A stretch of 62,690 nucleotides of DNA, counting the filler, from Actinomycetota bacterium (lineage in GTDB: Bacteria > Actinomycetota > CADDZG01 > JAHWKV01 > JAOPZY01), in NCBI GenBank assembly GCA_025963875.1. It is 5 parts of 5 records of this genome, joined end to end, with 100 filler letters (N's around TTAATTAATTAA, not from the genome) between each part and the next. Parts side by side here need not be neighbours in the genome. Positions count along the whole stretch, not along the records: positions 30,071 to 44,702 come from JAOPZY010000057.1; 4 more parts are not named here. One strand, 5' to 3'. The translations under genes and the position numbers were made by a program. The notes beneath the pieces were generated by a model. The model saw only the letters and a list, made by a program, of their open reading frames with translations, was not told the origin of the DNA and did not search any database. Of the stretch, positions 1 through 62,690 are shown piece after piece (the first letter of the stretch is position 1; the number at the start of each line of letters is the position of its first letter).

Positions 1-7
1 GCGAGCC

Positions 8-634
8 CTATGCCCGCTTGGCAGCCTCTTCGTAGCGGCGGTTGACCTCGTCCCAGTTGACGACGTTCCAGAAGGCGTCGATGTACTCGGGCCGGCGGTT
101 CTGGTACTTGAGGTAGTAGGCGTGCTCCCAGACGTCGAGGCCCAGGACGGGGGTGTCCCCACCGATGAGCGGCGAGTCCTGGTTCGGCAGGCTGTAGATA
201 ACGAGCCGCTTGCCGACGGTGACCAACCATGTCCAGCCGCTGCCGAAGTGGTTCATGGCGACGGCGTTGAACTTGCCCTGGAACTCCTTGAAGGTGCCGA
301 AGGTGTCCTCGATCGCCTTGCCGATGGTGCCGCTGGGCTCACCGCCGCCGTCGGGGCCGATGATGGTCCACCACAGCGAGTGGTTGGCGTGGCCGCCACC
401 GTGGTTGCGGATCGGCGTCCGGTTGTCCTCGGGAACCTTCCCGAAGTTCCGCATGAGGTCGTCGACCGGCATGTTCTTCAGGTCGTTGTCGGAGAGTTGG
501 TCGAGGGCGGCGTTGAGCTTGTCCACGTAGGTCTGGTGGTGCTTGGTGTAGTGGATCTCCATCGTGCGCGCGTCGATGTAGGGTTCGAGCGCGTCGTACG
601 CGTAGGGCATCGGGGGCAGCTTGTGAATTCCCAT
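8..634 (-). CDS. sodA: Superoxide dismutase, Mn-type signature
   Basis: [14 protein letters not shown] N-terminus, [14 protein letters not shown] and DVWEHAYY motifs; GAGGAGG SD before ATG at 634. Confidence 0.95.
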
Positions 635-754
635 CTCAACACCTCCTCTTTGGTCGGGCCGTTCGGCCAATTCCTCTTCTCTGATCCGGCGCCTTGAGGG
701 GCGCCTCGGGCAACTTGACTTCGCTTCCTACAGGAACCTTACCCGGACGAGCGC

Positions 755-2026
755 TCAGGCCTGTCCGTCGAGCAGCCGCCGGTCCCGGAACAGGCTGACG
801 GTCACCTCCTCGCCGGCCTTCGCCACCGGCGTGCCGGCGGGGATGACCGCCAGGCCGTTGGCCCGGGACACCGTCGCCAGCAGGTGGGACGCGGGGCCGC
901 CCGTGGGCCGGGCCCGCCAGGCCCCGGGCGTCCCCGTGACGAGCACCCTGGAATAGCGGGTCTTCTCGGCTGGGCCGGCGACGTCCTCCTCCAGCACCGC
1001 CCTGATCTCGGGGCGGGTGAGCGAGCTGTGGCCCATCATCTTCAGCAGCGCCGGGCGGATGAACAGCTCGAAGGAGACGAACACCGAGACGGGGTTGCCG
1101 GGCAGGCCGAAGAACGGCTTGCCCTCCACCAGCCCGAACGCCTGGGGCGCCCCCGGCTGCATTGCCACCTTGTAGCGCTCGATGGTTCCGAGGCCCTCGA
1201 GGATCCGCTTCACCACGTCCCGCTGACCCACGGAGACCCCGCCGGAGGTGATGAAGACGTCGGCCTCGCCGAGGCCCTCCATGATGGCCGCCCGCAGCTC
1301 GTCCTCGTCGTCGGCGACGATGCCCAGCCGCAGGGGCACCGCCCCGGCCTCGGCGAGGTTGCCCCAGAGCGTGTAGGAGTTGGTGTCGGCGATCTGGCCG
1401 TACGCTGCCATCGCTCCAGGTTCGATGAGCTCGTCGCCGGTGGAGAGAACGGCGACCCTGACCCTGGGATGCACCAGCGCCCTCGGGTAGCCGGCGGAGG
1501 ACAGGACCCCGAGCTCGGGGCCCAGGAGCCGGCGCCCCGCCTTCACGACGACCTCCCCCCTGCGGAGGTCCTGGCCGACGGGCCGGACGAACGACCCCAC
1601 CTCGAACTCCTTCAGGATCCGGATGGTGTCGCCGTCCTCCTCGACCTCCTCGATGGGGGCGATGCAGTCCGACCCCTCGGGTATGGGGGCGCCGGTGGCG
1701 ATCCACACCGTTTCGCCCGGCCCGACGGGGTCCTTGGGAGGATGGCCGATGGGGGCCTCGCCGACCTTGCGGAGGGCCACCGGGCTCCCCGGCGATGCCC
1801 CCCGGATGTCCTCGGCCCTCACCGCGTAGCCGTCCATCGCCGACGAGGGGAAGGTGGGGATGTCGTAGCGGGCGGCGACGTCGGTGGCAAGGACGCAGCC
1901 CCACGCCTCCAGCAGAGGCAGCTCGACAGGTGGCAGCGGCGTGACCTCGTCCATGATCCGGCCCTGCGCCTCCTCGACGGAGTACAGGGAGCGGGCGAGG
2001 TCCTGCGGGAGCACGGCGCTGCTCAC
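755..2026 (-). CDS. moeA: Molybdopterin molybdotransferase MoeA
   Basis: SAMDGYAV, STGDEL, SGGVSVG and GLPGNPVS motifs; GTG start overlaps the upstream stop (GTGA). Confidence 0.93.
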   Translation of the reverse strand: MSSAVLPQDLARSLYSVEEAQGRIMDEVTPLPPVELPLLEAWGCVLATDVAARYDIPTFPSSAMDGYAVRAEDIRGASPGSPVALRKVGEAPIGHPPKDPVGPGETVWIATGAPIPEGSDCIAPIEEVEEDGDTIRILKEFEVGSFVRPVGQDLRRGEVVVKAGRRLLGPELGVLSSAGYPRALVHPRVRVAVLSTGDELIEPGAMAAYGQIADTNSYTLWGNLAEAGAVPLRLGIVADDEDELRAAIMEGLGEADVFITSGGVSVGQRDVVKRILEGLGTIERYKVAMQPGAPQAFGLVEGKPFFGLPGNPVSVFVSFELFIRPALLKMMGHSSLTRPEIRAVLEEDVAGPAEKTRYSRVLVTGTPGAWRARPTGGPASHLLATVSRANGLAVIPAGTPVAKAGEEVTVSLFRDRRLLDGQA

Positions 2027-2724
2027 GTCGGGACCTCCGCATGCTCGGCGGGCTGGTCGACGCCGATCCAGCGGTCCCCACCCGGACCGATCTCCTTCTT
2101 CCATACCGGCACCCGGCGCTTCACCTCGTCGATCCCGTAGCGAGCCGCCTCGAATGCCTCCTGGCGGTGCGGGGCCGAGCAGGCGATGATCACCGTCTGG
2201 TCGCCGACGGCGAGGTCGCCCACCCGGTGCAGGATGCAGACTGCGGTGAGCGGCCACCGCTCGGCTGCCTCTTCGGCCACCCTCCGCAGCATCGTCTCGG
2301 CCATCTCCCGGTAGATCGAGTAGCTCAGCTGGTTCACCTCGCCCCAGCCCTCCGACTGCTCCCGGACCGTGCCCACGAACACCACGGTGCCGCCGGCCCC
2401 GGGGTCGGCGACGAGCTCCATGACCTCGTCGATGGGCACGGCCTCGGTGCGGACTCCGGTGGTGATCTTCGCCGTGCCGGCGCCGCCGGCGACCGGCGGG
2501 AGGAGCGCCACCTCGTCGTCGGGGGCCAGGATGCGGTCGAACCCGGTGGTCTCGAGATTGACGGCCACGGACACGCGGTCCAGGATCGGCCCGGCCTCGG
2601 GGTACTCGGCGGCGACCCACCGGAGCACCGCACCGGCGGTCGCGTTCTCGGGCAGGTCCAGGAATTGCTCGTGGACGCCCGTCGTGGCCGACAGGGCTCC
2701 GAACATGAGCAAACGGACCTTCAT
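2023..2724 (-). CDS. Fused molybdopterin synthase MoaD-MoaE (MoaX-like)
   Basis: N-terminal ThiS/MoaD fold ending LLPPVAGG, then MoaE motifs GTVR, HRVGDL, SAPHR and VPVWKKE. Confidence 0.9.
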   Translation of the reverse strand: MKVRLLMFGALSATTGVHEQFLDLPENATAGAVLRWVAAEYPEAGPILDRVSVAVNLETTGFDRILAPDDEVALLPPVAGGAGTAKITTGVRTEAVPIDEVMELVADPGAGGTVVFVGTVREQSEGWGEVNQLSYSIYREMAETMLRRVAEEAAERWPLTAVCILHRVGDLAVGDQTVIIACSAPHRQEAFEAARYGIDEVKRRVPVWKKEIGPGGDRWIGVDQPAEHAEVPT

Positions 2725-2761
2725 CGCGGGCCCATCATAAGACGGGGGTCCAAATCGCTCG

Positions 2762-4168
2762 TCACCGACTCGTCCTGGTGTCGATCCAACCGCCTGGCCG
2801 GCCGGTCCGGGCCGCCATGAGGCCCCCGAGGATCGAGAGGGCGATCTCCGGCGGTGTCTTGGCGCCGATGTTGAGGCCCACCGGCGACTGGATCTGCGCC
2901 ACCTGGTCGTCCGGCACGCCCATCTTCCGCAGCGCCGCCAGGTGACCGCCGGTGTGGCGGGCGCTGCCCATGATGCCGACGAAACGGGGCTTGTGGTCGA
3001 GCAGGGTGGCGACCTGCTGGGAGACGTCGGGGGCGTCGTGGTCGGTGGCCACGACTTCCATCTCCCCCGCCGGACTCTGCCCGATCTCCCCGGCATCGGC
3101 GAGCACCCGGGTCGCCGCGCTGCGATGCTCGGCGGTGACCCAGTCCGACCGGGATTCCACCAGCACGGTCTCGTAGCCGAGGTCCTTCCCCCAGCGCAGC
3201 AGCCAGAGGGCGATCGGCGTCGCCGCCAGGACGACGAGCTGCGGCCGGTGCAGGTACGGCTCCAGATAGACCTCGACCGAACCGAGGTCGTGGTGGTAGG
3301 TGCGCAGGATCGGACGCCCGGTGGCAAGCACGCCGGCGGCATCGGCGGCGGCCGAGACGTCGAACTCCGAGCAGCCGAGCGTTCCGGAGAGCGGGCCGCC
3401 GGCGCCGAGGAGCAGCTTCTGACCCGGTTGGCACGGCGGGGCTCCGTCGGTGCGGATGGCGGTGGCCAGCAGCACCTGCTGCCCACCGGCGAGTTGCTTC
3501 GCAAGGTCGAGCGTGACGTCGGAGGGGCCGACGCCGACGCTCGTCAGGGCGTCCCGGGCCTGGCGCTCCCTGGCGGCGGCGATTTCCCCGGGCGACGGGT
3601 CGCCGTGGTCGTGGGCCCCGTGGTCGTGGGCCCCTTGTCCTGCCGCTGCGATCCCCTCGCTGTCGGGCGTCGCCGCCTCGGCCTGCACGTGCTCGGTGTG
3701 GCCCGACAGCAGCTCCAGCACATGGGGCACCACGCCCATGACGCTCTCCAGGCTCTCCACCGCGCCCTTCGGGCTGCCGGGGAGGTTCAGCACCAGGGCC
3801 TCGCCGACGACGCCGGTGCGGCCACGGGAGATGATCGCCATCGGGCTGACCTGCCGACCGACCGCCCGCATCGTCTCGGCCAGGCCCGGAGCCTCCCGGG
3901 TGAGGACCGCCTTGGTGGCCTCCGGCGTGACATCGCGGGGGCCGAAGCCCGTGCCGCCGGTGGTCACCACGAGATTGGCCGCGGCCGCCATCCGGCGTAG
4001 GGCCGCCTCGATCTCGGGGACCTCGTCCGCGACGACTGCCGTCTCGGCGATCTCGAAGCCCGACTTGGTGAGCAGCTCCGCCAACGCCCGGCCCGAGTTG
4101 TCGGTCCGGGTCCCGTGGAAGACCCCGTCGCTCACGGTGAGGATGGCGGCCCGACGTACCTGGCCCAT
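2762..4168 (-). CDS. MoaB/MogA domain fused through a His-rich linker to an XdhC/CoxI-family domain
   Basis: ILTVSD, GGTGFGPRDVTPEAT and NLPGSPK (Mog/MoaB); GTLGC, FVGIMGS and SPVGLNIGAKTPPEIALSI (XdhC). Confidence 0.88.
   Translation of the reverse strand: MGQVRRAAILTVSDGVFHGTRTDNSGRALAELLTKSGFEIAETAVVADEVPEIEAALRRMAAAANLVVTTGGTGFGPRDVTPEATKAVLTREAPGLAETMRAVGRQVSPMAIISRGRTGVVGEALVLNLPGSPKGAVESLESVMGVVPHVLELLSGHTEHVQAEAATPDSEGIAAAGQGAHDHGAHDHGDPSPGEIAAARERQARDALTSVGVGPSDVTLDLAKQLAGGQQVLLATAIRTDGAPPCQPGQKLLLGAGGPLSGTLGCSEFDVSAAADAAGVLATGRPILRTYHHDLGSVEVYLEPYLHRPQLVVLAATPIALWLLRWGKDLGYETVLVESRSDWVTAEHRSAATRVLADAGEIGQSPAGEMEVVATDHDAPDVSQQVATLLDHKPRFVGIMGSARHTGGHLAALRKMGVPDDQVAQIQSPVGLNIGAKTPPEIALSILGGLMAARTGRPGGWIDTRTSR
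3603..3632. repeat. 2 x 15-bp tandem repeat encoding (GAHDH)2
   Basis: ccgtggtcgtgggcc occurs twice in tandem. Confidence 0.9.
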
Positions 4169-4491
4169 TGGACACCCCTTTTTATTGCTTCCTTATTAGT
4201 TTGCCTCTGTGCCCACCGAGAAACTTCCATCCGACCATCCGGCGGGCAGGTGAGCAGGGCATCATACGCACGACCTGGCACCTCCATGTCAGTTCGAGGA
4301 AGGACGGGGGTATATTTCGAGTATGTATCCACGCCGCCCGACCGATCGGGGGGGTGGTTCCGCCTCCGGCTCCTCGAGAAGCGCTGGTAGCAACTGGGGA
4401 TCTGGGGGATCTATAGAGAAATGGCCGACATAAAATTGATGCCAGGGGAGAGGGGTTCAGATTGAGCGAGAGCGACGGAAGGGCGAAGGGG

Positions 4492-5361
4492 ATGGAGATT
4501 CCGGAGACGGTTGAGGACCTTGCTGACATTCTGCTGGACCAGAACTACCTGGCCGACCGCGGCCTGGCGACCGCAACCTACCTGGCCCTTTGCCTTGGAC
4601 GTCCACTTCTGCTCGAAGGTGAGGCCGGCGTCGGCAAGACCGAGCTTGCCAAGGCAATTGCGTCGGCGTTCGGGCTGCAGCTCATCCGCCTGCAGTGCTA
4701 CGAGGGCATCGACGCCAACCAGGCCCTCTATGAGTGGGACTACACCCGGCAGCTCCTGTACGTCCGCACCCTCACCGAGGCTGCCCTGAGCGAGAAGACG
4801 GCGATCGACGACATCTTTGGCCCCCGCTTCCTGGTGGAACGCCCGCTCCTCAAGGCGATCAAGGCCGGCGACCGAGCGGTGCTGCTGATCGACGAAATCG
4901 ACCGCGCCGACGACGAGTTCGAGGCCTTCCTCCTCGAGGTGCTCTCCGACTTCCAGGTAACGATCCCCGAGCTGGGCACCGTCAAGTGCAAGCGTCCCCC
5001 GGTGGTCGTCCTCACGTCCAACCGGACCCGCGAGCTGCACGACGCCCTCAAGCGCCGTTGCCTCTTCCACTGGATCGACTACCCCAAGCTGGAGCGCGAG
5101 GTCGAGATCGTCCGTGCCCGTGCCCCCGAGATTCCCGAGGAGCTCGCCCGCCAGGTGTCCAAGGCGGTCCAGAACCTCCGCAAGATGGACCTGCAGAAGC
5201 GCCCCGGCGTCGCAGAGACCCTCGACTGGGCCCGAGCGCTCGACTTCCTCGGCGCAGAGCGCATGGACGCCAACGTCACCACCGCGACGCTCGGCTCGGT
5301 GCTCAAGGACCGTGACGACATCGACCAGGTGAAGAACAACCTCTCCGGAGTGATCGGCTAG
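4492..5361 (+). CDS. coxD: MoxR-type AAA+ ATPase, CoxD family
   Basis: Walker A GEAGVGKT, RLQCYEG, LLIDEIDR and LHDALKRRC; next to a VWA gene and coxMSL. Confidence 0.9.
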   Translation: MEIPETVEDLADILLDQNYLADRGLATATYLALCLGRPLLLEGEAGVGKTELAKAIASAFGLQLIRLQCYEGIDANQALYEWDYTRQLLYVRTLTEAALSEKTAIDDIFGPRFLVERPLLKAIKAGDRAVLLIDEIDRADDEFEAFLLEVLSDFQVTIPELGTVKCKRPPVVVLTSNRTRELHDALKRRCLFHWIDYPKLEREVEIVRARAPEIPEELARQVSKAVQNLRKMDLQKRPGVAETLDWARALDFLGAERMDANVTTATLGSVLKDRDDIDQVKNNLSGVIG

Positions 5362-6509
5362 TGGCCGCAGACCAGGGTCTTCTCTCCGTCCTGGTCGGGT
5401 TCGGCCGCGCGCTGCGGGACGAGGGCGTCGTCGTTGGGACCGGGTCCGTCCTCGGCTATGCCGACTCCATGACGCTGCTCGACCCCACGGAGCTGCTCGA
5501 CCTGTACCACGCGGGGAAGGCCACGATGCTCACCCGCCACATCGACCAGCCGACCTACGACAAGGTGTTCAAGTCCTATTTTCTGGCGGACAGCGGCCCG
5601 CTCCAGCACCTGCTCAAGATGAAGGTGCATCTCGACCCCGAGGCCGAAACGGAGTTCGAGGTGTTGACCCAGCCGGAGGCCGGCCAGGAGAAGCAGTTCG
5701 ACGCTCCCACCGGGCTCATGGGGTCGAACATGGAGGTGCTGCGGCACAAGCGCTTCGCCGAGATGACGGACGAGGAGAAGGCGGCGCTTCGCAAGCTGAT
5801 GCAGAAGTTCAAGTTCCTCCCGCCGAAGCGCCGCACGCGGCGCACGGTGGCGAACGACCGCGGCATCCGCCCCGACCTGCGCCGGACCATCCGGGCAGCG
5901 ATGCGCCGCCACGGCGAGATCGTCGACCAGCACTGGCGGGAGCGACGGGTCCGCCGGCGCAAGGTGATTCTCATCCTCGACATTTCCGGGTCCATGGCCG
6001 ACTACTCCCGGGCGCTCATGCACTTCGGGTACGCGGCGGCCCGGGCCGCGGTCGGGACGACGGCATCCGCCAAGCTGGTCGAGGTCTTCTGCTTCGGTAC
6101 CCGGCTTTCCCGGATCACCCAGGAGATGCAGAAGCGGGATCCCGACGTCGCCTTCGATGCCGCCGCCAAGGCGGTCTTCGACTGGGAGGGCGGGACGCGC
6201 ATCGGCGAGTCGCTCGACAAGTTCGTCTCCGAATGGGGACGTCGGGGGATGTGCCGGGGCGCCATCGTGGTCATCTGTTCCGACGGCCTCGACCGGGGAG
6301 ACCCAGCCGTGCTGGCCGAGGCGATGGAGCGGCTGTCACGCCTCTGCCATAAGCTCATATGGATGAATCCCCTGAAGGGCGACGAAGAGGAGTTCCAGGC
6401 ACGTTCCGTCGGCATGCTCATCGCCAAGCCGTTCGTGGACGAGCTGCTGTCCGGTCATGACCTGGCCAGCCTCGAGAAGCTCGCGCTCGTCCTTCCGAAA
6501 CTGGGCTAA
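5361..6509 (+). CDS. coxE: VWA-domain protein, CoxE family
   Basis: MIDAS DISGSM, GGTRIG, SDGLDRG and WMNPL; coupled to coxD. Confidence 0.9.
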   Translation: MAADQGLLSVLVGFGRALRDEGVVVGTGSVLGYADSMTLLDPTELLDLYHAGKATMLTRHIDQPTYDKVFKSYFLADSGPLQHLLKMKVHLDPEAETEFEVLTQPEAGQEKQFDAPTGLMGSNMEVLRHKRFAEMTDEEKAALRKLMQKFKFLPPKRRTRRTVANDRGIRPDLRRTIRAAMRRHGEIVDQHWRERRVRRRKVILILDISGSMADYSRALMHFGYAAARAAVGTTASAKLVEVFCFGTRLSRITQEMQKRDPDVAFDAAAKAVFDWEGGTRIGESLDKFVSEWGRRGMCRGAIVVICSDGLDRGDPAVLAEAMERLSRLCHKLIWMNPLKGDEEEFQARSVGMLIAKPFVDELLSGHDLASLEKLALVLPKLG

Positions 6510-6538
6510 GCGCTCGCGAGAACGAGGAGGGCGAAAAA

Positions 6539-6841
6539 ATGGGAATCGAGATCGCATGGAGTGTCGGCGTGGAGGCCACGGGCGACCGGATCCTGCCGAC
6601 GGAACAGATCGTGGAGCTCGCCGACGCAGTCGCCCCCCGGGGCGGCTCGGCGAGCGGCATCGGGACGAACTCCTACGGTGCCACCTTCCTGGTGTACGCG
6701 GAAGACCGTGAGAAGGCCATCGCCAAGGCGAAGGAACTCTTCCAGATGGCTGCGCAGACCGCCAACATGCCCGACTGGGGCATCACCCGGGTGGAAGCCG
6801 AGAGCGAAGCGGACGTCGAGATCGAGCCCGGCTTCCCCTGA
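6539..6841 (+). CDS. Hypothetical protein (100 aa)
   Basis: GAGGAGG SD, GC3-rich codons, directly follows coxE. Confidence 0.75.
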   Translation: MGIEIAWSVGVEATGDRILPTEQIVELADAVAPRGGSASGIGTNSYGATFLVYAEDREKAIAKAKELFQMAAQTANMPDWGITRVEAESEADVEIEPGFP

Positions 6842-6889
6842 GAGAGAGACAGGGGGGTCCAGGGGGAGTAGCAGCAGCCCCCCGGAAAA

Positions 6890-7210
6890 CTAACGCCCGA
6901 TTGCCGGGTGGCCCGTCGGGGAGCCTTCGCCGGTGGCTTCCGCCTCGGGGCTCAGTTTCGCCGCCGTTGCCTCCGCGGTACGGGCGCGGGTCATGATCGA
7001 GCGGAACTCCTGGTTGGAGGCGAGCCTGGAATCGACCTTGGTCTTCACCATGTCGGCGCCCTTCCAGGGGGACTGCCAGTTCTTCAGGACCTCTTCCTCC
7101 GTGGCCGCACGGATCTCCTCCATGCGCTTGTGGAGGCCCTCGACCTCGGTGCGCAGTGACTCCAGTTCCTGACTGCTCTCCGGATCCTGTTCGGCCTGCT
7201 CTTCACTCAT
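6890..7210 (-). CDS. Hypothetical coiled-coil protein (106 aa)
   Basis: Heptad-like ELESLRTEVEGLHKRMEEIR, typical codon usage, GAGG SD. Confidence 0.7.
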   Translation of the reverse strand: MSEEQAEQDPESSQELESLRTEVEGLHKRMEEIRAATEEEVLKNWQSPWKGADMVKTKVDSRLASNQEFRSIMTRARTAEATAAKLSPEAEATGEGSPTGHPAIGR

Positions 7211-7373
7211 CGTCCTCGCTCCCCACTCTCCACAGTCGTTGTCTCACCTTCCCACAGATCCGAAGGTTATCCACTTGCCCTTCGTGTGCATAACATGGGG
7301 GGGTGGTCCAGAATAGGGGGCCGCTCGGGATGCAACTCCGTCCCGCCCGCCACCGTCGGAAGGGGTCACCACA

Positions 7374-7853
7374 ATGATTCGTCTCGGAAGCCTCGCAGGC
7401 TACTCGTTCGAAGGTCCCTACACCCTGGCGGGCTGGAACCCCATCGACTCACCGGGTGTGTACGCCATCATGTACAAGCAGGAAGGGGACAAGAAGGACA
7501 ACTACGCCGTCGTCTACGTCGGCCATACCGACAACTTCACCGAGGAGGGCTTCCCCCTCAAGCACCCGGCGTCCCCCTGCTGGGTCGAGCGGGCCGGGAC
7601 GCAGTGGAAGCTCTTCATCGCCTTCTTCATCCCGCCGGGCGGGGCCACCCGCTCCATCCGGGCCGGCATCGCCACCGAGCTCAACGCGATCTACCAGCCG
7701 ATCTGCAACGAGGAGCAGTACGTCCAGCACTGGGAAGAGGAGTGGATCGGGGACTACGAGTCCAACCTCACCAAGAAGCTGATGCTCTCGACCGACGCCG
7801 ACGTGCACAAGCAGAGCGCCGACCCAGCGGGACGACGCCAGAAGGATCGGTAA
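7374..7853 (+). CDS. Hypothetical protein with a degenerate GIY-YIG-like motif
   Basis: GVYAI...VYVGHT and C-terminal YQPICN pattern; GC3-rich codons. Confidence 0.7.
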   Translation: MIRLGSLAGYSFEGPYTLAGWNPIDSPGVYAIMYKQEGDKKDNYAVVYVGHTDNFTEEGFPLKHPASPCWVERAGTQWKLFIAFFIPPGGATRSIRAGIATELNAIYQPICNEEQYVQHWEEEWIGDYESNLTKKLMLSTDADVHKQSADPAGRRQKDR

Positions 7854-7907
7854 GCGGCGCCCCACGAGCCACTAGCCGTTCCGTCCGGTTTGCGGTTGCT
7901 GTGAGCA

Positions 7908-7955
7908 AACTGTGTTTGTCACACCGCGAATTAGCGCGGTAGAACAAACAAAGTT
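7908..7955. promoter_or_regulatory. Long imperfect inverted repeat upstream of the cox transcription unit
   Basis: aactgtgtttgt..accgcg / cgcggt..acaaacaaagtt. Confidence 0.5.
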
Positions 7956-8052
7956 CCCTTCAAGAACGGGCTAAACGCCCGAACCCAGGCCTTCCAGGCC
8001 TTTGAGCCTAAGCGGAGTTGACTAGCGCGGCGGCGCAGGCGTACATTTGCCG

Positions 8053-8082
8053 TTGTCCGTTTCGCCGAGAAGCGCGTAGAAT
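8053..8082 (+). promoter_or_regulatory. Putative sigma70-type promoter
   Basis: TTGTCC-N18-TAGAAT upstream of ORF 8395 and coxMSL. Confidence 0.4.
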
Positions 8083-8394
8083 GATTTCGCAACCGGGTTG
8101 GGGGTCATCCGGCACCGGTGGGGGAAACTCGTTGGGTGCATGGTCGCGCTGTCTGATCGACCTGAAGTGTCTGTATTTGATGGCCAGCCACGGCGACCGC
8201 GTCGCCGGTTCGGCGCCTCTCTCTGCCATCGCTCCTTCTCCTTCTTCTCCTTCTTCTCCGTCGCATACGACGCTGGATCGCTTGAAGCGGGATCGCTTCC
8301 CAGCGTGCGCTTGACGCAGCACAGGGTTCCAAGTTGTTCGAGATGGTGATTGCTTCAACGGGGATATGGCAACAGGGAAAGGGGTGGTGTCGCA

Positions 8395-8802
8395 GTGGCT
8401 GAGGGTAGAGGCAACCCGCGGATCTTCGAACTGATCGAAGGTGCGCCGAAGGTGAACAAGGATCCGACGAGCCCGACCATCTGGGCCTGGCCGGAAGTGG
8501 TCGACATGCTGAAGATCGCGGGTCAGCCCGTGCCCGGCCCGTGGCCACCCCACCAGGTGCCACGTCCCGACCCGGCTCCCGAGGAGATCCCGATCGCGGT
8601 GCCCGAGAAGCGGCAGCCGTCGAGCCAGCGGCCCCGCAACCTGAAGGCCGACGACACGATCGAGGGGATCGAGTACACGGACGAGCCCGCAGGTCGGAGG
8701 GCAGCGGCGAGGCCGGCCGCAGCCGCGCCGGCCGAGGACGCGCCTGCGGCAGACGAAGAGGGCGGTGCGCGGCGGCGGCGTGGCGGCCGGTACCTCTCGT
8801 AG
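8395..8802 (+). CDS. Hypothetical Pro/Ala-rich protein directly upstream of coxM
   Basis: GTG start after a purine-rich SD; GC3-rich codons. Confidence 0.65.
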   Translation: MAEGRGNPRIFELIEGAPKVNKDPTSPTIWAWPEVVDMLKIAGQPVPGPWPPHQVPRPDPAPEEIPIAVPEKRQPSSQRPRNLKADDTIEGIEYTDEPAGRRAAARPAAAAPAEDAPAADEEGGARRRRGGRYLS

Positions 8803-8887
8803 TTCGGGATCGTCGATCAGCTTCGAAGCCGCACCGGCGCTCGGCGCCACACACGTATAGGACTTCGGGCACTTAAAGGAGGGCAGT

Positions 8888-9748
8888 TTGTATCCTTCAC
8901 GCTTTCACTACGAGGCACCCAGAACGCTGGATGAGGCGTGCCAGATGATGGCCTACTACCGGGAGGACGCCAAGGTTCTCTCGGGTGGCATGAGCCTGAT
9001 CCCGCTGATGAAGCTCCGTTTCGCCGCACCCGCCACCATCGTCGACCTCAACCAGATCCAGGGCCTCGACTACATCGAGGAGGCCGGCGGCTACCTGCGC
9101 ATCGGCTGTCTGGCCCGCAACCGGGCCATCGTCCGCTCCGAGCTGGTCCGGTCGCGCCACCCGCTCATGTCGTCGGCGGCGCCGACCATCTCCGATCCGG
9201 TCGTGCGCAACCGCGGCACCGTCGTCGGCAACCTGACCCACGCCGACCCCCAGGGTGACTGGGCCACCGTGATGATGTGCCTCGACGGCGAGGTCGTCGC
9301 CCGCTCCACCGAGGGTGAGCGGGTCATCCCCGTCTCGCAGTTCATCACCGGGCCGTTCTCCACCACGCTGATGCCGAACGAGATCGCCGTCGAGGTCCGG
9401 GTTCCCGGCGCCACCAACTTCGGCGAGTACCACAAGATCGAACGCAAGGTGGGCGACTTCGCCACCGTTGCCGTCGGCGTCGCCCTCCAGCAGCAGGGCG
9501 GTTCCGTTTCCCGGGTCGGTATCGGCCTCACGGGTGTCGGCCCCAGCAACATCAAGTGCTACGACGCCGAGCGCATCGTCTCCGGCGGCGGGCTCAACGA
9601 GAACACGATCCAGCAGGCAGCCCAGGCGGCAGCAGCCGATTCCTCTCCTCGGACCGACCACCGGGGCAGCGAGGAGTACAAGCGGGAGATGGTGGCGGTC
9701 TTCGTCCGGCGTTCGCTCCATGCGGCCGCTGGTATCCGGGCGGCCTAA
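8888..9748 (+). CDS. coxM: CO dehydrogenase medium (FAD) subunit
   Basis: SGGMSLIPLMKLR, RNRGTVVGN and ERKVGDFA; TTG start with AAAGGAGG SD. Confidence 0.93.
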   Translation: MYPSRFHYEAPRTLDEACQMMAYYREDAKVLSGGMSLIPLMKLRFAAPATIVDLNQIQGLDYIEEAGGYLRIGCLARNRAIVRSELVRSRHPLMSSAAPTISDPVVRNRGTVVGNLTHADPQGDWATVMMCLDGEVVARSTEGERVIPVSQFITGPFSTTLMPNEIAVEVRVPGATNFGEYHKIERKVGDFATVAVGVALQQQGGSVSRVGIGLTGVGPSNIKCYDAERIVSGGGLNENTIQQAAQAAAADSSPRTDHRGSEEYKREMVAVFVRRSLHAAAGIRAA

Positions 9749-9783
9749 GACAAGACGGCAACGTCGCGAGAAGGAGGCTGTAC

Positions 9784-10290
9784 GTGCCAGAGTTCAGAAC
9801 GGTTCAATGCGTGGTCAACGATGAGCCCCGGGAGGCTGAGATCGAGCCCCGGCTGCTCCTCGTCCACTTCATCCGGGAGGTCCTCGGTCTGACCGGGACC
9901 CACCTCGGCTGCGACACGACAAGCTGCGGGGCCTGCACCGTGCTGTTCGACGGTCTGCCGGTGAAGAGCTGCACCGTCCTCGGGGTCCAGGCCGACGGCC
10001 ACGACATCGTCACCGTCGAGGGTCTCGGTTCTCCGTCGGAGCTCTCGCCGGTCCAGGAGGGTTTCCACGAGGAGCACGGGCTGCAGTGCGGGTTCTGCAC
10101 CCCCGGCATGATGCTGACCGCGACGGGATTTCTCGAGGAGAACCCGAACCCGACGGAAGAGGAGATCCGCTGGGCACTCTCGGGCAACAACTGCAGGTGC
10201 ACGGGCTACATGAACATCGTCAAGGCGGTTCAGTGGGCGGCCAAGAAGATGGCCACGTCGGGTATCTCCGCACGTGGGGCACGCGGCTAA
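9784..10290 (+). CDS. coxS: CO dehydrogenase small (2Fe-2S) subunit
   Basis: GCDTTSCGAC, QCGFCTPG and CRCTGY; GTG start after AAGGAGG. Confidence 0.94.
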   Translation: MPEFRTVQCVVNDEPREAEIEPRLLLVHFIREVLGLTGTHLGCDTTSCGACTVLFDGLPVKSCTVLGVQADGHDIVTVEGLGSPSELSPVQEGFHEEHGLQCGFCTPGMMLTATGFLEENPNPTEEEIRWALSGNNCRCTGYMNIVKAVQWAAKKMATSGISARGARG

Positions 10291-10326
10291 TCGGGCAGCT
10301 CGGACTGGTTGAAGAGGAGGACAGGT

Positions 10327-12702
10327 ATGGCATTAGACGAAATACAGATTGGCGGTCTCGGCGCCCGTCGCAAGCGGGTTGAGGACGCACGCTTCATCCG
10401 TGGCAAGGGCAACTACATCGACGACTTCAAGCTCCCCGGGATGCTCCACATGGAGACCCTGCGCAGCCCGATCGCCCACGCCCGCATCACCTCGATCGAC
10501 ACGTCAAAGGCCTGGATGACCCCCGGCGTACACATGGTCATCACGGGCGACATGGCTGCCCAGCACAACCTGGCGTGGATGCCCACCCTGAGCTACGACA
10601 CCCAGGCAGTCCTGGCCACGGACAAGGTCCGTTTCCAGGGCCAGGAGATCTGCTGCGTCGTCGCCGACGACCCGTACATCGCCAAGGACGCCTGCGAGGT
10701 GATCGTCGTCGAGTACGACCCGCTTCCCCCCATCGTCAACCCCAAGCAGGCCCTCGCCCCCGGCGCCCCGATCATCCGGGACGACAAGGCAGGCCAGACC
10801 AACAACATCTGCTACACCTGGGAAGTAGGCGACAAGGAGAACACCGAGCGCGTGTTCGCGGACGAGAGCATGCAGGTCGTCTCGCAGGACATCTTCTACC
10901 CCCGCACCCACCCCTGCCCCATCGAGAACATGGCCATCATCTCTGACTACAACTCGGCCACGGGCAAGCTCACGATCTACCTGACCACCCAGGCGCCGCA
11001 CATCATCCGGACGGCCGTGGCCCTCGTGGCCGAGCTCCCGGAGCACATGATCCGGGTCATCGCCCCCGACCTCGGCGGCGGATTCGGCAACAAGGTGCCC
11101 GTCTACCCCAGCTACGTCATCGCCATCCTGGCGTCGATCCTGCTGACCCGTCCGGTCAAGTGGATCGAGGACAAAACCGGCAACCTGATCTCCACCGGGT
11201 ACGCCCGTGACATGTACTTCCACTGCGACGCTGCCATCCGCAAGGACGGCAAGATCCAGGCGGTGCGCGTCCACGCCGACACCGACAACGGTGGTTTCTT
11301 CTCCGACGCCCAGCCGACCAAGTTCAAGATCGGCCTGTTCCACTCGATCTTCGGCTGCTACGACGTCCCCTACGGCTACCTCACCGCACAGGGCCACTAC
11401 ACCAACAAGGCACCCGGCGGCGTCGCCTACAGGTGCTCGTTCCGCATTACCGAGTCGATGTTCTTCCAGGAGCGGTTCATGCAGACCTGCGCCTACGAGA
11501 TCGGCATGGACCAGGCCGAGTTCCGGCGGGTGAACTTCATCCGTGAGTTCCCCCACCGCACGACCTTCGGCTTCCTCGTCGACTCCGGCGACTACGACAA
11601 GTGCCTGGACCTCGCGCTCGACAAGATCGACTACGACGGCTTCAAGGCACGCCAGGACGCAGCTCGCAAGCAGGGCCGCCTTCTCGGCCTCGGCCTCTCC
11701 TGCATGTCCGAACCCCTCGGCGCCGGCAACTCCCGTGAGTACGACATCATCGGCATCAAGATGTTCGACTCCGCCGAGCTGCGGGTGCACCCGTCCGGCA
11801 AGGCAGTGCTGAAGATCGGTTCCAAGACCCAGGGTCAGGGCCACGAGACCACGTTCGCCCAGATCGTGACCCACGAGCTCGGCATCCCCGCCGACGACAT
11901 CCTGGTGCAGCACGGTGACACCGACAACACGCCGTTTGGCATGGGTACCTACGCCTCCCGGTCGACCCCGACCGCAGGCGCCGCCACCGCCATGGTCGCC
12001 CGCAAGGTGCGTGCCAAGGCCAAGAAGCTCGCCGCACACCTCCTCGAGGTGTCGGAGGAAGACGTGGAGTGGGAGCTGGGCCGCTTCTACGTGCGGAGCG
12101 CTCCGAACCGGGGCGTCACCATCACGGACTGTGCCTTCGCCGCCTACACCAACATGCCGGACGGGCTCGAGCCGGGCCTCGAGAACAACGCCTACTACGA
12201 CCCGCCCAACATGACCTGGCCGTTCGACGTGTACGTCACGACGGTCGAGGTCGACCCGGAGACGGGCGAGTGGGACGTCCTCAAGTTCGTCGGCGTCGAC
12301 GACTGTGGCGTCCGGATCAACCCGATGATCGTCGAGGGCCAGCTGCACGGCGGTCTCGCCGAAGCCTTCGCCATGGCGTACCACCAGATGATCACCTTCG
12401 ACTCCCAGGGCAACTGCATCGGGTCCAACTACATGGACTACATGATCCCGACCGCATGGGAGACCCCGCACTTCGAGTTGTACGAGGTCGTCACCCCTTC
12501 GCCCCACCACCCGATCGGGTGCAAGGGCATCGGGGAGTGCGGCTGCGTGGGTGGCCCCGCCGCCTTCGTCAACGCCGTCGTCGATGCCGTCGCCCACCTC
12601 GGGGTCCGCAACATCGACATGCCCTGCCTGTCGAGCCGTGTCTGGGAAGCGATCAAGTACAAGAAGGACGTCTCGGGTACTCCGCCGCTTCCGGGGCAGT
12701 AA
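10327..12702 (+). CDS. coxL: Aerobic CO dehydrogenase large subunit, form I
   Basis: Active-site AYRCSFR (11425-11445), GGGFGNK, QGQGHET and GTYASRS. Confidence 0.96.
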   Translation: MALDEIQIGGLGARRKRVEDARFIRGKGNYIDDFKLPGMLHMETLRSPIAHARITSIDTSKAWMTPGVHMVITGDMAAQHNLAWMPTLSYDTQAVLATDKVRFQGQEICCVVADDPYIAKDACEVIVVEYDPLPPIVNPKQALAPGAPIIRDDKAGQTNNICYTWEVGDKENTERVFADESMQVVSQDIFYPRTHPCPIENMAIISDYNSATGKLTIYLTTQAPHIIRTAVALVAELPEHMIRVIAPDLGGGFGNKVPVYPSYVIAILASILLTRPVKWIEDKTGNLISTGYARDMYFHCDAAIRKDGKIQAVRVHADTDNGGFFSDAQPTKFKIGLFHSIFGCYDVPYGYLTAQGHYTNKAPGGVAYRCSFRITESMFFQERFMQTCAYEIGMDQAEFRRVNFIREFPHRTTFGFLVDSGDYDKCLDLALDKIDYDGFKARQDAARKQGRLLGLGLSCMSEPLGAGNSREYDIIGIKMFDSAELRVHPSGKAVLKIGSKTQGQGHETTFAQIVTHELGIPADDILVQHGDTDNTPFGMGTYASRSTPTAGAATAMVARKVRAKAKKLAAHLLEVSEEDVEWELGRFYVRSAPNRGVTITDCAFAAYTNMPDGLEPGLENNAYYDPPNMTWPFDVYVTTVEVDPETGEWDVLKFVGVDDCGVRINPMIVEGQLHGGLAEAFAMAYHQMITFDSQGNCIGSNYMDYMIPTAWETPHFELYEVVTPSPHHPIGCKGIGECGCVGGPAAFVNAVVDAVAHLGVRNIDMPCLSSRVWEAIKYKKDVSGTPPLPGQ

Positions 12703-12783
12703 GCCGCCGGGGACGGGGAATACCGGTAGACGAAGGGTAGTTGCATGAAGTAAGGAACTAAACGACCGAGCAGGCGGCGGTGA

Positions 12784-13572
12784 ATGATGACTGAAGACCT
12801 TTTGCAGTTGCGCCAGGATCTGTCCCGACGGGGCGAACCATTCGCCTTGGCCACCGTGGTGTGGCGTCGGGCCCCCTCTTCGGCGCAACCTGGGAACCAG
12901 GCCATCGTCACCGCCGCCGGCAAGGTCCGGGGCTGGTTGAGCGGCGCCTGCGCGGACTCGGTGGTCGTCCGCGAGGCCCGCAAGGCAATGGAGACCGGCG
13001 AGGCACAGCTCGTGCTGCTGGGCTCGCCGGAGGAGCTGGCGGCCCGGGCCAACGACGGCATCAGCCTCGTACCCATGCAGTGCCAGAGCGAGGGTGCCAT
13101 CGAGCTGTTCGTGGAACCCGTGCTCCCGAAGCCCCACCTCGTGCTCATCGGGCGCACCCCCATGGTCCGGACGCTGACCGGCCTGGCCAAGACGCTGGGG
13201 TGGCGTACCGTCGTCATCGACGACCGGGGCGACCCCGAGGCCCATCCGCAGGCCGACCACGTCATCACCACCCTCGACCTTGCGGCCGCCGGCGTCGGGG
13301 AGAACTCCCTGATTGTCGTGGCCACGCAGGGCCAGTACGACGAGCTCGCCGTCGACAAGGCGCTCGGTACCAACGCAGCCTTCATCGGCCTCATCGCCTC
13401 CCGGAAGCGCGCGAAGGCGGTCATGGACTGGCTGCGGGACGTCGACTACTCGGACGAGATGCTCGCCCGGGTGAAGGCTCCGGCAGGACTCGACCTCGGT
13501 AGCCTCAAGCACGAGGAGATCGCGGTGGGGGTGCTGGCGGAGCTCGTCCAGTTCAATGCAGCCCGCAAGCCC
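12784..13572 (+). CDS. XdhC/CoxF family accessory protein (3' end cut by the contig end)
   Basis: ALATVV, GWLSGAC, VVATQG, IASRKR and KAPAGLDLG. Confidence 0.88.
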
Positions 13573-13672
13573 NNNNNNNNNNNNNNNNNNNNNNNNNNNN
13601 NNNNNNNNNNNNNNNNTTAATTAATTAANNNNNNNNNNNNNNNNNNNNNNNNNNNNNNNNNNNNNNNNNNNN
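13573..13672. other. Artificial contig spacer
   Basis: N run with TTAATTAATTAA (stops in all six frames). Confidence 0.99.
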
Positions 13673-14455
13673 CCGTTCCACATGTGGACCCCCGACGTCT
13701 ACGACGGCGCCCCGGCCCCGCTCTCGGGCTTCCTCGCCGCCGGCTCCAAGATCGCCGCCTACGCGGCGGCGCTCCGCCTGCTGACCAGCGCCTTCCCGCT
13801 CCTGCTGCCCCAGTGGCGCCCGGCGATCGGGACGGTGGCGGTGCTGACGATGGTGGTGGGCACCGTGATCGGGGTGGCCCAGACCAACGTCAAACGGATG
13901 CTCGCCTACTCGGCCATCGCCCACTCGGGCTTCCTGCTCGTCGGCCTGGCAGCCAACAATCCCGAGGGCATCTCGGGTTCGCTGTTCTACCTCGCCGCCT
14001 ACAGCTTCACGGTCCTCGGGGCCTTCGCCGTCGTCTACGCCGTCGGAGGGCCGGGCGAGGAGCACATCAACATCGACGACTACCGGGGACTCGGGCGCCG
14101 CCACCCCTGGCTGGCGACCGCCCTGGCGCTCATGCTCCTGTCGCTCGCCGGCATCCCGCCCACCATCGGCTTCTGGGCGAAGGTCGAGGTCTTCGGCGCC
14201 GGCATGAAGGCGGGACTCGGGCCGCTGGTCGTGGTGGGCGTCCTCACCAGCACCATCGCGGCGGCCTTCTACCTGCGCCTGGTGGCGGTCATGTTCCTCG
14301 ACGGCGAGGAGGGGTGGGCCAGTGCGGTGAAGGAGAAGGTGGCGCCGGGCCTGGGCGTTGCGGTGGCGCTCGCCTCCCTGGCGGTCGGGGCGGTGGGCCT
14401 GGCCCCCAACTTCCTCATCGAGCTGGCAAAGAAGGCCACGTTCGCCATCCGCTGA
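13673..14455 (+). CDS. nuoN: NADH-quinone oxidoreductase subunit N, first copy (5' truncated)
   Basis: PFHMWTPDVYDGAP, KRMLAYSAIAHSG and LSLAGIPPTIGFWAK. Confidence 0.9.
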   Translation, partial: PFHMWTPDVYDGAPAPLSGFLAAGSKIAAYAAALRLLTSAFPLLLPQWRPAIGTVAVLTMVVGTVIGVAQTNVKRMLAYSAIAHSGFLLVGLAANNPEGISGSLFYLAAYSFTVLGAFAVVYAVGGPGEEHINIDDYRGLGRRHPWLATALALMLLSLAGIPPTIGFWAKVEVFGAGMKAGLGPLVVVGVLTSTIAAAFYLRLVAVMFLDGEEGWASAVKEKVAPGLGVAVALASLAVGAVGLAPNFLIELAKKATFAIR

Positions 14456-14499
14456 CCGGCTTTTGCCGCTTGACCCTGAACCAGGGCCCCGTCACAGCC

Positions 14500-14546
14500 C
14501 AGATTCCGTCAAAAAGGGCCGTGAGCACACTTTTTGACGGAATCTG
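14500..14546. terminator. Perfect 17-bp-stem hairpin between convergent genes
   Basis: cagattccgtcaaaaag-N13-ctttttgacggaatctg. Confidence 0.7.
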
Positions 14547-14548
14547 CC

Positions 14549-15229
14549 TCAGAGCGGCCAGCCCCCTTCGCGGAGCAATGCTCGCAGGGGGGTCTCGATC
14601 TCCTTCGGCGCCCGGTCGACGTACTCCTTCGCCTGCTCGACGAGCACCTTCGGCAGCTCGCCGAGGTATTTGACCGCCACCTCGGGGGAGAAGTCCCGGC
14701 CCGTGTGGTCCTTGAAGTTGGAGGGCAGCTCGGTCCAGATGACGGCGTCGAACTCGTGGGCCCGGGCCCACTCCTTCACGACCTCCGCCAGGGCCGGCTG
14801 GATCCGGCAACGGTGCTTGCCCTCCCGGACGTCGACGAAGCCGATCCGCTTCGGATTCGTCGCCCCCTCGGCCTTCATCAGGTCGTGGATGGCGGCGTCG
14901 AGGTCGTTGCGACGGCTCTTCGCATACAGGGTGGTCACGGTCGTGCCGTGTTCGGGGTCGATCACCGGGATGAGCCGGCAGTCGACCGCCACCCGGGAAA
15001 ACTCGATGGGCAGCTCCGGCCCCCCGGGCTCCCACGCCTCCTCGGGGTGCTCGGGGTCCTCGGACACCAGCGGCAGCTCGCCCGGGTCCCAGGCCAGGGC
15101 ACCCCAGGTGACGATGGCGATCTTCTCCGGGAGTTTGAAATACGAATCGTCGAGATTGGCACGCTCGTCCGATGAGACCTTCCAGTCGAAGCCCTGATCG
15201 GCGGCATTCCGCGGAGGCAAATCGCTCAT
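14549..15229 (-). CDS. Hypothetical protein, possibly gamma-glutamylcyclotransferase-like fold
   Basis: IAIVTWGALAWDP..GPELPIEFSR pattern resembles the YGSL-type N-terminus; typical codon usage. Confidence 0.6.
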   Translation of the reverse strand: MSDLPPRNAADQGFDWKVSSDERANLDDSYFKLPEKIAIVTWGALAWDPGELPLVSEDPEHPEEAWEPGGPELPIEFSRVAVDCRLIPVIDPEHGTTVTTLYAKSRRNDLDAAIHDLMKAEGATNPKRIGFVDVREGKHRCRIQPALAEVVKEWARAHEFDAVIWTELPSNFKDHTGRDFSPEVAVKYLGELPKVLVEQAKEYVDRAPKEIETPLRALLREGGWPL

Positions 15230-15316
15230 CGATCAGGAGAGTACCACCGAGCCGATTCTTCGAAGCCAGGGGTCGTGCCCACCGTGTGGTACCTTGCAGG
15301 CCAATGGGCTTGAGGG

Positions 15317-15697
15317 GTGGCGAACTCGGTGCCTAAGGGATACTTTGGCGAGTATCTGACCCTGGCATTCTTCGCGGGCATGATGCTCCTGCTCGTCGCC
15401 GGCACGCTCGGCCTCAACAAGCTCGTCAGCCCGAAGGTCCACCGGGACGAGAAGTACCTCACCTACGAGTGCGGCGTCGATCCCGTCGGCGGCGGCTGGT
15501 CCCAGACCCAGATCCGCTACTACCTCTTCGGCCTGCTCTTCGTCGTCTTCGACGTCGAGGCGGTCTTCCTCTTCCCCTGGGCAGTCGTCTTCGACAAACT
15601 GGGCACCGCAGCCTTCGTCGAGATGGTCATCTTCATCGGCATTCTTGCCCTGGGCTTGGCGTACGCCTGGCGCAAGAAGGTACTGGAGTGGCTGTAG
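15317..15697 (+). CDS. nuoA: NADH-quinone oxidoreductase subunit A
   Basis: YECGVDP and [15 protein letters not shown]. Confidence 0.95.
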
Positions 15698-15698
15698 C

Positions 15699-16250
15699 GT
15701 GACCATCGACGGCGACGGACGGGAGCGGGTGCACCGGGTCAAGCTTCCCAAGTCCGTGTCGTTCTTGCTCAACTGGAGCCGGAAGTACTCGCTGTGGATG
15801 TTCCAGTTCGGGCTGGCCTGCTGCTCCATCGAGTTCATCGCCTCCGCCATGCCGAAGCACGACATCATGCGCCTGGGGGTGATCCCCTTCCCTGCGTCGC
15901 CCCGGCAGGCGGACCTGATGGTCGTCGCGGGCACGGTCACCGACAAGATGGCGCCGGCGGTCAAGCGGGTCTACGAGCAGATGCCCGAGCCGAAGTACGT
16001 GATCTCGATGGGTTCGTGCTCCAACTGCGGCGGGCCGTACTGGGACTCCTACTGCGTGACCAAGGGGGTCGACCAGATCATCCCGGTGGACGTCTACGTC
16101 CCTGGATGCCCGCCCCGCCCCGAGGGGCTCCTCTACGGAATCGTTCGCCTGCAGAACAAGATCCAGAACGAGAACATACCGGAGAGGTGGAGTGGCCACG
16201 CCGCCAAGATCCCTCAGATCATGGGAACGGGTAGATCCGGAGGAATTTAG
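15699..16250 (+). CDS. nuoB: NADH-quinone oxidoreductase subunit B
   Basis: [18 protein letters not shown] and VPGCPPRPE. Confidence 0.95.
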
Positions 16251-16746
16251 CCGCCGGGTCGCCGGCAAGCTCGGCGACGCGGCGGCCTCGGTGGACGTGC
16301 GCAACGGCACGATCCACGTGACGCTCCCTGCCGGCGACGTTGTGGGTGCGGCGCGCGTCCTGAAGGAGGACCCTGAGCTCGACTGCGCCTACTTCAACTT
16401 CCTGTCCGCCGTCGACTGGGAGGCGGAGGGCTTCGAGGTGCTGGTGGCCCTCCACTCCCTCACCTACGGCAACACAGTCATCGCCCATGTCCGTCTGCCT
16501 GCGGAGAGCCCGTCCATGGCCAGCCTGACGGCGCTCTACGGCGGCGCCAACTGGCACGAGCGGGAGTGCGCCGAGATGTTCGGGATCGACTTCGACGGCC
16601 ACCCCAACCTCGTGAAGCTCTACCTGCCGGAAGACTTCGAGGGCTACCCGCTGCGCCGATCCTTCAAGCTGGCCAGCCGTCGGTACAAGGCCTGGCCCGG
16701 GGCGAAGGACGAGGAAGAGGCAGCCGCCGGAGGCCCGCTGCGATGA
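16192..16746 (+). CDS. nuoC: NADH-quinone oxidoreductase subunit C
   Basis: [25 protein letters not shown] and YPLRR; start uncertain. Confidence 0.92.
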
Positions 16747-16828
16747 GCTGGGCGACTTCTCCGGCCTTCTGTGAGTATTTTCTGGTGTATAGCACCAGGT
16801 TTTACTCACAGTTCGGGGTGCGGGCCTG

Positions 16829-17980
16829 ATGGGCACGGTCCCCGAGGACCTCACCCGGGTTCCCGACCTGTCCAGCACCGGAGGGCTCCATACCGAGGAG
16901 ATGGTCCTCAACGTCGGCCCCCAGCACCCCGCCACGCACGGGGTGCTCCGGGTGCTCGTCAGTGTCGACGGGGAGCGGATCGTCCGGGCGGAGCCCGTCA
17001 TCGGCTACATGCACCGGGGCCACGAGAAGCTGGTCGAGCAGCGGGACTTCCGCCAGATCACCAACCTCCTGTCCCGGATGGACTGGCTCTCGGGCATCAA
17101 CAACGAGATCCCCGCCTCCCTGGCCGTCGAGCGGATGCTCGAGCTCGAGGTGCCCCGCCGGGCGCAGTACCTGCGGGTCATCCTCGCCGAGCTCAACCGC
17201 ATCACCAACCACCTGATGTTCACCGGCTCCTTCGGCCTCGAGCTGGGGGCGACGACGCCGGTCATGTACGCCTTCCGCGAGCGGGAGCTCATCCAGGAGG
17301 CCCTCGAGCTGGTGACGGGGGGCCGGATGCATTTCGGCTTCATCCGCCCGGGTGGCCTCAAGGAGGACGTCCCGAGGGGTTTCGTCGAGCTGGCCCGCCG
17401 GGGCGTGCGCCAGCTCGTCGCCAAGATCCCCGACTACGAGAACCTCCTGATGGGCAACGAGATCTTCAAGCAGCGCACCGTCGGCGTCGGGCGCCTCGAC
17501 CCGGCCCTGGCCCTCGACCACGGGGTGTCCGGGCCGATCCTCCGGGCGTGCGGCATCCCCTACGACATCCGCAAGGTGGACCCCTACCTCGTCTACGACG
17601 AGTTCGAGTTCGACACCCCGCTCGGCGCCCAGGGCGACTCCTTCGACCGGTTCTGGGTGCTCGTGCAGGAGATGAAGGAGTCGGCCCGCATCGTCGAGCA
17701 GGCGCTCGACGGCCTGCCGGAGGGCTCCCACATCGGTGCCGTCCCCAAGCGGCTCACCCTCCCGAAGGGACAGATCTACTGCCACGCCGAGAACCCCCTC
17801 GGCGAGCTCGGCTACTACCTGGTCTCCGACGGCGGCAACAAGCCGTACCGGTTGAAGATCCGCACCCCGTCGTTCTCGAACATCAGCGTCGCCGCGCATA
17901 TGCTGCGCGGCGCCTTCGTGCCCGACATGATCGCAATCCTCGGCAGCATGTTCTTTGTCGTGGGGGACATCGACCGCTAA
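16829..17980 (+). CDS. nuoD: NADH-quinone oxidoreductase subunit D
   Basis: [31 protein letters not shown] and VVGDIDR. Confidence 0.95.
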
Positions 17981-18985
17981 ATGGTGACGACCCTTCACCA
18001 CATCCTCGCCAACAGCATCGTGCTCCTGGCGCTGAAGCTCGGCATCCTGCTGCTGCTGCTGCCGGCCACCCTCGTCGTGGGCTACGTGGAGCTCAAGGTG
18101 ATGGCCCACATGCAGCACCGGCTCGGACCGATGTACGCCGGCGCCTACCACGGCTGGGCGCAGACCCTTGCCGACGGCCTCAAGTTCATCCAGAAGGAAG
18201 ACATCATGGCCGCCGCCACCGACCGGACCGTCTTCTCGATGGTGCCCTACATCACGATGCTCGGTGCCGCTCTCACCTTTGTGGTGATCCCCTTCAGCCG
18301 GCATGGCGTGATCGCCAACCTGGACATCGGCCTGTTCTACGCCCTCGCCGTGTCGTCGATCAGCGTCATCGGCGTCCTGGCCGCCGGATGGGCGTCCGCC
18401 AACAAGTACTCCCTGATGGGCGGGCTGCGAGCGGCTGCCCAGCTCATCGCGTACGAGCTGCCCCTGGTGCTGGCCGCCGCCGCCGTGGCGATGCAGGCCG
18501 GGTCGCTCTCGCTCGTGAGCATCGCCGAGGCCCAGCGCTACGTACCGTTCGCCCTCTGGGCGCAGCCGCTCGGGTTCCTCATCTTCCTCGCCGCGGCCAC
18601 GGCCGAGGTGTCGAGGACACCCTTCGACATGCCCGTCGCCGAGGCCGAGATCATCACGGGAGCCTTCACCGAGTACTCGGCCATGAAGTTCGCCTTCGGC
18701 CTCTTCGCCGCCGAGTACATCGCCATGATCGGGATGTCGGCGCTTGCTGCCACCCTGTTCCTCGGCGGCTACGTCCCGCTGCTGCCGCAACTGCGGTTCG
18801 TGCCGGGGCCGGTGTGGTTCCTCATCAAGACGGGCCTTCTCATCTTCCTGCTGATCTGGATCCGGTGGACCTTCCCCCGATTGCGGGAGGATCAACTCCA
18901 GAAGTTCGCGTGGAAGGTGCTGATCCCGCTGTCGCTTGTCAACATCTTCGTCACCGGCGCGCTGAAACTGGCCCACTGGACGTAA
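17981..18985 (+). CDS. nuoH: NADH-quinone oxidoreductase subunit H
   Basis: [29 protein letters not shown] and PRLREDQL. Confidence 0.95.
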
Positions 18986-18996
18986 AGGGAGACCGG

Positions 18997-19968
18997 GTGA
19001 ACGACGAGTCGAAGCTCAAGAAAGCCACGTTCGGCACGGGGCTGCTCAAGGGGCTCGGGATCACCATGCGCCACATGGTGTCCAAGGCCGTGACGGTGCA
19101 GTACCCCGACGAGATCGCCCCGCTCCCGCCCCGCTCGCGCGGCGTCATCGCTCTGAAGGAAGAAAACTGCACCATGTGCATGCTCTGCGCCCGGGAGTGC
19201 CCGGACTGGTGCATCTACATCGAGGGCCACAAGGAGCGGCGGGAGTCCAGGGGCGAGGGCAAGCGGGCAAAGGCATTCAACGTGCTCGACCGCTTCGCCA
19301 TCGACTACGCCCTGTGCATGTACTGCGGCATCTGCGTGGAGGTCTGCCCCTACGACGCCCTGTTCTGGAGCCCGGAGTTCGAGTACGCCGAGGGGGACAT
19401 CACCCGCCTCACCCACGAGATGGAGCGCCTCGAGGACTGGATGCGCACGGTGCTCCCGCCCAGCCCCCTCGACGACGGCGCCAAGGGGCCGGAGATCAAG
19501 TCGGCAGCGCCGGTGGTCCCGGCCCCGGCCGCCGCGCCCGCGGCGGCCGCTCCGGCACCAGTCGAAACCGCCCCGGGGCCGCCCCCCGCGGCGGGGAGGC
19601 CGGCAGGGATGTCGGAGGCCGAGTTCGTCGAGCAACGAGCGGCGGCGGGGCGTCTGGTACGGCAGAAGGTGTACGAGGAGGAGATCGCCAAGGGCTCCGA
19701 ACCCCGGATCGCCGAGGCCAGGTCCAAGGCCGCAGAGATGCGGGCCAGGAAGGCCACGTTGCCGGAAACGGAGCCGGCCCCGCCTGTGACGCCTGCGCCG
19801 GCGCCATCCCGGCCGGCGGCCGGGATGTCCGCCGCCGACGCGGCAGCGGTGAGGCGGAAGGTGTACGAGGAGGAGATCGCCAAGGGCTCGGACCCCCGGA
19901 TCGCCGAGGCCAGGTCCAAGGCCGCAGAGCTGCGGGCCAGGAAGGGCACGAAGGGTCCCGGCGGCTAG
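18997..19968 (+). CDS. nuoI: NADH-quinone oxidoreductase subunit I with a long C-terminal extension
   Basis: [17 protein letters not shown] and [15 protein letters not shown] start after AAGGGAG; about 150 aa of extension with a duplicated module. Confidence 0.92.
19661..19945 (+). repeat. Two near-identical ~93-bp coding repeats in nuoI (period 192 nt)
   Basis: Units at about 19661-19753 and 19853-19945 encode [13 protein letters not shown](E/D)[12 protein letters not shown](M/L)RARK. Confidence 0.92.
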
Positions 19969-20001
19969 ACGAGACGGTGGTTGCCCGGAAAGGTGGGTGG
20001 G

Positions 20002-20487
20002 ATGCAGCAGGTGGTGTTCGGGATCGTGGCGGCGCTGATCGTCTTCGCCGCGGTCCGCCTCGTCACGACCCGCAACCTCGTCCACGGGGCCCTCTACCTG
20101 CTCGCGGTCCTCGCCGGAGCCGCGATCCTCTTCCTGCTGTTCCTTGCCGAGTTCGTCGCCTGGGTGCAGGTGCTGGTCTACATCGGCGCCGTCGTCGTGC
20201 TCCTGCTCTTCGGCCTCATGCTCACCCGTGCCCCCATCGGCAATATGGCCCTCGACAGCCAGACGCGGCCGCTTGCCGCGGTGGTCTCCCTCGCCATCTT
20301 CGGCATCACCTCGACCATCGTCTGGAAGACCTTCAAGGGCCAGACGGTCCACTTCTCGAAGCCCAACACCGTGGACACGCTCGGCCGGGCGATCTTCAGC
20401 CAGTACGTGCTGCCCTTCGAGATCGTCTCCGTGGTGCTGCTGGCCGCCCTCGTTGGCGCGGTGGTGCTCGCAAGGAAGGAGGAGTAG
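20002..20487 (+). CDS. nuoJ: NADH-quinone oxidoreductase subunit J
   Basis: AEFVAWVQVLVYIGAVVVL and YVLPFEIVS. Confidence 0.93.
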   Translation: MQQVVFGIVAALIVFAAVRLVTTRNLVHGALYLLAVLAGAAILFLLFLAEFVAWVQVLVYIGAVVVLLLFGLMLTRAPIGNMALDSQTRPLAAVVSLAIFGITSTIVWKTFKGQTVHFSKPNTVDTLGRAIFSQYVLPFEIVSVVLLAALVGAVVLARKEE

Positions 20488-20793
20488 GTGCCGGTCGCCT
20501 GGGTGCTCATCCTCTCCTCCTTCCTGTTCTCCGTCGGCATCTACGGGGTGCTGGCCCGGCGCAACGCCGTCCTGGTCCTGATGTCGATCGAGCTCATGCT
20601 CAACGCAGCCAACATCAACTTCGTTGTCTTCAACCTGCTGCTGCACTCGATCTCGTATATCGGGCAGGTCTTCGCCCTGTTCATCATCACCATCGCGGCG
20701 GCCGAGCTCGGCGTCGGGCTCGCGATCGTGATCCTCATCTTCCGGAACCGCTCGACGGTGTCGATCGACGAAGTGAGCCTGATGAAGTGGTAA
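20488..20793 (+). CDS. nuoK: NADH-quinone oxidoreductase subunit K
   Basis: LMSIELMLNA and AAAELGVGLAI. Confidence 0.95.
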   Translation: MPVAWVLILSSFLFSVGIYGVLARRNAVLVLMSIELMLNAANINFVVFNLLLHSISYIGQVFALFIITIAAAELGVGLAIVILIFRNRSTVSIDEVSLMKW

Positions 20794-20797
20794 TCCG

Positions 20798-22759
20798 TTG
20801 AGATCCGTCGCCTGGCTGATCCCCGTCTTCCCGCTGCTCGCCTTCTTCCTCATCGTCTTCTTCGGCAAGCGGATGCCACGCAAGGGCCACGAGATCGGCA
20901 TCCTGGCAATCGCCGCCTCGCTGGTCGTCGCCCTCGGCGTCTTCTTCCAGCAGATCGCGCACTCGGATCAGGTCTACGAACGGTCGGTGACGTGGTTCCG
21001 CTTCGGTGACGGCGGACGGTTCGTCGAGCTCGGCATGCACATCGACGGCCTGGCGGCGGTGATGTTCGTCGTCGTCTGCACCGTGTCGCTGCTCGTGCAG
21101 ATCTACTCCACCGAGTACATGCGCGACGACGTCCGCTACACCTGGTACTACGCCTGCCTGTCGCTGTTCACCGGCTCGATGCTGAACCTGGTCATCGCCA
21201 ACAACCTCATCCAGATGCTGATCGGGTGGGAGGGCGTCGGCGTGGCCTCGTACCTGCTCATCGGGCACTGGTTCGAGGAGCGGGCGAACTCGAACGCCGG
21301 CTTGAAGGCGTTCATCACCACCCGCATCGGCGACGTGGGCTTCATGTTCGGCATCTTCGTTCTGTTCTGGGCGGCCGGATCGTTCAACATCGCCCACATC
21401 ACGTCCGTCGTGGCCTCGGGTGGAGTCGCCAGGGGGACGCTCACCTGGGCGGCGATCCTTCTGTTCTGCGGCGCAATCGGCAAGTCGGCTCAGGTTCCCC
21501 TGCAGGTCTGGCTCCCCGACGCCATGGCCGGCCCCACGCCGGTATCCGCCCTCATCCATGCGGCCACCATGGTCGTGGCCGGCGTCTACCTCGTCGCGCG
21601 CATGTACGGGGTGTTCCATGCCTCGCCGGCGGCCCTCAACGAGGTGGCGATCATCGGGGCGATCACGATGGTGATGGCCGCCGGCCTGGCCCTGGTCCAG
21701 GACGACATCAAGAAGGTCCTGGCCTACTCGACGATCAGCCAGCTCGCCTACATGGTGGCGGCGCTGGGCGTCGGTGCCTACACGGCGAGCGTGTTCCACA
21801 TCTGGACCCATGCCTGGTTCAAGGCGCTGCTGTTCCTGGGGGCCGGGTCGGTCGCCCACGCCGTCCACTCGTTCTCCATGAACGACATGGGCGGGCTGCG
21901 AAAACAGATGCCGACCACGTTCAAGACCTACGTGATCGGGTCGCTGGCCCTGGCGGGCATCTTCCCCCTGGCCGGTTTCTGGTCGAAGGACGACATCATC
22001 AACGGCGCCTACCACTCGGCCCGGGCGGGCAGCTCCGTCGGCTGGTTCGTCTTCCTCGCAGCCCTGCTGACCGCGTTCCTCACCGCGGCCTACGTCGCTC
22101 GCATGGTCGCCCTGACGTTCTACGGCAAGCCGAGGTACGACCCGGAACACGTCCACCCCCACGAGTCGCCGAAGGCGATGACCATCCCGCTGGTGTTCCT
22201 GGCGTTCATGGCCATCTTCTCCGGGTTCCTCGGCCTGCCCGGCAAGCTCAACCTGTTCGCCGGCTGGGTCCGCTTCGGCGACGTGGAGCACTCCTTCAAC
22301 CTCGCCCTCGACGCTTTTTCCACGGTGCTGGCCTTGAGCGGCCTCTACCTGGGCTGGACCATCTTCAAGCTGCACAGAGTGAACATCGACCTGGCGAAGA
22401 GCCCGCTGGCGTGGTTCTACAAGCTCCTCCAGCGTCGCTACTACTTCGACGACCTGTACTTCAACGGGATCGTCCACCCCGTAGCGGGCCCCATCGCGCG
22501 GGCTGCCTACTGGACGAACCAGAAGATCCTCGACGCCGTCATCAACTTCGCCGGGACCGCCACCGTGGCGCTGGGAAGGTTCGTGTACCGGGACATCGAC
22601 CAGCAGATCATCGACGGGGGGGTCAACGGCCTCGCCCAGGGGGCGGGAGCGGCCGGCAACGGGCTCAAGTTCTGGCAAACCGGCAACGTGCAGATCTATG
22701 CAGCAGGTCTGTTCGTTGGCATAGCGGTCTTCGTAGGGGTCTTTCTGATCCGAGGCTGA
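20798..22759 (+). CDS. nuoL: NADH-quinone oxidoreductase subunit L
   Basis: GWEGVG, KSAQVPLQVWLPDAMAGPTPVSALIHAATMV and HAWFKALLFL. Confidence 0.96.
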   Translation: MRSVAWLIPVFPLLAFFLIVFFGKRMPRKGHEIGILAIAASLVVALGVFFQQIAHSDQVYERSVTWFRFGDGGRFVELGMHIDGLAAVMFVVVCTVSLLVQIYSTEYMRDDVRYTWYYACLSLFTGSMLNLVIANNLIQMLIGWEGVGVASYLLIGHWFEERANSNAGLKAFITTRIGDVGFMFGIFVLFWAAGSFNIAHITSVVASGGVARGTLTWAAILLFCGAIGKSAQVPLQVWLPDAMAGPTPVSALIHAATMVVAGVYLVARMYGVFHASPAALNEVAIIGAITMVMAAGLALVQDDIKKVLAYSTISQLAYMVAALGVGAYTASVFHIWTHAWFKALLFLGAGSVAHAVHSFSMNDMGGLRKQMPTTFKTYVIGSLALAGIFPLAGFWSKDDIINGAYHSARAGSSVGWFVFLAALLTAFLTAAYVARMVALTFYGKPRYDPEHVHPHESPKAMTIPLVFLAFMAIFSGFLGLPGKLNLFAGWVRFGDVEHSFNLALDAFSTVLALSGLYLGWTIFKLHRVNIDLAKSPLAWFYKLLQRRYYFDDLYFNGIVHPVAGPIARAAYWTNQKILDAVINFAGTATVALGRFVYRDIDQQIIDGGVNGLAQGAGAAGNGLKFWQTGNVQIYAAGLFVGIAVFVGVFLIRG

Positions 22760-22792
22760 AGGAACCGGGCTGAATGCAATCGAAAGGATGAG

Positions 22793-24316
22793 GTGCTAAT
22801 GGACTTCCTGGCTCACTGGGGGCTGACCCTGAGCGTGTTCCTGCCCATCGTGGGAGCAGCTCTCATCGCCTTCACCCCGAAGGAGCAGGAGAAGACGATC
22901 AAGTTCCTGTCCCTCGCCTTCACGTTCCTGCCCCTCGTCGTGGGCGTCCTGCTGCTGCGCGTGTACCACATCGGGATGACCGGGATGCAGCTCGAGACCA
23001 ACCGGTCGTGGATCCCCTCCATCGGCGCCCGGTACCACGTCGGCATCGACGGGATCAGCCTGCCGCTGCTCGAGCTGACGTTGCTCGTCACGTTCCTGTG
23101 CGCCATCTACTCGCTGAAATGGCTGCCCGAGCCCCACAACCCCAAAGGGTTCCTGGCGCTCATGCTCCTCCTCGAGACGGGCATGGCCGGCACCTTCATC
23201 GCCCTCGACCTCGTTCTGTTCTTCATCTTCTGGGAGCTGGTCCTGGTCCCGATGTACTTCATGATCGGTCTCTGGGGCGGCCCCCGCCGGGAGTACGCGG
23301 CGATCAAGTTCTTCCTCTACACCCTGTTCGGCAGCGTGTTCATGCTGCTGGGATTCCTCGCTCTCTATTTCCGGGCGAGCCCCCACACGTTCGACGTCCT
23401 GCAGCTCCAGCGGATCGGGCCGAGCCTGCCCTCGGGCATCCAGAACCTGATCTTCCTCGGCATGGGGATCGGGTTCGCGATCAAGGTCCCGATGTGGCCG
23501 TTCCACACCTGGCTCCCCGATGCCCACACCGAGGCTCCCACGGTCGGCAGCGTGTTGCTGGCCGCGATCCTCCTCAAGATGGGCACCTACGGGTTCCTCC
23601 GGATCTCGATCCCGATCATGCCGCACGCCGCCCGCACCTACGCCCCCCTGATCGGCGCCCTGGCGGTCATCGCCATCGTGTACGCGGCCCTCAACTGCCT
23701 CGCGCAGACCGACCTCAAGCGCTTGATCGCCTTCAGCTCGGTGGGCCACATGGGCTTCGTGATGCTCGGCATCGCGACGCTCACCCAGATCGGGGTCAAC
23801 GCCGCGGTCTTCGGCATGGTGGCCCACGGCGTCATCACCGGGATGCTGTTCTTCATAGCCGGGTCGATCCACGAGCGCTACCACACCCGGGAGATCCCCC
23901 AGCTCGGCGGGATGGCGCTGCGATTGCCCATCCTGGGCGGCCTCCTGGCCTTCACCGCCATCGCCTCGCTGGGCCTCCCCGGCCTGGCAGGGTTCTGGGG
24001 TGAGGTGCTCGCCCTGCTCAGCTCCTACAACCCGCTGTCGGCGCTCTCCAGCCACACGTTCCGCGTCTACATGGTCGCCGGCGGCATCGGGACGGTGCTG
24101 ACCGCCGGCTACCTCCTGTGGATGATCCAGCGGGTGAACCTCGGCAAGGTCCCCGCGCAGTGGGAGGGCAAGAAGCTGGTCGACGTCCAGCCGCTCGAGA
24201 TGGTGGCCTGGGCGCCCCTGCTCCTCCTCACCTTGGGCCTCGGCCTGTTCCCCCGCCTCATCTTCGACGTGACGACGCACTCGGTCATCGGGCTGACGAA
24301 GCTCCTCGGAGGCTGA
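22793..24316 (+). CDS. nuoM: NADH-quinone oxidoreductase subunit M
   Basis: FFIFWE, IKVPMWPFHTWLPDAHTEAPT and LKMGTYG. Confidence 0.96.
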   Translation: MLMDFLAHWGLTLSVFLPIVGAALIAFTPKEQEKTIKFLSLAFTFLPLVVGVLLLRVYHIGMTGMQLETNRSWIPSIGARYHVGIDGISLPLLELTLLVTFLCAIYSLKWLPEPHNPKGFLALMLLLETGMAGTFIALDLVLFFIFWELVLVPMYFMIGLWGGPRREYAAIKFFLYTLFGSVFMLLGFLALYFRASPHTFDVLQLQRIGPSLPSGIQNLIFLGMGIGFAIKVPMWPFHTWLPDAHTEAPTVGSVLLAAILLKMGTYGFLRISIPIMPHAARTYAPLIGALAVIAIVYAALNCLAQTDLKRLIAFSSVGHMGFVMLGIATLTQIGVNAAVFGMVAHGVITGMLFFIAGSIHERYHTREIPQLGGMALRLPILGGLLAFTAIASLGLPGLAGFWGEVLALLSSYNPLSALSSHTFRVYMVAGGIGTVLTAGYLLWMIQRVNLGKVPAQWEGKKLVDVQPLEMVAWAPLLLLTLGLGLFPRLIFDVTTHSVIGLTKLLGG

Positions 24317-24324
24317 CGCAACGC

Positions 24325-25773
24325 ATGCAGATCGATTACGCCGCCGTCGCCCCCGAGCTGGTCCTCACCGGCGCGCTCTGCATTGTGCTCGTGGTCGACC
24401 TCGTGCTGCCGGACAACCGCAAGGGCCTCATCATGCCGGTGTCGCTGCTCGGGGTGGCCGGGACGCTGCTGGCGCTCCTGGCCCTGGCCGGCGACCCGAC
24501 CCGGACGACCCTTGGCGGGATGTTTGTGGTCGACTCCTTCGCCGTCACCCTCAAGATCCTGTTCTGCGTCGCCGCCCTCCTCACGCTCGCGATGTCCTAC
24601 GACTACCTCCGGAAGGAGGGGATCCATCAGGGCGAGTTCTACTTCCTGCTCCTGTGCTCCCTGCTGGGGATGCTCACGATCGCCTCCAGCCGGGACCTGC
24701 TGCCGATCTTCGTGTCCCTCGAGCTGGTGTCGGTGCCGGCGTTCGTGCTGGCGGGGCTCCAGAAGATCGATGTGAAGTCCAACGAGGCGGCCCTCAAGTT
24801 CTTCCTCTTCAGCATCCTCTCCACCGCCGTGATGCTCTTCGGCATGTCCCTGATCTACGGGATCACCGGGACGACGAACCTCGCCGAGATCGCCGTCCGC
24901 CTCGCCGCCACCCCCGTGCTGCGCTCGATCGCCGTGCTGTCGGTCTTCTTCGTCGTCGTCGGCTTCGGCTTCAAGATCTCGGCGTTCCCGTTCCAGTGGT
25001 GGGTGCCGGACACCTACGAGGGGTCACCCGTGCCGGTGGCCGCCTTCCTCTCGGTGGCCTCGAAGACCGCCGGGTTCGTCGGGCTGCTGCAGATCATGTT
25101 CATCGCCTTCCACGGCCTCGCCGACGTCTGGCGGCCCTTCATCGCCGCCGTGGCGATCCTCACGATGACCTTCGGCAACCTCGTGGCCCTCACCCAGCGC
25201 CACATCGTGCGGCTGCTCGCCTACTCGTCGATCGGCCAGGCCGGCTACATCCTGCTGCCGCTGGCGGTCGTGAACGTCAACGGGGGGTCGGTCAACCACG
25301 AGGCCTTCGCCGCCTCGATCGCCTACCTCCTCATCTACGCCTTCATGGAGATGGGGGCGTTCTCGGTGGCGGTGGCCTACGGCCGCGAGGGGGGCTACTT
25401 CATCGACGACTACGCGGGCCTGGGCTACCGGGCCCCCGGCCTCGCCGTCGTGATGACGGTGTTCCTGTTCTCGCTCGCCGGGATCCCGCCGCTGGCGGGC
25501 TGGGCCGCCAAGCTCTTCATCTTCCGGGCGGTGATCGACGGCCACGAGTACTGGCTGGCCGTGGCGATGGCCGTCAACACGGTGATCGCGCTCTTCTACT
25601 ACGCCAAGGTCGTCCGCAGGATGTTCTTCGAGCCCGCCGGCGACGGGCCGTTGGGCGTCAAGGTGCCGCTGCTCCTCCAGGCCACGATCGCCGTCTCGAC
25701 GGTCATGGTCCTCTTGGTCGGCATCCTCCCCGACCTGGCAGCCCACCTGGCGAGGATGTCGACGCTCGTCTGA
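24325..25773 (+). CDS. nuoN: NADH-quinone oxidoreductase subunit N, second copy
   Basis: FKISAFPFQWWVPDTYEGSP, RLLAYSSIGQAG and SLAGIPPLAGW. Confidence 0.95.
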   Translation: MQIDYAAVAPELVLTGALCIVLVVDLVLPDNRKGLIMPVSLLGVAGTLLALLALAGDPTRTTLGGMFVVDSFAVTLKILFCVAALLTLAMSYDYLRKEGIHQGEFYFLLLCSLLGMLTIASSRDLLPIFVSLELVSVPAFVLAGLQKIDVKSNEAALKFFLFSILSTAVMLFGMSLIYGITGTTNLAEIAVRLAATPVLRSIAVLSVFFVVVGFGFKISAFPFQWWVPDTYEGSPVPVAAFLSVASKTAGFVGLLQIMFIAFHGLADVWRPFIAAVAILTMTFGNLVALTQRHIVRLLAYSSIGQAGYILLPLAVVNVNGGSVNHEAFAASIAYLLIYAFMEMGAFSVAVAYGREGGYFIDDYAGLGYRAPGLAVVMTVFLFSLAGIPPLAGWAAKLFIFRAVIDGHEYWLAVAMAVNTVIALFYYAKVVRRMFFEPAGDGPLGVKVPLLLQATIAVSTVMVLLVGILPDLAAHLARMSTLV

Positions 25774-25854
25774 TCGCCTCAAGAGGAACCCCGGGCCTGC
25801 CGATAGTGACCGAGCGGGCGTGGTCCCGACGTTCAGGATTCGGGGGTTCCTTTC

Positions 25855-26829
25855 GTGTCGCAGAAGATCGCCGACGAAAAAAAGAAGAGCTGCTACAAGC
25901 ATGCATCCCGCGAGACCAGCCTTGCCTGCGGCCGCTGCGGGCGACCCATCTGCTGGGAGTGCCTCGTCGATGCCCCGGTGGGTTTCCAGTGCCGCAAGTG
26001 CACGGGGCAGAAATCCAAGCCATCCGGCGCAGTCCGGAAGGTGCACCGACGTAATCGTCTCAAGCGGGGGCTCGTCAAGGTCGCCAAGACCCTCGTTGTG
26101 CTGGCACTCGTCGCCAGCGCAACCGTGGTCTACATCAGGACGCAGCGGACTGCTCCGGCCCCCGACGCCGGCGGCGCCGCGGCCGTTGCCACGGCGCCGA
26201 TCCCCGGTCCCGCCGAGGACCCGGCCGGCTTCAGGTTCCTGGAGGTCGACGCCCGCACCGGCCAGCCGCTCCGGTTCAACCCCTGCCGGACCATCGAGTA
26301 CGTCGTCAACGTGGAAGGGGCGCCGGCAGGGGGCCTGAGCGCGGTGAACGCCGCGGTCGACCAGATCAGCAAGGCCACCGGGATCGCGTTCGTCTCCGCG
26401 GGCATCACCTCCGAGAGGGGACTCGCCGATCGCCAGAACTACCAGCCGAACTACTACGGGGACAAGTGGGCCCCCATCCTCATCGGATGGCTCCCGCTCG
26501 GGCAGGGGGCCGGCGCCGGCCACGGCTTTGCCGGAGTGGGCGGCCCGTCCCGCCCCGTGCCGTCCGGCAACACCTGGGTCTACGTGTCCGGCAAGGTGCT
26601 GATGAACTCCGACGACAAGGTGCCCCCGGCGTTCATCCAGGGCGTCGTCATGCACGAGCTGGGCCATGTCCTCGGCCTCGACCACGTCACGAGCGCTGGC
26701 AACGTCATGAACCCCGCCGGCAACATGGTGCCCAACCAGCCCTGGGGGTCTGGCGACCTGGCCGGCCTGCAGAAGGTCGGGAAGGCCGCCGGCTGTCTCG
26801 GGGAGCCCAAGCCAAGCGCAACGTCGTAA
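25855..26829 (+). CDS. Membrane-anchored matrixin-like metalloprotease with an N-terminal B-box-like Zn finger
   Basis: CYKH..CGRCGRPICWEC..GFQCRKC, one TM helix, HELGHVLGLDH plus Met-turn VMNP. Confidence 0.85.
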   Translation: MSQKIADEKKKSCYKHASRETSLACGRCGRPICWECLVDAPVGFQCRKCTGQKSKPSGAVRKVHRRNRLKRGLVKVAKTLVVLALVASATVVYIRTQRTAPAPDAGGAAAVATAPIPGPAEDPAGFRFLEVDARTGQPLRFNPCRTIEYVVNVEGAPAGGLSAVNAAVDQISKATGIAFVSAGITSERGLADRQNYQPNYYGDKWAPILIGWLPLGQGAGAGHGFAGVGGPSRPVPSGNTWVYVSGKVLMNSDDKVPPAFIQGVVMHELGHVLGLDHVTSAGNVMNPAGNMVPNQPWGSGDLAGLQKVGKAAGCLGEPKPSATS

Positions 26830-26909
26830 GCTGCGCGGTCAAGCAGAAGTTAGTCGCCTTTCGCGCACATGTGCGCCCTGCGCTCCTAACGTCGGCGGTG
26901 GCGCGTGCC

Positions 26910-27845
26910 CTAACGCACCGGGAGCTGCCGGTTCGGGGTGATGATCGTGTCCCGGTAGTCGCCCCTGGGCAGGTGGGCGCCCGCCCACACCAGGCAGCGC
27001 TCCAGGCGGGAGCCCGGAGCGATGGCCACCCTCTTTCCGACGACGGAGTGGCGCAGGTCCACATCCTCGACCAACGCCCCCTCGCCCACGAAGGCCATCA
27101 CGTCCCACCGTTCGCAGGCCTCGCCGGCGGCGTCGGTGGCCAGCTTCGGGTCCCGCATCCCGGCGAGCACGTCGAGGTTTGCCTTCAGGTGGTCCTTCGG
27201 GGTGGCGATGTCGAGCCAGTAGCCGTCCCATTCCAGGGCGGCGAAGCCCTTGTGGTCACGGACGAGTCCCTTGAAGACCGTCTCGTAGAGCCCGCTTTCC
27301 CCCTCGGGGACGTAGGACAGGACCTCGGGCTCGAAGATCGCCATGCCCCCGTAGCGGTGGCCGGACCGGACCTCCTCCCGGCGGTCGATCAGGTCGAAGA
27401 CCCAGCTCTGCTCCAGGGCGAAGTCCGCCTCGTCCTCGACCGGGATGGCGAGGACGGTGGCCGCCGCCTTGGCGGAGCGGTGCGCCTCGATCAGCCGCTC
27501 CACGGCCAGGTCGGTGGCGATGTCGGCGTTCGCCACCAGGAAGGCCTCGGTCAGCTCACCGGCGATGGGCTTGAGGGCCCCAGCCGTCCCCAGGGCGACG
27601 TCCCGCTCGTGCGAGACGCTGATCGTCATCTCCCGCCGTGCAGCCTCGTGGGCGACGCTGCGATCGATGGCCTCGTGGTCGGCGTGGGCATTCACCCAGA
27701 CCCGATCAAGCCCGGCCCGCCGGAGCCCCGCCAGGACCCAGGCCAGCTGAGGCGTGTCGAGCGTTGGCACCAGTGCTTTGGGCAGTTCGGCGTTCAGGGG
27801 TGCCATGCGGGAGCCCCTTCCCGCAGCCAGGACTACGGCGAGCAT
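26910..27845 (-). CDS. Sugar-phosphate nucleotidyltransferase (mannose-1-P guanylyltransferase-like)
   Basis: VLAAGRGSRMAPL..PKALVP, LGTAG, NADI and WLDIAT; C-terminal hexapeptide-like repeats. Confidence 0.88.
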   Translation of the reverse strand: MLAVVLAAGRGSRMAPLNAELPKALVPTLDTPQLAWVLAGLRRAGLDRVWVNAHADHEAIDRSVAHEAARREMTISVSHERDVALGTAGALKPIAGELTEAFLVANADIATDLAVERLIEAHRSAKAAATVLAIPVEDEADFALEQSWVFDLIDRREEVRSGHRYGGMAIFEPEVLSYVPEGESGLYETVFKGLVRDHKGFAALEWDGYWLDIATPKDHLKANLDVLAGMRDPKLATDAAGEACERWDVMAFVGEGALVEDVDLRHSVVGKRVAIAPGSRLERCLVWAGAHLPRGDYRDTIITPNRQLPVR

Positions 27846-27982
27846 CGGGTGCGCTGTCGAGGTTCGAAGCGATGAGTAACCAGCCCATACCCCCCGGAGC
27901 CCCGCCGCGCGAGTGCGGCCCGAGGGCATCTTACATGGGTGTCGGCATCCGGTTGCCAGCGCTGCGCGCCGCCCGGTAGCAT

Positions 27983-28048
27983 GGCGCCGCTCAAGGCGCC
28001 GGATAAAGGCCCGAGGTGTCTTTCAAGGCGCCGGATAAGGAGAAGAGG
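27983..28048 (+). repeat. Two copies of the dispersed motif TCAAGGCGCCGGAT
   Basis: tcaaggcgccggataa at 27991-28006 and 28023-28038; related copies at 673-707 and 31607-31628 on the minus strand. Confidence 0.8.
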
Positions 28049-28052
28049 GAGC

Positions 28053-29306
28053 ATGGCCAGCGTCCGCACGTGCCTGCTCGCCGCCACCGCCGCCACTGCG
28101 GCGCTCTTCGTCACGCTCGCTGCGCCACCCGTCGAGGCGCAGCTCATTCCCTTCCCCACCCCGCTCCTCCCCGGCCTGGTCGGGCCGTCGCCGTCGGCAG
28201 CCCCCGCCCCGGCCGCTCCCGCGGCTTCCGCGCCGGCGAAGGCTCCTACGCCGGGGGCACGGGCGAAACCATCCGGGAACGCCCCAGCGAACGCCCCGCA
28301 GAACACCAGGGCATCGTCGTCCTCGAAGAAGTCCCCGTCGGTCCAGGCAGCCACATCGGCCGGCTCCGGTCCGGCGCGTGCCCCCTCCTTCATCCGCACC
28401 GGCCCGGCCTCCACGGCCGGGCTCATCACCGACATCGCCCCGCTCGTCGGCGACGGGATGGCGTCCCGTGATGCCCTGATCCTGGCCGGGCCGCCCTTCC
28501 CCGTTGCGGGAATGGCAAAGTACTCCGACGACTTCCTGACGCCCCGGCTCACCCCCGTTCCGCACCTGCACCAGGGAACGGACGTCTTCGCCGACTTCGG
28601 CACCCCGATCGTGGGCTCGGGGCCCGGCAGAGTCACGCAGCGGGACAATACCCCTGACGCCGGGGGTCTCGAGATGTGGGTGGCGGGCGACGACGGCGTC
28701 AACTACTACTACGCCCATCTCCTCTCCTTCTCCGAGGCCGCGCGGGTGGGGCGGACGGTGACGGCCGGCACGATCCTCGGCTACGTCGGCAACACCGGCG
28801 ACGCCTCGGAGGGGCCGCCGCACCTGCACTTCGAGATCCACCCGCCGGGGTCGGGCCGGGACAAGGTGCTCGCCGCCGGGGTGCCGATCACGGGGATCGT
28901 CGCCTCGTCATCGGGCTCGATCAATCCCAAGCCAATCCTCGACGCCTGGCTGGCCCAGGCCGAGCAGCACGCCATCGCCATGGCCGCCAAGTCGGCCGCC
29001 AAGCCCGGTCTCGCTGGCGCACCGCCCGACCTCACCCTGTCGGGGCGCAGCGGCAACCCCGCCGAGCTGGTCTGGTTCAGCGTGTTCCAGCCGTCGCTCG
29101 GCTCGCTCGGCCTCGCCCTCCAGGCGGCGCACGCCGCGGGGACGGTGGATGAGAAGGCGACATCCTCGGAGGCTGCGTCGGCCGATGTTCAGCGCAGGGC
29201 CGAGATCGGTCTGGCGGTTCGGACGCCCTACGTGCACTTGGGCGACCTCGCCGGCAACGGCTCGGGCTCCGCCATGGACCAGCTGATCGGGGCCGGCTCC
29301 CCCTAG
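28053..29306 (+). CDS. Secreted M23 family peptidase
   Basis: Signal peptide, Pro/Ala linker, HQGTD, YYAHL and PHLHFEI. Confidence 0.88.
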   Translation: MASVRTCLLAATAATAALFVTLAAPPVEAQLIPFPTPLLPGLVGPSPSAAPAPAAPAASAPAKAPTPGARAKPSGNAPANAPQNTRASSSSKKSPSVQAATSAGSGPARAPSFIRTGPASTAGLITDIAPLVGDGMASRDALILAGPPFPVAGMAKYSDDFLTPRLTPVPHLHQGTDVFADFGTPIVGSGPGRVTQRDNTPDAGGLEMWVAGDDGVNYYYAHLLSFSEAARVGRTVTAGTILGYVGNTGDASEGPPHLHFEIHPPGSGRDKVLAAGVPITGIVASSSGSINPKPILDAWLAQAEQHAIAMAAKSAAKPGLAGAPPDLTLSGRSGNPAELVWFSVFQPSLGSLGLALQAAHAAGTVDEKATSSEAASADVQRRAEIGLAVRTPYVHLGDLAGNGSGSAMDQLIGAGSP

Positions 29307-29798
29307 CTAGCGGTAATTCGTGAACTGCAGGGGGATGCCGAAGTCCTCGTCCTTGAGGGCCTTGATGACTGCCTGGAGGTCGTCCCGGGACTTGCCGGTC
29401 ACCCGGAGGCTGTCGCCCTGCACCTGGCTCTGGACCTTGACGGGCAGGCCCTTGATGAACTTGTTCATGGTGCGGGCCTTCTCCTCGTCGATGCCCTTCA
29501 CGAGGGTGATCTTCTGCTTGTAGGTGCTGGCGGCCGCAGGCTCGATCTTGCCCTCCTGGAGGGCCTTGAGCGACACGTTGCGGCGGACCATCTTGTCCCT
29601 CAAGACGTCGTTGGCGGCCTGCACCCTGCCCTCGGAGTTGGAATGGATCTCGATGGAGGTGTCGCCGTCGTGCGTGATCTCGGTGCCGGTGTTCTTGAAG
29701 TCGAAGCGGGTGGTGATCTCCCGGCGGGCCTGATCGAGCGCATTGCGAACCTCCTGCGCATCGATCTCGCTCACCACATCGAACGACGCCTGTGCCAA
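29307..29798 (-). CDS. yajQ: YajQ family nucleotide/c-di-GMP-binding protein
   Basis: SFDVVSE, RFDFK, RVTGKSRDDLQ and QFTNYR. Confidence 0.95.
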   Translation of the reverse strand: MAQASFDVVSEIDAQEVRNALDQARREITTRFDFKNTGTEITHDGDTSIEIHSNSEGRVQAANDVLRDKMVRRNVSLKALQEGKIEPAAASTYKQKITLVKGIDEEKARTMNKFIKGLPVKVQSQVQGDSLRVTGKSRDDLQAVIKALKDEDFGIPLQFTNYR

Positions 29799-29887
29799 CG
29801 GAACCTCCCCGGAGACTGTTGCCTTTATCCTAGTGAGGGAAGCATCCTAGTCAGCGCAGCGTTGCGGTAACCTGCGTCGCTCCACCA

Positions 29888-29969
29888 GGTGGGATACCCA
29901 AGTGGCCAAAGGGAGCGGTCTGTAAAATCGTTGGCTCAGCCTTCGAAGGTTCGAATCCTTCTCCCACCA
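29888..29969 (+). tRNA. tRNA-Tyr(GTA)
   Basis: GGTGGGA/TCCCACC acceptor stem, CTGTAAA anticodon loop, long variable arm, GGTTCGAATCC T-loop. Confidence 0.95.
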
Positions 29970-29970
29970 C

Positions 29971-30070
29971 NNNNNNNNNNNNNNNNNNNNNNNNNNNNNN
30001 NNNNNNNNNNNNNNTTAATTAATTAANNNNNNNNNNNNNNNNNNNNNNNNNNNNNNNNNNNNNNNNNNNN
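29971..30070. other. Artificial contig spacer
   Basis: N run with TTAATTAATTAA. Confidence 0.99.
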
Positions 30071-30071
30071 C

Positions 30072-30224
30072 TTCATCCTTCCGGGGCTCCAGACGCCTCC
30101 CGTGATCACCTTCTCGGGCTATCCGTTCTCCCAATGCGTCCAGGGCGTCAAGGTGGTGCCCGGGAAGGCGACGATCACGTGCTCGAAGGCACACCCCCGA
30201 ACGGGTCTCTTCCCCCACTCCTGA
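30072..30224 (+). CDS. 3' fragment of an unknown gene
   Basis: Open GC3-rich frame FILPGLQTPP...GLFPHS* running from the contig edge. Confidence 0.5.
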   Translation, partial: FILPGLQTPPVITFSGYPFSQCVQGVKVVPGKATITCSKAHPRTGLFPHS

Positions 30225-30353
30225 CACCAATTGGGCCGACCCTCCCCAATGGTGAGAAGACTCTAATAGGGATTCGGGGCGATTGCTGCCGACAATGTAG
30301 TTTGAACATGCAAAAGTAATCAGCAGATTCGGTCATCTCCGTGGGGGGGAATT

Positions 30354-31043
30354 TTGAAGGTTCTCATCGTCAACGAGAACACACTCGTGTCGCAGGCCAT
30401 GCGCGCCATTCTGGAGTCGCATGACTTCGAGGTTTCGCTGTCCGCGTACACCCTGCAGGCTCGAGGCGAGCAGCCCGGCACGCCTGCCTCCGGCCGTCCC
30501 GACGTCGCCCTGGTGGATATCCGCGTGCCCGACTCCGGGGGGATCGAGGCGGGGAGGCGGATCATCCGGGATCACCCGCTGGCCAAGGTCCTTGCCTTGA
30601 CCGCCCAGGAGGACGCCGGCGCCCTTGCCGCCGCCTCCCAGGCCGGGTTCCACGGTTGGGTGCTGAAGGACGGGTCGGTCTCGCAACTCGTCGGCTCGAT
30701 CCGGGGCGTCCTCGAGGGGCGCATCGCCCAGCCGCTGCGGGGCACCCGGCGTCCGGGCACGTTGCAGTCCCCGGAGGAGCGCGACGCGGCGCTCCTCGCC
30801 CAGCACCTCACCCGGCGCGAGCGGGAAGTGCTGAGCCTGCTCGTCGAGGGCGAGACCAGCCAGTCGATCTCGCACTCGTTGTCGCTGAGCCCGCACACCG
30901 TCCGCACCCACATCCAGAACATCCTCACCAAGCTCGGTGTGCACTCCCGCTTCGAGGCCGCCTCGTTCGCGGTCCGCTTCGAGCTCGCCTTGGAGCCGGC
31001 CCGCCCGCCGGCGGACGCCGCGGGGGGCGACGGGGCCGCCTGA
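30354..31043 (+). CDS. NarL/LuxR family response regulator
   Basis: Receiver PDVALVD..LTA..LK; HTH LTRREREVL..SPHTVRTHIQNILTKLGV. Confidence 0.9.
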   Translation: MKVLIVNENTLVSQAMRAILESHDFEVSLSAYTLQARGEQPGTPASGRPDVALVDIRVPDSGGIEAGRRIIRDHPLAKVLALTAQEDAGALAAASQAGFHGWVLKDGSVSQLVGSIRGVLEGRIAQPLRGTRRPGTLQSPEERDAALLAQHLTRREREVLSLLVEGETSQSISHSLSLSPHTVRTHIQNILTKLGVHSRFEAASFAVRFELALEPARPPADAAGGDGAA

Positions 31044-31047
31044 GCAA

Positions 31048-31491
31048 TCAGGACCTGATCTGCAGCCACCCTCGCATCCCGTAGGCGTAGTGGCCCGGTA
31101 GGTGGCAGGCGTAGGTGAGGGACGGCTGCGCCGGGTGCGGGGGAAACGTCACCACCGTCGAGACCGTCGTGCCGGCCGGGGCCGAGACCATGCCGGGAAT
31201 CGACCCGTCGTGGATGCGATCGGTCCCGGCTTCCTCCCTGTCCTGGACCGACTGGTCGCCCAGGATGAACTCGTGGTCGATGGGGTCCGAATTCGTGATC
31301 GTGAACCGCACCGTCTCACCGGCAGCAACGCCGAGTCTCGCCGGGGAGAAGTGCGAGTAATGGATCGTGACGGCAACCGTCCGCACCGCCGGCGCCCCGC
31401 CTGCAGAGGAGCACCCCTGCAGGGAGACCGCCGCCACCAGTGCCAGCCCCAAGAGCCCGGCGGCGGACCGGCCGTGCCGGTGCGCCGTCAT
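31048..31491 (-). CDS. Cupredoxin/plastocyanin-like lipoprotein
   Basis: Lipobox LQGC, HEF and CHLPGHYAYGM type-1 copper ligands. Confidence 0.87.
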   Translation of the reverse strand: MTAHRHGRSAAGLLGLALVAAVSLQGCSSAGGAPAVRTVAVTIHYSHFSPARLGVAAGETVRFTITNSDPIDHEFILGDQSVQDREEAGTDRIHDGSIPGMVSAPAGTTVSTVVTFPPHPAQPSLTYACHLPGHYAYGMRGWLQIRS

Positions 31492-32600
31492 GCCTCGGCG
31501 TGCCGGCGGAAGGTCCAGGCCCACGACCCAACCAGCGCCACCACACCGGTCGCCGTTGCCGCCCAGATCCAGGCGTCCCGTGACCCCGCCGGGGCCAGAG
31601 GATGACCCGGCGCCTTGAGGGGCGCCTCTGGAGCCGGCGCGACACCGTCGGGCAGCCCCGCCGCCACGGGTGAGGGCGCCCCTGCCCCCGAGGCGTCCAC
31701 CGCCAGGTCGTAGTGCAGGTTGACGGCTGGCGTGTTGACCTGCAGGTAGCTCAGCCACATCCCGGTCTGCGGGATCCAGCCCATGCCCTGGTCCGACCGG
31801 AGGTCGCTGATGAGGCTCGCGGAGCTCTGCTGGCTCCGGGAGAGGACGAGGCCGCTGGTCGAGGTCTGGTCGGATCCGATGGCGGCCGGAGCCGGCAGCA
31901 TCGAGGGCTTCTGATCGGTCAGCAGGAACACGTCGGCCTGGATGAACTCGGCTGGCTGCTTGCCGAGGCCGAGGATCGCCAGGGGCACCCACGGGTTGGA
32001 GGTCGGGATGGAGAGATGGATCGGCGTCACGCCGCCCTGGCGCTGTCCCTGCGCCGCGGCCGCCGCGGCGTCGAACTTGGCGGCGAGGAAGATGGGGGAG
32101 CGGTTGGCGTAGAAGTCGAGCAGTGCCGGGGCGTCGGGGGGCAGCGAGAAGCCGTTGTCCTTCGCCCACGTGCCCACCGACGTTCCGGCACCTTTCAGGA
32201 CCGTGAGGTCGAGCGCGTCCACACGGACCTGCTGGAGCACCTCCGCGGGGGCGGCGGCGGTCGCGACGGCAGCCTTGTCGAAGAACCCGGGCCGGGGCGC
32301 GGGCGGCGTGACCTCCTTGACGAGGCGCTGCAGGGTCCAGTTGCCGCCCTTCTCCACCTTGGTCGGAACGCCGGGCAGCGGGATGATGGAGCCGAAGTTG
32401 CCGGTACCGCCGGTGAAGCTGAAGCCGGTCACGTAGTGCTCGATGCCATCGTGGTAGCCGGCGAGCGTCGTCGTCTTGACCAGGCTCACGCCGCCGTTCG
32501 GGCCGATGAGCCCGCCGCACGCGAGGGCCGGTCCCGCCCCGATGAGGACAAACACGAAGCACATCGCCCCGCTGAGCCCGAGCAGGAAACTCCGTCGCAT
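31488..32600 (-). CDS. Secreted DUF2330-like protein with a C-terminal membrane anchor
   Basis: Signal peptide ending ALACGG, FGSIIPLPGVP, W..DNGF..Y..FLAAK and a C-terminal TM segment. Confidence 0.7.
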   Translation of the reverse strand: MRRSFLLGLSGAMCFVFVLIGAGPALACGGLIGPNGGVSLVKTTTLAGYHDGIEHYVTGFSFTGGTGNFGSIIPLPGVPTKVEKGGNWTLQRLVKEVTPPAPRPGFFDKAAVATAAAPAEVLQQVRVDALDLTVLKGAGTSVGTWAKDNGFSLPPDAPALLDFYANRSPIFLAAKFDAAAAAAQGQRQGGVTPIHLSIPTSNPWVPLAILGLGKQPAEFIQADVFLLTDQKPSMLPAPAAIGSDQTSTSGLVLSRSQQSSASLISDLRSDQGMGWIPQTGMWLSYLQVNTPAVNLHYDLAVDASGAGAPSPVAAGLPDGVAPAPEAPLKAPGHPLAPAGSRDAWIWAATATGVVALVGSWAWTFRRHAEA

Positions 32601-32795
32601 AGCGCCGCCTCGCTTTCGTCGTCGTCGATATGACGACGGCTTAGACGAGTGGCTGCCGGGCGGAAGTTCCCGTTCAAAACAGGTTTGTTTGTCCGCTGCG
32701 GCCTAGGCGGAATGCACTCAAGACTTTTAGCGAGCGTTGGAGATCAAGGGCGATCGGATGACCCTTTGGAGAGCGCCCATAAGACACTGCCGACC

Positions 32796-33060
32796 GTGGC
32801 TGCCATCCCCAGACCCCGAGGGCCGTCACCATCGATTGCTGGTCGACGCTGCTCCGGGACCTCGATTCCGGCGGCGCGCTGCGCAAACGCGGTGCGGCGC
32901 TGGCGGGCTTGGCCGCGCGGCTGGGCCGGAAGATCGCTATGGAGCTGATCGACCGCTCCTGGGCGCTCCATCTCGACGAGTGGCGGGGCGGAAGGACCCT
33001 TCAGGCCGGATGGGGCTGCCCGCTGGTGCCTTGACGAGCTCATGGACTGCGCGGGGGCCT
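32796..33060 (+). pseudogene. Frameshifted, truncated HAD-superfamily hydrolase remnant
   Basis: PRAVTIDCWSTLL resembles HAD motif I; the frame changes near 32815 and 33000; no C-terminal domain. Confidence 0.45.
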
Positions 33061-33141
33061 TCCACCCCATCTTGACTCCCGGCAGCAAGACCGGCATAGT
33101 CCATGTGTGACCGGCATCCCCTGAGTGAAGGAGGGCTGGCA

Positions 33142-33363
33142 ATGAAGCTCGTCGAGATAGCGGCGTCGACCTGTGGAGGAGGCCCGAGCTGTCCCACCGT
33201 GCATGCCACGGACCGCGGCACCATCGCCGTGCAGGGCTACGTCATCGATGACCCCGAGGCCCTTTCGGTGCTCGAACTGCCCCCGGGCGAGGGAGTCGTC
33301 GAGATCCCTGTTGCCCTCCTACTGGCCAGCGCCGCCTCAGTTTCTCGGCAGGTTCCACAGTGA
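33142..33363 (+). CDS. Small Cys-motif protein of actinobacterial XRE/DUF6879 modules
   Basis: CGGGPSCPTV..TDRGT..VQGY..GEGVVEIP; AAGGAGG SD; overlaps the next gene. Confidence 0.8.
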   Translation: MKLVEIAASTCGGGPSCPTVHATDRGTIAVQGYVIDDPEALSVLELPPGEGVVEIPVALLLASAASVSRQVPQ

Positions 33364-33896
33364 CTGTCGACGACCTCCTGGACCTCTGTCGCTCCTTCGA
33401 GCGATCGGCATTTCGGCTCGAGACGCTCGACCGGTACAGCGTGAGCGAGGAGGACGAGGACAACCAGCGGTGGAGCCGCGGAGAGGCTCCACCGCCGATC
33501 GACGGGCATCCGTGGTTCGACGGCGTCATCCGGGCAGGGACGTCGGCTGGCAAACGTTGGGAACGGACGCACGTGCTCCGGCTGCCCCTCACCGACTACC
33601 TCCGTTTCGAGCTGGAGTACGAGTACGCCCGTCTCGAGCAGGCGGGTGACCACTGCCACATTCTCGAAGTTCCTGATGGCTATCCTCTGCCCGTGCCCGC
33701 CGTCGACTTCTGGCTGTTCGACGACACCCTGGCCGTCCGGATGGATTACGACTCGGATGGCCACCTTTTGGCATGCGAGCAGATCACCGACGCTGCCACG
33801 GTGGGCGAGTTTCTTCGGACTCGTGACACGGCGCTGTCCCTGGCCATACCCTTTCCCACGTGGCTGACGGAGGCGGAGGAGGCGGGGCGCCTGTAG
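33360..33896 (+). CDS. DUF6879-like protein
   Basis: SAFRLETLDRY, PLTDYLRFE and DFWLFDD. Confidence 0.8.
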   Translation: MTVDDLLDLCRSFERSAFRLETLDRYSVSEEDEDNQRWSRGEAPPPIDGHPWFDGVIRAGTSAGKRWERTHVLRLPLTDYLRFELEYEYARLEQAGDHCHILEVPDGYPLPVPAVDFWLFDDTLAVRMDYDSDGHLLACEQITDAATVGEFLRTRDTALSLAIPFPTWLTEAEEAGRL

Positions 33897-33898
33897 CC

Positions 33899-34726
33899 GT
33901 GCCGGAGGGAGGGGACCTCGGTCAGGCTCTACGCATCCTTCGAGCAGACAAGGGCCTGACTGCCGCCGAGCTCGCGGAACGGGTGGGCGTCACGCAGACG
34001 GCCATCTCCCGGTATGAGCTAGGAACACGACGGCCCTCCCATGAGACGCTGGAGAGGATCGCCGATGCTCTCGGCGCCTCGAAGCGCGTGAAACAGAAGC
34101 TCGTGGACCAGCTCCACGGCGAGCAGATCGAGCTACAGAGCATCCGGGCCATCGCGCGACGCGGCCTGCGCCGGCGTCAGGAGGAGATCGCACGCGTCGA
34201 AGCGAAGACCAGGCACCTTCGCAACTTCCAGGCTGCGGTCATCCCTGGCCTCCTGCAGACGCCGGGTTACGCCCGGAGGATGTTCGAAGAAGTCGGTCTC
34301 GATACGCACACCCAGGATGTGGGCCGGGCCCTTGCGGTGCGCCTCGACCGTCAGGCGATCCTCCACGATCCCAAGCGGCGCTTCGGATTCGTGATCACGG
34401 AGGCCGTGCTGCTCTGGCCCCGGGAGGGGGTTCCCGAGATGCTGGCTCAGCTCGACCGGCTCCAGGTGGTCTCGGAGCTCCCGACCGTGGACCTTGCCAT
34501 CCTTCCCCTGGGGATCACGCCCCCGTACAGTCCTATCAACTCCTTCGACATCTACGACGACAAGCTGGTGCTGATCGAGACTCTCACCGAGCAGCTTGCC
34601 GTCCGGGACTCTTCGGATGTCGCCTCGTATGTCGGGGCATACGAGGCCTTCCGGCAGTCGGCGCTCTCGGGACCCGACGCCCGAAGGCTGTTCGAATCGG
34701 TAGCCGCCCGCCTGCGAGGGCTCTGA
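33899..34726 (+). CDS. XRE-family HTH regulator with a DUF5753 domain
   Basis: LRADKGLTAAELAERVGVTQTAISRYELG; IPGLLQTPGYA and FVITEAVL. Confidence 0.9.
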   Translation: MPEGGDLGQALRILRADKGLTAAELAERVGVTQTAISRYELGTRRPSHETLERIADALGASKRVKQKLVDQLHGEQIELQSIRAIARRGLRRRQEEIARVEAKTRHLRNFQAAVIPGLLQTPGYARRMFEEVGLDTHTQDVGRALAVRLDRQAILHDPKRRFGFVITEAVLLWPREGVPEMLAQLDRLQVVSELPTVDLAILPLGITPPYSPINSFDIYDDKLVLIETLTEQLAVRDSSDVASYVGAYEAFRQSALSGPDARRLFESVAARLRGL

Positions 34727-34783
34727 GAGAGTGCCCATGTCACTGGCCCAGACCATCCCATGCCACTCTGGACCTGCGTTACT

Positions 34784-34810
34784 GGTATCAACCGGTATAT
34801 TGCGGTATAG
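34784..34810 (+). promoter_or_regulatory. Three GGTAT direct repeats at 10-bp period overlapping a TATAGT -10-like box
   Basis: GGTAT at 34784, 34794 and 34804 in an AT-rich patch upstream of the small ORF. Confidence 0.45.
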
Positions 34811-34882
34811 TTGGCTCTCAGTTCGTCCCCACAGCTCATCCAGGGAACAGTCGTCCGTTGTCCACAGCAAGGAGGCAGTCAG

Positions 34883-35092
34883 ATGCCCTTTTCGAGATTT
34901 GCCGGAGGCGATCAGCTCGCAGACCCCGACCTCCACGAGCACGGCCGTCCGTTTACCGCCTTGAAGAGAGGCACTACCAAGTGCTGCTCCACGGGCACCT
35001 GCGATTACGCACCCTCCCGGACCGTCCCTGCGGAACGCACTGATCCAAGGGACCCTGCGCTCCTCGCCAGGGCGCTTGGCAGCCTCGGTTAG
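34883..35092 (+). CDS. Putative RiPP precursor peptide (69 aa, internal TTKCCSTGTC core)
   Basis: AAGGAGG SD at 34869-34875; stop lies 4 nt before the GNAT start; Thr/Ser/Cys cluster; upstream of a LanM-type dehydratase. Confidence 0.65.
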   Translation: MPFSRFAGGDQLADPDLHEHGRPFTALKRGTTKCCSTGTCDYAPSRTVPAERTDPRDPALLARALGSLG

Positions 35093-35096
35093 CGGC

Positions 35097-35561
35097 ATGG
35101 ACCGCGATTCCGGACGGCCAGTTGGGGTGACCACTGCCGCCAATTCGCGAGAGCGGCCCTTCCTCGTGGTGGTCGGGAAGAGGCCCGAGGCAGCAGACGT
35201 CATCGCACTCTACGACGCCGTTGGCTGGGGTGAGGCTGACGACTACGACGAGGACAGCATTCGATCTGCGCTCGCCAATACCTTGTGCATCATTCATGCG
35301 ACGGATCCCGACGGGAGGCTCATCGGTTTCGCCAGGCTCTTCGGCGACGGCATCTTCCACACGTCGCTCGCAGAGATCGTCGTGCATCCCAACTGGCAAC
35401 GGAAGGGAGTTGGAGCCGCATTGCTCGCCGAGGCTTGTGAGCTGTGCGCCGGTACCTCGATCTTCCTGGAGACGTTCCGGGGCCAGGAGCCCTTCTTCGA
35501 GAGCTGCGGCTTCTCCGTCAAGAGCCATATGGTCGTCATGTCGCGGCGCCGACAAAGCTGA
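35097..35561 (+). CDS. GNAT family N-acyltransferase
   Basis: LIGFARL, VVHPNWQRKGVG (motif A) and FFESCGF. Confidence 0.9.
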   Translation: MDRDSGRPVGVTTAANSRERPFLVVVGKRPEAADVIALYDAVGWGEADDYDEDSIRSALANTLCIIHATDPDGRLIGFARLFGDGIFHTSLAEIVVHPNWQRKGVGAALLAEACELCAGTSIFLETFRGQEPFFESCGFSVKSHMVVMSRRRQS

Positions 35562-35588
35562 GATCCCGAAGCGGCCACGTCACGGAGA

Positions 35589-37139
35589 ATGGTCGTCCCG
35601 GATGCCTACAGAGCTCAACTGTACTTTCGCCGGTTACGGCTCGGCATCCAGGACGTAGCCACAACCCTGACCGAGCTGGGTCTCGGGCCACAGGAGGTCG
35701 ATACCTCCATCGAAGGCCTTGAGCGTCGGCTGGCCGCCGAACTGGATTCCATCATTCTTCCCACCGTCGCATTCGAGCTTGCGATCGCCAGGCAGTTGGT
35801 CCTCCTGAGGGGAAAGACCCCCGGCCAGAGGTACGAGTCGTTCTTCGTGAGCGATCGCGGCTGGCAGCCTTGGGTCCGCTCGATCCTGCTCCGGTACCGG
35901 TTTCTGGACGAGGCCATCGGTTCGTACGTCACCACGACAGTCGCTGCCGTCCAGGAAGCCCTGGAGAGGTTGCGCCGAGACCTCGGCGGCATTCGACGGA
36001 CCCTTCTGAGAAGCAATGAGCACCGATTGATCGGCGTTGGTGTGGCAGAGGGAGCGGATCGCCACAGGGACGGGCGGCGAGTGCTGTGGTTTAGATTCAA
36101 TCGGGGAGCGACGGTGGTGTACAAGCCGATCGACCTCGGCACCTACCTTCTCTTCGATCGCTTCGTCCGATGGCTCGATCTCGACGCTGAACACGCCTGC
36201 TATCTCCCGCGTGTCCTTCCCAGGGATGGCTACGGGTGGATGGAGTTTGTTCCGCATGTCGGTTGCCGGAGTAATGCCGACATCAAGGCGTTCTTCCTTC
36301 GAGCCGGCATCCTCCTCGCCGCTGCAGAGTCACTCAATCTTGCCGACGCCCACGCCGGCAATCTCGTGGCGAGGGGCCCCTTCCCGGTCATCGTCGATCA
36401 GGAGGCTCTGCTGCATAACCACTCCCTGGCTTCCGCACAAGACCAGCCGGATATCTTCACCACGCTCATCGTGCAGCATCTACCACCGGAGGGTTCGCCC
36501 TTCGGCGTCGCGGCCGGCCTCATGTGCCCTCCAGTTCCTCAGCTCAACCGGTTCGCCGCCGTCGCCGATGACGAGAGGACCGATACGCTCTCCGTACGCT
36601 TCGGGCGCCCCAGCCAGAGAGGTCCAGTCCATCTCCCCAGGCTGGGCAACGAACACGTGACGGTCCACGATTATGTCGATGACGTTGTTGCGGGGTACAG
36701 GACCGGCTACGAGATCATCTCGGATGGACTGCGCACGGAGCAGGGACCAGCGGGGTGGCCACGGGCCGCTGCCCAGGTTCGGCCCCGCATCATCGTGCGA
36801 TCCACCATGTACTACGCCCACCTGATGTGCCTACTGGAACAGCCGGAGATACTGACCTCCCGGCAGAACGCCGAGGCAACGCTGCGAACGCAGCTGTCCC
36901 AGACGGGCAAATACTGGGAATGGGAGATTCCGGCCCTGCTGCACCATGACATCCCGTATTTCTTTCACGCGCCAGGTGAACGACATCTCTACGGATCGGC
37001 CTCTGAACGGGAGGAGAACCTGTTTCCCGTCTCCGCCATCGAGTATCTGAAAAGTCGTTGGAGGCGACGTTCCCGGACCCGTCGAGACGACAACTGCGAC
37101 CTGTTGCGGGAGCTTCTTCCGCTCAGCCCACGGCCATGA
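35589..37139 (+). CDS. Stand-alone LanM-type dehydratase domain (DUF4135), no cyclase domain
   Basis: DRH, VVYKP, YGWMEFV, DAHAGN, DQE, RIIVRST and DIPYF; ends at 516 aa. Confidence 0.87.
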   Translation: MVVPDAYRAQLYFRRLRLGIQDVATTLTELGLGPQEVDTSIEGLERRLAAELDSIILPTVAFELAIARQLVLLRGKTPGQRYESFFVSDRGWQPWVRSILLRYRFLDEAIGSYVTTTVAAVQEALERLRRDLGGIRRTLLRSNEHRLIGVGVAEGADRHRDGRRVLWFRFNRGATVVYKPIDLGTYLLFDRFVRWLDLDAEHACYLPRVLPRDGYGWMEFVPHVGCRSNADIKAFFLRAGILLAAAESLNLADAHAGNLVARGPFPVIVDQEALLHNHSLASAQDQPDIFTTLIVQHLPPEGSPFGVAAGLMCPPVPQLNRFAAVADDERTDTLSVRFGRPSQRGPVHLPRLGNEHVTVHDYVDDVVAGYRTGYEIISDGLRTEQGPAGWPRAAAQVRPRIIVRSTMYYAHLMCLLEQPEILTSRQNAEATLRTQLSQTGKYWEWEIPALLHHDIPYFFHAPGERHLYGSASEREENLFPVSAIEYLKSRWRRRSRTRRDDNCDLLRELLPLSPRP

Positions 37140-37213
37140 ACTTCTTTGAACTTCTTTGTGCGCTGAGGCGGTTATCAACCGCGGTAAACAATGTTGATCC
37201 GAAAGGCGCCCAC

Positions 37214-37789
37214 TCAGGCGGCGCTCAGGCCCTCGCCGGTGAGGCGCCACGATTGCCCGCACAGGCAGGCCAGGGTCTCCCCCAGGCGCTCGCCGCAGGT
37301 GCAGACCCAGCCGAGGAACCGGGCCGGGTTGCCAGCAACGAGGGCGTGCGGCGCGACATCGCGAGCCACGACCGCGCCGGCCGCCACGAAGGCGTACGCA
37401 CCGATGGTCACGCCGCACACGACGGTGGCGTTCGCCCCGATGGTGGCGCCACGGCGGACCAGGGTCGGCAGCCATCCCTCCGGACCCCGCTTGATGGCCG
37501 CACGGGGCCGGAGGTCGTTGGTGAAGATGGCGTTGGGGCCGACGAAGACGTCGTCCTCGATCGTCACCTTGTTCCAGACCAGCACCGCGTTCTTGATCGT
37601 GACGCCCGAGCCGATCACTGCGCCACCCTCGACGAAGGCGTGGTCGCAGATGTTGCAGTCCGATCCGATCACGGCCCCCGGCAGCACGTGGGCGAACGCC
37701 CAGATCCGCGTGCCCGACCCGACGCTGTCGCTCTCGCAGAGGCCCTGCGGGTGGACGAACACCGACGGGCCCGAGAGGTTGGCCGCCAT
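37214..37789 (-). CDS. Left-handed beta-helix sugar N-acetyltransferase (WbpD/FdtC-like)
   Basis: Hexapeptide repeats, FTNDLRPR, GATIGANAT and GNPAR. Confidence 0.9.
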   Translation of the reverse strand: MAANLSGPSVFVHPQGLCESDSVGSGTRIWAFAHVLPGAVIGSDCNICDHAFVEGGAVIGSGVTIKNAVLVWNKVTIEDDVFVGPNAIFTNDLRPRAAIKRGPEGWLPTLVRRGATIGANATVVCGVTIGAYAFVAAGAVVARDVAPHALVAGNPARFLGWVCTCGERLGETLACLCGQSWRLTGEGLSAA

Positions 37790-38904
37790 CAGGAGACCGC
37801 GGCGGTCACGACTCCCACCACGTGGTCGATCTGCTCCTCGCTCACGTGCGGGAACAGCGGAAGGGACAGCATGCTGTCCGCCGCCGCCTCTGCGACCGGG
37901 AAGTCACCCCGGCCGTGGCCGAGGCCCGCAAAGGCCCCCTGGAGATGGACGGGGACCGGGTAGTGGATGCCGGCTCCCACGCCGGCGGCGTGCAGGGCAG
38001 AGAGAACGCCGTCGCGCTGGGCGGCCCCTCCGGCGAAGCGCACGACGTAGAGGTGCCACACGTGGGTGTTGCCGGGCATCGTGGCCGGCAGCGTGATCCC
38101 CGCCACCCCGCCGAGCAGCTCTGAGTAGCGCTCCGCAGCGGCAGCCCTCGCCTTGTTCCATATGGCGAGGCGGGCCAGCTTGGCGGAGAGCACGACCGCC
38201 TGGAGGCTGTCGAGCCGGGAGTTGAAACCAAGCTCCGGATGCTGGTAGCGCGCGGTGCTCCCGTGGTTGCCGAGGGCACGGACTCGTGCTGCCACCTCGT
38301 CCGAGTCGGTGAGGACCGCCCCGCCGTCGCCGTAGGCCCCCAGGTTCTTGCCGGGGTAGAAGCTCGTCGCCGCGGCGATGCCGAGGCTGCCCGCCGCACG
38401 GCCGTGCCGGGTGGCGCCGTGGCTCTGGGCGTGGTCCTCGACCAGGGCGACCCCGAGGTTCTCGGCCATGGCCGCCAGGTCCTCCACTGGGGCGGCCTGC
38501 CCGAACAGGTGCACCGGGACGATGGCCTTGGTCTTCGGACCGATCCGTGCTGCCGCGGCGTGCGTGTCGATGAGCAGGAATGCCGGGTCGCAGTCGACGA
38601 GCACAGGGGTCGCCCCCGCCCGCGCCACCGCCTCAGCGGTGGCGATGAAGGTGTTGGCAGGCAGGATGACCTCGTCGCCCGGGCCCACGCCCACCGCACG
38701 GAGGGCAAGCTCGAGGGCGTCGGTGCCGTTCGCAACGCCGACGCAGTGCCGCACCTCGCTGAACTCGGCGAAGGCCTGCTCGAAGGCGGTGACCTGCGGG
38801 CCCTGGACGAATGCCCCGCTGGCGAGGAGCCCTGCGAAGCCGGACTCGACCTCGTCGGCGATCTCGGCATGCATGGAGGCCAGGTCCACCAAGGGGATCT
38901 TCAT
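37789..38904 (-). CDS. DegT/DnrJ/EryC1 sugar aminotransferase
   Basis: NGTDAL, PVHLFGQ, SFYPGKNLGAYGDGG and NSRLD. Confidence 0.93.
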   Translation of the reverse strand: MKIPLVDLASMHAEIADEVESGFAGLLASGAFVQGPQVTAFEQAFAEFSEVRHCVGVANGTDALELALRAVGVGPGDEVILPANTFIATAEAVARAGATPVLVDCDPAFLLIDTHAAAARIGPKTKAIVPVHLFGQAAPVEDLAAMAENLGVALVEDHAQSHGATRHGRAAGSLGIAAATSFYPGKNLGAYGDGGAVLTDSDEVAARVRALGNHGSTARYQHPELGFNSRLDSLQAVVLSAKLARLAIWNKARAAAAERYSELLGGVAGITLPATMPGNTHVWHLYVVRFAGGAAQRDGVLSALHAAGVGAGIHYPVPVHLQGAFAGLGHGRGDFPVAEAAADSMLSLPLFPHVSEEQIDHVVGVVTAAVS

Positions 38905-39578
38905 GGCGCCACCACCAGGTCTGCGGGCAGCTCCACCTTGCGCAGGCGCCGGGCCGGGACGCCCACCCACACCTCGGCGGCAGGGACGTCCTCCAAGACG
39001 ACCGCTCCGAGGCCGACCAGGGCCCAGGCCCCCACGGTGAGGGACTGGCGGATCAGAGCCCCCGAGCCGATGTAGGCGCCGTCGCCCACGGTGACCCGGC
39101 CCGCCAGGCGGGCGCCGCTGCCAAAGGTGGCGTAGTCGCCGATGACATCGTCGTGGGTGAACACGGCCCCCGGCATGACGGCCACATGGGACCCGATCCG
39201 GACTCCCGCCGTGGCGACCGCTCCGGCCAGCAACACCGTGCCGCCCCCCACCTCGACCGATCGGCCGACGGAGGCGAGCGGGTGGATGAGCGTCGCGTAG
39301 CGATCGGGCGGCAGGCCGAGGCGCTCCACGATCCGCTTGCGCGAGAAGTAGAAGCCCGGGTGCCCGGTGCTGACGATGACCTTGGCATCGAGGTGGTCCG
39401 CGACCGAGGAGATCGGCCCCAGCACGGGGACACCGTCCACCTCGGTCCCCGCTGCATCGGGGTTGTCGTCGAGGAACCCGAGCAGCTCGTAGGTCGGCTT
39501 GTCGTCGTTCACGGCCCCGACGGCCTCGGCGGTCTCCCGTCCGAAGCCGCCGGCGCCGACGATCAGCAACGCCTCCAT
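38901..39578 (-). CDS. NeuD/PglD family sugar acetyltransferase
   Basis: GAGGFGRE, GFLDD, LIHP, HDD and hexapeptide repeats. Confidence 0.9.
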   Translation of the reverse strand: MEALLIVGAGGFGRETAEAVGAVNDDKPTYELLGFLDDNPDAAGTEVDGVPVLGPISSVADHLDAKVIVSTGHPGFYFSRKRIVERLGLPPDRYATLIHPLASVGRSVEVGGGTVLLAGAVATAGVRIGSHVAVMPGAVFTHDDVIGDYATFGSGARLAGRVTVGDGAYIGSGALIRQSLTVGAWALVGLGAVVLEDVPAAEVWVGVPARRLRKVELPADLVVAP

Positions 39579-40723
39579 CAGGCCGAGGCTGGGACCAAGG
39601 CGGCGTCGCGCAGCACGCCGACCACACGGTCCTGGTCGTCCTCGGTCATGGTGTGGAACAGCGGCAGGATGACGGACTGGCGGGTGAGGCGCTCCGTGAC
39701 CGGCAGGGGCCGGTGAGGGTGCCCGGCGTAGGCCGGCTCGAGGTGCGACGCCATGATGCCCCGCCGCGGCGAGATCTGGTTGTCCATCATCGTCTGCAGC
39801 AGCCCGTCCCGGCCGACCGGGAAGTCGTCGGGGAGCACTACCCAGAACGACTGGTAGTTCGTGGTGCCGAAGGACGGGTCCTGCGCCATGGTCAGGCCGG
39901 GGATCTCGCCGAGCAGCTCCTGGTACCGTGCGGCCAGCTCACGCCGGCGGGCAATGATCACATCGAGCTTGGACAGCTGCACCAGGCCGACCGCGGCCTG
40001 GATGTCGGTCATCCGGAAGTTGAAGCCCATCTCGAGGTACTGCTCGATCACGGGGCTCTTGGCGCCGTGGCGGGCTGCGGCGCTCACGCTCATGCCGTGC
40101 TCGCGCAGCCGGCGCAGCCGCTCCGCCCAGTCCTCCCGGGACGTGGTGATCATGCCGCCCTCGCCGGTGGTGAGCACCTTGCGCGGGTGGAAGGAGAAGA
40201 CGACCAGATCGGAGTGCTTGCCGACCAGCTCGCCGTCGATGGTGGAGCCGATGGCGCAGGCTGCGTCCTCGACCACCGCGATCCCCAGGGGGTCGCAGAG
40301 CGCGTGGATCGACTTGACGTCGGCGGGGATGCCGCCCTGGTGGACGACCATGACCGCCTTGGTGGCCGGGGTGAGGCAGGGCTCGATCGTGGCAGCCGAG
40401 ATGTTCTGCGTGGCCTCCTCGACGTCGCAGAACACGGGCGTGGCCCCCACGTAGCGCACCGCGTTCTGGGTGGCGATGAACGACAGCGAGGGCACGACGA
40501 CCTCGTCGCCTGCGCCGAGGCCGAGCAGGTGCATCGCAAGGTGCAGCCCGGTCGTGCACGACGAGACGGCGATGGCCTGGGTGGCGCCGACGCGGGCTGC
40601 GAAGTTCCGCTCGAACTCGGCGACCCGCGGGCCTTGGGCGACCCATCCGGAGGCGATGGCCTCACTGGCTGCGGCGGCCTCCTCGGGGCCCAGGAACGGG
40701 CGGATGATCGGGATGACGTTCAT
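39578..40723 (-). CDS. DegT/DnrJ/EryC1 sugar aminotransferase
   Basis: SSCTTGLH, EDAACAIG, SFHPRKVLTTGEGG and GFNFRMTD. Confidence 0.93.
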   Translation of the reverse strand: MNVIPIIRPFLGPEEAAAASEAIASGWVAQGPRVAEFERNFAARVGATQAIAVSSCTTGLHLAMHLLGLGAGDEVVVPSLSFIATQNAVRYVGATPVFCDVEEATQNISAATIEPCLTPATKAVMVVHQGGIPADVKSIHALCDPLGIAVVEDAACAIGSTIDGELVGKHSDLVVFSFHPRKVLTTGEGGMITTSREDWAERLRRLREHGMSVSAAARHGAKSPVIEQYLEMGFNFRMTDIQAAVGLVQLSKLDVIIARRRELAARYQELLGEIPGLTMAQDPSFGTTNYQSFWVVLPDDFPVGRDGLLQTMMDNQISPRRGIMASHLEPAYAGHPHRPLPVTERLTRQSVILPLFHTMTEDDQDRVVGVLRDAALVPASA

Positions 40724-40790
40724 AGCGACTCCTCCTTGACAACGAGAGCGGGAATTGAACGGGGTGAAAGTTGAATGTCCGTGCTGATCA

Positions 40791-41777
40791 TCAAGCCGGG
40801 ACCGCTTCGGCTTCGAGCGCCTTCTCGGCCCGCCACCACTCCACGAGCCGGCGCAGGCCCTCGTCCAGGCCAATCTCGGTGCGGAACCGGAGACGCTTGG
40901 CGGCAGCCTCCGGGTCGCCGACTCGGCGGGGCACCGGGTTGACCGCGCGCTCGGGGCCGTACTCCGGAAGGAGGTCGGAGCCCATCGCCCGTGCCAGGCC
41001 GTGCGCCAGGTCGGTGAGCGACGTCTCGGTGCCGCTGGCCACGTTGAAGACCTCGTCGGTCACCTCGGAGGTGGCCGCCAGCACGTTGGCCCGGGCCACG
41101 TCGTCGACGTAGACGAAGTCCACCGTCGTGGTCCCGTCGCCCAGGATGAGCGGGGGGATGCCGGCGGCGATGCGTTCCATCCACTTGATCATGACCTCGG
41201 TGTGCCCGCGGATGGCCATCCTCGGCCCGTAGACGTTGAAGTAGCGAAGCGCAACGTAGTCGAGGCCGTACATCTCCTTGAAGCTGCGGAGGAGCTGCTC
41301 GTTGAAGCTCTTGCAGGCTCCGTACAGCGTGCGGTTGGCGTAGAGGTGGTGGCCCTCGGGGGTCGGGAACTGCTCGGCCATCCCGTAGACCGCCGCCGAC
41401 GAAGCGGCGACGAGGCGCGGGACGCCGGCGGCGACGGCGGCCTCGAGGACGTTGAAGGTGGCGTCCACCATGACCTCGATGGCGAGACGGGGCTCATCCG
41501 CACACTGGGTGATGCGGATGGCCGCCTGATGGAAGACGACGTCGACGCCGGCCATCGCGGCCGTGAGTAGCCCGGTGTCCCTCAGGTCGTTGTGGATGAC
41601 CGTGATGTTGCCGTTGGCCTGGGCCCAGGCCAGGTTGGCCGGCCTGCCGCGAGAGAACTGATCGACGACGATGACCTCGGCCGCCCCCGCCTCGACCAGC
41701 TGGTCGACGATCGTGGAGCCGACGACACCGGCGCCGCCGGTGATGAGAAAACGTTTGCCGCCAACGGATGGGTTCAT
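40791..41777 (-). CDS. NAD-dependent sugar epimerase/dehydratase
   Basis: TGGAGVVG, YGACK and LRYFNVYGP. Confidence 0.92.
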   Translation of the reverse strand: MNPSVGGKRFLITGGAGVVGSTIVDQLVEAGAAEVIVVDQFSRGRPANLAWAQANGNITVIHNDLRDTGLLTAAMAGVDVVFHQAAIRITQCADEPRLAIEVMVDATFNVLEAAVAAGVPRLVAASSAAVYGMAEQFPTPEGHHLYANRTLYGACKSFNEQLLRSFKEMYGLDYVALRYFNVYGPRMAIRGHTEVMIKWMERIAAGIPPLILGDGTTTVDFVYVDDVARANVLAATSEVTDEVFNVASGTETSLTDLAHGLARAMGSDLLPEYGPERAVNPVPRRVGDPEAAAKRLRFRTEIGLDEGLRRLVEWWRAEKALEAEAVPA

Positions 41778-41788
41778 ATGGAGACCTC

Positions 41789-42838
41789 TCATCGATAATC
41801 CAAGGGAACGAGGGCACCTGCTCGGTCGAGGCTCGCCGTTGCGCCCTCCAGCACCCGGAGGACGCGCAACCCGGCTTCGCCGTCGGTCACTGGGACACTG
41901 CCGTTGCGGATGGCGCCGGTGAACTCGGCGACGACACCCTGGAGCGCCTCGGACTCGCGGAGGGCCGGAGCGATCATCTCGCCGACCCGGTACGAGATCA
42001 TCAGCTGCTCTTTCACGGCAGCTTCCCGCTGGCCGTTTTCGAGGTTGCCGCTGAGGTCGACGCCCCGATCGTACATGCTCAGACGTTGTGACGGATTCAG
42101 GTCGTCCCAGACGACCACGCGCTTGGACCCCCCGATGATCATGGTCCTCGTCTTGGTCGGGCTGAGCCAATTGATGTGGATGTGGGCGATGGCGTTGCCG
42201 GGCAGCGGGAGGGTCAGATATCCGACGCAGGACCTGCCGGCGCCGATGGGGTCCGCGCCGTGGGCGGCCACCGCCCGGGGCGAGAAGGTGTCGCCCAGGA
42301 CGAAGTCGAGGATCGAAAGATCGTGCGGTGCGAGGTCCCAGAACACGTCGATGTCTGGCTGGACCAGACCGAGGTTGATTCTCACCGAGTCGACGTACTG
42401 GATGTCGCCGAGCATGCCCGAGGCCACCAGCTCGCGGAGCTTGCGCACCGCCGGGGTGTAGCAGTAGGTGTGGTCGCACATGAGGACGAGGCCGTGATCG
42501 GCGGCGGCGGCCACGAGCTTCTGGCCCTCGGTGACCGACGATGCCAGCGGCTTCTCCACGAGAAGGTGTTTGCCGGCGTCCAGGCAGGCCATACCGAGCC
42601 AGCCGTGGGTTCCTGCAGGCGTAGCCAGGGCCACCGCCTCGACACCCGGGTCCGAGAGCACATCCTCGATCGACTCCGTCACCCGCACCGTGCTGTAGCG
42701 CCCGACGACTTTGCGCGCCCGGTCACCGACCAGGTCGCAGACCCAGCGTAGGTCGACATTCTCGGAACCCAGGAAATTGCGGAAGAGGTTGGGGCCCCAG
42801 TACCCGGTCCCGACGATGGCCACGCCGACCGGCTTCAT
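41789..42838 (-). CDS. Gfo/Idh/MocA family oxidoreductase
   Basis: GTGYWG, VEKPLA and DLAPHD. Confidence 0.92.
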   Translation of the reverse strand: MKPVGVAIVGTGYWGPNLFRNFLGSENVDLRWVCDLVGDRARKVVGRYSTVRVTESIEDVLSDPGVEAVALATPAGTHGWLGMACLDAGKHLLVEKPLASSVTEGQKLVAAAADHGLVLMCDHTYCYTPAVRKLRELVASGMLGDIQYVDSVRINLGLVQPDIDVFWDLAPHDLSILDFVLGDTFSPRAVAAHGADPIGAGRSCVGYLTLPLPGNAIAHIHINWLSPTKTRTMIIGGSKRVVVWDDLNPSQRLSMYDRGVDLSGNLENGQREAAVKEQLMISYRVGEMIAPALRESEALQGVVAEFTGAIRNGSVPVTDGEAGLRVLRVLEGATASLDRAGALVPLDYR

Positions 42839-43266
42839 ACGGCCCTCGGCCCTGTTTCGGAACCAACGCGGTCATTCACGCCCGTATCCTCGCTTTCAGC
42901 CAGATTGACAGTTGGCCAACATTCCCAACCGGCAGGTCACGGCTTCGGCTGAGGTCGGCTCCAAAGGATAGGCCGGTCGCAAGGCCGTCCGACACCATCA
43001 AGGAGCGTAGAAAATCTACGACCGCGAGCGTAACCGAGGGCGACTCCTCCCTCCTAAACTGATCCCATTAGTTCACTGAGCTAAGGAACCTTATGCGGCA
43101 AGCCCGCGGCAGGTTCAACGGGGGATTTTTGCGGACCAAAGGCGTTCTCGCCTTCTGGTCGCCCCCGTTTCCCCTGACCCCCCCGCAGAGCGCGCCCTGA
43201 GCAGTACCGCAGCAATGCATCACCTGACGTTCGTAGACGCAGCGGGACCGGGGGGCGGGGGAATCC

Positions 43267-44702
43267 ATGAGCAGATCACGCGTGGTGAGTGACGACGGGC
43301 CATCGCCCCAACCACTCGTTCGGGCAAGCACGAAACGGCGGGGTGTGCGGGCATCCCTTCAGGCGGCGCTGCCGCTGCTCATCCTCGACGCAGCCGCGAT
43401 TGGCCTCGCGTGGTCCTTCGTGGCATTCCTGGTCGAGGGACGCCTCCAATACCCGGGCTCCCGGGTCGGTGCGCCGCTCATGGTCCTGGCGGTTGCAGCC
43501 TTCATCCTGATCGGCAACCACGCCCGCGGCCTCTACGCGGAAGCGAGAGCCGACCGGGCCGTCGAACTGGTCGGTTGCGCCCGCTCCTGCTTCGTCGCTG
43601 CAATCGCGGTGATGGTGGCGGGGGAGGCCGCCGGACTCGAGCCGGGGCCGTGGCGGACGGCCCTCGCCACTGCTGTGTGCCTGCTTCTGCTCATCGTGGT
43701 CCGGTCCGGCTACCGCGCCCGCATGACGGTGCGGCGGCGGGCGAATGACGCGGTTCGTCCCGCCATTGTCGTCGGAGCCAACGACGAGGCCTTCGAGCTC
43801 TGCCGCCTGCTGGACCAGGACTCGGCGTTCGGTTTCCGGCCGTGGGGTGTGGTCGGAGAACGCAGCCAGTACGAGCGGTACCCGTTCGACCCTCCGTGGC
43901 TTGGCGACGTCGACTCGATCGCGTCGGTCGTTCGGCATTTCGGCATCGACCAGGTTTTCGTTGCCCGCACGGCGCTTTCGGCGGCTGCCTTCGCCGAGCT
44001 GACCCGCGTGTTGACGGCACGGGGTGTGCACGTGGCCGCCAGCAGCGGGCTCGCCAGCATCGACCAGCGTCGCCTGAAGATCATGCCGATCGCTCAGATG
44101 CCCGTGTACTGCCTGGAGGCGACCGGGCCGTCACGGCGAGAGGCATTCGTCAAGCGGGCGGTCGACGTCGTGGTCGCGGTGGCCACACTCCTGGCCGGCC
44201 TGCCCGTCATGCTGCTGACCGCGCTCGCCATCCTCCTCTTCGACGGCCGGCCGATCCTGTTCCGCCAGCAACGGGTGGGACGACACGGAGTCCCGTTCAC
44301 CATGTTCAAGTTCCGCACGATGGTGCCCGACGCCGAAGTGAGGATGATCGACCTCCTGGCCGAGAACGAACGCCAAGGGCCGCTGTTCAAGCTCACCCGT
44401 GACCCCCGGGTCACCCGCATCGGCCGGTTCCTCCGGGACTCCAGCCTCGACGAGCTGCCGCAGCTGGTGAACGTTCTGGCCGGGAAGATGAGCCTGGTGG
44501 GACCACGCCCCGCCCTGCTGTCCGAGACCGAGTCCTTCAGCAAGGAGCTCCTGGCCCGCAACGGGTCGCGGCCCGGCATGACCGGGCTCTGGCAGGTCGA
44601 GGCGGGCGACGACCCCTCCTTCGTCCTGTACCAGCACCTCGACCTCTACTACGTCGAGAACTGGTCCACGGCCCTGGACCTGGCGATCCTCGTCGCCACC
44701 AT
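43267..44702 (+). CDS. Polyprenyl glycosylphosphotransferase (priming sugar transferase), 3' truncated
   Basis: TM region, KRAVD, FRQQRVG, KFRTM, DPRVT, LDELPQL, MSLVGPRP and PGMTGLWQV. Confidence 0.93.
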
Positions 44703-44802
44703 NNNNNNNNNNNNNNNNNNNNNNNNNNNNNNNNNNNNNNNNNNNNTTAATTAATTAANNNNNNNNNNNNNNNNNNNNNNNNNNNNNNNNNNNNNNNNNN
44801 NN
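44703..44802. other. Artificial contig spacer
   Basis: N run with TTAATTAATTAA. Confidence 0.99.
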
Positions 44803-44816
44803 GGAAGGCCCTCCCG

Positions 44817-45419
44817 TTATGGCTCTAAGGCGTGGCGGACGAAGGTCACCAGCTCCTGCTCCCGCTGGCGGAGCGCGGTATGGCCGCTCGGACGCCCGGC
44901 GACGGCTCGCAGCACGCCCGCCTCGGCCAGCGAGCCGACGACCGCGGTGTAGAGCGTGAACAGCAGGAGACCCGGATCCTGCCGGCGGAACTCGCCCGCC
45001 TCCATTCCCCGCTCCAGAAAGCCCAGGGCAGACTTGCGGAACGGCTCGAGGGCGTCGGCCACCCGCTGCACGACCGCCGGGCTCCGGCGGGCGGCCTCCC
45101 GGAGGAAGAGCGGGAATTCGGGCCAGTGCTCTGCGAGGCGGAACAGCGTCCGGATGACGGACTCCACCCGGTCCAGGCCGCCGTCCGGGCCGCCGAGCAC
45201 CCGGCTGAGCGACTGCTCGAGGCCGTTGACCAGGGCGTCGACGCAGGCGTCGAAGAGGTCCTCCTTGGTCGGGAAGTAGTAGAGGAGCGTCTGCTTGCGG
45301 ACCCCGGCCGCCTCGGCGACGGCCTCGAGGGTGGTGCCGTCGTAGCCCCGGGCGCCGAACGCGCGGAGGGCGTGCCGTACCAGCTCCTCCTGGCGCCGCT
45401 CCCGGGGAAGGCGGCTCAT
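44817..45419 (-). CDS. TetR family regulator
   Basis: GYDGTTLEAVAEAAGVRKQTLLYYFPTKEDL. Confidence 0.92.
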   Translation of the reverse strand: MSRLPRERRQEELVRHALRAFGARGYDGTTLEAVAEAAGVRKQTLLYYFPTKEDLFDACVDALVNGLEQSLSRVLGGPDGGLDRVESVIRTLFRLAEHWPEFPLFLREAARRSPAVVQRVADALEPFRKSALGFLERGMEAGEFRRQDPGLLLFTLYTAVVGSLAEAGVLRAVAGRPSGHTALRQREQELVTFVRHALEP

Positions 45420-45429
45420 CGGTGGCGAA

Positions 45430-46956
45430 TCACCGCGGAGGCTGCCCCCGGCGTGGGCGGCGGGTCAGGAACCAGCCCCGCTCCGCGAGCGGCCGGTCGG
45501 GGCGAGTCGCCGGCGGGGATTCCGAGGTTTCGGGCGAACCCTCTGCCGGGGGGTCGCCCTCCACCACGTTCACCTCGAAGAACGCATCGTCCCCGGGGTC
45601 GCCGGGGCCTGGGTCGTCGTGCCTGGGGAAGGCCTTGTCGAGCAGGGCCTCGATCCGGGCCAGCTCCCCGGCCGTCGGCTCGGCCGGCGTGCCCGAGGTC
45701 TCGTCCGGCAGCGGTGGTTGGAGGTGAGGTCCGTCGTCCTGCATGGCCTGGGCGAGCACCTCCTCCACCCGGGCCAGTGCCGCCTCCGTCGCTCCCCCCG
45801 GGGCGGAGGCCGGCTCTTCTTCTTGGTTCGGATCGAACGGGACCAAAGCGATCTTCCAGTCGCCGACGGGCGCTGGCTCGGGCAGGACGATCTCGGGCTC
45901 CGGGAAGACTGGCTCGGGCAGGACGATCTCGGGCTCCGGGAAGAGGGTCTCCTGTTCCGGAGCGGCAGTCGCAGGGCCCGCGTCCGGCCCCGGCTCGGCG
46001 GCGGTCTGCCAGCCGGCGCCGCTCCAGAGGTGCTCGGCCTCCCACTCGTGGGTGTCCGGCGACCACACCGACTTCGCCCGGGACGGCCGGATCGGCCGGG
46101 AGCTCTCCCACATCCGGCGCCAGGTGGCCACCTGCGGGCCGCCGGGATCGAACAGTTCCCCGGACGCATCGAGGCGGATGGCGTTCCACCAGCTCGAGTG
46201 GTCCTCCTCCAGCACCTTGCCGAGGCCCTGTCGCAGCCGGTCGCTGAACGCCGAAGAGCGCTCCCCTTCAAGGGGGCGGATCGGCAGGCCGAAGCGGATG
46301 CGCACGGGGGGACGGCCCGGCTTCGGCCAGCTCCGGCCCCTGGGCATGGCCTGGTAGGCCCCGATGAGGGCCACCGGGACAACCGGGACCCCTGCCTCCA
46401 TCGCCAGCCACGCCGCGCCGGTCCGGAACTCCCCCACCCAGCCGTCGGGGGTCCGGCTGCCCTCCGGGAACAGGACGAGGCTCCATCCCTCCGAGATGAG
46501 CTGGCGGGCCATGCGGGCCGACCGCAGCCCGCCGCTGCGGGCGATGGGGAAGGCGTTGAACACGACGGTCGTGGCGATGGACCGGTACCAGGTGTCGAAG
46601 AAGTAGTCGGAAGCGGCGCCGACGACCGCCTTGCGGCGCCACCTGGTCGGCAACGCCGTGAGGATCGTGGGGGCGTCGAGGTGGCTGGAGTGGTTGAGCA
46701 CGAAGATGGCAGGCGGCTCGATGGTGTCGAGGACGTCGCGCCCGCACACCTCGGTCTCGACCTCGAAATGCAGCAGCGGCGAGAGCCCGAAGCGTTGCAC
46801 GACCTCGCGGGCCGCCCGTCCGACCGGCGTGCGCCCCCAGGCGGTCGGGAAGTCCTTTGCGGGGTCCCGCTCGCGCTCCACCGATGCCGGGAGGACGCGG
46901 CGGCGGGTCCACCGCCACCCCTTGGCGACCTGCTCGAGGTCCCGGGTGAGTCCCAT
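45430..46956 (-). CDS. Lysophospholipid acyltransferase (PlsC family) with an acidic Pro-rich tail
   Basis: NHSSHLD, FPEGSR and VPVVP; low-complexity C-terminus. Confidence 0.88.
   Translation of the reverse strand: MGLTRDLEQVAKGWRWTRRRVLPASVERERDPAKDFPTAWGRTPVGRAAREVVQRFGLSPLLHFEVETEVCGRDVLDTIEPPAIFVLNHSSHLDAPTILTALPTRWRRKAVVGAASDYFFDTWYRSIATTVVFNAFPIARSGGLRSARMARQLISEGWSLVLFPEGSRTPDGWVGEFRTGAAWLAMEAGVPVVPVALIGAYQAMPRGRSWPKPGRPPVRIRFGLPIRPLEGERSSAFSDRLRQGLGKVLEEDHSSWWNAIRLDASGELFDPGGPQVATWRRMWESSRPIRPSRAKSVWSPDTHEWEAEHLWSGAGWQTAAEPGPDAGPATAAPEQETLFPEPEIVLPEPVFPEPEIVLPEPAPVGDWKIALVPFDPNQEEEPASAPGGATEAALARVEEVLAQAMQDDGPHLQPPLPDETSGTPAEPTAGELARIEALLDKAFPRHDDPGPGDPGDDAFFEVNVVEGDPPAEGSPETSESPPATRPDRPLAERGWFLTRRPRRGQPPR
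45873..45944. repeat. Exact 2 x 36-bp tandem duplication (FPEPEIVLPEP)
   Basis: ctggctcgggcaggacgatctcgggctccgggaaga occurs twice. Confidence 0.92.
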
Positions 46957-46960
46957 ACGC

Positions 46961-48538
46961 CTACTTCACGTCCGCGATGAGCAGCGGCGGCACCTTCATG
47001 GCGGTGATCCGGGGCGAGCGCCCGACGGTCTCCGACGCCATCTCCAGCGCGTCGGCTAGGGTCCCGGCGCTGCGGAAGCCCAGCCGCGCCACCGTCTTGC
47101 GGTCCCCGCCGACGTAGATGACGTCGCCCAGGTAGCTCATGGCATGGGCTGCCCAGTACCACATGTAGAACGGGTGGACGCCGTGGTAGGCGTTCGAGGT
47201 CCGGTAGAGGTGGATGTACCAGGGGTCGGTGGCGTAGGCCTCCTCGTACTTGCCCTCGATGACCGAGGGATCGGTCGTCTCGGCGAGGACCTCCTCGAAG
47301 AAGTCGACGTAGCTCGGGTGGTGCACCTGGTTGAACTCCCGGCGGACCGGATGGAACATGATCATCACGCCGCCCTGGCGCACGAGGGGCTTGTTCCGGT
47401 AGAGGTTGAAGAAGTACCCCAGCCCCATACACACCACGAGGATGGGGTTCATGATCGAGTTCACGTTGTACGGGCCGACGAAGGGCAGGCCGGCGATGAG
47501 CACGTCGCTCTGCCCTGACACCTCGACGAGTTGCTGGCGGTGCAGCGTGGCCAGCGTCCGCTCGTGCACCGCCTCCGTCTCCCCGGCGTTGATCCCCGTG
47601 ATGCCGTAGGGGGAGAAGATCTTGTGGAAGATCGACCGCTTGAGGTGCACCGGCGCCTTGTCGGTGGCGGTCTTGGCGGCGAGGTAGGCGGCCTGGTCCC
47701 TCGCCGACCACTCCCACTCGCGCTTCTGCAGGAAGTCGAAGGGCGACCCGAACGTGTCGTTGTTGAGCGTGACCTCGACCGTGAAGATCTTGAGGTGCTC
47801 CGCCAGCAGGTGCCCCATGCGGGCGGCCGAGGAGTGCAGCGCGCTCGCCGGGGGGTCCATGTAGGAGCGGCTGTGCATCATCGTGTGGACGTTGTGGTGG
47901 TGGCGCAGGCTCCGGTAGGAGGCGAGGCCCACCGGCACGCTCTTGTGGCCGCCGTCCATGGCGACGAGGTTGATGTTGACGTAGACGAGCAGGTCGCTCT
48001 CGGCGGCGCGCTTGGAGATCTCGACGTCCTCGCCCTGCTCCGTCCTGCCGATCCAAGTGAGGTTGGCCCTGTCCTCGGCGTCGAAGTTGCGGAGCGAGTG
48101 GGGCCAGAAGGACCGGTAGACGCGCTCGCCCACCGTGCGCTTGATCTCCTCGGCGGTCATCCGGCGGTGCAGAGCGTTGGCGACGAGGAGCTGGACGTCG
48201 TCGACCCCGGCCCGGGCGGCCCGCTCCAGGATGTGCTCCAGGATGCGGCCGCGGATGTCGGGCGTCTTCATCTGGGGCAGCGGCAGGGAGATGTCGTCGA
48301 AGGCGATGGTCAGCCGCATCCCGCCCCGCAGCAGGGCCGTGAGCGGCTCGGAGCCGTGGGGATGGTCGAGCGCCCGGTCGATGGCGGCGTCGACGTCCTT
48401 GATCCCCGGGAGCGACTCGGGCGGGTAGACGACCCTGCTGCCGAGGGGGAGCCGCTCCAGGCGGAATCCCTCACCGTTGTGAAACAGCAGTGGCGGGGTC
48501 CGCTCATCCACCTCCAGCACAAAGCCCGGTCTGCTCAC
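46961..48538 (-). CDS. Lactate-racemase-like N-terminal domain protein (LarA/DUF2088-like)
   Basis: IAFDDISLP, ANALHRRMT and MDGGHKS pattern of the LarA superfamily. Confidence 0.75.
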   Translation of the reverse strand: MSRPGFVLEVDERTPPLLFHNGEGFRLERLPLGSRVVYPPESLPGIKDVDAAIDRALDHPHGSEPLTALLRGGMRLTIAFDDISLPLPQMKTPDIRGRILEHILERAARAGVDDVQLLVANALHRRMTAEEIKRTVGERVYRSFWPHSLRNFDAEDRANLTWIGRTEQGEDVEISKRAAESDLLVYVNINLVAMDGGHKSVPVGLASYRSLRHHHNVHTMMHSRSYMDPPASALHSSAARMGHLLAEHLKIFTVEVTLNNDTFGSPFDFLQKREWEWSARDQAAYLAAKTATDKAPVHLKRSIFHKIFSPYGITGINAGETEAVHERTLATLHRQQLVEVSGQSDVLIAGLPFVGPYNVNSIMNPILVVCMGLGYFFNLYRNKPLVRQGGVMIMFHPVRREFNQVHHPSYVDFFEEVLAETTDPSVIEGKYEEAYATDPWYIHLYRTSNAYHGVHPFYMWYWAAHAMSYLGDVIYVGGDRKTVARLGFRSAGTLADALEMASETVGRSPRITAMKVPPLLIADVK

Positions 48539-48567
48539 AGCTGCTCCTCTCGATCAGTCATCGTGGT

Positions 48568-49356
48568 TCACGCATCCAGCCGCGGGTCGAAGGCGACCTT
48601 GACGCTACCCAGGCGTCCCGCGGACATGGCGTGGTCCACCGCTTCCTTGTACCGGGCGAGGGGGTAGGCCTCGGTCACCAGCCTGCCCAGCCCCTTCTCG
48701 GCGACCAGCTCGATGGCCTCGGGGAACGCCCCAGAGCCGGTGTAGGCGCCGACGAGCTCGAGCTCGCGGAACCATGCCGGGGACAGGTCGGCGCCCTCCG
48801 GCATCCCGGCCAGCACGATGCGGCCCCTGCCCCGCGTGGCGCGCAGGGCGAGGTCGAGGGAGTCGCGCGAACCCACGCACTCGAAGGAGACGTGTGCCCC
48901 GCCGAGCAGGAACGGCAGGCCCAGCTCGGGCCGCAGTCGGAACGCCCCGGTGGCCCGCCGCACCGCGCCCAGCGCCTCGTCGCTCGACACGACCGCCGCC
49001 CCGAGGTCCCGGGCGATGGCTGCCTGCCCCCCGTGCTTGGCGACGGCGATCACCCGGGCGGTCGGGGCGAGGGAGCGCACGGCCGCCACGGTGAGCAGGC
49101 CGACGGTCCCGGCACCGACCACCAGGACGGTGGCGTCGAGGGGGATGGCCGCCCGGCGGACCGCATGGATGGCGCAGGCGGTGGGCTCGATCATGACCGC
49201 GGCGGTGTCGGGCAGGTCATCGGGGACGGCATGGAGCTGGGTGTGGTGGGCGAGCATCATGGCGCTCCAGCCCCCGCCGGTCGAGTTGCAGTAGCCCGTC
49301 TGCAGGCCCGGCCGGAGGTGGCCCGCCATGATCCGTTCGCAGAGCCAGGGCTGGCC
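48568..49356 (-). CDS. Zn-binding alcohol dehydrogenase (5' truncated)
   Basis: EPTACAIH, GAGTVG and FECVG. Confidence 0.85.
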   Translation of the reverse strand, partial: GQPWLCERIMAGHLRPGLQTGYCNSTGGGWSAMMLAHHTQLHAVPDDLPDTAAVMIEPTACAIHAVRRAAIPLDATVLVVGAGTVGLLTVAAVRSLAPTARVIAVAKHGGQAAIARDLGAAVVSSDEALGAVRRATGAFRLRPELGLPFLLGGAHVSFECVGSRDSLDLALRATRGRGRIVLAGMPEGADLSPAWFRELELVGAYTGSGAFPEAIELVAEKGLGRLVTEAYPLARYKEAVDHAMSAGRLGSVKVAFDPRLDA

Positions 49357-49358
49357 CT

Positions 49359-49458
49359 NNNNNNNNNNNNNNNNNNNNNNNNNNNNNNNNNNNNNNNNNN
49401 NNTTAATTAATTAANNNNNNNNNNNNNNNNNNNNNNNNNNNNNNNNNNNNNNNNNNNN
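49359..49458. other. Artificial contig spacer
   Basis: N run with TTAATTAATTAA. Confidence 0.99.
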
Positions 49459-50044
49459 GCACGTTCGCGGTCTTGGACTGCCCGTACGCCAGCCCGGGGT
49501 CGTATGGCCGGGTCGTGAAGTTGATGTCCTCGAAGATCACGGCCGAGTTCAGGTGGCCCCGGGAGCTGAGGGAGACGATCCGCGCATTGCCGGCGGTGGC
49601 GAGTGCGTCGTGCAGACCGAGCGCGAGCTCGAAGTGGCCGAGATGGTTGGTGGCGAACTGCATCTCCCAGCCATCAGGAGTCAGCTGTAGGTCGGGAAGG
49701 CGCATCACCCCGGCGTTGTTCACCAGCAGGTGCAGTGGACCGCTCCAGCCTGCGACAAACGCCGCGATCGACGATCGGTCGGCGAGGTCGAGCGGCGCGA
49801 CCATGACCCGCATGTTGCCGACGGTGGCCATAATGTCCGCAGCGGTGCGCTCGCCGGCCTCGAGGTTGCGCACCGCGATCGTCACCTCGGCATTCGCGCC
49901 GGCCAGCGCTCGGGCGGTCTCGACGCCGATGCCTGATGCGCCACCGGTCACGATGGCGCGCCGGCCGGTCAGGTCGATACCCGCGATGACCTCAGCCGCG
50001 GTCGACTGTGCACCGAAACGGGTGGTTATGCGCTCACTGTCCAT
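49459..50044 (-). CDS. SDR oxidoreductase, retinol-dehydrogenase-like (3' truncated)
   Basis: TGGASGIG, NNAGVM, NHLGHF and YGQSK. Confidence 0.9.
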
Positions 50045-50081
50045 TCCTGTTACCTCTCTTTCCGCGGCTTTCGATAGGCCC

Positions 50082-51029
50082 CTAGAGGGAGCTCCGTGCC
50101 GGCGTGAACGGCAGAGCCTTCGTCGCCGTGCCTTCCGGAGCGAAGTTGTTGATCGACTGAATGTCTTCACGACTCAGCTCGACGTCTTGCGCATCGAGGT
50201 TTTCCCGAATGTGCGCAATGCTGGTGGTGCCGGGAATGGGCATGATCGCGGGCGATCGTTCCAGCAACCAGGCGAGTGTGATCTGAGCGACGGTCGCCCC
50301 GTGCCGGGACGCAATGGGCTCGAGTACGCGACGAACCGCTTCCGGACCGCCGGTGTCCGTGGCTGAGCCAGGCACGGTGAGCGACACCGGTTGCCACGGG
50401 ACAAAGACCGCTCCCGCCTCCAGGGCAGCGCCGAGAAGGGGGGCCTGCTGGCGATCGACGACGTTGAAGTGGGCGGTGACGGCGGCGATATCGACGATCT
50501 GACGTGCGGCGCGCAGTTGGTTGGGGGTCACGTTCGAGAGACCGATATGCCGGATCAAGCCAAGCTGGCGCAGCTCCGCGAGCGTGCCGACCTGGTCTTC
50601 GAATGAGGCATCCTTCGCTCGGCCGCTGTGCAAATAGTACAGGTCGATCCGCTCGACACTGAGGCGCCGAGCGCTCATGTAGGCACACTGCCGAAGATAG
50701 TTGGCGTTGCCGACCGCGTCGATCGTCGAGAACTCCAAGCCCCCTCGCACGAAGCCTCCCTTGGTTGCGATAACCAGGTGCTCGGGGTAGGGGTGGAGGG
50801 CTTCACGGATCAGCAGTTCATTGGTGTGGGGTCCGTAGAGGTCAGCGGTGGCGATCAGCGTCACACCGGCTTCGATGGCCTGTCTCAGAAGCGCGATCCC
50901 GCTGTCACGGTCGGCGTATTCGCCCCATAGGTTCGGCCCGGTGAGCCGCATTGCGCCGTAGCCAATACGACCGACCTGGAGGTCGCCGCCGATTGTGATC
51001 GGGTCGCGGAGTTCGCGGGTGTGGATCAT
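50082..51029 (-). CDS. Aldo/keto reductase
   Basis: GYGAMRL, TADLYG, IATKGG, IDLYYLH, IGLSN and PIPGT. Confidence 0.92.
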   Translation of the reverse strand: MIHTRELRDPITIGGDLQVGRIGYGAMRLTGPNLWGEYADRDSGIALLRQAIEAGVTLIATADLYGPHTNELLIREALHPYPEHLVIATKGGFVRGGLEFSTIDAVGNANYLRQCAYMSARRLSVERIDLYYLHSGRAKDASFEDQVGTLAELRQLGLIRHIGLSNVTPNQLRAARQIVDIAAVTAHFNVVDRQQAPLLGAALEAGAVFVPWQPVSLTVPGSATDTGGPEAVRRVLEPIASRHGATVAQITLAWLLERSPAIMPIPGTTSIAHIRENLDAQDVELSREDIQSINNFAPEGTATKALPFTPARSSL

Positions 51030-51093
51030 CTTGGGCCTCCCTGGAGGTAGGGCCGCTGGAGAGGAAACCGAGGCAGCCATCCTGTACGATGGA

Positions 51094-51144
51094 AGCGGAG
51101 GTTCCTCCGCTACAGGCCTCACCATAACCGGAGGTGGCTCCGTT
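51094..51144. promoter_or_regulatory. Two palindromic TetR-type operators
   Basis: agcggagg-tt-cctccgct (51094-51111) and accggaggtggctccgtt (51127-51144) between divergent genes. Confidence 0.7.
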
Positions 51145-51168
51145 TGTCAAGGTTGAAGGAGGAATCCT

Positions 51169-51786
51169 CTGTCGCCCGCCCAGGCCCGTCGGCTGCGAGC
51201 CGATGCCCAGCGCAATCGGGACCGGCTGCTCGAGGTCGCCCTGCGAGCCTTCTCGCACGATGGCCCCGACGCGACGCTGGAGTCGATCGCCGGCGATGCA
51301 GGTGTCGGCATCGGCACGTTGTACCGCCACTTCCCAACCCGTGAGGCGCTGATCGAAGCCGCCTATCGCAGCGAGCTGGCCCGGCTCTGCGCCGGTGTTC
51401 CCGAGTTGATCCAGACCCTGCCTGCCGATGTCGCATTGCGGACATGGATGGATAGGTTCATCGATTACCTGGCCACCAAGCGCGGCATGGCCGAGGCTCT
51501 GCGAAGGGTGATCGCATCGGGGGGCAACCCATTCGCCGAGACTCGCGAGAGCCTGCTCGAGGCCATTGACGGCCTGCTGAAAGCGGGCGCTGCACGGGGA
51601 GAGCTCCGAGGCGATGTCGATCCTGCCGACGTCATGTTCGGCATCAGCGGCGTTTCCCTAGTCGCTGGAGAGCCCGAACAGCGCCATCAGGCCGGCCGGT
51701 TGCTCGACCTTCTCCTAGACGGCCTTCGCTACAGCCGCGCGGGCCGCACGCCGGCGTCTACTGACGGACAGGTTTCCAGCAGATAG
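51169..51786 (+). CDS. TetR family regulator (probable CTG start)
   Basis: LRADAQRNRDRLL..AGVGIGTLYRHFPTREAL; AAGGAGG SD before CTG; in-frame stop at 51154. Confidence 0.88.
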   Translation: MSPAQARRLRADAQRNRDRLLEVALRAFSHDGPDATLESIAGDAGVGIGTLYRHFPTREALIEAAYRSELARLCAGVPELIQTLPADVALRTWMDRFIDYLATKRGMAEALRRVIASGGNPFAETRESLLEAIDGLLKAGAARGELRGDVDPADVMFGISGVSLVAGEPEQRHQAGRLLDLLLDGLRYSRAGRTPASTDGQVSSR

Positions 51787-52087
51787 AGAGTTCCAAGGGC
51801 AGGGGACGAGGACCCTTAGGTTGTCGCCTGATCTTCGAGCACAGCGCCGCGAGGAGGTCAAGGCCGCCCAAATGGCTCATCACGCGTTTCCGGACGCTGC
51901 GCAGGTGCGAGGGATAGGCAGGGGCCAAGGTGTGTAGCCCGTCATCGGTGAGCCGGGCCACCTGGCCGCGACCGTCCACTGTTCAACGGCTCCGGTCGAC
52001 CAGGCCACGGCGGGTGAGCCGCTCGACCACGCTGGTCAGCCCGCTCGGGATGAGCACAGCGTGCACGGCGAGTTCACTCATCCGCAT
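51758..52087 (-). pseudogene. MarR regulator remnant with an internal stop
   Basis: RMSELA..SGLTSVVERL..RGLVDRSR*TVDGRG..LTDDG; TGA at 51983-51985; N-terminus missing. Confidence 0.65.
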
Positions 52088-52310
52088 TTATCTGTAACGG
52101 TGTTTCCGACGTGGCCGTGACGTCTGGCATTGCCGACGATGACGATCAGGTCGGCGGAGGCGATGGCGGCGTCACCGGTGTCGATGCCTTCCTGGTAGAT
52201 AGCCAGGACGGTATTGGTCGGGAGTTGCTCTGTGTCCGATAAGCAGGTGCGGCCGGGCGATGCACGATCTCGGTCAACGGGGGTGACGCATTGACCAGGT
52301 AACGTTCCGA

Positions 52311-53045
52311 TCAGATTTGGGCCAGTCCGCCGTCGACGGACAGGTCGATGCCGGTAACGAAGCTGGAGTCGTCACTGGCCAAAAACAGTGCAACCTTGGC
52401 GATGTCGGCGGGCTGGCCCAGCCGCTTCAAGGGGATCAGGGCGGCGACCTGTTCTCGGAATTCCGGTGGTGTGCCGGCAATCATCGCGGTGTCGGTCGGC
52501 CCGGGGCTCAGGACGTTGACGCGGATACCGCGCTCTGCCAGTTCGGCGGCCCAGGTGCGCGCGAAGGAGCGTAGGGCTGCTTTCGTGGCGGCGTAGACGC
52601 TTTGACCGGGAATGCCTTTGCCCCACACAGTTGACCCGTTGAGGATGATCGACCCGCCGTTGCTCATCAGCGGAAGCAGTTTCTGCACGGTGAACAGCGC
52701 GCCGCGGGCGTTGACGCCGAACACGGTGTCAAAGGAGTCCTCGGTGACCGCGGTGAGAGGCTCTTCGACGGTGCCGATCCCTGCGCTGACGTAGAGGACG
52801 TCGACGCGGCCGTGTCCGGCACGTACCGCGTCGACGAGGAGGTCGAGATCGCGCGGATTACCCGAGTCGCTGCGTACACCGGTGACATTGCCGCCGATTT
52901 CGCTGACTGCGTCGTCGAGTTGGTCTTTGCGGCGGCCGGTGATGTAGACGTGAGCCCCTTCGGTGACGAAGAGTTTGGCTGCGGCCAGAGCCATGCCTGC
53001 GGTGGCTCCGGTGATGACTGCGACTTGTCCATGCAGTTTTGTCAT
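52311..53045 (-). CDS. SDR oxidoreductase
   Basis: TGATAGMA, YAATK, VNVLSPGP and VDGG. Confidence 0.92.
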   Translation of the reverse strand: MTKLHGQVAVITGATAGMALAAAKLFVTEGAHVYITGRRKDQLDDAVSEIGGNVTGVRSDSGNPRDLDLLVDAVRAGHGRVDVLYVSAGIGTVEEPLTAVTEDSFDTVFGVNARGALFTVQKLLPLMSNGGSIILNGSTVWGKGIPGQSVYAATKAALRSFARTWAAELAERGIRVNVLSPGPTDTAMIAGTPPEFREQVAALIPLKRLGQPADIAKVALFLASDDSSFVTGIDLSVDGGLAQI

Positions 53046-53104
53046 GGGCCGTGTCTTCCTGTGTGCGTTGACCATTGGGGTCCCAGGGTGCCAGCCGAGG
53101 TTGC

Positions 53105-53965
53105 TCAGCCGAAGTCTGGTTGGCGCGCCAACCACCGCGGCACGTTCTCGACATCGGGGACTAGAGAGCGGGTGCGGGCGAAGTCGGCGCGAAAGGACGG
53201 CGGAGTGGCGAACCAACGGAACATACTCTTGACGTCGTCGTTTGAGCCTAGGACATCCAGCGGTACTTGGACGAATGTGGCGGCCGCGCCGAAACGCTGT
53301 GCGACCAGTTGGGCGATCCGCTCGCCCGTCACCTCGTCTCCGGCGATCTCGACCGGCGCCGTATCCGGCTCCCGTCGCGTAAGTAGGACGGCGGCCGCCT
53401 TGCCGATGTCTTGCACCGAAATCATCTGCAGCGGCACATCTCCCGGCATCGGCATCCGGACGAGCAGCTCGGCGCCATCGCGGGCGATCACCCCCGGCAG
53501 GTTCTCCATGAAGAATGTCGGCCGGATGAAGTTCACCGGGACCGAGCCGATGAGGAATTCCTCGATGCGTCTCTTGCTCTCGAAGTGCGGGATGCCGGTA
53601 TTTCGCTCAGCGCCGCCGACCGAGCTGTAGACCAGGAACGGCAGCCCTGCTCCCTGCGCGGCGTCAAGGATCGCACGGCCATGCGAGATCTCGCCTTCGG
53701 TGCCGCGGGGCGCTGTGAAGCTAGTCATCGCGAAGGCGGCCGCGGCGCCCTCGAAAGCGACGCGGATGGACTCAGGGGTTTCCAGGTCGGCGGCGACCAC
53801 GGCCACATCCCGCTTGGTCAGTGCGCGGGCCGCGGCGCTATCGACGTTGCGGGTGATGGCGCGGACCGGCAATCCGCGGTCGAGCAGCGCGTCGACTGTT
53901 GCCGAGCCCTGCTGACCGGTTGCTCCGAGGACCGCGATCGGGGCGGTGAGGTCTGTGGGGCTCAT
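53105..53965 (-). CDS. NmrA family NAD(P)-binding protein
   Basis: GATGQQG, PHFESK and RPTFFMEN. Confidence 0.9.
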   Translation of the reverse strand: MSPTDLTAPIAVLGATGQQGSATVDALLDRGLPVRAITRNVDSAAARALTKRDVAVVAADLETPESIRVAFEGAAAAFAMTSFTAPRGTEGEISHGRAILDAAQGAGLPFLVYSSVGGAERNTGIPHFESKRRIEEFLIGSVPVNFIRPTFFMENLPGVIARDGAELLVRMPMPGDVPLQMISVQDIGKAAAVLLTRREPDTAPVEIAGDEVTGERIAQLVAQRFGAAATFVQVPLDVLGSNDDVKSMFRWFATPPSFRADFARTRSLVPDVENVPRWLARQPDFG

Positions 53966-54122
53966 CGGGTGTCCTTCTGGTACGTGGGGAATCGGGAGGG
54001 ATGGATTCCGGTGGGGTGAATCGCGGTGTGGGGAGTCAACATTGGGACACTCAGGTCGCGCGGCAAGCAAGCGTGACGTACAGCAGGGCGGGTCTGCACC
54101 TGCCCGGCGGTGCCTCCGTCGT

Positions 54123-55049
54123 TCACGGTCGCAGCACCAACTTGCCATGGGTGTGGCGCAGTTCGAGCTCCCGGTACGCGTCCCGCACATCGTCGAGGGC
54201 GAAGACTCCGGCGATCGGCACTTCCAGCTCACCCCGTGCGACGAGGTCGGCCAACTCGGCGACCACTGCTGCGGTCGCGGCATCCGCGCCGCCTGCCGAC
54301 TGGACCCCGAACCGCTTCACGGCATCGAAATCGGTGATGGTGTCGACCCTGTCGCGCGGGACTCCGAGGTCCTCGACCGCCATGGCGACATACCCACCAC
54401 CGAAGAAATCCAGCAAGGCGTCGATGTGTCCGGACTGTGCTGCGGCGCGCAGCCGGGCCGGCAGGTCGTCACCATAGTTGACCGGGACCGCGCCATGGTC
54501 GGCGAGCCAGGCATCGTTGGACGGCCCGGCGATGCCGAGGACCGTGGCCCCGGCGCGTCGGGCGAGTTGAACCGCGATCGAACCGACACCGCCGGCCGCA
54601 CCCGCGATCGCTACCGTATCCCCAGGTACGAGGCGCACCGCCCGCACCGCGCCGTAGGCGGTGGCCCCCGCGACAAACAGCGAGCCGGCCACCTCCCAGG
54701 AAACCTCCGACGGCTTGGCGGTCAACTGGTTTGCCGGCACCGTCACGTATTCGGCGTGGCTGGACCGCCGCATGGAGAACCCGATCACCTCGTCGCCGAC
54801 AGCGAAACCGGTGACGCCGGAACCGAGTTCGGCCACCACCCCCGCCAGGTCGCTGCCCTGCCCGGACGGAAACGTCGCAGGAAACAGATCGCGCACGGCA
54901 CCCGCGCGAATCGCCGCCTCACTGATATTGATGCCGGCTGCCCTGACCTCGACCAGAACCTCACCGGCTCCCGGAACAGGGCGGGGCACGTCGCGCACCT
55001 CGAGGACGTCGATGCCGCCGTACGAATCGAACTGCACTGCTTTCGTCAT
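54123..55049 (-). CDS. NADP-dependent MDR oxidoreductase (quinone reductase-like)
   Basis: VRAAGIN, GSDLAGVV, GAAGGVG and GKLVL. Confidence 0.9.
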   Translation of the reverse strand: MTKAVQFDSYGGIDVLEVRDVPRPVPGAGEVLVEVRAAGINISEAAIRAGAVRDLFPATFPSGQGSDLAGVVAELGSGVTGFAVGDEVIGFSMRRSSHAEYVTVPANQLTAKPSEVSWEVAGSLFVAGATAYGAVRAVRLVPGDTVAIAGAAGGVGSIAVQLARRAGATVLGIAGPSNDAWLADHGAVPVNYGDDLPARLRAAAQSGHIDALLDFFGGGYVAMAVEDLGVPRDRVDTITDFDAVKRFGVQSAGGADAATAAVVAELADLVARGELEVPIAGVFALDDVRDAYRELELRHTHGKLVLRP

Positions 55050-55591
55050 GAACTTAGCCGCTCGGCAATGGGCGCAGCGACCGCCGACGCGAAGTCGCGC
55101 ATCACGCCAATTTGGGCGAGCATGGTGCTGACCATCACGTAGCAGTTGAACATCTCGATCTTGCCGTCGCGTAGGTACCAGAAGTCGGCAGTCGGGACGT
55201 CGACCTTCGCTCCCGTCGGCTGGACGATGCCGGCAGGGGTCTCCAGCGGCCCGAGGAAGGTGCCCTGAATCGACACCTCGACGGCGACCGTGTCGCCAAG
55301 CACGGTGACGCGGTGCAGCTCCCGATGGACATCGGGGAATTGGTTGGCCACGCTGAGGACAACCTCGCCGAGTTGCTCGCCCCGATAGCTCTCCTGGCCG
55401 CCGACGTTGTCGACATCCTCTACAACCTCTCCAGCGTGGCCGCCGCCCTGGCGATGGTCGCGTCTGCCGGAGTGCCCCAGGTTGATCACGCCGTCCTCGG
55501 CGAAGCTGCCGACAAACCCGGCGATGTCCAGGACGCTGCCCTCCGCCGTGTGGTAGGCGTGCCGGACGATTGCTCCATTGTCGTACGTCAT
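55046..55591 (-). CDS. SnoaL/NTF2-like protein
   Basis: FAEDG, FPDVHRE, GTFLGP..PTG and DGKI. Confidence 0.8.
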   Translation of the reverse strand: MTYDNGAIVRHAYHTAEGSVLDIAGFVGSFAEDGVINLGHSGRRDHRQGGGHAGEVVEDVDNVGGQESYRGEQLGEVVLSVANQFPDVHRELHRVTVLGDTVAVEVSIQGTFLGPLETPAGIVQPTGAKVDVPTADFWYLRDGKIEMFNCYVMVSTMLAQIGVMRDFASAVAAPIAERLSS

Positions 55592-55867
55592 CTCGCTCCC
55601 CTTATCCGGTGTGTTGGAGCGTCCCGGCTTGCTGCGCGGGTCACATCCCGATGATGACTGCCCCAGGAAGGCGGCACCCCAGGGATTCTCCCGGGTCCTG
55701 CGGTAGCGCTTATGGGGCCAGCACCCCTTCGACTGATCGGCTTGAAGGTCGGATTATCCGGCGCGTGCCCGGCACTTTCCCTGGGGTACGCAGAGGCGCT
55801 CGGCCGCATAGTGGAGAGCACCTCAGGACGCCCTCGCACAGCCGGTGCTGAGACTGGAGAAGAGTCG

Positions 55868-56782
55868 ATGAGCAAACAGCAGCAACTGGAGTTGGACGCC
55901 ATATTGCGCCAGGGCCAGCTCGACTTCGGAGCCGACGTCCCGACGTTGCGGGCTGCGCTCAACGATCTGATGGCCCGTGTCCCGGTGGCCGGCGATGTCC
56001 ATCAGAAACCCACGACGATCGGCGGCGTCGGCGCCCTCGAGGTCACAATCCAGGGCACGGACGCCGCGAACGTGATCCTCTATTTCCACGGCGGCGTCTA
56101 CGTCATCGGCTCGGCCGCAACTTCGGTCCCCTTGGTGGGCGATCTGGCCCGGCGAACAGGCGCCAAGGCCGTCATCGTCGATTACCGGCTAGCTCCCGAA
56201 CACCCCTATCCGGCCGCGGTCGAAGACGCCCAAGCCGCCTACGAGGGACTTCTCGGTCAGGGCATCGACCCTGGCCAGATCGCTCTCGCCGGCGAGTCGG
56301 CCGGAGGTGGGCTGGCGGTGGCCACCCTCCTCGCCTTAAGAGACGCCGGCACGCCGCTGCCCTCCTGTGCCTTCTTGATGTCGCCCTATGCAGACCTGAC
56401 GCTCTCAGGCGATACCATCCTCGACAAGCAGGCGGTCGATCCGATCCTCACGCCAGATGGCCTCCGCCTCCGGGTCCCGGACTACGTAGCCGCAGCGGAC
56501 GCCGCTGACCCGCATATCAGCCCGGTATTCGGCGATTTCAGCAGATTACCGCCGCTTCTGATCCAAGTGGGTTCGCACGAGATCCTGCTCAGCGACGCTC
56601 TCACGCTCGCCGCACGGGCAGCCACCGCCGACGTGCCGATCACCCTCGAGGTCACCTCCGGCGTCCCACACGTGTTCCAAGGTTTTGCTGCCGTCCTCGA
56701 CGAGGGGGATGCGGCGCTCGACCGGGCATCGGCCTTTTTGAAGACGCAATTCGTGGCCACCCAGTCCACCCGAGCGGCTTGA
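55868..56782 (+). CDS. Alpha/beta hydrolase, HSL family esterase
   Basis: HGGVY, DYRLAPEHPYPAA, GESAGG and HVFQ. Confidence 0.92.
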   Translation: MSKQQQLELDAILRQGQLDFGADVPTLRAALNDLMARVPVAGDVHQKPTTIGGVGALEVTIQGTDAANVILYFHGGVYVIGSAATSVPLVGDLARRTGAKAVIVDYRLAPEHPYPAAVEDAQAAYEGLLGQGIDPGQIALAGESAGGGLAVATLLALRDAGTPLPSCAFLMSPYADLTLSGDTILDKQAVDPILTPDGLRLRVPDYVAAADAADPHISPVFGDFSRLPPLLIQVGSHEILLSDALTLAARAATADVPITLEVTSGVPHVFQGFAAVLDEGDAALDRASAFLKTQFVATQSTRAA

Positions 56783-57104
56783 TCTCCGAGCCGGGTATCG
56801 GAGAATGCCGACGTTACATCTCCGTCGCAAGCGTCGAGGTGACCGGCGACCACGGGACCTCGTCTCGACCCAGCCGTGGACTCCGAGCTCTGCGCACCTA
56901 CGGCACCGCTGAGCTGGTTCGAACGGCACGGCCAATTCGGGCCGGCGCCCTACATGCATCACACCCACGACGTCGTGGAGCTGGAACCTCGAAGCACTGC
57001 CGTTCTCCCACGACCGCGAGGTCGTCGTCGATCGCACCGTCCACGAAGCGCCCGTCGGGCAGAACTGACGCGCCGCTGACCGGACGACACACGAGGAGGC
57101 TGAG

Positions 57105-57554
57105 ATGCCGGAAGCGAACAACTGGAACGACAAGATCATCACGGAGTTCCGCGCAAATGGCGGCCTTGTCGGCGGCAACTTCGAGGGCACGCCCGTCACG
57201 CTCGTACACCACCGCGGCCGCAACAGTGGACGCTGGTACGTCAACCCGATCATGTACCTACCTGACGATGCTGACAACGACGCGATCTACGTGTTCGCAA
57301 CCAAGGGCGGAGCACCGTCGAACCCGGACTGGTACTACAACCTCACCGCCGCCGGCCAGGGCACCGTCGAACGCGGCACGGAGACGTACCCCGTGACCGT
57401 CCGCGAGCTCCAGGGCGACGAGCGCGACCGCATCTACGACGAGCAGGCGCGCCGATACCCGGGCTTCGCCGACTACGCGAAGCGCACTGCCGGCCTCAGA
57501 ACGATCCCGGTGCTGGAGCTGAAGCGCTCCTCCGGACACATACTGGGCGCGTAG
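57105..57554 (+). CDS. Deazaflavin (F420)-dependent nitroreductase family protein
   Basis: IITEFRANGG, ATKGGAPSNPDWYYNL and RTIPV. Confidence 0.9.
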   Translation: MPEANNWNDKIITEFRANGGLVGGNFEGTPVTLVHHRGRNSGRWYVNPIMYLPDDADNDAIYVFATKGGAPSNPDWYYNLTAAGQGTVERGTETYPVTVRELQGDERDRIYDEQARRYPGFADYAKRTAGLRTIPVLELKRSSGHILGA

Positions 57555-58319
57555 CAGCGCGAGGACCGCAAGCCTGCTGAGGCGCGTCGTGCCATCGACC
57601 ATCGGCGCACTGAATAGCGGTGCGACAGCGTCCCTGATCGCCCGCGTAGAGGCGCACAGAATGACGGCGAGTAGTCCCGCCGACGACGCGCCCGATTCGG
57701 CGGTCTGTAGCCGTTGAGGCCGGATTGGAAGCGGCTCGGCCACCACGCTCGGTGTTGGCCGCCGCTAGGCAGATCGTGGCCGCGTCCGGGCAGTTTCCGA
57801 TGGCCGCCAACACCAGGGATATTCCCTGGGGTGGGAGCGCGCCTGCGTCTGGCACCATCGACCTATGGCGAGTCACCAACACCGTCTCGGCGAGCCGGCA
57901 CATGTCTGGCACCAACGGCTCCTCCGGTCGGTGGGTCGGGAATATCCCGCCGAGCAGTTGCCCCTGCACGCCGAGTTTCGCTGGCTACCTTCGCCACTCC
58001 GAGCCTCGGCGCCACCACACTCGCCCGCTGGCGTTCGCTGGAGGACGTCGTTGTGGCCGCCCCCGTCGCCGCCGATCCCGACATCAACGTCAACGAGATC
58101 CGATCGGTCGTCGTCGTCTCGTTCGCCGCGCCACGTGACGGTCGGACGTTGCCTTGCAGAGGGTGGCACCGAAGACGTTCGGGCCTCGCTAACGCGGCCA
58201 CGGAACGGGTCAGTCGGCCTCGCACTCCGGCAGCCGCGAATGAGAGGTGGGCCGCCCCAACCGCCGACGGCCGAGAGGTCAGCCGCCACGCAGAGCCCTC
58301 GTCCTCGGAAAGGTTCGAT

Positions 58320-59351
58320 ATGACCGCTACGGCCATCTCCCACAGCAGCGCTGCCATGATCGACGTGGAGGGCGTCAGCAAGGCATTTGGCGAGACCAAA
58401 GCCCTTGTCGGCGTCGACCTGAGCGTCCCGGCGGGGAGCGTGCAGGGCCTGCTGGGACCCAACGGGGCCGGGAAGACCACCCTGGTGCGGATCTTGGCCA
58501 CTCTCCTCGCCCCCGACGCCGGACATGCACGGATCAGCGGGGTCAACGTCCAGGACGACCCTGACACTGTTCGAAGCCTCATCGGCCTGGCCGGCCAATA
58601 CGCCGCGGTCGACGAAACCCTCACCGGACGAGAGAACTTGGTGATGATCGGCCGGCTCTACCGACTGAGCCGACAAGTGGCCAAGACGCGAGCCCAGGAA
58701 TCGCTCGACAGGCTCGGCCTGCTCGAGGCGGCCGACCGGCCAGTCAAGACCTACTCGGGAGGCATGCGACGCCGCCTCGACCTGGGCGCCAGCCTTGTCG
58801 GCCGCCCACAGGTCCTCATCCTCGACGAACCGACCACCGGACTGGACCCCCGGACTCGCCTCGACACGTGGGCGTTCATCCGCGACCTGGTCGCCGACGG
58901 CACCACCGTGCTCCTCACCACGCAATACCTGGAGGAAGCCGACCAGCTCGCGGACCACATCGTGGTCATCGACCGGGGCAAGGTGATCGCGTCGGGCACC
59001 TCGGCTGAGTTGAAGTCACGACTCGGCAGCGACCTCATCGAGGTGGAGGTATCGGCCGGCGACCTAGAGCCGGCATTGGCCGCACTCACCGAGGTCGGAT
59101 GCAGGAAGGCGACGGTCGACACGGAGCGTTCGCGGATCACGATCCCGACCTGCGACGCGGTGGCAGACCTCATGGCCGCCCTGCGCTATCTCGACCACGC
59201 CGGGATCACCCCGAGAGACCTGGGGCTGCGACACCCCTCGCTCGACGATGTGTTCCTGTCGCTCACCGGACGCAACACCGCCGACGAAGACCCCGAACCG
59301 GCTTCCATCACAGGGCGCCGAACGCGCGGGCCGGCGGCCAGCCGACCGTGA
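58320..59351 (+). CDS. ABC exporter ATP-binding subunit (DrrA-like)
   Basis: GPNGAGKTT, YSGGMRRR, LDEPTTGLDP and TTQYLEEAD. Confidence 0.93.
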   Translation: MTATAISHSSAAMIDVEGVSKAFGETKALVGVDLSVPAGSVQGLLGPNGAGKTTLVRILATLLAPDAGHARISGVNVQDDPDTVRSLIGLAGQYAAVDETLTGRENLVMIGRLYRLSRQVAKTRAQESLDRLGLLEAADRPVKTYSGGMRRRLDLGASLVGRPQVLILDEPTTGLDPRTRLDTWAFIRDLVADGTTVLLTTQYLEEADQLADHIVVIDRGKVIASGTSAELKSRLGSDLIEVEVSAGDLEPALAALTEVGCRKATVDTERSRITIPTCDAVADLMAALRYLDHAGITPRDLGLRHPSLDDVFLSLTGRNTADEDPEPASITGRRTRGPAASRP

Positions 59352-60163
59352 GCGCCGTGTCCAACAAGGCGCCGATCGCCGCAGCGGTCAAGCCGGTCAA
59401 GCTACCGACTTCGGCTGTTGTCGTCGATGCCATGGTCGTCGCCCGCCGCAACCTGATACGAATCGCGCGCACACCCGAACTGCTGGTCTTCGCCACGGTG
59501 CAGCCTGTCGTGTTCGTCCTGCTGTTCCGCTACGTCTTCGGCGGGTCGATCAAAGTTCCGGGCACGAACTACGTCGACTACCTCATCCCCGGCATCATCG
59601 TCCAAACCGTCGTGTTCGGCGCCACCTCCACCGCTGTGGGCCTGTCCCAAGACATGAGCAAAGGCATCATTGACCGGTTCAGGTCACTACCCATGGCCCG
59701 CTCAGCGGTCTTGGCGGGACGAACCATCGCCGACTTGGTCCGCAACATCTTCGTGGTCGGCCTGATGATCGGCGTCGGAACCGCGGTCGGGTTCCGTTTC
59801 CACAACGGCTTCGTGCCGGCCGTGGCTGCCATCCTCGTCGCCCTCATGCTCGGCTACTGCCTGTCATGGGTCTTCGCCCTCATCGGCCTATCGGTCCCGG
59901 ACCCCGAAAGCGCCCAGCTAGCTGGCTTCCTCCCGATCTTCCCGTTGGTCTTCGCCAGCTCGGTGTTCACCTCCATCAAGTCCATGCCGGGATGGCTGCA
60001 AGCCTTCGCCAAAGTCCAGCCCATCACCCGAGCCGCCAACACCGTCCGGGCCCTCACCCAGGGAGGCGCCATCACCCGTGACCTGCTCTGGACCATTGCA
60101 TGGAGCCTCGCCACCGTGGCGGTCTTCGCCCCCCTGGCGGTCCGCCGCTACCGCAACGGTTAA
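59348..60163 (+). CDS. ABC-2 type permease (DrrB-like)
   Basis: QPVVFVLLF, YLIPG, DRFRSLPM and MPGWLQ. Confidence 0.92.
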   Translation: MSAVSNKAPIAAAVKPVKLPTSAVVVDAMVVARRNLIRIARTPELLVFATVQPVVFVLLFRYVFGGSIKVPGTNYVDYLIPGIIVQTVVFGATSTAVGLSQDMSKGIIDRFRSLPMARSAVLAGRTIADLVRNIFVVGLMIGVGTAVGFRFHNGFVPAVAAILVALMLGYCLSWVFALIGLSVPDPESAQLAGFLPIFPLVFASSVFTSIKSMPGWLQAFAKVQPITRAANTVRALTQGGAITRDLLWTIAWSLATVAVFAPLAVRRYRNG

Positions 60164-60362
60164 CGAAATGGAACTCGCAAACCGCATTGGGCCGAACAAA
60201 GGAGCAACGCACGCGCCCAAGCGATTGGTGTCCGATGCCCCGCCACAGGCGCTCGTTGGTGCTCCCATTCCTTGCGACGGTGACGGCGCTTGTCGGTGCG
60301 GCTTGCAGCAACACCACCCGCCCCGTCCGCGAGGGGTCCTCGCGGTTCCTGAGAGGATCAAA

Positions 60363-60983
60363 ATGACCAGCGAACCGATCCGAGACCCTGTCACCGACGA
60401 CCTGCTCACCCCGCAGAACGCGGCGCTTGTGGTCATCGACTACCAGCCAAGCCAGGTTGGGACGGTGAGATCGATCGACCATGAGCTGCTGGTGGACAAC
60501 ATCGTCTCCGTCGCCCGCCTCGCCCGGACGTTTGACCTCCCTGTGGTGTTGTCCACGATCAACGTCGCCAACGGTCAGGGGCCGACGATCCCTGAGCTTC
60601 GGGCGGTCCTCTCGGACAGCCCCGAGATCGACAGGACGGCCATCAACTCCTGGGAAGACGCCGAGTTCCGCCGCGCCGTCGAAGCGACCGGGCGCAAGAA
60701 GCTGATCATGACCGCGCTATGGACAGAGGTTTGCCTGGCCTACCCGTCGCTCGACGCGATGCGCGACGGGTTCGAGGTCTACCCCGTCGTCGACGCGGTC
60801 GGGGGGACCTCGCCAGAAGCGCACCGCGCTGGCCTCGCGAGGATCTTCCAGGCCGGAGCCCAACCGATCAGCTGGGTCTCGCTTGCGTGCGAGCTCCAAC
60901 GAGACTGGGCCCGCACCGAGACGGTCGCCGACGTCGTCGACATCGTGCTCACCACTCGCCTCCTCAAGACGGCAGCTGCCTGA
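60363..60983 (+). CDS. Isochorismatase/YcaC-like cysteine hydrolase
   Basis: IDYQP, INSWED and ALWTEVC. Confidence 0.9.
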   Translation: MTSEPIRDPVTDDLLTPQNAALVVIDYQPSQVGTVRSIDHELLVDNIVSVARLARTFDLPVVLSTINVANGQGPTIPELRAVLSDSPEIDRTAINSWEDAEFRRAVEATGRKKLIMTALWTEVCLAYPSLDAMRDGFEVYPVVDAVGGTSPEAHRAGLARIFQAGAQPISWVSLACELQRDWARTETVADVVDIVLTTRLLKTAAA

Positions 60984-61068
60984 CCGCCGGGGACGAAGCG
61001 AACTCGTGTCTGTACACCCACCACACCCACCGCCGCGCGGTGCGACGAGCGACAAGGGGGAACCTGCC

Positions 61069-62690
61069 ATGAGCTCACAACAATCAGGGATCGAAGCGGT
61101 CGGTGGTGCGCCACCCGTTGCCGACAGTGCCAGCAGCGACGCTCGCCTTGGCTCGCGCGACGAGTGCCCTGTTCTGCCGTGCCTGCCCCATACGGCACTC
61201 AACGCCGACCGCATTGACCCCGATGGGTCACCGGCCCCCGCGGCAGGCGACGCTGAGAACTCCCCGCGCCTGACCGCCGCGCTCATTGTCATCTCCGCGG
61301 CGCAGCTGATGGTCGTGCTCGACGCCACCATCGTCACCGTCGCGCTCCCGTCCATTCAGCGCGCCCTGCACTTCTCGCCGGCCAACCTCGAGTGGGTCAT
61401 CAGCGGCTACACGCTCGCCTTCGGCGGCCTGCTACTCCTCGGCGGACGTCTAGGCGACGTGCTCGGAAAGCGCAGGATGTTCGTCTTCGGGCTCGCCGTC
61501 TTCTCCCTTGGCTCACTGGCCGGCGGTCTCGCCACCACGTCGGGCTGGCTGATCGCCTCCCGAGCTGTGCAGGGCTTCGGCGGCGCCATCGCTGCGCCGA
61601 CCGCCCTGTCCCTCATCGGCGACACCTTCCCGGAGGGGCCGTCACGCACTCGGGCTATGGGGGTTTATGCAGCGATGTCCGGGGCCGGAGGCGCGCTCGG
61701 GTTACTACTCGGCGGGATCCTCACCGACATCGCCTCCTGGCGATGGGTGCTCTTCGTCAACGTCCCGATCGGGGCGGTCGTCGCGGTTACAGCGCCGCTA
61801 GTCCTCGGAAGGTCAGCACAGCGCGGCGGCAAACTCGACGTCCCTGGCGCCTTCGCCGCGACCGCGGGAACGACGGCCCTCGTCTACGGCCTCGTCCGGG
61901 CGCCCGTCCAGGGATGGGCGGACCCGGTAACGGGCTCGTCGTTTGCCGTGGCCGCAGTGCTGTTGCTCGCCTTCGTGACGATCGAGGCGCGGAGCGACCA
62001 CCCGATCCTGCCCTTCCGGCTCCTTGCCGACCGCAACCGGGCGGCCTCCTACTTGGTCATGCTGGGCCTCGCCGGATCCATCTTTGCGGTCTCCTTCTTC
62101 CTCACACAGCTGCTGCAGACCGTTTTCGGATACAGCCCTCTGAGGACAGGGTGCGCTATTCCTGCCCTTCTCTGTCGGGATCGTCGGGACATCGGAGGCA
62201 GTCGCCAAGCTCATCGGGCGAGTCCGGCCCCGAGTGTTCGCCACCGCCGGGCCGCTCCTTGCAGCGGTCGCTCTTCTGTGGTTGTCGCGCGTCCATCCGA
62301 CCAGCACCTACTTCGGCGCCGTACTCGGCCCACTCCTCCTCCTGTCGGTTGGGCTTGGGCTCGCCTTCGTCCCGCTCACTCTCGGCGCCACATCAGGAGT
62401 GCCGCCGGCCGACATGGGCATAGCCTCTGCGCTCTTCAACACCTCGCAGCAGGTCGGCGGAACGCTCGGGCTCGCCGTCCTCGTCACCGTGGCGACCGCG
62501 GCAACCCGACACGCCCTGAGGTCGGGGGCAGCGCGCCACCCGCTCGGCCAGCTGGCCAGGACGCTGGCGGTCAGCTCATCCGTTCACGGGTACAGCACAG
62601 CGTTCCTCGTCGGATCGTGCATCGCCTTCGCTGCCTTCCTCATTGCCCTGGCGGGATTCCGCCCGCGCCCGCCCGGCCGCCCAGTCGGCG
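61069..62690 (+). pseudogene. DHA2 (EmrB/QacA) MFS transporter with a +1 frameshift near 62150; runs off the window
   Basis: LMVVLDATIV and GGRLGDVLGKRR; after GYSPLRTG the transporter-like sequence FLPFSVG continues in the next frame. Confidence 0.75.

Follow-up and report, generated by a model that had tools for sequence, protein, structure and literature searches.

A compact operon of a precursor-like peptide, a GNAT and a cyclase-less LanM-type enzyme, probably for a modified peptide of an undescribed type

In the assembly GCA_025963875.1 of an Actinomycetota bacterium from soil, three genes in a row on the plus strand (34883-37139) code for a 69-aa peptide, an acyltransferase of the GNAT superfamily and a 516-aa protein which contains DUF4135, the dehydratase domain of LanM enzymes, as its only domain. 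Positions refer to the window, the whole stretch of 62,690 nucleotides that was analysed, joined from five parts of the assembly. This three-gene operon probably makes a modified peptide of a kind not described so far. The arrangement of the genes and its conservation are established, as are the fold of the enzyme and the intactness of its catalytic residues. For the system as a whole, a compact RiPP-type operon is proposed, which would combine stand-alone LanM-type dehydration with cyclase-free Cys chemistry and acylation by the GNAT; the chances are judged to be slightly better than even that this combination is correct.

The features of the locus are listed in Table 1. A sequence-only reading of the same DNA had described a 69-aa ORF behind AAGGAGG, a GNAT start 4 nt after this ORF, and a 516-aa protein with the LanM motifs in order and without a cyclase, with no protease, transporter or cyclase nearby. 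All of this was found again: the ORF has the sequence quoted, with a spacing of 7 nt between AAGGAGG and the ATG, and the motifs of the large protein are given below. Two further genes precede the cassette, coding for a DUF6879 protein and an HTH/DUF5753 regulator. Their GC3 of 0.79-0.80 places them in the same block of lowered GC3 as the cassette, the flanks being at about 0.9. Whether they are members of the cassette is uncertain, because the metagenome contig L009, which carries a second copy of the arrangement, has just 55 nt upstream of its peptide gene. Downstream of the cassette, 37214 marks the start of a sugar-pathway gene in convergent orientation; the neighbours identified by Pfam are the HTH regulator and sugar-pathway genes. 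No LanC-like domain was found among the predicted genes of the window scanned with Pfam (a few short ORFs fell outside the scan), and no protease or exporter gene was found close to the cassette among them. The nearest peptidase genes along the window encode an M23 peptidase (27939-29303) and a matrixin-like protein (25855-26826), and the nearest ABC transporter is encoded at 57714-60160; all are located in unrelated gene surroundings, 6-20 kb from the cassette along the window. The lack of a nearby protease or exporter is unusual for a secreted RiPP. A promoter and terminator scan of the locus gave nothing exceeding the shuffled expectation, and a repeat search revealed no convincing flanking repeats that would mark the boundaries of an island. 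An ORF on the opposite strand (34133-35203) was rejected, since it lacks conservation in L009 and lies partly over the HTH gene, which has Pfam support.

Table 1. Features of the cassette and of the genes upstream of it (positions in the window)
Feature	Position	Strand	Basis
DUF6879 gene	33360..33896	+	Pfam; upstream of peptide gene
HTH/DUF5753 regulator gene	33860..34726	+	Pfam; upstream of peptide gene
Shine-Dalgarno-like AAGGAGG	34869..34875	+	Sequence reading; 7 nt upstream of peptide ATG (34883)
69-aa precursor-like peptide gene	34883..35092	+	ORF and 18 distinct homologues with a common start
Core motif, residues 31-41, T-T-K-C-C-S-T-G-T-C-D	34973..35005	+	Alignment of 18 peptides
C-terminal segment, residues 51-69, E-x-x-D-x-x-D-P-x-x-L-A-x-x-L-G-S-L-G	35033..35089	+	Conservation
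GNAT acyl/acetyltransferase gene, 154 aa	35097..35561	+	Pfam matches
Gene for a LanM-type kinase/lyase ('dehydratase') of 516 aa with DUF4135 alone and no cyclase	35589..37139	+	Pfam/NCBIfam, CylM alignment, model

The small ORF is, by its sequence conservation, a real gene. In a search of 5.8 billion proteins, relatives were identified at E values of 1e-14 to 1e-40, which is more than chance would give, and the 18 distinct sequences (69-84 aa, 41-88% identity) answer the conservation check that had been suggested earlier. The codon statistics of the ORF are weak (GC1/2/3 of 0.61/0.61/0.71). A longer version of 93 aa, starting at a TTG at 34811, was rejected, since every homologue starts at the M-x-F-S position. 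Within residues 31-40, a count of the residues gave five Ser/Thr (T31, T32, S36, T37 and T39) and three Cys (C34, C35 and C40), as noted before. The core of the family reads T-x-K-C-C-x-(T/S)-G-T-C. Here, T31, K33, C34, C35, G38, T39 and C40 are invariant in all 18 aligned peptides, position 37 is T or S throughout, and D41 is present in 17 of them. The three Cys of every aligned peptide are confined to the core, and K33 is the sole Lys in half of the peptides (9 of 18). Column identity averages 0.94 in the core, 0.64 in the N-terminal flank, 0.51 in the linker and 0.73 in the C-terminal flank, a profile that fits the earlier idea of an internal core between leader-like and follower-like segments. 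In the C-terminal segment, L61, A62, G66 and L68 are invariant, and E51, D54 and L65 occur in at least 17 of the 18 sequences; residues 51-69 possibly form a recognition ('follower') element. No Pfam or NCBIfam family was matched by any of eight peptides scanned, the one from the window included, and the best score in an ESM Atlas search with the peptide (0.80) was at chance level. The monomer model of the peptide has a mean pLDDT of 55 and no confident fold, with just a short helix at residues 58-64. A complex prediction for the DUF4135 protein and the peptide gave a score of 0.02 and returned no answer.

The order of peptide, GNAT and DUF4135 genes and their tight spacing were also identified in L009, an independent contig. 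Identity to the window is 65% for the DUF4135 protein, 69% over 133 aa for the GNAT and 50% for the peptide, and the two peptide ORFs differ by 34 non-synonymous and 10 synonymous codons, a further weak point in the codon statistics of the small ORF. The peptide and GNAT genes overlap in L009 and are 4 nt apart in the window, and AAGGAGG is kept in L009 despite divergent upstream DNA. The link to the GNAT is based on these two independent DNA contexts only, and a scan of the collected loci for the core motif gave matches in these two alone. Other inspected members of the cyclase-less clade are devoid of a GNAT: in L010, an ABC transporter and a sulfotransferase stand in its place, and the Bacillus mycoides plasmid p226 carries a PLP aminotransferase. 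The locus itself was found in 20 sequencing runs, with no RNA run among those listed, and several studies have soil runs that carry it in near-identical form. Across four soil runs, no variant was identified inside the core motif; the peptide ORF varies at three sites (D57G, D57E and L60F), which are too few for a selection test.

The second gene of the cassette codes for a protein matching PF13508 (Acetyltransf_7), PF00583 (Acetyltransf_1) and PF13673 (Acetyltransf_10), all above the Pfam cut-offs. The strings QRKGVGA in the window protein and QRRGVGR in L009 correspond to the Q/R-x-x-G-x-G/A motif for acyl-CoA binding, and together with the Pfam matches this assigns the protein to the GNAT superfamily. 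Its nearest relative among solved structures is 2atr, a GNAT that is itself uncharacterised, and NCBIfam matches are far under their cut-offs. In the proposed pathway, the translationally coupled GNAT would most likely acylate Lys33, which is invariant, or else an N-terminus. The alternative that survives best also regards the peptide and the DUF4135 protein as a RiPP pair and assigns the GNAT to self-protection, to another substrate or to a toxin-like module. According to PMC12715929, GNAT genes occur near 198 of 1412 class II lanthipeptide clusters (14%) without any known role, so that proximity alone is weak evidence; such over-representation without an assigned role, described there and in PMC13509491, is in line with a separate function, as are the generic character of the GNAT and its absence from other clade members. 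However, translational coupling of the GNAT and peptide genes is retained at protein identities of 50-69%, the core contains an invariant Lys, and none of the three cassette proteins matched a defence or toxin system in PADLOC. A separate role of the GNAT is considered distinctly unlikely. A type II toxin-antitoxin pair of the GNAT/RHH kind, with a small RHH/DUF1778 antitoxin upstream of the toxin, was rejected, since Pfam gave no match for the peptide and PADLOC none for the pair; the peptide is Cys/Thr-rich and without a confident fold.

For the 516-aa protein, PF13575 (DUF4135) is the sole Pfam match (E 7e-64), and a match to LANC_like (PF05147) was not obtained with Pfam. The LanM model TIGR03897 is matched at positions 28-517 of 932 with 257.9 bits, below its cut-off of 304, and the protein ends about at the domain boundary of CylM. 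The motifs D157-x-H159, Y178-K179-P180, D253-x-H255-x-x-N258, D270-x-E272, R400...T406 and D454-I-P-Y-F458 were found. In the alignment with CylM, D157/H159 and K179 correspond to D252/H254 and K274, and D253/H255/N258, D270 and R400/T406 correspond to D347/H349/N352, D364 and R506/T512. These CylM residues are reported to be required for phosphorylation and elimination (PMC4550811). Each of the nine catalytic residues is kept in 57-60 of the 60 rows of the clade, and the enzyme is, as judged from the alignment, catalytically intact for both the kinase and the phosphate-elimination reaction. The AlphaFold model has a pLDDT of 93.9 and best matches the dehydratase halves of LicM2 (TM 0.77) and CylM (TM 0.74).

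Intact kinase residues are also compatible with an enzyme of the phospeptin type, which would only phosphorylate the core Thr/Ser and leave a phosphopeptide, perhaps acetylated, as its end product. The cyclase-less LanM-like enzyme EmbM is described in PMC9505594 as forming a diphosphorylated peptide. However, the same source describes EmbM as devoid of elimination residues and its substrate as free of Cys, whereas in the window the equivalents of CylM D252, H254, R506 and T512 are present and conserved, and the three Cys are invariant. There is only a small chance that the pathway ends at phosphorylation. In the metagenome relative L014, whose context is EmbM-like, the P-loop D/H is replaced by T/P, so the loss of elimination residues is visible when it occurs.

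For the preferred RiPP-type pathway, we infer each chemical step, including dehydration of the 69-aa peptide, the action of the GNAT on it and the fate of its Cys residues, together with the acceptor that is acylated, the product that results and the role of this product. The peptide would be the substrate, with conserved N- and C-terminal flanks, presumably for recognition by the enzymes, around an invariant core of 10-11 residues. The DUF4135 enzyme would phosphorylate the core Thr/Ser with ATP, namely T31, T/S37 and T39, plus T32 and S36 where present, and would then eliminate phosphate to give Dhb or Dha. Excised LanM dehydratase domains are reported to suffice for dehydration (PMC10676384). 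C34, C35 and C40 may then add to the dehydro residues, resulting in up to three thioethers of the (methyl)lanthionine type and a very tight knot. Since Dhb does not readily undergo spontaneous Michael addition, thioethers formed free of a cyclase are uncertain; their formation without LanC might be spontaneous, templated by the dehydratase or aided by a factor encoded elsewhere. A bolder proposal, rated as rather unlikely, is that a tiny, tightly cross-linked and Lys-acylated peptide with LanC-free thioethers serves as a conserved physiological factor and not as a variable antibiotic, and that the cyclase-less clade (about 60 clusters) represents a separate, undescribed branch of peptide-modifying enzymes. 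The proposal of a physiological factor is based on a core that is conserved above its flanks and on the absence of an exporter or protease. Such a factor would be a candidate for a metal- or redox-active cofactor-like peptide, an intracellular signal or a defence molecule.

The same conservation of the core above its flanks, unusual for antibiotic RiPPs, would also fit a locus that is not of the RiPP type at all. The peptide would then be a Cys-rich metal-binding or regulatory protein and the enzyme a kinase of another substrate, with adjacency reflecting co-regulation only. No leader family was recognised in the peptide, no protease or exporter is close by, and other cyclase-less DUF4135 proteins adjoin Ser/Thr protein kinases. 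On the other side, the hydroxyl and thiol residues of the invariant block are all of the kind used by a LanM domain and its product, all DUF4135 functions described in the papers cited here act on ribosomal peptides, and the peptide alone has no confident fold. This explanation is as improbable as a pathway ending at phosphorylation.

Homologues of the DUF4135 protein at 46-83% identity are all 515-518 aa in length. In a profile search, the first 48 rows were all of at most 586 aa and ranked ahead of the first full-length LanM, and the enzyme was placed in a 60-row tree clade of exclusively cyclase-less proteins with an SH-like support of 99. The protein is therefore, on this phylogenetic placement, not a truncated LanM, and the close full-length homologues named beforehand as the result that would overturn the idea were not obtained. 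In reference-genome contigs, the sole relatives are LanMs at 25-33% identity (eight matches), seven of which lie in stop-to-stop frames of 928-1177 aa, while one runs off its contig. Among 401 sampled genomes from the phylum of G001, no stand-alone enzyme was identified, the six matches having open frames of 915-1911 aa. Viral contigs yielded relatives neither of the enzyme nor of the peptide. A decayed class II lanthipeptide locus, in which truncation removed the cyclase half of a LanM and the ORFs beside it arose by chance, could be argued from a best family match to LanM below its cut-off and from full-length relatives in reference genomes, but is refuted as far as sequence allows and retains a negligible probability, given the constant length down to 46% identity, the large stand-alone clade, the conserved catalytic residues and small ORF, the near-identity of the locus across soil runs from several studies and the convergent sugar-pathway gene downstream.

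Lanthipeptide classes are defined by the coupling of dehydration to cyclisation, and here a large and coherent clade of LanM-type dehydratases without a cyclase is found. In the cassette, such a dehydratase would serve a peptide whose three invariant Cys adjoin three hydroxyl residues that are likewise invariant. Thioethers, if they form, would make the system a natural example of lanthionines arising independently of a cyclase or with the dehydratase as template; otherwise, the product would be a new type of dehydro or Cys-rich peptide. The three-gene system is small enough for reconstitution in E. coli, and the invariant core and the paired GNAT offer clear mutational tests. Standard rules for mining gene clusters would overlook the family wherever they demand a cyclase, since it has so far been found almost exclusively in soil metagenomes. 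Literature searches, in texts outside supplements, gave no description of the cassette, and searches with the core motif strings matched only primer-like DNA strings.

The idea is less isolated than was assumed at first, since cyclase-less enzymes (PoyF, EmbM and NstG) and Lys-acylating GNATs (NpuN and PhaN) are known. With the LanM enzymes CylM (PDB 5dzt) and LicM2 (PDB 6st5), the window enzyme has in common the lipid-kinase-like dehydratase fold (TM 0.74-0.77), the nine identical residues for phosphorylation and elimination, and a ribosomal peptide rich in Ser, Thr and Cys as the likely substrate. In contrast, it has no LanC-like zinc cyclase half and is devoid of about 100-190 N-terminal residues of full-length LanMs. 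In LanM precursors, the leader is N-terminal and belongs to a known family, and the core is C-terminal, whereas the window peptide has no known leader, an internal core at residues 31-41 of 69 and a conserved C-terminal tail.

According to PMC9505594, PoyF from polytheonamide biosynthesis is a dehydratase of the LanM type that has no cyclisation domain and introduces a dehydro residue into a ribosomal peptide; the description of NstG from the nostatin A cluster is limited to a LanM-like enzyme with a predicted role in Ser/Thr dehydration (PMC11583998). By description, the window enzyme fits the PoyF type of cyclase-less dehydratase, in that it consists of DUF4135 only and keeps the elimination residues. 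However, PoyF and NstG belong to large clusters with NHLP-type precursors and many other enzymes, while the window has three genes, a novel precursor with three invariant Cys and a GNAT; the proteusin (NHLP/Nif11) precursor and the radical-SAM or epimerase genes of the PoyF type are absent from the cassette. EmbM in phospeptin biosynthesis is likewise cyclase-less and encoded in a minimal cluster of precursor and enzyme. According to the description in PMC9505594, it has no elimination residues and stops at phosphorylation, and it acts on a precursor that is free of Cys and carries a leader of the Nif11 type, whereas elimination residues and three Cys are conserved in the window. For the GNAT, the nearest comparison is with the nostolysamides (NpuM and NpuN) and phaeornamide (PhaM and PhaN), in which a LanM-type enzyme and a GNAT are encoded in one cluster, as in the window. 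NpuN is reported to acylate Lys1 of a class II lanthipeptide (PMC13060382) and PhaN to acylate a selidamide (PMC9505594), on Lys or Orn side chains of the peptide, and the core of the window peptide contains an invariant Lys. These systems differ in having full LanMs with a cyclase, Nif11/NHLP-type precursors and dedicated transporters, whereas the window cassette combines a putative GNAT acylation with a cyclase-less enzyme.

The 516-aa protein has DUF4135 as its sole Pfam match and covers positions 28-517 of the 932 in the model for LanM, the class II lanthipeptide synthetase, with a score below the model cut-off. Six relatives identified by a word-index search (99, 83, 83, 68, 65 and 46% identity) are 515-518 aa long, contain only DUF4135 and align end to end. 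When 1.84 billion cluster representatives were searched with a profile, 8936 matches were obtained. None of the first 48 rows exceeds 586 aa, and a full-length LanM (1062 aa) is reached only after them; in full-length LanMs the profile match begins 100-190 residues into the protein. A tree of 109 rows was calculated with FastTree, comprising the window protein, 62 proteins of 470-600 aa, six stand-alone proteins from other loci and 40 of 81 full-length LanMs, each cut to 720 residues; the 99% twin of the window protein was excluded, as were fragments. The window protein was placed within a 60-row clade consisting of stand-alone proteins only (SH-like support 99), in a fully supported subgroup with five close relatives, in a midpoint-rooted tree that has several flagged long branches and is not a rigorous test. 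On sequence evidence, a truncated LanM was ruled out by the constant length of the relatives, the 48 short top rows and the stand-alone clade, and the sequence-only reading was right in describing a cyclase-less enzyme. Its motifs and residue counts for the cassette were likewise all correct when the sequence was re-read.

By HMMER alignment to CylM, with roles taken from PMC4550811, D157 and H159 correspond to D252 and H254 of CylM (P-loop, elimination), K179 to K274 (activation of the γ-phosphate of ATP), D253, H255 and N258 to D347, H349 and N352 (catalysis for Asp and His, metal ligand for Asn), D270 to D364 (metal ligand), and R400 and T406 to R506 and T512 (elimination). None of them varies in the close family, and in the 60-row clade each one is conserved in 57-60 rows. 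The closest structures to the AlphaFold model (pLDDT 93.9) are LicM2 (TM 0.77) and CylM (TM 0.74), followed by PI3-kinases. Since the catalytic residues are conserved and the modelled fold matches LicM2 and CylM, the enzyme should be able both to phosphorylate and to eliminate.

The codon statistics of the 69-aa ORF are weak taken alone, and it was accepted as a gene because of its conservation. Protein searches identified seven and then 18 clusters of homologues, aligning at 41-88% identity; all share one start, and their length is 69-74 aa except in three rows of 82-84 aa with stops further on. T31, K33, C34, C35, G38, T39 and C40 are invariant, position 37 is Thr or Ser in every row, and D41 is present in 17 of 18; one homologue, P0187, has the core variant TTKCCASGTC. 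Each peptide contains exactly three Cys, all within the core block, and K33 is the sole Lys in nine of the 18. Mean column identity is 0.94 for the core, 0.73 for the C-terminal tail, 0.64 for the N-terminal flank and 0.51 for the linker. The cassette locus was near-identical in soil runs from 13 studies, and in four runs the ORF variants all lay outside the core.

The GNAT starts 4 nt past the stop of the 69-aa ORF and matched three Pfam GNAT models above cut-off; 27 nt separate it from the 516-aa gene. A contig of 1.7 kb from a different metagenome, L009, has the same gene order with AAGGAGG kept, and among 35 loci it alone gave significant tblastn matches to the peptide (8.5e-16) and the GNAT (4.5e-62). 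The three-gene linkage is known from only two independent DNA contexts, and the small ORF proposed from the sequence is conserved as a gene.

The window (62.7 kb, about 66% GC) is chromosomal, from a soil metagenome, and besides sugar-pathway genes contains cox and Moco genes, a nuo operon and an F420H2-dependent reductase. The last of these, together with the DUF5753/DUF6879 pair, suggests an Actinomycetota-like character, short of a placement. No LanC-like domain was found in any window gene scanned with Pfam, and the nearest peptidase and ABC-transporter genes lie 6-20 kb off in window positions, amid unrelated genes, which agrees with the earlier statement that cyclase, protease and transporter are missing near the cassette. 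The DUF6879 gene and the HTH/DUF5753 regulator lie upstream on the same strand. GC3 is 0.71-0.80 across the block containing the cassette versus about 0.9 in flanking genes, which hints at an acquired island; a repeat search found no repeats bounding the block. The tRNA-Arg called by ARAGORN falls inside a NuoC-like coding region and is probably a false positive.

Features of the window and of related loci
Feature	Positions	Strand	Content
AAGGAGG	34869-34875	+	7 nt before start of 69-aa ORF
Three-gene cassette	34883-37139	+	69-aa ORF, 154-aa GNAT, 516-aa protein
Lowered-GC3 block	33103-37139		86-aa ORF without Pfam match, DUF6879, HTH/DUF5753, peptide, GNAT, DUF4135
Sugar cluster	from 37214	convergent with cassette	downstream; hexapeptide transferase, two DegT aminotransferases, PglD-like protein, epimerase, GFO oxidoreductase
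nuo-like operon	15317-25770		subunits A, B, C, D, H, J, K, L, M, N by Pfam; E, F, G not seen between D and H (18985-19980 outside scan)
NuoC-like coding region	16192-16743
tRNA-Arg call	16510-16600		91 nt
tRNA-Tyr	29888-29970		adjoins N run
Paired N runs	13573-13672, 29971-30070, 44703-44802, 49359-49458		2 x 44 N, 12 bases between; genes interrupted there
Different DUF4135 arrangement	L011:4796-9443, L012:14-4069, L027:4796-9450, L029:4817-9469	one strand	~310-aa ORF without Pfam match (132 aa in L012, cut at contig end), DUF4135-only gene, Ser/Thr protein kinase with TPR repeats (733-799 aa)
DUF4135-only gene	L014:5962-7506		515 aa
Clade member	L010:5794-9999		68-aa ORF, 501-aa DUF4135 gene
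Bacillus mycoides plasmid p226	L042, NZ_CP036001.1, 4663-7881		46-aa peptide, 537-aa DUF4135 protein, PLP-dependent aminotransferase

From the LanM mechanism, the most likely pathway would begin with docking of the enzyme on a conserved flank of the peptide, followed by phosphorylation and then dehydration of T31, T/S37 and T39, and of T32 and S36 where present. A rival reading stops at the phosphopeptide as end product. In the dehydration pathway, C34, C35 and C40 could then add to the dehydro residues, so that the core becomes compact and multiply bridged. The three hydroxyl residues and three thiols required for a three-ring product are all invariant in the core; of all the steps, ring closure is the least certain, because no cyclase is in sight. 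The GNAT would acylate K33 or an amino terminus; alternatively, it may leave the peptide untouched. A role of the cassette other than in RiPP formation is a further rival.

Other cyclase-less DUF4135 proteins occur in different contexts. Those of L011, L012, L027 and L029 (476-567 aa, 27-33% identity to the window enzyme) fall among full-length LanMs in the tree, outside the 60-row clade. In L014, with which L015 shares identical match figures, the P-loop Asp/His are replaced by Thr/Pro and the elimination Thr by Ser; the neighbours include a histidine kinase and a glutamine amidotransferase, and the locus is similar to the EmbM/phospeptin cluster that PMC9505594 describes. L010, a 60-row clade member on a contig of 41% GC, has a 68-aa ORF whose end is the exact start of the DUF4135 gene, followed by an ABC-transporter gene that overlaps and by a sulfotransferase gene; it contains no GNAT, and its small ORF has no K-C-C core. 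In the isolate plasmid L042, a peptide with a Cys/Ser/Thr-rich C-terminus precedes a clade-type cyclase-less enzyme, with nine of nine catalytic residues and clade members as best BLAST matches, and the aminotransferase follows. It offers a cultivable entry to the clade, though its cassette differs from that of the window.

Several elements have precedents. PoyF and EmbM are cyclase-less LanM-type enzymes (PMC9505594), which the window enzyme resembles in being LanM-type without a cyclase; Ser/Thr dehydration was predicted for the LanM-like NstG (PMC11583998), and excised LanM dehydratase domains function alone (PMC10676384). The GNATs NpuN (PMC13060382) and PhaN (PMC9505594) acylate Lys/Orn in lanthipeptide-type products, and GNATs were noted, unexplained, near 14% of class II clusters (PMC12715929). 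No description of the cassette was found in the literature searched, supplementary files lying outside the search. The putative precursor family is new, with its internal invariant Cys/Thr core and conserved tail. Compared with these systems, what is new is the combination of a distinct all-cyclase-less clade, this precursor family and a coupled GNAT, with no further genes in the cassette.
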